Part shown: positions 1 to 21,541 of the stretch, piece by piece
How positions within the stretch are numbered: the stretch's first letter is position 1
Layout of the letters: each line of letters opens with the position of its first letter
IMG/VR virus record: IMGVR_UViG_3300030294_000020
From: an uncultured virus (IMG/VR IMGVR_UViG_3300030294_000020)
Lineage: Duplodnaviria; Heunggongvirae; Uroviricota; Caudoviricetes
Direction: 5' to 3' (one strand)
Length of the DNA stretch: 21,541 nucleotides
The notes under the pieces: model-generated
What the model was told of the DNA's origin: nothing
The model's input: only the letters and a program-made list of their open reading frames with translations
Databases searched by the model: none
Program-made: the position numbers and the translations under genes

Positions 1-1
1 T

Positions 2-169
2 TTAACTTATTGCATACTCCACTAATGATCTAACATAATTATCGGTACTAATATTTCCAAGTTCATGCAATTTGTTCAAACATGCTATTGCATTATTTGT
101 CTCTTCTTCTGTAATTGGATTTTCTTTTTTACCGTTAATCCATATTTCATAGTGTTCATTGTCATTCAT
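2..169 (-). CDS. Hypothetical 55-aa cassette protein, paralog of 447..692 (not in ORF track)
   Basis: Hand translation: MNDNEHYEIWINGKKENPITEEETNNAIACLNKLHELGNISTDNYVRSLVEYAIS*. SD GAAAGAGG and the promoter motif at 185-211 lie upstream. Confidence 0.8.
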   Translation of the reverse strand: MNDNEHYEIWINGKKENPITEEETNNAIACLNKLHELGNISTDNYVRSLVEYAIS

Positions 170-184
170 TATAATTAACCCTCT

Positions 185-211
185 TTCATTATAGGAGGTG
201 TTTTTAGTGCG
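185..211 (-). promoter_or_regulatory. Representative copy of the repeated 27-bp promoter-like motif (19 copies in 185-5611)
   Basis: Minus strand reads CGCAC-TAAAAACA-CCTCC-TATAAT-GAA. Every copy keeps the same spacing and lies directly upstream of an SD/ATG (or the ncRNA unit). There is no conserved TTGACA. Confidence 0.8.
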
Positions 212-227
212 TACTTAGAATCTTAGA

Positions 228-258
228 AGACAAAGAAAAAGCCTAAGCTAATTCCTCT
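228..258 (-). terminator. Representative copy of the repeated intrinsic terminator (class A, 16 copies)
   Basis: RNA: purine-rich arm-AGC[UUAG]GCUUUUUCUUUGUCU, a short stem with a 4-nt loop then a U-rich tail, at the 3' end of each ORF. Compensatory changes are seen in the copies at about 972-1000, 3727-3746 and 3970-4000. Confidence 0.75.
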
Positions 259-383
259 GATTGTGATGCCTTTATCAAATAATCTTGTTCTTCGTTAAAG
301 CATGATAATGAACAATGATTCAGTTCTGTATTTTCTGATTCAAATTCTTTACCACACCAAGTACAAATATTTTTATATTTCAT
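243..383 (-). CDS. 46-aa putative zinc-binding (CxxC-x13-CxxxC) protein (not in ORF track)
   Basis: MKYKNICTWCGKEFESENTELNHCSLSCFNEEQDYLIKASQSEELA*. SD AAGGAG; the stop TAG sits in the terminator loop. Confidence 0.8.
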   Translation of the reverse strand: MKYKNICTWCGKEFESENTELNHCSLSCFNEEQDYLIKASQSEELA

Positions 384-446
384 AATAATCTCCTTCTTTC
401 ATTATAGGGAGTGTTTTAAATACGAGACAAAGAAAAAGCCTAAGCT

Positions 447-692
447 TTAACTTTTTAAGTCTTCAATTGTTAATTTAAATCCTGAATCATTAAGTATTTT
501 ACATAATAATTGTGTATAGTTTTCTTTAGTAACCTCTCCTATTGCATATAGTTCTTTTAAACATTCTACTGAATTTGCATTTCTTGCAATTACATTAGCA
601 TTATTTAAATGTCTATCTATCTCAATAAGTGACCTTGCTCCTTTAATCCATAACTCATCATGTAAACCATTAGTTAATTTTTCATCGTACAT
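447..692 (-). CDS. Hypothetical 81-aa cassette protein
   Basis: ORF track; SD AAGGAG; flanked by the promoter motif and terminator; similar to 2..169. Confidence 0.85.
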   Translation of the reverse strand: MYDEKLTNGLHDELWIKGARSLIEIDRHLNNANVIARNANSVECLKELYAIGEVTKENYTQLLCKILNDSGFKLTIEDLKS

Positions 693-757
693 AATAATCT
701 CCTTCTTTCATTATAGGAGATGTTTTCTACGCGATTAAGACAAAGAAAAAGCCTAAG

Positions 758-898
758 CTAATTCCATAAAGTTCCATTTATTTTTTGCATCATTAATTCT
801 GATTGTTGTTCCTTTGTAAGTTTATTCCATAATCTATCACGATTTCTTGCGTGTAGTATTTTTCTATAACTTTTCATTGTATTTATCAATTTTCTCAT
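758..898 (-). CDS. Hypothetical basic 46-aa cassette protein (start revised to MRKLIN)
   Basis: SD AGGAGTG lies just upstream of ATG 898. The track start at 958 is upstream of the promoter motif. Confidence 0.75.
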   Translation of the reverse strand: MRKLINTMKSYRKILHARNRDRLWNKLTKEQQSELMMQKINGTLWN

Positions 899-998
899 AA
901 TAATCACTCCTAATAATTTTATTTCATTAAAGAGTGTGTTTTCTACGCGTACTACCATTTTGAATCGTTTAGGACAAAAAGAAAGCCTAAGCTCTCTT

Positions 999-1256
999 CT
1001 ATAGTAATGTTCTAAATCCTTCGTAATTCATCTCTTCAAATTTATGCTTTTCTTTAAAGTAATCAAACCTCTCACCCGTTCCTTTACAACATAAGACATA
1101 TATCGGTTGTATCTTAAATCCATCTGAACTTTTGATTATATCTGACTCTCTCAAATCATATATCTCAAAGCCTTCTTTCTTAAGTAAATCTTTAATACTT
1201 ACTGCTGCTTCTTCTGTATGGTTAGTTATAACCCTAAATTTCATTTTTTCAAACAT
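999..1256 (-). CDS. Hypothetical 85-aa cassette protein
   Basis: ORF track; SD AGGAGG; cassette context. Confidence 0.85.
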   Translation of the reverse strand: MFEKMKFRVITNHTEEAAVSIKDLLKKEGFEIYDLRESDIIKSSDGFKIQPIYVLCCKGTGERFDYFKEKHKFEEMNYEGFRTLL

Positions 1257-1343
1257 ATTAATTCCTCCTATAATAAAACATTATTTTCATTATAGTATGT
1301 GTTTTTAATGCGTACTTAGAATTTTATAAGACAAAGAAAAAGC

Positions 1344-1601
1344 CTAAGCTTCTTCCTCTTTAATAATTTCAGATTTCTTATTGTTCTTTAAAAATGCCTT
1401 TGCAGACGTTTCTAACTCTAGTTTTCCACTACGAGCAATCTCGACAATGATATCAATTTCATTTTCATCTAAGTCTAATGATTTTAACCATTCGTTAAAT
1501 TCACTATACCCAAACCTCCAATTAATTTTACCATTCATTCTTACCCAACTCATAATATATCTAGATGCATGTGTACCTCTAATAATTACATTTTCAAACA
1601 T
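1344..1601 (-). CDS. Hypothetical 85-aa cassette protein ending ...EEEA
   Basis: ORF track; SD AGGAGGT; stop in terminator loop. Confidence 0.85.
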   Translation of the reverse strand: MFENVIIRGTHASRYIMSWVRMNGKINWRFGYSEFNEWLKSLDLDENEIDIIVEIARSGKLELETSAKAFLKNNKKSEIIKEEEA

Positions 1602-1682
1602 AATAATACCTCCTAATTTTTTATTTCATTATAAGGTATGTTTTATACGCGTACTTAGAAGCTTATAAGACAAAGAAAAAGC

Positions 1683-2015
1683 CTAAGCCCTTTCTATAAT
1701 TGTAAATCCTTCATCTAAGGCATCTTGTTTTGAATAACCGTCTGCTAAAGCATCTGAATAGATAGCACAATACGTATCATCCGCAAATACTGGTAATCCA
1801 TTGTTGTACATTAAATTCTCGTTATTACATTTTTGCTTCCACTCCTTAGCCCATTCTGGTAGAACTTCAATGTTTGTTACATCATGAATTTCTACTTTTT
1901 CTGGCTTTAAAATGCTAGCAATAATTATACCTCCGACAATCAAACCACCTGCAATAATTTCCAATCTACGTTTTACGTAAAATTCTTTTATTTTCTGCTT
2001 TGTTTCAATTTTCAT
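1683..2015 (-). CDS. 110-aa protein with N-terminal membrane anchor
   Basis: Basic N-terminus then hydrophobic IIAGGLIVGGIIIASIL; SD AAGGA; cassette context. Confidence 0.85.
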   Translation of the reverse strand: MKIETKQKIKEFYVKRRLEIIAGGLIVGGIIIASILKPEKVEIHDVTNIEVLPEWAKEWKQKCNNENLMYNNGLPVFADDTYCAIYSDALADGYSKQDALDEGFTIIERA

Positions 2016-2101
2016 AATAATTTCCTTCTTTCAAATTTATTCTTCTATTATATAGTATGTTATTTATGCGTACTTAGAATCTTTTAAGACAAAGAAAAAG
2101 C

Positions 2102-2272
2102 CTAAGCTCTTTTCTTTTTATAATTATCTATAACTTTTTGTAGTTTATTACTAAATTTAACACATCCTTTTCTACCGCTAATTACATATATCATTGATAA
2201 TACAATACTTGTTAGTACGTATCCAATGTTGTATGTAATTTTATCGATTAGATTAGAAACATTATTATTCAT
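2102..2272 (-). CDS. 56-aa single-TM membrane protein (not in ORF track)
   Basis: MNNNVSNLIDKITYNIGYVLTSIVLSMIYVISGRKGCVKFSNKLQKVIDNYKKKRA*. SD AGGAGG; stop in terminator loop. Confidence 0.8.
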   Translation of the reverse strand: MNNNVSNLIDKITYNIGYVLTSIVLSMIYVISGRKGCVKFSNKLQKVIDNYKKKRA

Positions 2273-2362
2273 AATAATTCCTCCTAAAATTTTATTTAAT
2301 TCTTCTATTATATGAAGTGTTTTTAACGCGTACTTAGAATTTTAGAAGACAAAAGAAAAAGC

Positions 2363-2692
2363 CTAAGCTTCCTCTATGCCATTCAATTTTCGTATAGTAT
2401 CAAATTCCATTCCACTATCTTTCATCTCTTGCATATAAGATTCTGTGCATAATTCTTTCCATAAAATATCTCCATTTTCTGGATCTATAAAATGCATTTC
2501 AAGGCCTTTTTCCGAATCAAAATCAGTTCCTGGATTTGAAATCATTCCAGTAGCATCTTTATCAATACTTTGTTTATTAGCAATAATTGTTGTTATAACA
2601 ACCACCGTTAATATTCCCGTACTGGCAATAATAATACTTTTCTTCTCTTTCATCCATTTTTTAATTTTATCGGTCTTATCTTTAATACTCAT
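2363..2692 (-). CDS. 109-aa protein with N-terminal membrane anchor
   Basis: Basic N-terminus then IIIASTGILTVVVITTIIA; acidic C-terminal part ending IEEA; leader identical to that of 1683..2015. Confidence 0.85.
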   Translation of the reverse strand: MSIKDKTDKIKKWMKEKKSIIIASTGILTVVVITTIIANKQSIDKDATGMISNPGTDFDSEKGLEMHFIDPENGDILWKELCTESYMQEMKDSGMEFDTIRKLNGIEEA

Positions 2693-2802
2693 TTATATTC
2701 CTTCTTTCAAATTTATTCTTCTATTATATAGTATGTTATTTATGCGATTTATAGAACAAAAGAAAAAGCCTAAGCTCTTTCCTTAATAATTTGTTAAAGT
2801 TA

Positions 2803-3021
2803 TTAGCCTAATAAATGTTTAATACTTGACTCATTGATTTGCATAATCTCACCAATTTCAGCATTTGACAATCCTTTTCCCTTTAGCTCTTTTGCTTTCT
2901 TATAAAGTTCCTTCCTCAAATCTTCTTTATCTTTAGCATTTTTAGCTCTTAATTCTAGTACTGTCATACCTACTCTTTTAGCGATTTCTTTCTCACTTAC
3001 GTCACTCTTAAACCTAATCAT
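2803..3021 (-). CDS. 72-aa helix-turn-helix DNA-binding protein (two HTH-like segments)
   Basis: SEKEIAKRVGMTVLELR and GLSNAEIGEIMQINESSIKHLL both fit HTH patterns; SD GAAAGAGG. Confidence 0.75.
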   Translation of the reverse strand: MIRFKSDVSEKEIAKRVGMTVLELRAKNAKDKEDLRKELYKKAKELKGKGLSNAEIGEIMQINESSIKHLLG

Positions 3022-3094
3022 TAATAAAACCCTCTTTCAAATTTATTTCATTAAAGGGTGTGTTTTATGTGCGAATAAAAGACAAAGAAAAAGC

Positions 3095-3406
3095 CTAAGC
3101 TTTATCCTCTTTAATTTTCTTGGATTTATTTTTTATAATTATATGCCTTAAATAACTCCCAATACAAACAAGTCCTAATGTTATACCACTAACTAATAAT
3201 ATTTCCTTTCGTGCTTCAACTGCTCCTGCATTAACAAAATAACTAAGTCTATAATCAAGATTTTTATTCAAATCTTCCCTATTGTCGTCTGTTACATTAT
3301 CACTGCATAACATGTCTAAAGCATCAAATAATAAATATGTTCGTTCGTGTTTTCCATCAATTTCTTCCTGCCTAATATTTTTTATTACTCTATCTGCTGT
3401 ATTCAT
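3095..3406 (-). CDS. 103-aa protein with C-terminal TM segment
   Basis: ILLVSGITLGLVCIGSYL followed by a basic tail; SD AAGGAGG; stop in terminator loop. Confidence 0.85.
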   Translation of the reverse strand: MNTADRVIKNIRQEEIDGKHERTYLLFDALDMLCSDNVTDDNREDLNKNLDYRLSYFVNAGAVEARKEILLVSGITLGLVCIGSYLRHIIIKNKSKKIKEDKA

Positions 3407-3504
3407 AATAATTCCTCCTTAAAATTTATTTCATTAAAGGGTGTGTTTTTTATGCGTACTACCATTTTGAATCTTTTGAGACAAAAGAAAAAGCCTAAGC
3501 TTCT

Positions 3505-3681
3505 TCATTCAAAGTCGTCATCCATTATTATAATATCCTCAATAGCCTCATCATTAGAATGCAAATCAAGTTCGTCTAAAAATCTTTGAACAATCATAAG
3601 TTCATCGTCCGTAAAATTTTCAGTAGGCCAACTAAATCCTTCTCTATTATATCTTGCTGTTACATAAAATATTTTCTTCAT
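3505..3681 (-). CDS. 58-aa highly acidic protein (start revised to MKKIFY)
   Basis: SD GAAGGAG upstream of ATG 3681; 16 of 58 residues are D/E. The track start at 3762 crosses a terminator and the promoter motif. Confidence 0.8.
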   Translation of the reverse strand: MKKIFYVTARYNREGFSWPTENFTDDELMIVQRFLDELDLHSNDEAIEDIIIMDDDFE

Positions 3682-3758
3682 AATTAACATCTCCTTCATT
3701 ATAGAGGGTGTTATATACGCGACAAAAAGAAAGCCTAGGCTTTCTTCTATAAAGTTTC

Positions 3759-3914
3759 TCAATTTTGTTGGACTTCTTTAATTCTTTTAACTAAACTTGT
3801 GAATCCTAGCATTGGCACTTTAGATAATATTATTGCTCCTTCAATTACGATAGGTGCAACGGATATTACTATAGCTACTCCCACTAAGTTGTTCAACAAT
3901 GATTTAATTTTCAT
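3759..3914 (-). CDS. 51-aa hydrophobic/membrane peptide (not in ORF track)
   Basis: MKIKSLLNNLVGVAIVISVAPIVIEGAIILSKVPMLGFTSLVKRIKEVQQN*. SD AAGGAG; cassette context. Confidence 0.75.
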   Translation of the reverse strand: MKIKSLLNNLVGVAIVISVAPIVIEGAIILSKVPMLGFTSLVKRIKEVQQN

Positions 3915-3991
3915 AATTAACATCTCCTTAAAATTTTAATTCTTTCATTATAGGGGATGTTTTATATGCGACAAAAGAAAGAGCCTAAGCT

Positions 3992-4252
3992 CTATCCTTT
4001 AAAAGTGTTTGATATTTTGTCAATCTCAATTGAACTATCATTAGATTTAACAGATAACATTGCCATCCCTCTTTTGTAGTATTGTATATTACCCCAACAT
4101 ATAAGTTTATCTAAGAGTTTATAAACGCCTTTTTTATATTTAATTCGTTCATGTGCTCTTTTTAACCTTTCTGCATGTGCAATATACATATCTGCTTTTT
4201 TAAGTTTGTCAATGGTATCTTGCTTTAAATCTGTATGTTGTTCATCCTTCAT
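3992..4252 (-). CDS. Hypothetical basic 86-aa cassette protein (start revised to MKDEQH)
   Basis: SD AAGGGGTG upstream of ATG 4252. The track start overlaps the promoter motif. Confidence 0.75.
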   Translation of the reverse strand: MKDEQHTDLKQDTIDKLKKADMYIAHAERLKRAHERIKYKKGVYKLLDKLICWGNIQYYKRGMAMLSVKSNDSSIEIDKISNTFKG

Positions 4253-4299
4253 TTCCCCAATCACCCCTTTCAATATATACTGTGTTTATTACGCGATAT

Positions 4300-4338
4300 G
4301 GAGAAAAAGAAAAGGACATGTATTTAAACACGTCCTTT
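4300..4338 (-). terminator. Intrinsic terminator, class B
   Basis: AAAGGACGUGU-loop-ACAUGUCCUUUUCUUUUUCUCC; the stop of 4324..4626 is in the loop. The tail matches those at about 5504 and 5614. Confidence 0.8.
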
Positions 4339-4626
4339 GATGATGAAGCCCAATGCTTTAGAACCAAGTACATGTGCATGTTCAAATCCCACTATCAATA
4401 AAATTCCAGCTAAACTACCTGCAATCTGCCATTTTGTATCAGCACTAGCTTTAGTTGTATCCTTTTCTTTGGATTTCCCCTCTTTTAGTTCTGTTATATT
4501 TTGGTTTATGCCATCGTATTTTGCCTTTTCTTCTATTGGATCTAGTGTCGATAATATTTCATGCAACCTCTCAATTTCCTTATCTGCAAGACTTCTTTTA
4601 TCTTTTGGTATCCATATTTTTTTCAT
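4324..4626 (-). CDS. 100-aa phage membrane protein (C-terminal hydrophobic segment)
   Basis: WQIAGSLAGILLIVGFEHAHVLGSKALGFII; SD AAAGGAG. Confidence 0.85.
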   Translation of the reverse strand: MKKIWIPKDKRSLADKEIERLHEILSTLDPIEEKAKYDGINQNITELKEGKSKEKDTTKASADTKWQIAGSLAGILLIVGFEHAHVLGSKALGFIIKGRV

Positions 4627-4697
4627 TATCCTTTTCTCCTTTCGAGATTTATCATCTCATTATACAGTGTGTTTCTAACGCGAGATAAAGAAAAAGC

Positions 4698-4875
4698 CTA
4701 AGCTTCCTCTAACATAATACTATCAATAACAGTTTGTATTGCATCTATTAACCCACCTACTTGTGAATCTTTTAACTCAAATAATTCAGGTATCTCTTCT
4801 TCGGTATCTACTAACAGTAGTTTAACTGCTAATTTTTCCATTTAATTTTTCACATATCCTTGAATTTAATTTCAT
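4698..4875 (-). pseudogene. Frameshifted paralog of 5240..5449
   Basis: The SD-led ATG 4875 gives MKLNSRICEKL then a premature stop. Homology continues in another frame from 4841: MEKLAVKLLLVDTEEEIPELFELKDSQVGGLIDAIQTVIDSIMLEEA*. Confidence 0.7.
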
Positions 4876-4957
4876 AATAAAACCTCCTCATAATATTCTT
4901 TCATTATAGAATATGTTTCTAACGCGAATTAGAATTTAAGAAGACAAAAGAAAAAGC

Positions 4958-5167
4958 CTAAGCTTCTTCTATTTTAATTTCTTTTAAAGCATTCATTATT
5001 TTTTGAATCTCTTGTTCATTTACCTCTTTTTCTATATAAGCCTGTCCTAACTTAGTAGATAAATCCTCAATCTGGTTTTTATAACATACGATTGTATGAT
5101 CTGTATCCTTAAGTTTATGACATTCATTATATAAGTCAATTGTTAATCTGAATATTTCTTCATTCAT
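4958..5167 (-). CDS. 69-aa coiled-coil cassette protein (start revised to MNEEIF)
   Basis: SD AAGGAGTG; heptad-like pattern; ends IEEA in terminator. Confidence 0.8.
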   Translation of the reverse strand: MNEEIFRLTIDLYNECHKLKDTDHTIVCYKNQIEDLSTKLGQAYIEKEVNEQEIQKIMNALKEIKIEEA

Positions 5168-5239
5168 AATAATCACTCCTTAAATTTCTTTCATTATATA
5201 GAGTGTTTTGTACGCGTACTAAGAAGTCAAAGAAAAAGC

Positions 5240-5449
5240 CTAAGCTTCTTCTATTCCAACATTACTCCGAATTTCTTTTATTATATCAGCTAGTTCATCT
5301 ATTTGTTTGTCTGACATATTTTGTATACCTGGTATATTAGTAACCTCATAATCCTCAACAGTTAATACTTCAACTGCTAATTTCTCTAGATCATTTTTTA
5401 CCGGATATTTTTTTAATGCTTCTTTGCATTCTTTCGATTCTAATTTCAT
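5240..5449 (-). CDS. 69-aa acidic cassette protein (start revised to MKLESK)
   Basis: SD AAGGAGG upstream of ATG 5449; ends IEEA in terminator. Confidence 0.85.
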   Translation of the reverse strand: MKLESKECKEALKKYPVKNDLEKLAVEVLTVEDYEVTNIPGIQNMSDKQIDELADIIKEIRSNVGIEEA

Positions 5450-5502
5450 AATAAAATCCTCCTTATAATATTCTTTCATTATATAGAATGTTTTTTACGC
5501 GA

Positions 5503-5587
5503 AGGAGAAAAAAGAAACAGTATGTTAATGTCTTTCGACGGATCTGGTTTAGCTTTCACTAATCCTAGCATCCCACTGTTTACTTCT
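5503..5587 (-). ncRNA. Candidate ~80-nt structured small RNA (three-way junction, two GAAA tetraloops)
   Basis: Sits between a promoter motif and a U-tract with no SD-led ORF. Pairings by eye: AGAAG.AAACAGUG/UACUGUUUCUUUU, GGAU..CU..GG..UUAGU[GAAA]GCUAA..CC.AG.AUCC, and GUC[GAAA]GAC. Confidence 0.6.
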
Positions 5588-5611
5588 ATTAAGGGGTATG
5601 TTTTCTACGCG

Positions 5612-5654
5612 AAGGAGAAAAAGAAAGGACATGCTTATCTTTCATCCTTTCTTT
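5612..5654 (-). terminator. Class B hairpin terminator downstream of the lysis module / empty cassette
   Basis: AAAGAAAGGAUG-loop-UGUCCUUUCUUUUUCUCC, a 12-bp stem plus U-tract, about 60 nt after the holin stop. Confidence 0.7.
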
Positions 5655-5712
5655 ATTATAAGAAGTATTTATACGAAACCTTTTAAGATCACCTATCCCT
5701 TCTTTATTCTTA

Positions 5713-6042
5713 TTATTTTAAATTAGCACCATTTTGAATATTTAGAGTAAGAGTTGTTTTATCACTTAAATCACTTAAATCCGTATCAAGTACTAATTTG
5801 TAAATGTCCTTCTTAGGATCACTTGTGTCTATTAAGAACGAACCATCTTTAGTCTTGTTATACTGTGCTGATGAGATTCCTAAGATTATTCCTAGAAATA
5901 TATCTATAGCAGTAATAGTTCCGACAATTTGTTCTCCGTAGGGTAATCCCCATATGCCAGATAAGGCAAAGTATAGAGTACCCATTGCTGGAAAGAAGTA
6001 TTGAGCCATCCATTTGAGCATATCATATAATTTACTTTTCAT
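5713..6042 (-). CDS. Holin, Dp-1-like family, with C-terminal soluble extension (start revised to MKSKLY)
   Basis: LYDMLKWMAQYFFPAMGTLYFALSGIWGLPYGEQIVGTITAIDIFLGIILGISS is a recognisable two-TM Dp-1-type holin pattern; downstream of the endolysin. Confidence 0.8.
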   Translation of the reverse strand: MKSKLYDMLKWMAQYFFPAMGTLYFALSGIWGLPYGEQIVGTITAIDIFLGIILGISSAQYNKTKDGSFLIDTSDPKKDIYKLVLDTDLSDLSDKTTLTLNIQNGANLK

Positions 6043-6043
6043 G

Positions 6044-6496
6044 TTAAACACCCGTACCAGATCCACCAACTCGTGTATTTTGTTCTTTGATTATTTCAGC
6101 TACAGATGATGCTAATTGTTCAGGTGTTACCTTCGCTCCGGCTATATTATTTTCTGATACTAATGTTTGAGCTTTAATTGCTTCGGCCTTAGCTTGTTCT
6201 TTTGCAAAGTCTTTGAGTCTATCAAATATAAATTGTATATGATTTGATATGTCTTTTTCACTAATAAATATTTTAAAAACTCCAGGCATTAAACCATATG
6301 ATATATCTAAGACCTTTTGAAACTTACTATCATTGTTTATTTCTAAGGCTTGCATTGAGGCTATAAGTCCGGGTATATTAGTGTATACCTCTTGCTTATT
6401 CTTGCTGTATAAAGCCCTAAATACGGCTGTTAAAGCCACTATAATGGCTAATAAAAGCCCATAATTATCTGATATAAATTGGTATACATTATTCAT
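6044..6496 (-). CDS. Second holin-like membrane protein (LL-H-like architecture)
   Basis: Single N-terminal TM (GLLLAIIVALTAVFRALY) plus a helical cytoplasmic domain; strong SD AGGAGG; follows the endolysin. Confidence 0.6.
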   Translation of the reverse strand: MNNVYQFISDNYGLLLAIIVALTAVFRALYSKNKQEVYTNIPGLIASMQALEINNDSKFQKVLDISYGLMPGVFKIFISEKDISNHIQFIFDRLKDFAKEQAKAEAIKAQTLVSENNIAGAKVTPEQLASSVAEIIKEQNTRVGGSGTGV

Positions 6497-6534
6497 TTAT
6501 ACATTCCTCCTAATATTCTTTATTTTATTCACTT

Positions 6535-6635
6535 AAACGCATCTGTATAAAAATATCCAGTCTATTCTATAGTATCATAGGCAATTGCTTTGTCTAAGAA
6601 TAGTTGCTGGATCATTTTTTTATATAAGAGCATTT
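6535..6635. other. Long imperfect intergenic inverted repeat (~100-nt stem-loop)
   Basis: Nested arms aaacgc/gcattt, tataaaaa/tttttata, atccag/ctggat and ctattct/agaatag. Confidence 0.7.
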
Positions 6636-6651
6636 ATACCTACATATTTGA

Positions 6652-7554
6652 CTATCTTAATAAAGCAGTCCAAGTATCTGGGCCTACTACTCCATCATCA
6701 TCAAGTCCTACTGCTCTTTGGAATGCTTTAACTGCAGCAAGTGTCTTTGGCCCAAATATTCCTATTTGATCTGAAAGAGCCATTGCTAAACGTCTTTGCA
6801 ACCATAAAGTTATATTACTATTTGATCCAACCCTTAATACTGGGCAAGCTTTAAGTGTTAATGGGCCAAAGAAACCATCTATTTTCAAGGTAGTTTTAGC
6901 TACATAATTAAGAGTTCCTTGTAATGATGCTATTGATTGATTTACTCTTGTTGCTGGTGCAGTAACTACTACAGGTCTTGGCAATGGTGTATTAACCTTA
7001 CCAATAGATGACCCAACAATTCCTTCTGCTATTGCTTTTCCTACAGCTTCATGTCCTACACTTCTATATATTCGAATATCTTCTGTTGCTTCACAAAAGC
7101 ATACTTCTACTAATACTGCTGTTGCAACAGATGCTTTAATATCATGTAGATGTTGTACATTTATACCATCTTTTAACCCACGATTCTTAAAACCTAATGC
7201 TGCTAAATTATTAAGTATTCTTGTTCCTATTTCAACTGCCTTAGGATTATTTGGGTTAAGCCAAATTTCACTACCTATTGCTCCTGCATAAGAATCATAT
7301 GCCTTATTAAAATGTATAGGCACTGATAAATCCACATGAGCATTATTAGCAGTGTTTGTCCCATAATTAAGATCCTCATTTTCACTACAATTACCAGGCG
7401 TAGAATCAATAGTCTCTACACCAGCTCTTTGTAGATAGTTTATTGCCCAAGGATATACTAATCGATCTTCCTTTGTTTCATCAAGTCCACCAACATTAGT
7501 GGCACTAGCTCCTGGGCATTGTGGATTGTGTCCGCCTCTTACTGCTGCTTTCAT
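6652..7554 (-). CDS. Endolysin: N-acetylmuramoyl-L-alanine amidase (Amidase_3) with C-terminal PG_binding_1-type repeats
   Basis: Zn-amidase motifs GGHN, E..EDR, IHFN and LVEVCF; Pro-rich linker; DGFFGPLT, GIFGPKT..AVKAFQ and DGVVGPDTW. Confidence 0.92.
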   Translation of the reverse strand: MKAAVRGGHNPQCPGASATNVGGLDETKEDRLVYPWAINYLQRAGVETIDSTPGNCSENEDLNYGTNTANNAHVDLSVPIHFNKAYDSYAGAIGSEIWLNPNNPKAVEIGTRILNNLAALGFKNRGLKDGINVQHLHDIKASVATAVLVEVCFCEATEDIRIYRSVGHEAVGKAIAEGIVGSSIGKVNTPLPRPVVVTAPATRVNQSIASLQGTLNYVAKTTLKIDGFFGPLTLKACPVLRVGSNSNITLWLQRRLAMALSDQIGIFGPKTLAAVKAFQRAVGLDDDGVVGPDTWTALLR

Positions 7555-7576
7555 TTTACATTCCTCCTAAAATTTA

Positions 7577-8086
7577 TTATTTACTCCAGTATTTAACAAA
7601 CATTCCTGTACCATAGTTAAGTACCATTAAAAATATTGAAATCCAAAGACCTATTAGAAGACGTCTTTTCCACTTTTTAGCTTCTTTATCATCAGCCTCT
7701 TTTATTAATTTATCACGTTTATCTTCATCTTCTTTTTTTTCTTTTAGTCTCTTATCTTCAATAACCTTGGCTTCTTTTTTGATATCAGCAATTCTCTTTT
7801 CTTCGATTTTTTCATTTTTCATACCATCGAAGTTTGTTTTTATCATACTTTCCATCTTTTGAGTTGAAGCAGCAAGTGTAATCTTATACTCTTTATCTGC
7901 TTCGGATTGAGAAGCTTGGGTATCTTGAATACGCTCAACCATATATTTTAAACCAATATTTCCTTCTTTAATTTCCCCAACTATCCTAGCTATATCTTTA
8001 GTTGCATTTTCTCCCTTATCAATATCTGCTTGCATCTTTCTAATTGTCTCGGCCATTATACATTTATCTTCTTCATTGCCACTCAT
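7577..8086 (-). CDS. 169-aa coiled-coil protein with C-terminal TM, probable lysis accessory (XhlA-like architecture; start revised to MSGNEE)
   Basis: Charged coiled coil then LLIGLWISIFLMVLNYGTGMFV; SD GGGAGA; directly upstream of the endolysin. Confidence 0.65.
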   Translation of the reverse strand: MSGNEEDKCIMAETIRKMQADIDKGENATKDIARIVGEIKEGNIGLKYMVERIQDTQASQSEADKEYKITLAASTQKMESMIKTNFDGMKNEKIEEKRIADIKKEAKVIEDKRLKEKKEDEDKRDKLIKEADDKEAKKWKRRLLIGLWISIFLMVLNYGTGMFVKYWSK

Positions 8087-8114
8087 ATCATCATCTCCCA
8101 AGTTGTATGATTTT

Positions 8115-8149
8115 GTCTATAGGAATATGTTTCTGCCTATCCTATAGAC
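8115..8149. promoter_or_regulatory. Perfect 10-bp inverted repeat in the leader of the lysis genes
   Basis: gtctatagga-N15-tcctatagac; no U-tract on the coding strand. Confidence 0.55.
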
Positions 8150-8210
8150 CTTAATTATGTCACTACCAAGAGTTTAAAGTTTTATGCCTAACATATGATG
8201 ATGCTTTTTC

Positions 8211-8231
8211 TTACCACCACCAAATCCACAT
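8211..8231 (-). CDS. Candidate Trp-rich leader peptide MWIWWW
   Basis: AAGGATGTG (8/9 match to AAGGAGGTG), 6-nt spacer, then ATG TGG ATT TGG TGG TGG TAA. Confidence 0.4.
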   Translation of the reverse strand: MWIWWW

Positions 8232-8272
8232 ATATACCACATCCTTCTTATATATTAGTGATATCTATTGAA

Positions 8273-8518
8273 TTATACATATATAACAAATCCAAGTTCT
8301 ATTGCCCTATCTTTTACTGCTGCTTGGAATGCTTCGTACTGGGTCTTTACTGTTACAGCATTAGATTGAAGCAATGTCATATTACTTACAGTCATTGAAA
8401 CATTTACATTTTGACTAGTTGTATCTAAATTTGCATTTAAAAATGCTACCTGAACATCGACCCCATTTTCAGCTTTTCCAGTTACTATAGCAGTTATGTT
8501 TGTTGTTATGTTTATCAT
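8273..8518 (-). CDS. Hypothetical 81-aa protein (post-tail-fibre)
   Basis: ORF track; SD AAGGAATGGTG. Confidence 0.8.
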   Translation of the reverse strand: MINITTNITAIVTGKAENGVDVQVAFLNANLDTTSQNVNVSMTVSNMTLLQSNAVTVKTQYEAFQAAVKDRAIELGFVIYV

Positions 8519-8558
8519 TATTAATCACCATTCCTTTTTTATTATTATTTATTATTTA

Positions 8559-8939
8559 TTACTCTTCAATCATATAGTCTATGATTATAAATTCAGAAGG
8601 AGTCATTGTATATCCATCTAAATTTTCTAGTTTGAAAGTATGGATATTAACATCGTTTTCTATTTCTAATAACTCTTTAAAGTCTTTATTCCATCCAGCA
8701 AGATCTTCACCAATAAATGATACAGTACCATTATCATTAATGATTAACTTACCATCATTATCCTTTAAACCATATTTCTCTACTAATTTTTGTCGTTCTT
8801 CATTATAAATCTTCAACTCATTATCAATTTTAGCAATATTTTTTGCTATTGCATATGATACTTTTATTGGAAGTTCCTTTGCTGATATTTGCTTTAATAT
8901 TTCAGAATCATTTACCATTTTTAAATTATTTATTTTCAT
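8559..8939 (-). CDS. 126-aa phage protein typical downstream of tail fibres (DUF1617-like; start revised to MKINNL)
   Basis: SD AAGGGG upstream of ATG 8939; the LPIKVSYAIAKN...ERQKLVEKY pattern is recalled from memory. Confidence 0.7.
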   Translation of the reverse strand: MKINNLKMVNDSEILKQISAKELPIKVSYAIAKNIAKIDNELKIYNEERQKLVEKYGLKDNDGKLIINDNGTVSFIGEDLAGWNKDFKELLEIENDVNIHTFKLENLDGYTMTPSEFIIIDYMIEE

Positions 8940-8967
8940 TATTAATATCCCCTTTTTTATTTTATTT

Positions 8968-11900
8968 TTAATATTGTTTCCATGTACCCCATACACCATT
9001 AACTTTTTTCCTTGTGAAGAATATATTTTCAGTATATGAGTCTAATCTTTGTGAGCACCATCCACTAGCATCATGACCTTGAACAAATAAATAAAACCAA
9101 GCATTAGCCCATCCAGCTGGAGCATTTACTAAATTACAACCTCTGAACATCCCTGCAGCAACATAATCGTTTAAATTTGCACCACTTATATCTTTACCAA
9201 CTGCTCCTAGATACATACCATTAATAAAAGTAGCTGTTAAATTCCCAGTAATACTTAAATTTCCAGCTCTTGTATCCATAACGATTCTACAAATATTATC
9301 ATAACTTGTAAACCCAATTCCATACCAAGAGTTAATAGCCATATTATATGCAGTAAAAGTTGCATTATCACCATTTCCACTTAATATCCCACAATAACTA
9401 TAATCACCACCAATTTTAATTCCACCAGAAGCAACTATTGTTCTTGGAACTACAAGAACTCCCTCATTATTTATAGTCAAAGATGGGTCATTTATATTTG
9501 CTGTTCTACCCGCATGAAACATTAATTGCTTTTGCGAATAAATTATTGTTCCAGTATGATTAGAATCGGTAGTACCTGATGATTCATAGTAGTAACCCAT
9601 TGGACTTGAATCTCCATTAAACATATGTCTAACCATAAAACATCGATATGCTATTTCATTCTCTACACCATATCCATATCTATCACCACCAGAATGTAAA
9701 GTTAGATCAAGACCAGAAGGATATATATAAACAATATCAGCTATTCTAGATCCTTGTACAGCACTCTCTGGTATATAGAAATTACCGTACAAACCACCAT
9801 CTAAGGTTAATGTACTATCAGTACTTCCTCCTTGTCCATACCATTGTCCTGTTGAACTCTGTATTTGAATTTTACCTATCATGATAGCTAATCCATCTTT
9901 AGTTATACTTCCAATAATATTGCCATTAGCATCATTCATAGTTAATGCACCGCTTATATTATCAGCACCACCTAGTACAAGTGTTCCACCTTTAATGTTT
10001 CCACCATTGATAGTAACACTTCCTGCAACGCCAATGGCTGTTATGGTAACATAACCATTTAATGTTAGTTTATCAGCTTTTAAGTCTATATCTTGGGCTG
10101 TCTGTGCAATATAAGAATTATATGTCGTAGATGATACTTTACCATTAACTGTAGTATTCGTAGCATATGTAGATGAAACGGTGCTTAGTATGCCACTAGC
10201 ACTAATAGAGATTGCAGAGTTCATTGCAGTTGTTGTTGAATAATTATTTGTTATATTAGTTGTAACAGCACTTACTGCATTTGTTATATTAGTAGCTGTT
10301 ACTGTACTAGTTGAATAATTAGTTGTTAGATTCGATGCTACAGCAGTTGCCGCATCTAATGCAGTCTTAGCATCAGTCACACCTTTATTTGCTTGTGCTT
10401 GTGCCGTAGCTGCATCTGTAACACCCTTAGTAGCTTGAGTCTGAGCTGTTGCTGCATCTGTAACACCCTTAGTAGCTTGAGTCTGAGCTGTTGCTGCGTT
10501 ACTTGTAGCTGTATTAGCCTGAATCTGAGCTGTAGATGCATTAGCAACTCCTAAGTTAGCCTGAATCTGAGCGTTTGCAGCGTTAGTCGTAGCTGTATTA
10601 GCTTTAGTCTGAGCTGTTGCTGCGTCGCTAGTAGCTGTATTAGCCTGAGTCTGAGCTGTTGCGGCGTTATTTAAAGCTGTTGTAGCATTGGTAACTCCTA
10701 ATTCAGCTCTTTCCTTAGCTGTAGAGGCAATTAAATTAAGTAAGTCAGTTCTAGCATTGTAATAAGTAGTCCATTTTGAATCCCATGTAGATCTAACAAT
10801 ATCTGAAGTAATTGTAGTCATAGAAGAAAATACGGTTAGTGTGGTATTCAAATAAGTATTCAAATCATTATATGCTGTGTCAAATATATTATGATCGACA
10901 CCAAATGCAATTGCTTGTGCTGGTATTTTACCAGTTGTTACTGTAGCTTCTGATACTATAAGTGTCCATTGTTGCTTTAAATCAAGTTTCTCATCTGGAG
11001 TTATAACTGAATCCAGAGCCAAATTATCAGTATATGTTTTGGCAATATTAGCTGTTGTTTGGGCTTGTGCTGCTGCAGAAGATGCTATGTCAGCATTAGT
11101 AACTCCTAAGTTAGCTTGGGTCTGAGCAGTCGCTGCGTCTAGTATAGCTTGTGCTGCATTAGTTTGTGCTGTTGCTGCGTCCAACACTCCTTGATCTGCC
11201 TTAGCTTGTGCTGTAGCTGCGTTAGTAACACCTAAGTTGGCTTGGGTCTGAGCTGTTGCTGCATTAGAGATTGCGGCATTAGCTTGGGTCTGAGCTGTTG
11301 CTGCATTAGAGATTGCTGTTGCTGCATTAGAGATTGCTGTTGCTGCATTAGCAACTCCTAAATCAGCTTGAGTCTGAGCTGCACTAGCATCAGATAAACT
11401 TTGATCTGCTTTAGCTTGTGCTGCTGCTGCATCTGATACTCCTTGACTAGCTTTATTATAAGCTGCTGCCACGGCAGTATTCGTTGCATCTAATTGAGTA
11501 GACGTTGCACTTAATTTTATAGCCTGAGTGTTAGCTGCAATATTTGTAGTCTGGGTCCCAACAATAGTGTTTATATCATTTACTAATGTTGTAATTGACC
11601 TAAATTCTACGTCTAATGTGTTAGTGGTCATTTGTATTTTGGAACTATTGATTGTAATAGAACCATTAGCATTTATCATTGATATTACTTTACTTATATC
11701 AATCTTTTTAGGATCTAATGAGGCATCTACAAGTTTACCATAACCATCTGTAAATCCTTCTTTTGTTTGACCTTTTTCATCATATAAGAGTGTAACCCCA
11801 TCATCACCTCTTATTCTTATACCGATAACTGACCCATCAAAATTAACATCACCAATAGATATTCGTTCAAATAATGTTACTCCATCAGCCATTGTATCAA

Positions 11901-13314
11901 ATAATTGTATTCTATTGCCATTTATAAGCAATCGTCCATCTGCACCTGATAACTGTATTTTAGTTGTATCAATTGTCCCGGCATTTAAAGAACTAATATC
12001 CACATCTGATATCTGGGCATGACCAATTATAACACTCCCCATAACTGCTGAGGCTATTGTAGCTACTTGACTTGATAAATTATTAACATTACCATAATCT
12101 ATTGTAGCATTATCAATCACACCTGTTGTAATATGTGCATAATTAGCATCTAAATCTCCAACCTTAACTACTCCTATTATAGCAAATTGTATATCTGCTA
12201 CATCAATTTTTACATTATCTATCTCAGTAGTAAAGAATGTTTCTAGAGCATCAACTTTTTTATTTATTATTTGTCCACCTGATGATATTGTAGTTGCTAA
12301 ATTAGATTTAACATCTCCAAGATCTAGTTTTGTATATTTATCAGTTAATGCATTATACTCAGTTTTTATGCATCTTGCTGTTGCACTGACTCCTAATGCT
12401 GGAAATTCAACTGTAACTGTATCCCATAAATTAACAGTTTCTAGTATAGCTAAGTCTTTAAACTCAGGATCTTGTGATAATTGCGCAAACTCTACTTCAA
12501 TTGATACTTTTGGCACACCAATATTATTGGTCGTAATATATTCAAGCGCTGCGGCTCTTAATGCTTCAACTGCAGGTTTCTCTGACCAATTTGATGATAA
12601 TTCTAATGGCATTATTCTAACAAAGTCATAAGTACCAGGGGTATTTAATAGTTTTTCTTCAAGTTGGACTAATCCATCTTTCTGAGAATACCAATAAGGA
12701 TACACTCCGGTATATACAGAACTACAATTCTCTTCTTGCTTTAGACTAACTAAGTTTTTCCCATAACGAATTGTAACTCCTCTATTAACTCCTCGTTCAT
12801 TAAATAACTTAACATTAAATTTATCAAATTCATATTCTCCGCCATAAGTATCTAGTATAGGACCACCAAGTATAGAACTAATACTCCATGGTACTAGTGT
12901 TTCTATATTTCCCTCTGTTCGTTTATTCGTGGTAAATGAGAAAGGACAAGAAACTGGAGCAGTATTTGCTATCATTACCATTGTATTTTCAATATTTGAG
13001 CATGCAAATGGTGGAACAGGATACCCTGATAAATCGTAACGTACATGCTCAGCGTTTATTGTTACAACACCATCTAAAGGTTTTGATATGCTATATATCC
13101 TAAATGGTTGAGGATCAGAATATGGATTAGGTTTAGCTAATATTATTTTTCTCAATCCTAAATCTGAATAATGAATACCTGTCATTGGATAAACAAGTTC
13201 TAATTCATATATACCATTCCCTTCCTCATTTACAATACAAGATACACTATCAGACAAAGGACCTAAACCATTAGTTTCAAATACCAGTTCTTCAGAATTA
13301 AATAAAGTAATCAT
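8968..13314 (-). CDS. Tal-like tail/baseplate protein fused to a long fibre and C-terminal receptor-binding knob (1448 aa; start revised to MITLFN)
   Basis: N-terminal prophage tail endopeptidase-like region (YELELVYP, QPFRIY, YGGEYEFD, IRYGKNL); Ala/Thr/Gln repeats; C-terminal NLNDY..G.F..NAP..W..W knob-like end. ATGA overlap with the upstream gene's stop. Confidence 0.88.
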   Translation of the reverse strand: MITLFNSEELVFETNGLGPLSDSVSCIVNEEGNGIYELELVYPMTGIHYSDLGLRKIILAKPNPYSDPQPFRIYSISKPLDGVVTINAEHVRYDLSGYPVPPFACSNIENTMVMIANTAPVSCPFSFTTNKRTEGNIETLVPWSISSILGGPILDTYGGEYEFDKFNVKLFNERGVNRGVTIRYGKNLVSLKQEENCSSVYTGVYPYWYSQKDGLVQLEEKLLNTPGTYDFVRIMPLELSSNWSEKPAVEALRAAALEYITTNNIGVPKVSIEVEFAQLSQDPEFKDLAILETVNLWDTVTVEFPALGVSATARCIKTEYNALTDKYTKLDLGDVKSNLATTISSGGQIINKKVDALETFFTTEIDNVKIDVADIQFAIIGVVKVGDLDANYAHITTGVIDNATIDYGNVNNLSSQVATIASAVMGSVIIGHAQISDVDISSLNAGTIDTTKIQLSGADGRLLINGNRIQLFDTMADGVTLFERISIGDVNFDGSVIGIRIRGDDGVTLLYDEKGQTKEGFTDGYGKLVDASLDPKKIDISKVISMINANGSITINSSKIQMTTNTLDVEFRSITTLVNDINTIVGTQTTNIAANTQAIKLSATSTQLDATNTAVAAAYNKASQGVSDAAAAQAKADQSLSDASAAQTQADLGVANAATAISNAATAISNAATAQTQANAAISNAATAQTQANLGVTNAATAQAKADQGVLDAATAQTNAAQAILDAATAQTQANLGVTNADIASSAAAQAQTTANIAKTYTDNLALDSVITPDEKLDLKQQWTLIVSEATVTTGKIPAQAIAFGVDHNIFDTAYNDLNTYLNTTLTVFSSMTTITSDIVRSTWDSKWTTYYNARTDLLNLIASTAKERAELGVTNATTALNNAATAQTQANTATSDAATAQTKANTATTNAANAQIQANLGVANASTAQIQANTATSNAATAQTQATKGVTDAATAQTQATKGVTDAATAQAQANKGVTDAKTALDAATAVASNLTTNYSTSTVTATNITNAVSAVTTNITNNYSTTTAMNSAISISASGILSTVSSTYATNTTVNGKVSSTTYNSYIAQTAQDIDLKADKLTLNGYVTITAIGVAGSVTINGGNIKGGTLVLGGADNISGALTMNDANGNIIGSITKDGLAIMIGKIQIQSSTGQWYGQGGSTDSTLTLDGGLYGNFYIPESAVQGSRIADIVYIYPSGLDLTLHSGGDRYGYGVENEIAYRCFMVRHMFNGDSSPMGYYYESSGTTDSNHTGTIIYSQKQLMFHAGRTANINDPSLTINNEGVLVVPRTIVASGGIKIGGDYSYCGILSGNGDNATFTAYNMAINSWYGIGFTSYDNICRIVMDTRAGNLSITGNLTATFINGMYLGAVGKDISGANLNDYVAAGMFRGCNLVNAPAGWANAWFYLFVQGHDASGWCSQRLDSYTENIFFTRKKVNGVWGTWKQY
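10370..11450 (-). repeat. Intragenic 21/42-nt coding repeats (NAATAQTQA-type) in two blocks
   Basis: Exact 42-nt tandem at 10409-10492 and exact 21-nt tandem at 11294-11351; the two blocks are separated by a non-repetitive helical domain. Confidence 0.9.
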
Positions 13315-14027
13315 AAAGTCCACCACCTTGGCATAATTCTCACAGAGGTTATTCCTCCGGAAAATGATATATCAGTTTCTCCTAACTGTAATTTAGGAAA
13401 TAGTTTATTAGCTACTATTATGTAACTATTTTGATTTAGAGTTCCATCATATGCGTCTTCAATTTCACAATTAATTGTCACTTTATTTGTAATTTGAGAC
13501 ATTGTTATAGTATATGAACCTATTGTTAGTACTCCAGGTCCATCTCCTACTACTGTTATAATTGGCAAGGCTACCTGATCACTTGGGTTTAGTATCTTCC
13601 CTAATGTATAAAAGGTAGTTTCTACTTCTCCACTTTTAAGGAATCTTTGAGGTTTACAATTAAAATTTATTGTAGTTCTTCCTGCATGCCCATATAAATT
13701 TGATAATGAACCACTTTCCATATACATGGCTAACCTATAATAATCTGGTTCATATGAATCTTCTAATCTTAAGTAGCCTGATCCAGAATGTAACCATTTG
13801 GAAATTCTATTAGCCATTACACTATATTCTTCCTCATAAGAACCTATTGCAACTTTATAACTACGAGGAACATTCTTATAAGAACCTGTATCTTGAACTA
13901 TATCCCCGTTTCGTCCAAGAATATGTTGAACATTATAATCTCTTTCTGCTGTCTCATAATCAGGAGGAGTCTCAACCTGAATATGATGAACATCAGATGA
14001 TATATGATTAAATGTAACTATGCCCAT
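13311..14027 (-). CDS. Distal tail protein (Dit)
   Basis: Lies between TMP and Tal; motifs GRNGD, LEDSYEPDYYR, FNCKPQRF, FPKL..G and PRWWTL. Confidence 0.85.
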   Translation of the reverse strand: MGIVTFNHISSDVHHIQVETPPDYETAERDYNVQHILGRNGDIVQDTGSYKNVPRSYKVAIGSYEEEYSVMANRISKWLHSGSGYLRLEDSYEPDYYRLAMYMESGSLSNLYGHAGRTTINFNCKPQRFLKSGEVETTFYTLGKILNPSDQVALPIITVVGDGPGVLTIGSYTITMSQITNKVTINCEIEDAYDGTLNQNSYIIVANKLFPKLQLGETDISFSGGITSVRIMPRWWTL

Positions 14028-17000
14028 GTAGCATCACTCCTTTCCACTTTCTTCTGGAGAATATTAGCAACTTCAACAGCAACCTGTTTAGGATCAGTGC
14101 TTTTGATATTAAATACATTATTGTTGCCTACTCCAGCAATAGGGGCATCATTAGATGATTGAGATGTCTTAGAGTCTACTATAGAATTTGTGCTTGCTTG
14201 AATACTCCTAGAAGTATTATTTGCTAAGTTGACAGACCCTGATATAACAGAACCATCTATACCATTCATCATACTATATAATTGTTTACTACCATTTTGA
14301 ATATTTGATAGATCCATTACAGGTGTAATAGTTGGGTTAGGGTCTATTCCCATGTTAACTATATCTGAGACTCCAGAGATAGCTTTTGACATTGCATTAA
14401 CTGCTCCTTGTCCAAGATTTTTAGCTGAATCTGATACTTTACTTGCATAACTTGTTAGACCTATAACAAATCCTTCACCAGTATATCCACCAATCTTTTT
14501 AAATACTTTAGATGGTGATGCTATTCCTAACATCTTTTTTACACCATCTGGTAATCCAGAAAATACTGATAAAGCCTTTTTCTTTAATTCTCCAGCCATA
14601 CTAGTGATTCCATTTATCATACCTTGTACTACATTTCGACCAAAGTCAGTGAAACCACCAATCATTCCCCCAACTCCATTAATTATTCCTTGTACAACAT
14701 TCCTCCCAGTTTGAGCAACTGATCCAGCCATAGAACTAATACCTCTAATAAGACCATTTATAATGTTAATACCCCAAGAGGCAAAAGTCCCAACAAAACT
14801 GCCGATAGTATTTGCTGCACTAGATACAATGTTCCAGACTGTACCGGATACACTACCGACTAAACTCCAAATACCTCTGATAAGCCCTGTTATGATATTA
14901 ATACCCCAAGAGACAAAAGTCCCAATAAAACTACCAACAGTATTTGCTGCTCCAGATACAATGTTCCAAACTGTACCTGAAACACTGCCAACTAAACTCC
15001 AAATACCTCTAATAAGTCCTGTTATGATATTAACACCACTAGATACAAAGCTACCTATAAAACTACCAACGGCATTAAGTGCTCCATTCGCCATATTCCA
15101 AACGGTTCTAACAACAGTAGCCGATAAGTTAAGAATACCATTGATTAGTCCTTGACAAATAAATTGGCCTATCTCTGCAAAGGCTGTTGAAGGAGAATGT
15201 ATGCCTAAGAAATCTTTAATAGATTTAAGCATTCCTGCACCTAAATCTGCTACTGAAGCAAACAAAGCTGCCATCATACTATCCATACCACTAAGAATAC
15301 CTTTTACAATATTTATACCAACATCTAACAACATATCACTCATACTATTAAGGGCATCAACAATTGCTGTTATTAAGTTAAGACAAGCACTTGTTATAGC
15401 TGGAGTATTGTTTCTAATCGCATCTGCTAATCCATTTACGAATGCTAATATAAAATTCAATGCTGACTCAATTATTCTTGGTAACTGAGCAGCAACAGAA
15501 TCTACAAATGTTATTACAATAGTTACAGCAGCGTCGATTAATTTTGGAATCTGGCCGTTTATGCTATTTAGAAAAGCTAGCATAAACTTTGCAGCTGCTA
15601 GCACAAGTTGTGGCATGTTATTAGTTATTCCATTCATAAAACCTATAACTAATTTCATTCCAGCATCAACCATTGGCAAAATGTATTTGGCTAACTCAAC
15701 TAATAATACTAATAACAACTTTACAGCTGCTTTTACAACTGGATCGATAAGAGCATCGATAACTGCTACTATTCCTGTTGCTATTGCAATAACCGCTCCT
15801 TGTATAGCAGGAATCGCTGCTTCAATCTCTGTGGCTATTGCTATTACTGCAGTACCTATAAGTTTTGCTATCATTGGAATGGTTTTAAGTAGAACAACAA
15901 ATCCTGCAATAAGACCTGCAATAAAGGCACCAAGTGAAACAGTTAAAGCGGCTAATCCAGCAGAGAATAGAATAAGACCTCCTCCTAAAAGAAATGCTCC
16001 TACACCAATAAGTCCGATGGCTGCAGCTAATGTAAATATAATAGGGGCTAATGGAGCTAATACTAATCCGGCCAACCCTAATACTACAAATATTCCAGCT
16101 AAGGCTAATAGAGCAACCCCTATAACTTTGATTGGAAGAAGTCCTAATATAACCATTGCTGGTACTAATACATTAACCGCTATAGCTAATACTAGTAAAG
16201 CTGCTGCTCCTGCTAAAACTCCTGGGTCACTCATTGCTCTGGCTGCTAATGCTAAAATACCTAATGCAACACCTATAGCAATCATACCTTTGGCTAAAAC
16301 TGGTATAGGTATAATAGCATACAAACCAATCGCTCCAGCAAATAATGTTAATGCTACGGACATTAAGGTCATGCCAACACCAACAGCAATCATATGTTCT
16401 GGATTACCAATAACCTTAATGAACACTCCTAGAACCAATAGTGCTGAAACAATACCTTGTATTCCAGCGTCCATAACTTTTGGATCAATTGCACCAAACT
16501 TCTTTACAGCATCACAAAGAATTAATACTGCTAATGCAATACCAACTACTCCTATAATACTTGTTTGTATACCAGCTGCACTAGATGTAAATTTAATAAA
16601 TATTGCAAGAGTTGTTAATATTGCAGCTAACCCTTGCACACCTGTTTTCATTTTCTCATTATCAATTTCACTAAGTTTCTTTACAGCTTCGGCAATAAAC
16701 ATAATTGCTACGCCAAGAGCTATAAGTTTAGTTGGCAATCCTGGAGAGGCAGATGAGGCTTTATCTAATACCATCATGCCTAAAGATAATTCTAAACATA
16801 TTACTGTGAGTGCACTTAAAGCCTTATATAAGGCCTCAGTTGGAATTAATGATAAAGCAACAACTGATAAAGCAAGTATACCTATTGCTATTGCTATTTT
16901 TAATATTGACTCTGCTTTAAGTTTCTTTTGAAATGCTTCAAGTGATCCTGTGACGCCTTCAATTATTTCTGAGAAACCATCAGTTACAGATTTTACTGAG

Positions 17001-19330
17001 CCTATAGCTTTAGTGAATGATTTAGCTAGCATGAATATACCACCACCAGCAAGAGCTATACCTAAATCTGATAATGTTAAACCTTTAATTTTATCAATCA
17101 AGAATGTAATAGCTGGGCCAAATGTTCTTTTTATAGCACCACCAATTTCTTCTAAGACATTCTTAAAACCTTCAATTTTATTTCCTGCACCAGAGAAAGA
17201 TTCTTTTACTTTATCTCCGGTGTTACTTAAAAATACAAATGCTGTACTAAGTTTATCAGATGCTCCTGTAGCTTCATTAAAATTAAGTTTCTGTATACTA
17301 GCTATTAAATTTTTAATACCACCACCAAGATCCATAAACAGCATTTTGATTGTACCTAATACATCTTCAAATAGAGTAGATGTTTGTACAAATGTTTTGA
17401 ATTTATCAATGTATGGTCCTAGGGCATCTTTAATACTATTTACAACATCTTCAAATAGAGTAGATGTTTGTATAAAATGATTTACTGCTTCAATATATGG
17501 TAATAGAGCCATCCAAGCAGCTGTGAATGCATCTTTAACTGAATTTGTTATGTCCTCAATTAAGGTCGAAGTTCTTACAAAGGTCTTTAATTGCTCAATG
17601 TAAGGTATCAAAGCATTTCCGATATTTATAAATACAGATTTAACTTTATCTGTTACATCAGCAATTAAGGTAGATGTTTTTACAAAGTTTTTAAATTGTT
17701 CAATTACTGGTCGTATAACATCTGCTACTGTATTAAAGCCAAGGGCAATTACACTAATAGCTGTTGTTATGATTTTTCTTACAACTCCCATAACTGCACC
17801 GATGCCGGTTAGAGCAATACCAAAGATATTACTTTTCTTAATTGCATTGTCAATCATTGCTAAGAAATAACCAAATCCACCTGTTACGGCATAGACTCCA
17901 TCTGTTACTGGAAGGAATGCTCCTACAACTAAGAATAGAGCTTTTGCAATGAATGTTATGATTTGTACACCAATATCTAATACTGCAAATAAACCTTTAA
18001 ATGTGTTATGTATATTTTCAAGACCAGATTTACTCATAGTAAGACTTGACACAAAGCTTTTTAATCCAGTTGTAATATTAAATAACTGTTTGGATGTAGT
18101 TGCAGGAAATACCTCTCTAAATGCAGAACTAACTGCTTTAACAACATCCATTACATTCGTAAATGCTATTCTAATTGCATCTATTAACGCAGTACGTCCA
18201 CCTAAGGCTTTCCATCCAGTAAGCATTGTATTACGAGCAGTAGCTGAAGCACCTATAATTCCACCAAGAGTATTACTTACACTTGTAAATAACATTTTGG
18301 CTTCATCAAAGTCACCTACTATAGTACCCCAAGTTTGAGCCCAACCAGATCCAACTGCTTCTCTTAAAGTATCTAATAACTGGCTAAATGTTTTAACTTT
18401 AGTAGCTGCTTCATATGCTGTCTGACCCATTTTCATTATAGATACAACTTGTTTATCACTATATCCAAGAGCTTTAAGTTGTTGAGCACTTAGATCACCT
18501 GTGAATTTACTTAGAGTTTCAGTTAATACACTAGTTGTCAACCAACCAGTTTTTAATGTTTCTCTAAAAGAACCTTCTTTTTTTATCATAGCATCAATAT
18601 TGACACCATGAACTTTTGCTGTTTCTTGTAGTGATTTTTGAAATATTTCACCACCCATACCAGCATTAACAACAGAGTTCCAATCCATAAGCTTTACCGT
18701 ACCAGAAGCCATTGCTTGTGATAACTGATACATTGCTGTAGATGCTTGTTCTGAATTAGAACCTGATACAGCTGCTAAATTAGCAATACCTTTAATTGCT
18801 GCTACAGAGGTCTTTAGATCAACTCCAGCTGCTGTAAAAGTACCAATATTTTTAGTCATTTCAGTAAAATTATAAATAGTTTTATCAGAATATGTATTTA
18901 ACTCACCTAATGCTGCATTTACATCTTTAAGTGTTGTACCTTTAGAAGAAGTGTTCGCTAGTACTGTTTGTATAGCGCCCATCTGAGTTTCATATTCCTT
19001 AAAACCATCCATTACTGGGTCAAGGGTTAATGATGAAATAAGATTCTTTCCAGCATTCATAGCAGAGTTTGTGATATTTAAAAGTGCTCCAACAGCTATA
19101 ACTTGTAATGCTGAGAATTTTACTTTTATAGCATCTACACCACTAGCTAATCCATCCATAGAAATATTTTTTGCTGCTGCACCAACACCTTCTAAACCCT
19201 TAGATGCACCTTCTAAATTTAGACCTTTTTTCAAACGATCAAGAGTGCTCATGGTAACTGCAGTCCCTGACTCAAATTGTTTGTTATCAAATTTCATTGA
19301 GACTACTCGTTCATCAATTTCTGTACTCAT
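14018..19330 (-). CDS. Tail tape measure protein (1770 aa)
   Basis: Length; tape-measure domain (ELNTYSDKTIYNF, YQLSQA, LMDWNSVVNAGMGG); hydrophobic Ala/Gly-rich middle; W/F-spaced repeats; GIHSPS/GIASPS motifs. Confidence 0.95.
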   Translation of the reverse strand: MSTEIDERVVSMKFDNKQFESGTAVTMSTLDRLKKGLNLEGASKGLEGVGAAAKNISMDGLASGVDAIKVKFSALQVIAVGALLNITNSAMNAGKNLISSLTLDPVMDGFKEYETQMGAIQTVLANTSSKGTTLKDVNAALGELNTYSDKTIYNFTEMTKNIGTFTAAGVDLKTSVAAIKGIANLAAVSGSNSEQASTAMYQLSQAMASGTVKLMDWNSVVNAGMGGEIFQKSLQETAKVHGVNIDAMIKKEGSFRETLKTGWLTTSVLTETLSKFTGDLSAQQLKALGYSDKQVVSIMKMGQTAYEAATKVKTFSQLLDTLREAVGSGWAQTWGTIVGDFDEAKMLFTSVSNTLGGIIGASATARNTMLTGWKALGGRTALIDAIRIAFTNVMDVVKAVSSAFREVFPATTSKQLFNITTGLKSFVSSLTMSKSGLENIHNTFKGLFAVLDIGVQIITFIAKALFLVVGAFLPVTDGVYAVTGGFGYFLAMIDNAIKKSNIFGIALTGIGAVMGVVRKIITTAISVIALGFNTVADVIRPVIEQFKNFVKTSTLIADVTDKVKSVFINIGNALIPYIEQLKTFVRTSTLIEDITNSVKDAFTAAWMALLPYIEAVNHFIQTSTLFEDVVNSIKDALGPYIDKFKTFVQTSTLFEDVLGTIKMLFMDLGGGIKNLIASIQKLNFNEATGASDKLSTAFVFLSNTGDKVKESFSGAGNKIEGFKNVLEEIGGAIKRTFGPAITFLIDKIKGLTLSDLGIALAGGGIFMLAKSFTKAIGSVKSVTDGFSEIIEGVTGSLEAFQKKLKAESILKIAIAIGILALSVVALSLIPTEALYKALSALTVICLELSLGMMVLDKASSASPGLPTKLIALGVAIMFIAEAVKKLSEIDNEKMKTGVQGLAAILTTLAIFIKFTSSAAGIQTSIIGVVGIALAVLILCDAVKKFGAIDPKVMDAGIQGIVSALLVLGVFIKVIGNPEHMIAVGVGMTLMSVALTLFAGAIGLYAIIPIPVLAKGMIAIGVALGILALAARAMSDPGVLAGAAALLVLAIAVNVLVPAMVILGLLPIKVIGVALLALAGIFVVLGLAGLVLAPLAPIIFTLAAAIGLIGVGAFLLGGGLILFSAGLAALTVSLGAFIAGLIAGFVVLLKTIPMIAKLIGTAVIAIATEIEAAIPAIQGAVIAIATGIVAVIDALIDPVVKAAVKLLLVLLVELAKYILPMVDAGMKLVIGFMNGITNNMPQLVLAAAKFMLAFLNSINGQIPKLIDAAVTIVITFVDSVAAQLPRIIESALNFILAFVNGLADAIRNNTPAITSACLNLITAIVDALNSMSDMLLDVGINIVKGILSGMDSMMAALFASVADLGAGMLKSIKDFLGIHSPSTAFAEIGQFICQGLINGILNLSATVVRTVWNMANGALNAVGSFIGSFVSSGVNIITGLIRGIWSLVGSVSGTVWNIVSGAANTVGSFIGTFVSWGINIITGLIRGIWSLVGSVSGTVWNIVSSAANTIGSFVGTFASWGINIINGLIRGISSMAGSVAQTGRNVVQGIINGVGGMIGGFTDFGRNVVQGMINGITSMAGELKKKALSVFSGLPDGVKKMLGIASPSKVFKKIGGYTGEGFVIGLTSYASKVSDSAKNLGQGAVNAMSKAISGVSDIVNMGIDPNPTITPVMDLSNIQNGSKQLYSMMNGIDGSVISGSVNLANNTSRSIQASTNSIVDSKTSQSSNDAPIAGVGNNNVFNIKSTDPKQVAVEVANILQKKVERSDATWA

Positions 19331-19701
19331 AATTTAGTAACCTCCTTCCATGCTAAGTCTGCAATTTTATCAAATATTGGACGAATAGCAGGGTTAATAT
19401 AATCTCTTCCTGCAACCCATCTACCATTTTTTGTAGCATGACCGTATTGTAATATAACAGCAATCGGTACACCCTCTACTTTGCTAGAATTAAACCATGA
19501 AATAGTAGTTTTACCTCCAGCAGTTATAATTTTATAAGACCAAGAAGATGCTGTTACTCCAGAATCAACTGGGGTATTTCTAGCTAGAGCAGTTACTCCT
19601 TGTTCTCCATATTTACCTAAGTCACTTATACGGAGGCCTTTAGCCTTACTTAAGAACTTACTAGTCTTTGAAAAATCACCTGTTTGTGTAAATGATATCA
19701 T
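19327..19701 (-). CDS. HK97 gp10-like neck/tail-completion protein
   Basis: TPVDSG.TASSW, ILQYGH and DYINPA motifs; SD GGAGGT; ATGA overlap with TMP. Confidence 0.7.
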   Translation of the reverse strand: MISFTQTGDFSKTSKFLSKAKGLRISDLGKYGEQGVTALARNTPVDSGVTASSWSYKIITAGGKTTISWFNSSKVEGVPIAVILQYGHATKNGRWVAGRDYINPAIRPIFDKIADLAWKEVTKL

Positions 19702-19713
19702 ATAAAGACCTCC

Positions 19714-20253
19714 TTATCCTTCACTGTTTAATCTTTTTCTTCGTTCATTATTTAAATTTGTATTTTTACTCATAATTTCTGAATTTGACATAGGTTTAGC
19801 TTTCTCACGCTTTTTATTACATACTGTGATCAATGCTAAAAGTCTATTCAAATGCCATTTCTGATATTCGAAAGGAATACTATATGTAATCATCCAATAA
19901 TAAATTATTTCAGATGTAATTATCTCATTTGATGCTGAACCTTTTATTTTAGTAAACCAGGTTGCAGTCATTGGGTCTTCTATATATGTGCTAACTGTTT
20001 TAATATTTTCATTAGTAATAATACTATAAATTTTATCTGAGACATTCTGAGTAATGGTCATACACCTTATATAATCAAGAGTTTGTTCTATTGTTTTAGG
20101 TTCTTTTGAAAGAAAGGGTTTACGCCATTTTGATTCCCATTTGGAAATAGAGACAAGAGAGTGCTCAATTGTTATTATCTGTCCCTTAGTGTTAATAAAT
20201 TCCATCTTCTCATTATCATACTCTTCGAAATCAGATATAATAAGTTTTAGCAT
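19714..20253 (-). CDS. Conserved tail-region protein, probable second tail assembly chaperone (start revised to MLKLII)
   Basis: SD GGAGG upstream of ATG 20253; position upstream of TMP; EHSLVSISKWESKW and WHLNRLL motifs. Confidence 0.65.
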   Translation of the reverse strand: MLKLIISDFEEYDNEKMEFINTKGQIITIEHSLVSISKWESKWRKPFLSKEPKTIEQTLDYIRCMTITQNVSDKIYSIITNENIKTVSTYIEDPMTATWFTKIKGSASNEIITSEIIYYWMITYSIPFEYQKWHLNRLLALITVCNKKREKAKPMSNSEIMSKNTNLNNERRKRLNSEG

Positions 20254-20274
20254 TTCTTTTGCCTCCATATAAAT

Positions 20275-20673
20275 TTATTTTAAATTAATTTTTTCAGCAT
20301 TGGCTCTTCTTTCCAAAAATGAAGCATATATTAACATACTACTTAATTGGCCTTTTAATATACTATAACTACAAGTTGGTTTAAAAGAAAGAGTTCCTGT
20401 TTTATACTTTTGTAACATTGCTTTAAGCCCGTTTGCTCTAATCTTTACTTGAAAATATTCAGCTTTGAATCGTTCTGCATAATCTGAACTAACCATCATA
20501 TCATAGGTATCCTTTAATTGTTTTGGATTTGATATAGGATCAGTTGATTGCATAGACTCAACTGTTGGTTCAGTGTTATCTACTACTTTTGGCTCTTCTG
20601 TTGATTCTGGGGTATCTATTAGAACACCTTTTGGCTCTTCTGTTGATTCCACATTAATTTTTGGTTCTTTCAT
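20275..20673 (-). CDS. 132-aa protein: low-complexity ESTEEPK N-terminus plus conserved phage domain (crAss001_48-like, from memory)
   Basis: SD GAAAGGTGG; 22-nt direct repeat at 20586-20607 and 20628-20649; MMVSSDYAERFKAEY..L.F.PTC..L..Q...M..Y motif. Confidence 0.7.
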   Translation of the reverse strand: MKEPKINVESTEEPKGVLIDTPESTEEPKVVDNTEPTVESMQSTDPISNPKQLKDTYDMMVSSDYAERFKAEYFQVKIRANGLKAMLQKYKTGTLSFKPTCSYSILKGQLSSMLIYASFLERRANAEKINLK

Positions 20674-20693
20674 TGTATTGCCACCTTTCTAAT

Positions 20694-20960
20694 TTATTTT
20701 ACTACTACATTTTTACATTTCTTATAAGCATCAAGATATCCTTCATTTTTATCACCATTCCAGGTAAACTCATAATACATACCATCAGAAACAGTAGTAC
20801 TAAGCATTGCTTTATTATTCTGCAAAGTCTTGCACTGCCAAACAACATAAACGTCATCTGAAGTTATGCTTACATTATCAGTCTTTTCAGCTTCTTCATT
20901 AAAATACTTAGCTATTGCGACTTTTGCTTTATCGATAAATGTTTGTTGTATTTTGCTCAT
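20694..20960 (-). CDS. 88-aa phage protein (DUF6275-like, from memory)
   Basis: SD AAAGGAG; VYVVWQCKTLQN.KA.LST...DGMYYE.T.NGDK.E.YLDAYKK motif. Confidence 0.75.
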   Translation of the reverse strand: MSKIQQTFIDKAKVAIAKYFNEEAEKTDNVSITSDDVYVVWQCKTLQNNKAMLSTTVSDGMYYEFTWNGDKNEGYLDAYKKCKNVVVK

Positions 20961-20999
20961 ATTATTTTCTCCTTTCTAATTTAATAATAAATAATTCAG

Positions 21000-21029
21000 A
21001 GTAAAAGGTCTCCCTCAAAGAGGCCCTCT
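21000..21029 (-). terminator. Possible intrinsic terminator after the tail chaperone
   Basis: AGAGGGCCUC-UUUGAGG-GAGACCUUUU imperfect GC-rich hairpin just after the stop at 21036. Confidence 0.45.
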
Positions 21030-21035
21030 ATAATA

Positions 21036-21428
21036 TTACTTTCCTTCTGGGATAGAGGTTGGTTGCTTTTCAGCTTGTGGAACTATTCCATTAACAAAAG
21101 CTGCTGATAACACAGAGTCAGTAGATAATTCCATAAACAAATTAGAAAATGCTTCTGTTTGAGAAAAGCCCTCAACTAATTCTTTGTTCTTGATAAATCT
21201 TTTACCATCAGCAGATTTTTCACCATAAGACTTAAGAACAAGGTCTTTAAATATTTTTATAATTGATGGCATATCTTGTGTTGCAACAAGTTTTTCTAGC
21301 ATAGCACTTAATCCGCCATTAGTAGACATTTCCATTTCCATTACTTCAGCCTTTGAAAGATTAAAGTAAAAATCCTCCGTTCTTTCAGCACCGTTATAAT
21401 CGATATAAGTTATCTTTTTCTTTAACAT
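21036..21428 (-). CDS. Tail assembly chaperone
   Basis: 130 aa; SD GAAAGGAG; position in the tail module; YIDYNG.ERTEDFYFNLSKAE and SYGEKSADGKRF motifs. Confidence 0.75.
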   Translation of the reverse strand: MLKKKITYIDYNGAERTEDFYFNLSKAEVMEMEMSTNGGLSAMLEKLVATQDMPSIIKIFKDLVLKSYGEKSADGKRFIKNKELVEGFSQTEAFSNLFMELSTDSVLSAAFVNGIVPQAEKQPTSIPEGK

Positions 21429-21466
21429 GTTAATAATCTCCTTTCAAGAGAAATTTTCAAATTTAA

Positions 21467-21510
21467 TTAAAGGACTCAGCTACTACAGTCAAATAGGTTG
21501 AGCCCTTTAA
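21467..21510 (-). terminator. Hairpin/terminator, probably after the upstream (out-of-window) major tail gene
   Basis: UUAAAGGGCUCA...UGAGUCCUUUAA 12-bp stem followed by an AU-rich tail. Confidence 0.6.
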
Positions 21511-21541
21511 AGTAAGCTAATACATTAATTACTACATATAG

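Follow-up and report, generated by a model that had tools for sequence, protein, structure and literature searches.

Integron cassette arrays are tandem rows of single-gene units with unrelated cargo. The locus described here resembles them in both respects, but its units each have their own promoter and terminator, no IntI was recognised, there is no fixed crossover and the hairpin at the junctions is that of a short terminator. A nearer likeness is found in the promoter/stem-loop elements (PeSLs) of T4-type phages, in which terminator-promoter composite junctions separate the ORFans of a variable region and whole genes are inserted or deleted by recombination between junctions, with a variable crossover point (PMC2839356, PMC4122927). 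In the accessible text of these reports PeSLs have consensus sigma-70 -35 and -10 boxes and belong to T4-type myoviruses, where mini-circles were shown, whereas here a -10 box is present, the -35 is no better than random, a phage-specific CGC/ACA pattern is found and the carrier, known from assembled contigs, is a siphophage unrelated to them that encodes a polymerase of its own. Small sets of gene-boundary repeats, at which sequence has been deleted, translocated or rearranged, have also been published for phages of the 1706/Oengus/BI-AU-DJ supercluster, and the available part of the Vardy paper labels the repeat a sigma-70 -10. The putative polymerase of this supercluster was described earlier (10.1101/842583), and YonO is counted among the single-chain two-barrel phage RNA polymerases (PMC5467207).

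The window, that is the whole stretch of 21,541 nucleotides that was analysed, corresponds to positions 62001-83541 of the 83-kb genome of a bacterial virus from peat soil. The TerL of this genome is 76-78% identical to the terminases of Streptomyces phage RosaAsantewaa and Gordonia DJ phages (pairwise identities among the best 50 matches listed). Judged by this grouping the phage is a member of the above supercluster of Actinobacteria and Firmicutes phages, which comprises 1706, FP_oengus, BI, AM, AU, AW, CC, DJ and EL; it is a siphophage of a lineage apart from the T4-type myoviruses. A link to Ca. Heliusvirales was not established from the accessible text (PMC11283538). The species-genome scan returned one short contig, which was uninformative on the host or on a prophage state, and a search of viral contigs with the holin gave only three distant loci, all without the motif described below.

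After the tail and lysis genes comes a row of some 50 cargoes, very short genes and small RNAs, nearly all of them between a common predicted promoter and a predicted terminator (Table 1). The initial annotation had reported tandem standardised units at positions 1..5680, and these are real: 19 copies of a 27-bp motif (CGC-N7-ACA-N5-TATAAT-GA), all on the minus strand, each open a unit, of which 17 contain an intact ORF of 46-110 aa behind a Shine-Dalgarno-like leader, one contains a structured RNA and no ORF, and one has decayed. The array is, however, larger than that span and runs on to the left, since the 83-kb genome has 58 copies, every one on the same strand, and 50 of them are clustered in one 15.6-kb stretch (genome 52.0-67.7 kb). 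A chance origin of the motif is excluded because neither the plus strand nor five mononucleotide shuffles of the genome gave any match. The conserved hairpin that had been attributed to every unit (AAGC-TTAG-GCTT followed by a T-run, a predicted terminator) recurs at 16 of the window's 18 internal junctions, the remaining two having a different hairpin or the closing stem of the RNA unit itself. Pairs of junctions in the genome share at most 49 identical bp, and at least 20 bp are shared in 254 of 1225 pairs; the strict terminator-plus-promoter pattern had no match in viral contigs. The RNA-only unit, the decayed unit and the non-adjacent paralogs (eight pairs at E<0.01) were likewise recovered as first described. 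The supposed empty unit, if it was meant to lie at 5680-5612, has a TATAAT without a scoring motif and is more simply taken as the terminator of the lysis genes.

Table 1. Lysis genes and array units of the window, in the order in which they lie on the minus strand (motif and ORF positions are those of the window).
Feature	Position	Strand	Motif	ORF	Remarks
Lysis genes, upstream of and bounding the array	5713..7554	-			Dp-1-type holin and amidase endolysin
Amidase endolysin	6652-7554	-			Best matches mostly Clostridium phages
Dp-1-type holin	5713-6069	-			
Hairpin and T-run after lysis genes	5612..5660	-			TATAAT upstream, no scoring motif; likely lysis-operon terminator
First 19 units of the promoter-cargo-terminator array	1..5611	-			Array continues left of the window
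RNA-only unit	5502..5611	-	5611-5585		Predicted three-helix RNA of about 77 nt, closed by a stem and U-run
Unit	5217..5501	-	5501-5475	5240-5449 (69 aa)	Terminator 5246-5229
Unit	4927..5216	-	5216-5190	4958-5167 (69 aa)	Terminator 4964-4947
Decayed unit	4683..4926	-	4926-4900		Frame behind the RBS ends after 17 codons; the rest, 4698-4841 (47 aa), is out of frame and 37% identical to its paralog ORF 5240-5449
Unit	4296..4682	-	4682-4656	4324-4626 (100 aa)	phrog_5818, the cargo family most often common to relatives; non-consensus hairpin
Unit	3971..4295	-	4295-4269	3992-4252 (86 aa)	
Unit	3722..3970	-	3970-3944	3759-3914 (51 aa)	Hydrophobic stretch
Unit	3457..3721	-	3721-3695	3505-3681 (58 aa)	
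Unit	3074..3456	-	3456-3430	3095-3406 (103 aa)	
HTH unit	2747..3073	-	3073-3047	2803-3021 (72 aa)	
Unit	2331..2746	-	2746-2720	2363-2692 (109 aa)	49 bp of promoter and leader are identical in unit 1652..2070
Unit	2071..2330	-	2330-2304	2102-2272 (56 aa)	
Unit	1652..2070	-	2070-2044	1683-2015 (110 aa)	Order with unit 1313..1651 swapped in relative L097
Unit	1313..1651	-	1651-1625	1344-1601 (85 aa)	L097 homolog 81% identical
Unit	950..1312	-	1312-1286	999-1256 (85 aa)	
Unit	734..949	-	949-923	758-898 (46 aa)	
Unit	425..733	-	733-707	447-692 (81 aa)	Paralog of ORF 2-169
Unit	212..424	-	424-398	243-383 (46 aa)	CxxC
Unit	1..211	-	211-185	2-169 (55 aa)	Terminator just left of the window

Only one of the 44 cargo proteins, the HTH protein, passed the Pfam cut-off (Sigma70_r4_2). 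It is homologous, as a protein of its own, to the N-terminal HTH region of the RNA polymerase encoded by the same phage (39% over 69 aa, E 2e-7; positions 48-114 of phrog_4291, E 7e-11). Its homolog search returned only itself and one near-identical copy; L097 and L104 have relatives of it. Tentatively, it might dampen the motif by competing for it. PADLOC, which covers defence and not anti-defence genes, recognised none of 17 cargo proteins, and Atlas searches with two of them named no family; we would give an even chance to the cargo being early effectors of host takeover, counter-defence or host range. The RNA-only unit has a counterpart at the same place in L097, its one homolog in total, and covariation, calculated from these two sequences only, was not significant (269/500 shuffles). 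Two RNAs lying under one promoter in this genome each form a unit of their own in L103 and in L105/L082. Rfam gave nothing at gathering scores in the whole genome (one chance-level folP match, E 0.92) and no match in L004 500-6100, and ARAGORN at default settings found no tRNA.

The initial annotation proposed a modular array whose units are acquired, lost and shuffled at the junctions of terminator and promoter, and comparison with relatives bears this out. Of the 22 units of L097, 10 recur in this genome; two neighbours have changed places and one unit has moved, and L067 and L103 present further orders. Breakpoints were collected from clean indels of at least 80 bp in pairs of at least 90% identity, replacements and smaller indels being left out. 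There were 25 distinct indels, only about twice as dense in the promoter-dense zones of the arrays (10 in 47.8 kb) as outside them (15 in 160.8 kb). Both ends fell at junctions in nine of the ten in-array indels, against 7% expected, and in eight of these nine the net length equalled the repeat-to-repeat distance within about 4 nt. The empty sites are in-register hybrids of the left and right junctions, in which the crossover lies within the terminator, at the CGC end or close to the -10. Such unit-precise indels, their hybrid junctions and the varying crossovers fit short-homology recombination as in T4 PeSLs, which were aptly chosen as the working precedent, having both terminator-promoter junctions and whole-gene indels with crossovers in the element. 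None of the nine junction indels was mapped in the array of this genome and three came from one gut clade; the array of this strain is unchanged across four runs and in most matching contigs. Two near-identical contigs show deletions of 15-40 bp, which are not unit-sized. No circles were seen in the assembled contigs, and joints considered there as evidence of excision were rejected, their short sides (21-39 nt) being explained by shared junction letters or by co-occurring relatives.

Two features escaped the initial annotation, namely the occurrence of the motif throughout the family and the genome's own RNA polymerase. The search of the rest of the genome that it had suggested yielded this polymerase, and no recombinase or RT was recognised among the proteins scanned. 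The gene (genome 10562-13504, 980 aa, phrog_4291) encodes a protein with 45% identity to FP_oengus AUV56548, with HTH domains at both ends and a catalytic DFDGD at 514, of which D514-D518 are invariant in 104 sequences. Its structure model (pLDDT 82.6) matches best QDE-1, P74 gp62 and P32 gp64, with low TM-scores (0.22-0.28 by query) and a best E of 9e-8 against solved polymerases, and a single-chain two-barrel fold with DFDGD is predicted. P23-45 gp64/gp96 are alike in the DFDGD, the two-barrel fold and, in the part of that report available, the repeated phage-specific upstream motifs as candidate promoters (PMC10770324); the phrog_4291-type polymerase differs from them in its HTH at both ends and in having no match among PDB sequences. 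An HTH-bearing putative polymerase with DxDGD is a signature of the supercluster, and the query matched 250 phage records, mostly of these groups; all 8000 scored candidates reached E<=1e-50. A literature search, for which most subscription journals, figures and supplements lay outside coverage, found no report in which motif and polymerase are connected, and no mapped promoter or activity assay for the phrog_4291-type family.

The motif occurs in cultured phages of Gordonia, Arthrobacter, Streptomyces, Rhodococcus and Faecalibacterium. Arthrobacter phage Qui has 31 copies in 50 kb, Giantsbane has profile matches at six places around genes 37-41 (9 in 6 kb) and Vardy has eight within genes 37-55. 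Lactococcus phage P162 had no profile match, yet the ACA-N5-TATAAT-GA core is present in it without the CGC. Judged by the profile matches at the published positions, the AU/DJ boundary repeat is the same motif, and it stands in the same supercluster and at the same place after the tail and lysis genes. The array is a trait of the whole family, of which small versions had been noted before, with 5-6 published copies compared with 58 in this genome, 50 of them in 15.6 kb. The AU/DJ papers, in their accessible text, do not connect the motif with other clusters or phyla, with the polymerase of the phage or with units that contain only RNA.

We regard it as probable that the accessory-gene region consists of tandem one-cargo units recombining at their junctions, with a promoter read by the two-barrel polymerase of the phage. 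The predicted transcription units would be moved whole among relatives and the repeated terminator-promoter junctions would recombine by short homology, through the phage's own proteins or the host's system. The genome encodes a phrog_4787 single-strand-annealing protein and an exonuclease, and recombination by this general system or that of the host, with no site-specific enzyme, is very probable. A dedicated site-specific or retro-type system moving cassettes at the junction in the manner of integrons would suit the unit-precise indels and the uniform ends, 23 of the 44 array ORFs stopping at the TAG inside the terminator loop. It is very improbable, though some genes belong to no recognised family, and the dedicated enzyme once suggested finds no counterpart: no integrase, resolvase or RT was recognised among 38 proteins (Pfam) or 71 and 44 (PHROGs), the FP_oengus integrase had no tblastn match in the genome, crossover intervals do not overlap between events, so that there is no fixed point, and the changes of order show no bias towards one end of the array. 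Hardly credible, and largely refuted, is a static set of co-regulated genes in which the repeats reflect a shared regulator and the junction breakpoints reflect selection against broken genes. Selection alone would concentrate breakpoints at junctions, these being the only intergenic DNA of the array; indels outside arrays also lie mostly at gene boundaries, and contigs of the same strain are identical across samples. Against this, the relatives differ in gene content and order with breakpoints at the junctions, and illegitimate breaks are disfavoured because they would not give the in-register hybrids of flanking junctions seen at the empty sites.

As to what reads the promoter, we think it rather likely that the polymerase of the phage, which may be carried in the virion, does so early in infection. 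The alternative is that the motif is an early promoter used by the host's RNA polymerase, perhaps helped by an activator of the phage bound at CGC/ACA, as MotA of T4 acts at host-polymerase promoters, and that the phage polymerase transcribes the late genes, as YonO does; the array would still be prone to recombination. This is the less likely account, although 47 of the 58 copies have the -10 box of the host sigma-70, TATAAT, without a mismatch, the motif is absent from the structural genes of the genome (0 copies), and a copy precedes the polymerase operon of this genome and those of Gordon, FP_oengus, Pepy6, Poco6 and DrGrey, as it should in a cascade that begins with the host enzyme. The motif has no -35 box (9 of 58 copies reach 4/6 matches and none more, against 14% at random), and the trinucleotides most frequent ahead of the -10 are CTC and CCC and not the extended-10 TG. 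Moreover, the -11A is missing from 9 of the 58 copies and from all 10 of FP_oengus, and one motif serves hosts of two phyla, Bacillota and Actinomycetota. Homologs of the polymerase in Rhodococcus phages are annotated as structural, a label that rests on GenBank notes of similarity to 'Lactococcus phage 1706_gp75, structural protein'.

Reading by the phage polymerase would supply a candidate promoter for an abundant and apparently unassayed RNA polymerase family. The motif also unites the scattered notes of 'repeats' in actinophages with Bacillota phages of gut and peat, and it marks hundreds of small proteins and RNAs as candidates for screens of host takeover or counter-defence; it may also help to explain how this lineage crosses host phyla. 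In cultured members with long arrays, such as Arthrobacter phage Qui, the claims on the polymerase and on shuffling are directly testable. More speculatively, the lineage may possess a host-independent plug-in platform across two phyla, with a virion-borne polymerase, one promoter, movement of units by the annealing protein and the HTH cassette as a feedback repressor. If so, any mini-gene or structured RNA captured between two junctions would be expressed at once.

The 27-bp motif CGCGTA-N-AAACA-N5-TATAAT-GAA, a predicted promoter, occurs 58 times in the phage genome (G000), always on the minus strand, with no copy on the plus strand, in five shuffles or among the structural genes. Fifty copies lie in genome 52.0-67.7 kb and 19 in window 1-5680, where 17 of them precede intact ORFs of 46-110 aa that have Shine-Dalgarno-like leaders and the other two open a decayed and an RNA-only unit. 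At 16 of the 18 window junctions the hairpin AAGC-TTAG-GCTT and a T-run stand ahead of the next motif. The initial annotation's array of repeated motif and hairpin, with its RNA-only unit, decayed unit and paralogs (eight pairs among the array ORFs), was thus recovered. The predicted terminator overlaps the gene ends: the TAG in its loop is the stop codon of 23 of the 44 array ORFs, so that unrelated proteins have common C-termini such as EEA. A hydrophobic stretch of 19 residues is present in 20 of these 44. No motif scores in 5680-5612, which is best read as the terminator of the lysis genes. The array has a single interruption, 2 kb long and made up of several genes that include nucleotide-metabolism genes.

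G000 is a single contig of 83.5 kb (31% GC, terminal overlap of 127 bp), and the window is its final 21.5 kb. The public sequencing runs that match it are labelled peat metagenomes. Its endolysin best matches Clostridium phages in most cases (115 of 160 records), making a clostridial host likely on sequence grounds. TerL shares 76-78% identity with that of Gordonia DJ and Streptomyces phages, and one tail-region protein matches Arthrobacter, Gordonia, Streptomyces, Lactococcus and Faecalibacterium phages. The supercluster to which G000 belongs is described in the accessible part of 10.1101/842583. Two genes of non-structural appearance (phrog_774 and phrog_918; window 20275-20960, minus strand) are inserted between the tail chaperone genes.

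Features located in the phage genome and in Gordonia phage Vardy (L004, stretch of G000; L112, stretch of Vardy)
Feature	Location	Strand	Remark
Two multi-hairpin RNAs, one promoter	L004 5763-5971 (genome 55.9 kb; promoter at 55998)	-	Separate units in loci L103, L105/L082
tRNA-shaped element, odd anticodon loop	L004 2539-2614 (genome 52.6 kb)	-	ARAGORN, relaxed threshold only
Structured leader	L004 ~665-750 (genome 50.7 kb)	-	
tRNA-shaped RNA, unannotated, motif-headed unit	L112 8552-8625 (Vardy record ~32550-32625)		
HTH cassette protein, 72 aa	window 2803-3021	-	Stand-alone homolog of polymerase N-terminal HTH region
Repeats in tail protein (1452 aa)	window 10349-11430		42-bp tandem repeats
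Repeats in tape measure gene	window 14738-15133, 17345-17719		132-, 84-, 105-bp repeats

In viral contigs of 27-55% GC the exact pattern was found at 45 loci, and in nearly every one of these several copies share a strand. From 567 distinct sites the profile was rebuilt, and it then gave 791 sense against 0 antisense matches in 780 kb. The initial annotation had suggested a profile scan of relatives; the motif profile also matched cultured phages, in whose fetched stretches the counts were Vardy 8, FP_oengus 10, Gordon 10, Pepy6 16, DrGrey 12, Giantsbane 9 and Qui 31. Lactococcus phage P162 gave none; it has the core ACA-N5-TATAAT-GA without CGC, and its polymerase is the most distant among those compared (36%). 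The motif variants of P162 and FP_oengus offer natural material for asking whether motif and polymerase co-vary. Six profile matches flank genes 37-41 of Giantsbane, for which the accessible part of 10.1101/2020.01.10.891226 ties a 32-bp repeat to deletions and translocations. A 50-bp TATAAT motif has been published for Vardy (PMC9671010) and, in the accessible part of PMC11008172, a rearrangement-linked repeat for Mossy. These are observations of a similar sort, so that forerunners of the array, roughly ten times smaller, are on record within its lineage.

The metagenome scan yielded 66 stretches with the same terminator. Locus L097 starts with the same RNA unit as G000 and has 10 of its 22 units in common with it; two neighbouring units have changed places and another stands elsewhere. 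Other orders were found in L067 and L103. As the relatives of G000 are too distant for base-level mapping, breakpoints were mapped in all close locus pairs instead (at least 600 aligned bp, at least 90% identity), taking clean indels of at least 80 bp and leaving out replacements. The 61 raw indels reduced to 26 distinct segments, and to 25 after merging two like groups. Ten lay in promoter-dense zones; nine of these had both ends at junctions, against 7% expected, and in eight of the nine the net length equalled the repeat-to-repeat distance within ~4 nt. Cassette order and breakpoints agree with the gain, loss and reordering at junctions proposed in the initial annotation. The empty sites are hybrid junctions, whose upstream part comes from the left junction and whose downstream part from the right one. 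The crossover falls within the terminator in L054/L053, between -8 and +5 in L018/L034, and after +14 in L021/L045 and L053/L054; later point changes may have blurred these intervals. Selection for intact genes likewise favours indel ends at junctions, three of the array events represent one clade, and the density of clean indels within arrays (10 in 47.8 kb) is only some two times that outside them (15 in 160.8 kb). The G000 strain itself showed no change across four runs. Most matching contigs are identical to it; two, L085 and L093, lack 40 and 32 bp relative to genome 52856-52895 and 58461-58492, and L093 also ~15 bp elsewhere, short non-unit deletions that are either real or assembly artefacts. 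Joints in assembled contigs have sides too short to indicate circles.

No integrase, resolvase or reverse transcriptase was found in G000 with Pfam (38 proteins) or PHROGs (71 + 44 proteins), scans which, away from the array, covered proteins of 75 aa or more, with the DNA polymerase covered in part. With the crossovers scattered as well, the dedicated recombinase once proposed found no support; of the enzymes sought in the genome, only a putative RNA polymerase came to light. The scans did identify phrog_4787, a single-strand-annealing protein (genome 17264-17779), besides an exonuclease and a helicase. Two junctions may have as many as 49 identical bases in common, and 254 of 1225 pairs have at least 20. 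From the scattered, in-register crossovers and the annealing protein we infer short-homology recombination, as proposed for PeSLs in the accessible part of PMC2839356. Repeated junctions would pair by short shared sequence, aided by the annealing protein, and units would so be gained, lost and reordered.

The motif could be read by the host RNA polymerase with an activator, or by an enzyme of the phage. The -10 box is a perfect TATAAT in 47 of the 58 copies, and one copy stands in front of the polymerase operon itself, as the host-enzyme reading would have it. However, -35 boxes match at random level only, the -10 is mostly preceded by CTC or CCC, and -11A, near-essential for sigma-70, is missing in nine G000 copies. 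In all ten FP_oengus copies YYTTAT replaces TATAAT. Conservation of CGC and ACA, which lie a helical turn from each other, is 93-100% over hosts from two phyla. G000 encodes the supercluster's putative RNA polymerase (980 aa, DFDGD present). The best matches of its model (pLDDT 82.6, pTM 0.70), all at low TM-scores, are QDE-1 and two polymerases of Thermus phages, gp62 and gp64. According to the accessible part of PMC10770324, in P23-45 enzymes of this kind read repeated phage-specific motifs. That the phage's own polymerase reads the motif is the interpretation we hold to be probable. The Poco6 homolog is ~50% identical to the G000 protein, and GenBank notes on the Pepy6 and Poco6 homologs record a resemblance to a phage 1706 structural protein. 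An SLT transglycosylase gene (locus L001, 14334-15032, minus strand) heads the polymerase operon, and in P162 a cell-wall hydrolase adjoins the polymerase gene. The HTH cassette is kept in L097 and L104; its protein might, as a guess, be a promoter competitor.

Some cargo is RNA-like. The RNA unit at 5611-5502 (minus strand) has three predicted helices with a closing stem and U-run (z -3.0, against -5.8 in L097); the two copies differ by one compensatory and one wobble change, a covariation not significant with two sequences. Rfam gave no name to any RNA of G000. Other loci yielded 31 short units in which no ORF is obvious, though some of these probably do contain a small ORF that was overlooked; 12 are tRNA-like at a relaxed threshold only, at which G000 gives 37 matches, so that this score alone is weak. 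Cloverleaves stand out best in Vardy, L055 and L096. RNA-like units similar to that of Vardy also follow the motif in Gordon, Giantsbane, Qui, FP_oengus and P162, and the Pepy6 array has an annotated 'tRNA-OTHER'.

The array is not an integron. The PeSL precedent named at the outset stands as regards function, since the array works like PeSL cassettes, but not as regards membership, for it is without a -35 and the phage is not T4-type. It belongs with the AU/DJ boundary-repeat arrays, as a large example of them. Within the literature searched, the new points are the identity of the motif across phyla, the likely polymerase link, the mapped hybrid junctions, the RNA-only units and the HTH cassette. 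Among the 44 array proteins only the HTH protein passed the Pfam cut-off, and the strongest PHROG matches were phrog_5818, phrog_4291 and phrog_8761. The size, position and turnover of the cargo make a role in host takeover or counter-defence plausible.

Follow-up and report, generated by a model that had tools for sequence, protein, structure and literature searches.

Which RNA polymerase reads the promoter-like repeats of this phage, and at which base does the RNA begin? The window, as we call the whole 21,541-nt stretch analysed, contains 19 copies of CGCRY-N4-AACAY-N4-TWTAAT-GAA at 185–5611, all on the minus strand (pattern search CGCRYNNNNAACAYNNNNTWTAATGAA, at most 3 mismatches). Twelve copies match exactly, and the others carry 1 mismatch (three copies), 2 (three copies) or 3 (one copy); the chance expectation from shuffled sequences is 0.04, and none of 100 shuffles reached 19 copies. 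The scan for copies outside the array that the first-pass annotation had proposed was run on both strands of the window with a profile down to 5 bits and found none. Anchored on the hexamer, the 19 copies align without indels, which together with the pattern search bears out the constant spacing that had been claimed. Nine positions are identical in 19/19 copies (C1, G2, A10, A11, C12, A13, T21, A22 and T24). The hexamer reads TATAAT in 14 copies, TTTAAT in three, and CTTAAT and TATATT in one each, and is followed by GAAAGAA, or by AGAAGAA in 4 units. The whole signal spans 27–31 bases.

Every copy lies between a terminator hairpin on its 5' side and a small gene on its 3' side. The terminator-like hairpin RRRGCYTAGGCTYTYTYT occurs 16 times on the minus strand within 234–5248, against 0.07 expected, with low coordinates at 234, 431, 744, 978, 1335, 1674, 2093, 2354, 2761, 3086, 3486, 3726, 3976, 4689, 4949 and 5231. 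It has a stem of about 9 pairs, a TTAG or CTAG loop and a T-rich tail (about -10 kcal/mol), and the TAG of the loop doubles as the stop codon in 9 of the 18 array ORFs. A terminator scan returned 9 sites versus 2.0 expected. Ahead of copy 6 lies a distinct and stronger minus-strand hairpin (4311–4338; 11 pairs, -14.5 kcal/mol, z -7.3). Between hairpin loop and motif lie 11 to 36 nt, in agreement with the earlier estimate of a linker of 0 to ~24 nt. The cargo comprises 18 small ORFs of 46–110 aa on the minus strand (2–5449), 15 of which have no PHROG match at E<=0.001; one contains the HTH module, another hits phrog_5818, and two give marginal hits. A hairpin with a T-rich tail would insulate each promoter from its upstream neighbour, which would make the array a row of independent terminator-promoter-leader-ORF cassettes, whose genes are probably early genes.

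Copy 1 (5585–5611, 3 mismatches, CTTAAT at 5588–5593, candidate +1 at 5587) precedes an 86-nt stretch free of ORFs. This stretch may encode a small non-coding transcript (5502–5587, minus strand; -22.4 kcal/mol, z -2.3), which has no Rfam family match and no counterpart among the loci compared. Its ends pair in a long stem, after which comes a T-rich tail; the earlier claim of a stem directly after the hexamer holds for the stem itself, which starts at the second base past the hexamer, not the first. Copy 2 (5475–5501, exact, TATAAT at 5478–5483, +1 at 5477; here and below, +1 denotes a candidate start) lies ahead of the ORF at 5240–5449, and copy 3 (5190–5216, exact, +1 at 5192) ahead of 4958–5167/5176. 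The gene downstream of copy 4 (4900–4926, exact, +1 at 4902) is apparently split into a short ORF and then 4698–4841. Copy 5 (4656–4682, 1 mismatch, +1 at 4658) precedes the phrog_5818 ORF at 4324–4626, and the ORF downstream of copy 6 (4269–4295, 1 mismatch, TATATT, +1 at 4271) ends at 3992. Copy 7 (3944–3970, exact, +1 at 3946), ahead of the ORF at 3759–3923, adjoins the terminator tail without a linker. Copy 8 (3695–3721, exact, +1 at 3697) has its Shine-Dalgarno core 2 nt past the hexamer and an ATG at 3681. Copies 9 (3430–3456, +1 at 3432) and 10 (3047–3073, +1 at 3049) are both exact with TTTAAT and stand ahead of the ORF at 3095–3406 and the HTH gene at 2803–3021. Copies 11 (2720–2746, TATAAT-AGAAGAA, +1 at 2722), 12 (2304–2330, +1 at 2306) and 13 (2044–2070, +1 at 2046) each have 2 mismatches and the AGAAGAA variant, and are followed by ORFs at 2363–2692, 2102–2272 and 1683–2015, respectively. 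Copies 14 (1625–1651, +1 at 1627), 15 (1286–1312, +1 at 1288) and 16 (923–949, TTTAAT, +1 at 925) are exact; the first two precede ORFs at 1344–1601 and 999–1256, and the ORF after the third ends at 758. In copies 17 (707–733, exact, +1 at 709) and 18 (398–424, 1 mismatch, +1 at 400) the Shine-Dalgarno core lies 6 nt past the hexamer, ahead of ORFs at 447–692 and 243–383, and in copy 19 (185–211, exact, +1 at 187) it lies 4 nt past, ahead of the ORF at 2–169. Both units quoted in the first-pass annotation, TATAAT-GAAGGAG-9 nt-ATG at 3703–3679 and TATAAT-GAAAGAGG at 193–180, are correct.

From -69 to 0 of the 19-copy alignment no column exceeds 0.94 bit, so a -35 element is not conserved, and none of the 19 copies has a TG ahead of the hexamer. 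Sigma-70-type sites are not enriched in 1–8200 (41 versus 44.5 expected). Just 3 of the 19 hexamers were assigned a -35-like word (4 of 6 bases, spacing 16–18 bp), whose source is the terminator tail TTGTC.

An exact-pattern scan of IMG/VR found at least 127 stretches with the motif (~200 estimated), many of them arrays of 4–9 copies per 6 kb. Five whole contigs carried 7, 17, 10, 11 and 22 copies on the motif strand and none on the other, and a reversed-pattern control gave 0. Profile scanning of 12 genomes gave 162 forward matches versus 1 reverse; all 162 copies have a purine at both position 25 and position 26, each hexamer position is at least 88% conserved, and its second position is A in 143/162. 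Motif-bearing relatives include Rhodococcus, Arthrobacter, Gordonia and Streptomyces phages, with unchanged geometry and on one strand only (forward/reverse 17/0 in ReqiPepy6, 8/0 in Tribby, 4/0 in Scap1 and 12/1 in Petito; G+C 45–61%). Judged from sequence, the motif is thus a family trait that crosses bacterial phyla with the same spacing. TATAAT is the universal -10 consensus of group-1 sigma factors, and conservation across phyla is therefore also expected under host recognition.

The distance from the hexamer to the downstream elements bears on the start site. Rfam places the beginning of a tRNA gene 3 nt past the hexamer in one relative (G006) and 4 nt past it in another (G005), and other tRNA genes start at 4–8 nt. 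Among 129 units with a Shine-Dalgarno sequence and an ORF, about 17 have the Shine-Dalgarno core 2–6 nt past the hexamer, including four in the window. Sigma-A starts 6–8 nt past the hexamer. Because the tRNA genes are 3–4 nt and the Shine-Dalgarno cores 2–6 nt away, the start appears nearer the hexamer than sigma-A allows, and transcription probably begins at the purine directly after TATAAT. Read-through from upstream units could in principle serve the hexamer-proximal tRNAs and genes.

The genomes that carry the motif also carry a candidate enzyme. One protein of 840–990 aa is encoded by 26 of 27 near-complete motif-bearing contigs and by 5/5 isolates examined. Besides the relative G005, it occurs in 3/3 contigs at least 90% complete and, at full length, in 22 of 23 other motif-bearing contigs of at least 50 kb. 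The exception (G007, motif-bearing, 92% complete) has just a short match resembling the N-terminus. These co-occurrences are phylogenetically non-independent because all come from one phage lineage. Of the 67 polymerase loci for which 1,500 nt or more were available on the upstream side, 41 have a same-strand motif copy; the other 26 fall below the 13-bit threshold, and most of these have degenerate copies at the same place. Matches at the 67 loci number 47 forward versus 2 reverse, and 36 of the 47 precede the gene by 1,019–1,101 nt. The most divergent polymerase (P078, 39% identity) has an altered helix in its second HTH, and its genome has 9 promoters with TTTA in place of CGCR. A similar promoter and HTH change occurs at another locus (L229); the two amount effectively to one event.

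The protein is predicted to be a single-chain two-barrel RNA polymerase. A DFDGD loop is present in 7/7 ORFs and invariant among 42 sequences, and HTH modules lie at both ends. Sigma70_r4_2 is matched by 41 of the 42 members, and Pfam RdRP, below threshold, by 28. The AlphaFold model (pLDDT 82.7, pTM 0.70) has QDE-1 as its top PDB fold match (E 1e-10), followed by the phage RNA polymerases P74-26 gp62 and P23-45 gp64 (E 1e-6), plant RDR2 and P23-45 gp96, with beta-prime subunits ranking after gp96.

The polymerase gene is absent from the window, whose assembly ends ~300 nt short of the position where synteny places it. A contig 100% identical to window 8268–21541 (G001) is collinear with G005 and ends ~300 nt ahead of the position of G005's polymerase gene block. 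G005 is truly related to the window, its tail and holin proteins being 42–63% identical, and codes for an 840-aa phrog_4291 protein (E=0). Synteny and relatives thus suggest that the window's phage itself carries the gene. The window does encode the polymerase's N-terminal double HTH as a stand-alone copy (2803–3021, minus strand, 72 aa), which is 45% identical to G005 L128:97-288, aligns to columns 48–114 of 893 of the relatives' RNA polymerase (hhalign 98.7%, E 3.6e-16), and matches phrog_4291 (E 7e-11) and Sigma70_r4_2 (E 4e-6). The search for an RNAP, sigma factor or activator advised by the first-pass annotation therefore yielded a polymerase-like gene in relatives and none in the window. 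None of 5 relatives yielded a Sigma70 region 2 (control positive in 10/14 genomes); MotA and AsiA were not found in the 5 relatives either, a weak result since the controls for both were silent.

We consider it likely that the 19 copies serve as promoters in a 1706-like siphovirus and are read by the phage's single-chain two-barrel RNA polymerase and not by host sigma-A holoenzyme. The built-in helix-turn-helix modules would bind the duplex boxes CGCR (positions 1–4) and WACA (10–13), which are separated by one helical turn. The A/T-rich hexamer TATAAT (19–24) would be the melting element immediately upstream of the start, and the first base of the RNA would be the G of GAAAGAA, an invariant purine at position 25 or 26. 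Gene co-occurrence and hexamer distances support the phage-polymerase branch of the original proposal of a start directly after TATAAT. We infer that the polymerase reads the motif, which of its parts contacts which box, the exact start base and, if it occurs, delivery of the polymerase in the virion.

Host polymerase could instead be redirected, with sigma-A reading TATAAT as a -10 and a phage protein at the CGC and ACA boxes (the candidates being the 72-aa HTH protein and, in the role of a factor, the large HTH-flanked one) replacing the -35 contact much as in the activator-for--35 scheme of T4 MotA/AsiA. The perfect -10 hexamer in 14/19 copies, boxes at about -30 and -20 from a sigma-A start (the positions of class II activators), the HTH proteins encoded by the array and the predicted nature of the large protein's polymerase activity all fit this. 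We nevertheless think it unlikely: a sigma-A start would land inside the tRNAs that begin 3–4 nt past the hexamer and would cut away the Shine-Dalgarno core in the ~17 units above, and a mere activator would need neither the invariant DFDGD loop nor the predicted QDE-1/gp64-like fold; the failure to see MotA/AsiA counts weakly. Ordinary strong sigma-A promoters, with the upstream boxes as a phage repressor operator or as hitch-hiking parts of a duplicated cassette, are less probable still. The TATAAT hexamer and the three units with a weak -35-like word agree with them, and units are duplicated together with their leaders, one example being the leader common to Pepy6, Petito and Scap1, so part of the conservation may stem from a shared ancestry of the cassettes. 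Firmicute sigma-A promoters normally require a -35 or TGn, -10-only promoters are common in Actinobacteria, and the second-position A of the hexamer is critical for sigma-A. The missing -35 and TGn, the unenriched sigma-70-like sites and the start-site geometry oppose this reading, as does box spacing that stays exact across phages with unrelated cargo genes and linkers and a G+C of 32 to 61%.

It seems very improbable that the repeats serve mainly as sites of recombination or packaging type, marking the boundaries of modularly shuffled cassettes, and are not promoters. Contigs from other samples do diverge from the window at the repeats, with 25 of 30 endpoints (15 of 19 joints) in terminator-promoter zones that make up 21% of the stretch. 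However, short-read assembly likewise yields joints at repeats, and repeated promoters can bring about shuffling as a side effect, which has been described for PeSLs. The strict strand bias, the placement of the motif always directly 5' of a Shine-Dalgarno core, tRNA or structured RNA, and the conserved copy that precedes the polymerase gene by ~1 kb also speak against such sites.

The enzyme family to which we assign the reading of this motif has already been predicted in the literature, where we found neither a published promoter for it nor a bench demonstration of its polymerase activity. The motif offers this predicted family a promoter for testing, and the two-barrel RNA-polymerase fold predicted for the relatives' protein resembles that of QDE-1 and P23-45 gp64.

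All genes of the window lie on the minus strand, among them those for the tape measure (14018-19330), Dit (13311-14027), a 1452-aa tail protein (8968-13326), an endolysin (6652-7554) and a holin (5713-6069), and a row of 19 units runs from 5611 down to the window start. A unit opens with a small hairpin whose tail is T-rich; after a linker of variable length come the motif and then a short leader, which has a strong Shine-Dalgarno sequence, and a small ORF. The first-pass annotation had described 19 copies of CGCRY-N4-AACAY-N4-TWTAAT-GAA with constant spacing, and both points held. The pattern occurs 19 times on one strand, with 12 exact copies against 0.04 expected, and the copies align without an indel to the consensus CGC[GA]T-a-n-AAAACA[CT]-n-C-n-n-TATAAT-GAAAGAA. 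A scan for the motif outside the array, with a profile taken down to 5 bits, found no further copy in the window.

The hexamer is close to a sigma-A -10 element (TATAAT in 14 of the 19 copies, TTTAAT in three, CTTAAT in one and TATATT in one). No column upstream of CGC is conserved, in agreement with the annotated lack of a normal -35; a 4-of-6 match to a -35-like word accompanies only three of the 19 hexamers, and these three weak words are supplied by the terminator tail. The TG of an extended -10 (TGn) precedes 0/19 hexamers at positions 16-17 of the window alignment, and sigma-70-type sites are not enriched in the array region (41 versus 44.5 expected).

DNA searches with the array as the query, both near and distant, gave no match in the phage collection. 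Of its 18 ORFs, 15 had no PHROG match, and none of the 17 scanned against Pfam passed its cut-off; the HTH ORF, scanned separately, matches Sigma70_r4_2. The first unit has no ORF. Instead, 86 nt at 5502-5587 (minus strand) fold into a long stem (-22.4 kcal/mol, z -2.3) that closes both ends, and a T-rich tail comes after it; this candidate ncRNA matched no Rfam family and had no copy in the fetched loci. In unit 4900, named for its motif copy at 4900..4926, the gene (4698-4876, minus) resembles by eye a split paralogue of the ORF at 5240-5449: the N-terminus of a 17-codon ORF (MKL.S..C) is similar, and EKLAV..L recurs in a 47-aa ORF that lies in another frame. The ATG inside TATAATGAA was considered as a leaderless start and rejected, as that frame reaches a stop after 10 codons in this unit.

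The motif belongs to a phage lineage and not to this window alone. The exact pattern was found in about 200 IMG/VR stretches, many of them arrays in contigs of 52-64 kb, and always on one strand. One such contig, the 55,088-bp G005, which has terminal repeats, is a true relative: it shares 42-63% identity with the window in its tail, tape-measure and holin proteins. Isolates from another phylum keep the geometry CGC-N8-ACA-N5-TATAAT-GA, with 17 forward and 0 reverse copies in Rhodococcus phage ReqiPepy6 (Pepy6), 8 and 0 in Arthrobacter phage Tribby, 4 and 0 in Streptomyces phage Scap1, and 12 and 1 in Gordonia phage Petito. A profile search with mismatches allowed anywhere gave 162 forward matches and 1 reverse match in 12 genomes of 32-61% G+C. 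In Pepy6, Petito and Scap1 (loci L145, L146, L152 and L155) nearly every promoter is followed by a common leader, GAGACCCCTAYGAAAGGA, and then a start codon; this leader is a standardized 5' UTR that begins at the first base past the hexamer. In or near the motif-driven region of G005 are genes for a reverse transcriptase (RVT_1; L129:7692-8882), a GGDEF-domain protein (L129:13662-14129) and a protein with WDGH and Tad3 (Thoeris inhibitor) domains (L129:17157-18896).

Sigma-A polymerase starts transcription 6-8 nt downstream of the hexamer. In seven phages, tRNA genes lie directly behind motif copies. The gap after the hexamer is 3 nt in the IMG/VR contig G006 (L165:10130-10200) and 4 nt in G005 (L130:3584-3654) as delimited by Rfam, with one base less by ARAGORN; 4-6 nt in G003, depending on the method; 7 nt in G004 (L163:4032-4104) and in the contig of locus L009; and 8 nt in Pepy6 (L146:1206-1278) and in Lactococcus phage P078 (L142:4022-4083). 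A wider hunt for such tRNAs over the 127 first loci added only one of these cases, the 7-nt gap of L009. These genes are each a single tRNA or tRNA-like, and for two of them ARAGORN gives an odd anticodon loop. The Shine-Dalgarno sequences lie similarly close. The first-pass annotation had pointed to their proximity, and the core does begin 2-6 nt after the hexamer in four window units; these are among about 17 units across the family with this spacing, and never a shorter one, out of 129 in which a Shine-Dalgarno and ORF are recognizable. All 162 copies have purines at the first two bases past the hexamer, and conservation reaches the fourth base. Transcription probably starts at the first or second base after TATAAT, a position that fits the tRNA, Shine-Dalgarno and purine lines alike. 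On this indirect evidence a sigma-A start is disfavored, as it would truncate those tRNAs and leaders.

A search for an RNA polymerase, sigma factor or activator had been suggested. A gene for a putative polymerase was found in relatives and lies outside the window, and sigma region 2 was detected in 0/5 complete relatives (the control was positive in 10 of 14 genomes). The first ORF of G005 encodes an 840-aa protein that matches phrog_4291 ('RNA-dependent RNA polymerase') at E=0, with sigma-region-4-like HTHs near its N-terminus and one HTH at its C-terminus. Homologues occur in 250 phage records, including phages of Arthrobacter, Gordonia, Streptomyces, Rhodococcus, Microbacterium and Curtobacterium, Lactococcus phages P078 and P118, Faecalibacterium phages and gut siphoviruses, and the family comprises at least 1,219 clusters at 50% identity (E<=1e-30). 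The gene was present in 3/3 further near-complete motif-bearing contigs and at full length in 22 of 23 additional motif contigs, the exception being G007, with a short N-terminal-like match only. Conversely, 41 of 67 IMG/VR polymerase loci carry a motif copy on the same strand (47 forward versus 2 reverse matches), usually 1,019-1,101 nt upstream of the gene, and most of the remaining loci have degenerate copies of the TATAAT-AGAAGG kind in the same place.

The polymerase gene stands first in the late operon, with the HNH, terminase and head genes directly after it and its own motif copy ahead of it, and the ReqiPepy6 record notes 'structural protein' for it, as does the ReqiPoco6 annotation. 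From this position and these annotations it is plausible that the polymerase is delivered with the virion. Ahead of the first HTH, the polymerases share a conserved stretch, HYG..R.SGRYPWGSG.NP (e.g. L143:11132 and L150:16086); two regular expressions for HYG..R.SGRYPWGSG, run over 12 genomes, matched the polymerase itself only and did not confirm a packaging tag common to several proteins.

Several features of the protein point to a polymerase. The metal-binding loop DFDGD was found in 7/7 ORFs and is invariant (D459-D463) in an alignment of 42 sequences, 28 of which also have sub-threshold Pfam RdRP matches. A protein atlas yielded no more than leads, among them one RdRP-bearing cluster that scored 0.86, under the 0.9 mark. 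An AlphaFold model (pLDDT 82.7, pTM 0.70) matched QDE-1 in the PDB by Foldseek at E 1e-10, P23-45 gp64 and P74-26 gp62 at E about 1e-6 (8f72, 8f5m), and further plant RDR2, P23-45 gp96, then beta-prime/Rpb1 chains and crAss gp66. Since whole-chain TM-scores were only ~0.3, the match concerns the catalytic core and not the overall architecture. Judged from the model, the relatives' enzyme appears to have a fold like that of the solved two-barrel RNA polymerases; DNA-dependent RNA synthesis from the motif is the activity proposed for it. Sequence searches of the PDB, with a single protein and with the 42-sequence profile (A2), returned HTH matches only. Compared with A2 by hhalign, YonO of prophage SPbeta showed no similarity (probability 2.8%); at the sequence level the polymerase is not a YonO relative.

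Sequence of the window's own phage reaches almost to the place where this gene would be expected. The nearest record found, contig G001, is the same phage, with 100% identity to window 8268-21541 (13,274 nt), and runs 9,982 nt past the window's high end. This extension covers head and terminase genes, and G001 carries no motif copy; its gene order (HNH, virion protein, TerL at 79% identity, portal, and so on) is collinear with G005. The contig breaks off about 300 nt ahead of the HNH gene and thereby narrowly misses the polymerase position in G005. Within the array, the ORF at 2803-3021 (minus strand) encodes a 72-aa protein in which the N-terminal double HTH of the polymerase exists as a free-standing copy (hhalign 98.7%; phrog_4291 E 7e-11), and similar small HTH paralogues occur in the arrays of G006, G007 and G011. 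Speculatively, the 72-aa protein might compete or act as a regulator at these promoters.

In the mechanism we propose, the CGC and ACA boxes, 10 bp apart and on one face of the helix, would suit the tandem HTHs at the enzyme's N-terminus, and TATAAT, just ahead of +1, would act as the melting segment, the role of the TATA of T7-type promoters. In P078 the second HTH helix is changed, and its nine promoters have TTTA in place of CGCR with the rest of the motif kept; the locus L229 behaves likewise. This is one hint of a co-variation of helix and box, effectively from a single evolutionary event. Apart from P078 and L229, the 65 polymerase loci over which boxes were matched to HTHs showed no clear pattern. 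In the most far-reaching reading, which is possible but less likely than not, these phages would share a self-contained transcription system that works across bacterial phyla. One chain of ~840-990 aa, with a minimal two-barrel core and sigma-region-4-like HTHs, would read without any host factor a duplex promoter of 28-31 bp (CGCR, WACA one helical turn later, TATAAT) and start at the purine directly after TATAAT. The enzyme would come with the virion, which would account for its late-operon head position under its own promoter, and the free-standing HTH copy (2803-3021) would compete for the boxes, shutting off early transcription.

Sixteen of the terminator hairpins in the window (234-5248, minus strand) represent a single element of about -10 kcal/mol, in which purine and pyrimidine runs flank GCYTAGGC; a search for the terminator word in IMG/VR gave no match. 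A hairpin with a T tail lies within 70 nt of the motif in 17 of the 19 window units, and across the family such hairpins lie near 59/162 motif copies versus 7/162 random positions. The 3' ends of genes are part of this repeat. The TAG of the hairpin loop serves as the stop codon for 9 of the 18 ORFs, and because the frame crosses the 5' arm before stopping there, the encoded proteins end in ..EEA, ..KRA, ..ERA, ..DKA or ..ELA. When window positions 1-6200 were compared with runs of contigs from other samples with the same habitat label (X3, X5, X7 and X9), the contigs tracked the window for one or a few cassettes and then jumped or diverged at the repeats, and the loose ends of the diverging contigs again bore motif copies. 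For the 15 joints shown, 25 of 30 endpoints fall in terminator-promoter repeat zones, the joints being taken from contigs with matched sides mostly under 45 letters. The jumps may reflect cassette mosaicism or an effect of assembly, and the repeats may also mediate cassette exchange.

These joints raise the question of whether the repeats have a purely recombinational role, which we regard as very improbable, since it leaves unexplained both the strand bias of the motif and its position ahead of every leader. If the units are promoters, host sigma-A might read them by itself. The hexamer would serve as its -10, but the -35 and TGn are missing and the start-site geometry does not fit, and we find this very unlikely, if slightly less so than the recombinational case. 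An activator-dependent sigma-A promoter of the MotA kind has somewhat more in its favor, in that TATAAT is the universal -10 and the polymerase activity of the large protein is a prediction. It too would place the start where the tRNAs and leaders disfavor it. MotA and AsiA (PF09114 and PF09010) were each found in 0/5 relatives, with both controls also silent, and the search for a T7-like polymerase (PF00940) had the same outcome (0/5 relatives, control also silent). We consider such an activator unlikely, though the least unlikely of the three.

A promoter read by the phages' own polymerase is the explanation we prefer. The enzyme family has already been predicted in print (Koert et al., bioRxiv 10.1101/842583; Ruprich-Robert and Thuriaux, 2010, PMC2919709). 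The literature searched, to which Summer et al., 2011 (ReqiPepy6) and Garneau et al., 2008 may add, gave no published promoter for the phrog_4291 polymerases. How single-chain two-barrel phage RNA polymerases find their promoters is an open question: motifs have been mapped only for P23-45, and for YonO of the Bacillus prophage SPbeta, a single-chain RNA polymerase of the two-barrel superfamily, one P_YonO start is known, while its authors describe the sequence of the promoter as undetermined (Forrest et al., 2017, PMC5467207). To this question the family brings a short, sharply defined candidate promoter together with built-in DNA-binding modules, and its specificity is therefore testable with one protein and a 31-bp oligonucleotide. 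If true, our reading would add a route by which promoters are recognized with neither a sigma-like mechanism nor a T7-like fold, account for the rows of insulated cassettes in a widespread phage lineage, and offer a compact orthogonal expression system for Gram-positive hosts.

T7-type promoters are contiguous and indel-free, span about 23-31 bp through +1, and combine an upstream specificity region with a TATA-like melting segment that abuts a purine start. The motif shares the contiguous indel-free layout, and would share the upstream specificity region, the melting segment and the purine start; the promoter sequences differ, and the enzyme fold is unrelated to the right-hand polymerase of the T7 type. 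T4 middle promoters pair a sigma-70 -10 with a MotA box at -30 and, with AsiA, redirect the host polymerase, which starts at the normal distance. Like them, the motif has a -10-like hexamer without a -35 and a conserved upstream element, but here the probable start abuts the hexamer and there are two boxes of other sequence; by reading, CGCR and WACA differ from the MotA box consensus. The cassettes resemble the PeSLs of T4-like phages, in which a stem-loop terminator and an early promoter are repeated between small variable ORFs and by whose exchange at repeats strains differ (Arbiol et al., 2010, PMC2839356; Comeau et al., 2014, PMC4122927). PeSL promoters, however, are host sigma-70 early promoters of myoviruses, and a similar exchange is weakly indicated here by the contig joints. 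A Microbacterium phage paper describes repeats in other clusters, and its available text mentions none for cluster EL.

The polymerase belongs to the same family as the HTH-flanked 'putative RNA polymerase' of Lactococcus phage 1706, Faecalibacterium phage FP_oengus and the actinophage supercluster BI/AM/AU/DJ/CC/EL (Koert et al., bioRxiv 10.1101/842583; Ruprich-Robert and Thuriaux, 2010, PMC2919709): phrog_4291, the DxDGD loop, HTHs at both ends, and the status of signature gene of the same phage group. Koert et al. predict an RNA polymerase, and in their preprint the word 'promoter' occurs 0 times; both papers describe the protein only, and the DNA motif, its geometry and the link to the enzyme are absent from them. 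YonO is of the same superfamily but a different family, with no reported HTH modules, and 'YonO-like' is no more than a grouping used in the literature. Among the closest known counterparts is Thermus phage P23-45, which has two two-barrel polymerases, the non-virion gp64 and the tape-measure-fused virion gp96, and GC-rich and AT-rich promoters whose starts were mapped by ONT-cappable-seq and ChIP-seq (Chaban et al., 2024, PMC10770324). Both cases involve a siphovirus, a single-chain two-barrel polymerase and a conserved motif of its own before early genes, known here from sequence. They differ in that a PDB profile search found no sequence-level similarity between the enzymes, that those described here have HTH modules at both ends, and that their candidate promoter is tripartite and ends in TATAAT.

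Follow-up and report, generated by a model that had tools for sequence, protein, structure and literature searches.

Why does an array of small phage genes, each in a unit of its own, open with a unit that holds no gene? The locus belongs to an uncultured phage from a peat metagenome, and the stretch of DNA analysed here (21.5 kb, called the window below) has every gene on the minus strand. An earlier note, written from the sequence alone, had proposed that the gene-less unit (minus strand, 5611..5503) yields a novel phage sRNA expressed in the same way as the protein cargo of its neighbours. Our answer is a tentative yes: we put at slightly less than even the chance that the unit encodes a stand-alone non-coding RNA, a candidate orphan small RNA.

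Reading down the minus strand from 8101, one first meets a 174-codon ORF and an amidase; a long terminator-like hairpin comes next, ahead of a 150-aa ORF and a Dp-1-type holin (Table 1). The hairpin (6542..6621, minus strand), which lies in the gap between the amidase and the 150-aa ORF and runs into a U-run, had the best z value (-5.3) of our sliding-window scan and is probably a terminator within the lysis module. From base 5700 down to base 1 the sequence shifts in character: this part has 29% G+C and about 20 small genes, and 14 of the 15 array genes scanned against Pfam are without a family. In one metagenome contig (L010) the array extends at least 505 nt beyond the left end of the window (L010 1..505).

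Each array gene is enclosed in an identical composite unit consisting of a hairpin, a U-rich run, a promoter-like box, and an SD with start codon. The hairpin, GAAGC-TTAG-GCTTTTTCTTTGTC, has a stop codon inside its loop; in about half of the array units the stop TAG lies in the loop of the GCTTAGGC hairpin. The promoter-like part reads CGCRTA, AAAACAY, four bases and TATAATGAAAGAA, with SD and start codon some 10-20 nt on. A weight matrix built from 17 copies (the copy P1 of the gene-less unit being scored with 17 others) detects 19 copies in the window, all on the minus strand, at positions 193 to 5593; they score 26-51 bits, while the top other site across the 21.5 kb has -8.8 bits. Terminator-like hairpins are enriched in the window (nine found versus 1.7 expected), and repeat families D1-D6 accompany the array units.

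The array unit has a -10-like TATAAT and no -35 element, and sigma-70-type sites with a -35 are not enriched in the window (31 found versus 35.1 expected). We therefore take the units to be promoters on the strength of their layout. Since CGCRTA and AAAACAY are conserved close to TATAAT and a -35 is missing, an unusual sigma factor or polymerase may read the box.

In the PeSL cassettes of T4-type phages, as the main text of two papers describes them, small terminator-plus-promoter units repeat between small, mostly ORFan genes, so that each gene is its own transcription unit, and the units are points of gene exchange (PMC2839356, PMC4122927). The window has the same composite, a terminator hairpin and then a promoter, repeated between small genes: there are 19 unit copies in 5.7 kb, and contigs from other samples are alike at the unit and different beside it. 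In these other peat runs the contigs have the promoter unit 5469..5516 in common with the window and differ from it in the flanking sequence on both sides; their loose ends or joints fall at 5469, 5504, 5516 and 5247, and they may come from other arrays. With its 19 or more self-contained units behind lysis genes, region 1..5700 is an array of the PeSL-like kind. Several features set it apart from PeSL cassettes. The genome belongs to a tailed peat phage that has a long tape-measure-type gene and is no T4-type myovirus; the unit is without a sigma-70 -35 and has CGCGTA and an AAAACAY box near the -10; the terminator loop contains the stop TAG; the lysis genes precede the array; and one unit has no ORF. 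The array is a further case of PeSL-like organisation, with another promoter box and in another type of phage.

The gene-less unit is the first of the array and the sole one without a gene. It consists of a promoter-like copy (P1), about 74 nt without a credible ORF, a U-run and then the next promoter unit (P2). The hexamers of P1 and P2 are 110 nt apart, while the other 17 of the 18 intervals between successive copies measure 213-419 nt and each contain an ORF; this exception is one of the observations in favour of an RNA. The hexamer CTTAAT that the earlier note had placed ahead of its RNA was found at 5593..5588, within the array repeat copy CGCGTAGAAAACATACCCCTTAAT, and the RNA itself is the reverse complement of 5587..5503. 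P1 as a whole (CGCGTAGAAAACATACCCCTTAATAGAAG) has the lowest score among the 19 copies, and its hexamer differs from TATAAT at the first two positions. Measured against the background maximum of -8.8 bits, its 26.0 bits make P1 an unmistakable copy of the array unit, which supports the candidate RNA; being the weakest copy of a unit that owes its promoter status to layout and has no -35, it weakens the case as well. The 13-nt box TCTCCTTCGCGTA, which opens both P1 and P2, occurs twice in the window versus 0.14 expected.

Table 1. Features of the gene-less unit and of its surroundings, with the basis of each assignment
Feature	Position	Strand	Basis or score
Amidase gene	7554..6652	-	Domains Amidase_3 + PG_binding_1
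Holin gene (Dp-1 type), last lysis gene ahead of the array	5713..6042	-	Pfam PF16938, E 9.6e-29; translation
P0, degenerate promoter-like relic TTCGTATAAATACTTCTTATAATAAAGAAAGG, indel relative to consensus	5648..5677	-	Read by eye; no weight-matrix score
T1, 11-bp hairpin with 13-nt loop, then U-rich run	5615..5654	-	-10.8 kcal/mol, z -2.0, 8/200 shuffles
Boundary box TCTCCTTCGCGTA, copy 1, opens P1	5606..5618	-	Exact repeat
P1, promoter-like unit: CGCGTA, AAAACAT, hexamer CTTAAT (5593..5588), purine box AGAAG (5587..5583)	5583..5611	-	26.0 bits
Predicted transcript, ~74 nt	5508..5581	-	Start taken 6-7 nt beyond the hexamer, end in the U-run (both inferred)
Closing stem, 5' strand AAACAGUG, pairs with UACUGUUU (5522..5515)	5574..5581	-	MFE and centroid structures
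Arm 1, bulged hairpin GGAU.CU.GG.UUAGU-GAAA-GCUAA.CC AG AUCC, GAAA loop 5557..5554	5540..5573	-	Fold
Arm 2, mini-hairpin GUC-GAAA-GAC	5530..5539	-	Fold
Single-stranded AUUAACA, arm 2 to closing stem	5523..5529	-	Fold
T2, terminator-like end: UACUGUUU (5522..5515), then CUUUUUU	5508..5522	-	Fold
Boundary box TCTCCTTCGCGTA, copy 2, opens P2	5496..5508	-	Exact repeat
P2, consensus promoter-like unit of the next cassette, hexamer TATAAT (5483..5478)	5471..5501	-	48.0 bits
First protein cassette, 69 aa, SD GGAGG, stop within GCTTAGGC hairpin	5240..5449	-	

Between the holin and P1 (5615..5677, minus strand) lies what looks like an 'empty' unit, in which the promoter relic P0 stands directly on the terminator T1 with nothing between; the 5' arm of T1 is the purine box of P0. 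Such company suggests a second reading of the gene-less unit, an unlikely one that still carries real weight: it may be an empty or decayed cassette, maybe transcribed and without function, in which a promoter copy and a terminator arm flank some 50 nt of leftover sequence. It would have arisen by recombination between boundary units, the route by which genes enter and leave arrays of the PeSL type, or by the decay of an ORF or of a tRNA-shaped RNA cargo. P1 being the weakest promoter copy fits this account, and with the emptier pair P0 and T1 directly upstream the array seems to begin in a graveyard of units. The contigs that share unit 5469..5516 and diverge on both sides of it fit exchange at units, which also speaks for this reading. 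Decay is seen within the array too. Cassette 4698..4873 (minus strand) is a frameshifted paralog of cassette 5240..5449: its SD-led frame ends after 17 codons, and the remaining protein is found in another frame (47-aa ORF 4841..4698), either because the copy is decaying or because of a sequencing or assembly slip. These degenerate neighbours count against a functional RNA.

Frames do exist on both strands of the unit, so that it might conceivably hold a gene for a tiny protein. On the minus strand there is a 30-codon ATG frame (5571..5479), or 26 codons if read from GTG 5559; on the plus strand there are a 54-codon frame (5522..5686) and a 42-codon frame, largely made of boundary repeats. An AGGA is located 3 nt ahead of GTG 5559 and a GGAG 14 nt ahead of ATG 5522, and small SD-led genes are known in related arrays, for instance the 24-codon gene at L056(-) 3616-3754. 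Against this, the SD spacing is wrong for both candidate starts. The minus-strand frame has no properly spaced SD, crosses the U-run and P2, and ends in the TATAAT of P2; the plus-strand frame opposes all genes of the window. Family matches of the plus-strand frame are sub-threshold (PF06900, 16.6 bits with a cutoff of 27; phrog_24915, E 8.9e-4, with no passing stretch) and cover residues 36-52, which lie beyond the RNA. With neither a usable SD nor family support for these frames, the earlier description of the unit as ORF-less, with no SD-led frame, therefore stands, and we hold a tiny protein gene to be very improbable.

We return to the candidate RNA and its shape. The minimum free energy (MFE) fold of the 80 nt, computed with ViennaRNA, is identical to the one described in the earlier note (ends paired with one bulge, two GAAA-capped arms and an open AUUAACA) and is the same with or without flanks. 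Beyond one bulged U the closing stem is extended by pairing of AGAAG with CUUUU, and a run of six U occupies 5513..5508. The exact 80 nt, whose borders were picked after the fold had been seen, have an MFE of -22.4 kcal/mol (z -4.24, 0/200 shuffles as good, MFE frequency 0.25). For the likely transcript, 5581..5508 (74 nt), the MFE is -18.9 kcal/mol (z -3.06, 1/200 shuffles), and for 109 nt with flanks it is -22.8 kcal/mol (z -1.98, 6/200 shuffles). The plus strand is not structured (-21.2 kcal/mol, z -0.54, 53/200 shuffles). Of the 537 minus-strand 80-nt windows in the sliding scan, three had z <= -4 and eight had z <= -3; the region is therefore in about the top 1%, yet it is not unique, and by raw energy it ranks 98th among 10,732 windows, both of which weaken the case for an RNA.

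Part of this stability belongs to the design of the cassette. The outer 5 bp are the purine box of the promoter paired with the U-run of the terminator, and any empty unit would pair likewise; T1 (hairpin at 5654..5620) is built in the same way, with the purine box of P0 as a stem arm. This generic pairing speaks for an empty cassette and against the RNA. The inner arms owe nothing to it: on their own (45 nt) they reach -13.2 kcal/mol with z -3.49, 0/200 shuffles and an MFE frequency of 0.75. They also have the highest G+C of the array, 0.467 with a mean of 0.29, which places them in the top 0.09% of 45-nt windows in 1..5700. A fold that is strongest where the cassette contributes nothing, on a strand whose complement is unstructured, supports the candidate RNA, and so does a G+C spike of the kind that structured RNAs make in A+T-rich DNA. 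An insert so G+C-rich and well folded is unexpected for leftover A+T-rich coding sequence, such as a decayed ORF, and it has no recognisable ORF remnant or paralog elsewhere in the window. The earlier note had named a deleted-ORF remnant as the outcome that would undo its claim; the missing remnant favours that claim, and an empty or decayed cassette keeps the weight that we gave it above.

Known families do not account for the RNA. Rfam 15 produced no match at gathering score in the whole window, and within 5400..5750 the eight matches with E <= 10 all had 15-18 bits, as against gathering scores of 47.5-65. ARAGORN reported no tRNA or tmRNA in the window, and none for the unit at the 85% or 70% thresholds. 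A tRNA is recognised by its cloverleaf with a T-arm (GTTCRANYC loop) and a D-arm; the RNA has neither a T-loop nor a D-arm, and the Rfam tRNA model RF00005 does not match it at E <= 10. The earlier note was right in not recognising a tRNA, a hammerhead or a known riboswitch here. For tRNA, tmRNA, hammerhead, riboswitch, CRISPR repeat and group II domain alike, there was no support from Rfam or ARAGORN.

The position of the fold, directly behind the holin and T1 and directly ahead of P2, with a closing stem that adjoins the U-run, would also suit an element that acts in cis. With T1 it could make up a double stop or an insulator where the late lysis operon gives way to the accessory array, which would be under separate control, or it could be a structured leader or attenuator of the first cassette gene (5449..5240), which would then be transcribed from P1 past a weak T2; we consider this improbable. 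Intrinsic terminators have a G+C-rich stem, a short loop and a U-run directly after. The window RNA is like one in that its stem stands directly before six U and its A-rich 5' flank can pair with the U-run. It is unlike one (loops of 3-8 nt) in that the stem encloses a 52-nt two-armed interior. At T2 the U-run (5513..5508) is present, while the stem is A-U-rich, with two of the eight pairs of the closing stem being G-C, which makes for a poor intrinsic terminator. The terminator scan of the window did not flag T2, because the stem encloses the junction. The weak stem tells against the candidate RNA as well.

Apart from itself, a covariance model built from this single sequence best matches plain terminator hairpins (E 0.69), which have a similar UAACA loop and lack the 46-nt interior; the closing stem thus looks like a usual terminator whose loop has received an insert. 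Against a role in cis, T1 already separates the holin from P1; a three-way junction on an A-U-rich stem makes for poor termination; at 48.0 bits P2 is a copy of full strength, so that the next gene can do without a leader from P1; riboswitch and leader families give no match; and simple hairpins suffice for the other 17 units.

For the stand-alone RNA the next question was whether relatives exist in which its pairings are kept. In GenBank phages blastn gave one irrelevant match in the holin part, three matches of 44 nt and no RNA homolog. Exact 20-mers of the RNA and of its terminator had no hits in IMG/VR (0 each), a descriptor of the two hairpins had none in genome contigs and none in viral contigs, and the promoter pattern was absent from the genome contigs. 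Searches with the RNA by blastn-short and nhmmer found nothing in 60 loci (570 kb) or in 116 loci (659 kb), and the covariance model returned a self-match only in 390 kb of related loci and four viral records. The region is absent from the nearest viral record (G001), and the holin relatives (L003, L004) are unrelated high-G+C phages with no array. We also scanned metagenome contigs with a search keyed to both boundary boxes, by which any insert between them would be caught. It returned 17 loci, 15 of them unrelated and two with the unit (L006 and L010), and these two agree with the window at 100% identity for 2.9 and 7.0 kb.

Part of the stretch is also present in 24 peat runs (at least half of it in 13), none of which is an RNA run. 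Contigs over the RNA were compared in four of the 24: three runs have no differences, and the fourth has thin cover. The collection of homologs advised in the earlier note thus brought copies, from the two contigs and the peat runs, all 100% identical, and no diverged homolog in any collection searched; there is hence no covariation and no sign of selection. An unchanged stretch in three of the four runs examined and in two metagenome contigs favours the RNA and speaks against an empty cassette; the copies are near-clonal, and their sameness across samples therefore says little. The want of homologs, in turn, fits an empty cassette. In that fourth run (X8) a contig joins 5504 to 5588 and skips the insert (5505..5587), which weakens the case for the RNA; in the same contig 5612 is also followed directly by 5228, the shorter side of the joint measures 25 letters, and placement was at 80% likeness. 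The X8 joint is ambiguous because both of its sides are copies of the same boundary.

Related arrays give the candidate RNA a context. An IMG/VR scan with the promoter core led to viral contigs with arrays of like design; L037 among them even shares the GCTTAGGC hairpin with its stop in the loop, as well as a CATGTCCTT...CGCG boundary. We counted 59 promoter-to-promoter intervals of at most 1500 nt on 13 locus-strands, not de-duplicated. Seven are no longer than 150 nt: one contains an SD-led 24-codon gene, and six are gene-less (one in the window, three in L037, one in L056 and one in L044). The relatives' gene-less units are 88-142 nt long, and each has an array promoter ahead and a U-run at its end; all five end in a 6-7-bp end-to-end stem with the U-run, and four of the five have tRNA features. 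The RNAs are located, all on the minus strand, at 7163..7291 of L056, at 3967..4084 of L044, and at 6721..6824, 8226..8310 and 6633..6707 of L037. The L037-type loci come from seven contigs of 99.86-100% identity, too alike to show covariation, and a further viral scan for short promoter-to-promoter units yielded six L037-type array copies and one chance match. With gene-less, RNA-bearing units in relatives, RNA cargo seems normal for such arrays, which supports the candidate; as a rule, the short gene-less units there contain a compact RNA whose two ends pair to close it.

The tRNA features differ from unit to unit. In L037(-) 3970-4087 ARAGORN calls a tRNA-Thr(AGU) of 78 nt with an over-long anticodon loop, a call that the Rfam tRNA model does not confirm. 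In L056(-) 2471-2613 the Rfam tRNA model aligns over its positions 10-63, and a 4-nt GAAA loop replaces the anticodon loop; at 21.9 bits (E 0.014, search of 171 nt) this match stays under the gathering score, 29. L044(-) 4521-4652 shows, by eye and by fold, a D-arm, a CCGG-GCAA-CCGG stub and a T-arm, and has no Rfam tRNA match. The L056 and L044 units thus both have a D-arm and a T-arm, with a GNRA-capped stub (CUG-GAAA-CAG and CCGG-GCAA-CCGG, respectively) in place of the anticodon arm. In L037(-) 2484-2582 there is a T-arm, matched by the T-arm of the tmRNA model at E 0.032; T-arm-like GGTTCGAA hairpins are shared by this unit and L044(-) 4521-4652. One gene-less unit of the relatives is a plain 7-bp stem with a 26-nt loop. 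The failure of the Rfam tRNA model to confirm the L037 ARAGORN call or the L044 unit weakens the support that these units lend.

The window RNA is like the tRNA-shaped units of L056, L044 and L037 in having an array promoter, an end-to-end stem (6-8 bp among these RNAs), a U-run and a GNRA mini-hairpin. Such mini-hairpins, of 3-4 bp, are GUC-GAAA-GAC in the window, CUG-GAAA-CAG in L056, CCGG-GCAA-CCGG in L044 and CUC-GAAA-GAG in L037. It is unlike them in having no T-loop or D-arm. Core alignments of the window RNA with the five units of the relatives gave p values of 0.027, 0.056, 0.19, 0.61 and 0.93, none of which survives correction; the lowest belong to L037(-) 4087-4175 (0.027) and L044(-) 4521-4652 (0.056), and in the best-looking alignment (to L044) the pairings are not preserved. 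Homology to these RNA units was accordingly rejected. Units that are not demonstrably homologous, next to an RNA that is not tRNA-like, are a weak point of the candidate; the faint, non-significant likeness to L037(-) 4087-4175 and L044(-) 4521-4652 counts for an empty or decayed cassette.

What could such an RNA do? If the stand-alone RNA is real, P1, as the unit's own copy of the array-type promoter, would drive its transcription, which would start near 5581 and stop at the U-run 5513..5508. The product would be a non-coding RNA of some 70-75 nt with its ends paired in the 8-bp stem and a U tail. This end-to-end stem would resemble a tRNA acceptor stem and would enclose the bulged GAAA arm, the 3-bp GAAA arm and the 7-nt joint. 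The cargo of the unit would then be an RNA in place of a small protein, presumably with a job of its own.

Pairing with the array's own messages does not appear to be that job. In a comparison of 32 translation start regions of the array with 200 shuffles, p was 0.275 for the best and 0.865 for the mean pairing, and two cassettes have an SD-AUG spacer with an 8-nt match to AUUAACAU, which is no more than chance would give (E 15). An anti-leader or antisense sRNA of the array's own genes was rejected, as the duplex energies are no better than those of shuffles. The novel-sRNA proposal of the earlier note holds up in part: the unit is complete, the insert is G+C-rich and folded, no known family fits, and related arrays have RNA cargo; the proposal gained nothing from pairing to array translation starts or from diverged homologs with structure-preserving substitutions, and none of the roles it named (decoy, antitoxin mimic, guide) found support.

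Since no antisense target was found, we prefer a protein ligand over antisense pairing. Our guess, suggested by the compact loop-capped shape and the company of tRNA-shaped units, is that the RNA may bind a host or phage protein as a structured ligand or decoy. A bolder version is a long shot: arrays of this type would routinely carry RNA as well as protein cargo, and the 74-nt junction RNA would be a minimised member, possibly a descendant of a tRNA-shaped unit, that acts as a decoy or ligand. It would keep the acceptor-like stem and the GNRA stubs and would target a host RNA-binding defence protein or an RNA-processing protein.

Phage accessory regions are known to specify RNA products, such as the prophage-encoded anti-sRNAs AgvB and AsxR (described in parts of PMC3594210 and PMC4104026). 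The gene-less unit is like morons and these anti-sRNAs, as far as those parts describe them, in being an extra unit with its own promoter and terminator in such a region. It is unlike AgvB and AsxR, in the same parts, in that no Hfq-type seed or target was found for the window RNA (32 start regions, p 0.28 best, 0.87 mean). In the main text of the PeSL papers PMC2839356 and PMC4122927, we found no mention of RNA cargo or of empty units. If the RNA is real, shuffling promoter-terminator arrays trade small structured RNAs besides small proteins, and an RNA without a family is added to the candidate phage factors of counter-defence or host control; it would so far be a family of one member, a single unconserved candidate. 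At present the locus is of use chiefly for directing attention to the RNA units in related arrays, some of them tRNA-shaped, which are better anchored for study.

The related arrays also hold very small protein genes: in L056(-) 3616..3754 and 3973..4172 and in L060, SD-led genes of 24 and 38 codons, each in a unit of its own, encode hydrophobic proteins of very small size. In the array of the window, a 72-aa protein (2803..3021, minus strand) has a Sigma70_r4_2-like helix-turn-helix (PF08281, 26.7 bits, barely over the cutoff), which would make it a candidate small regulator amid the ORFans.
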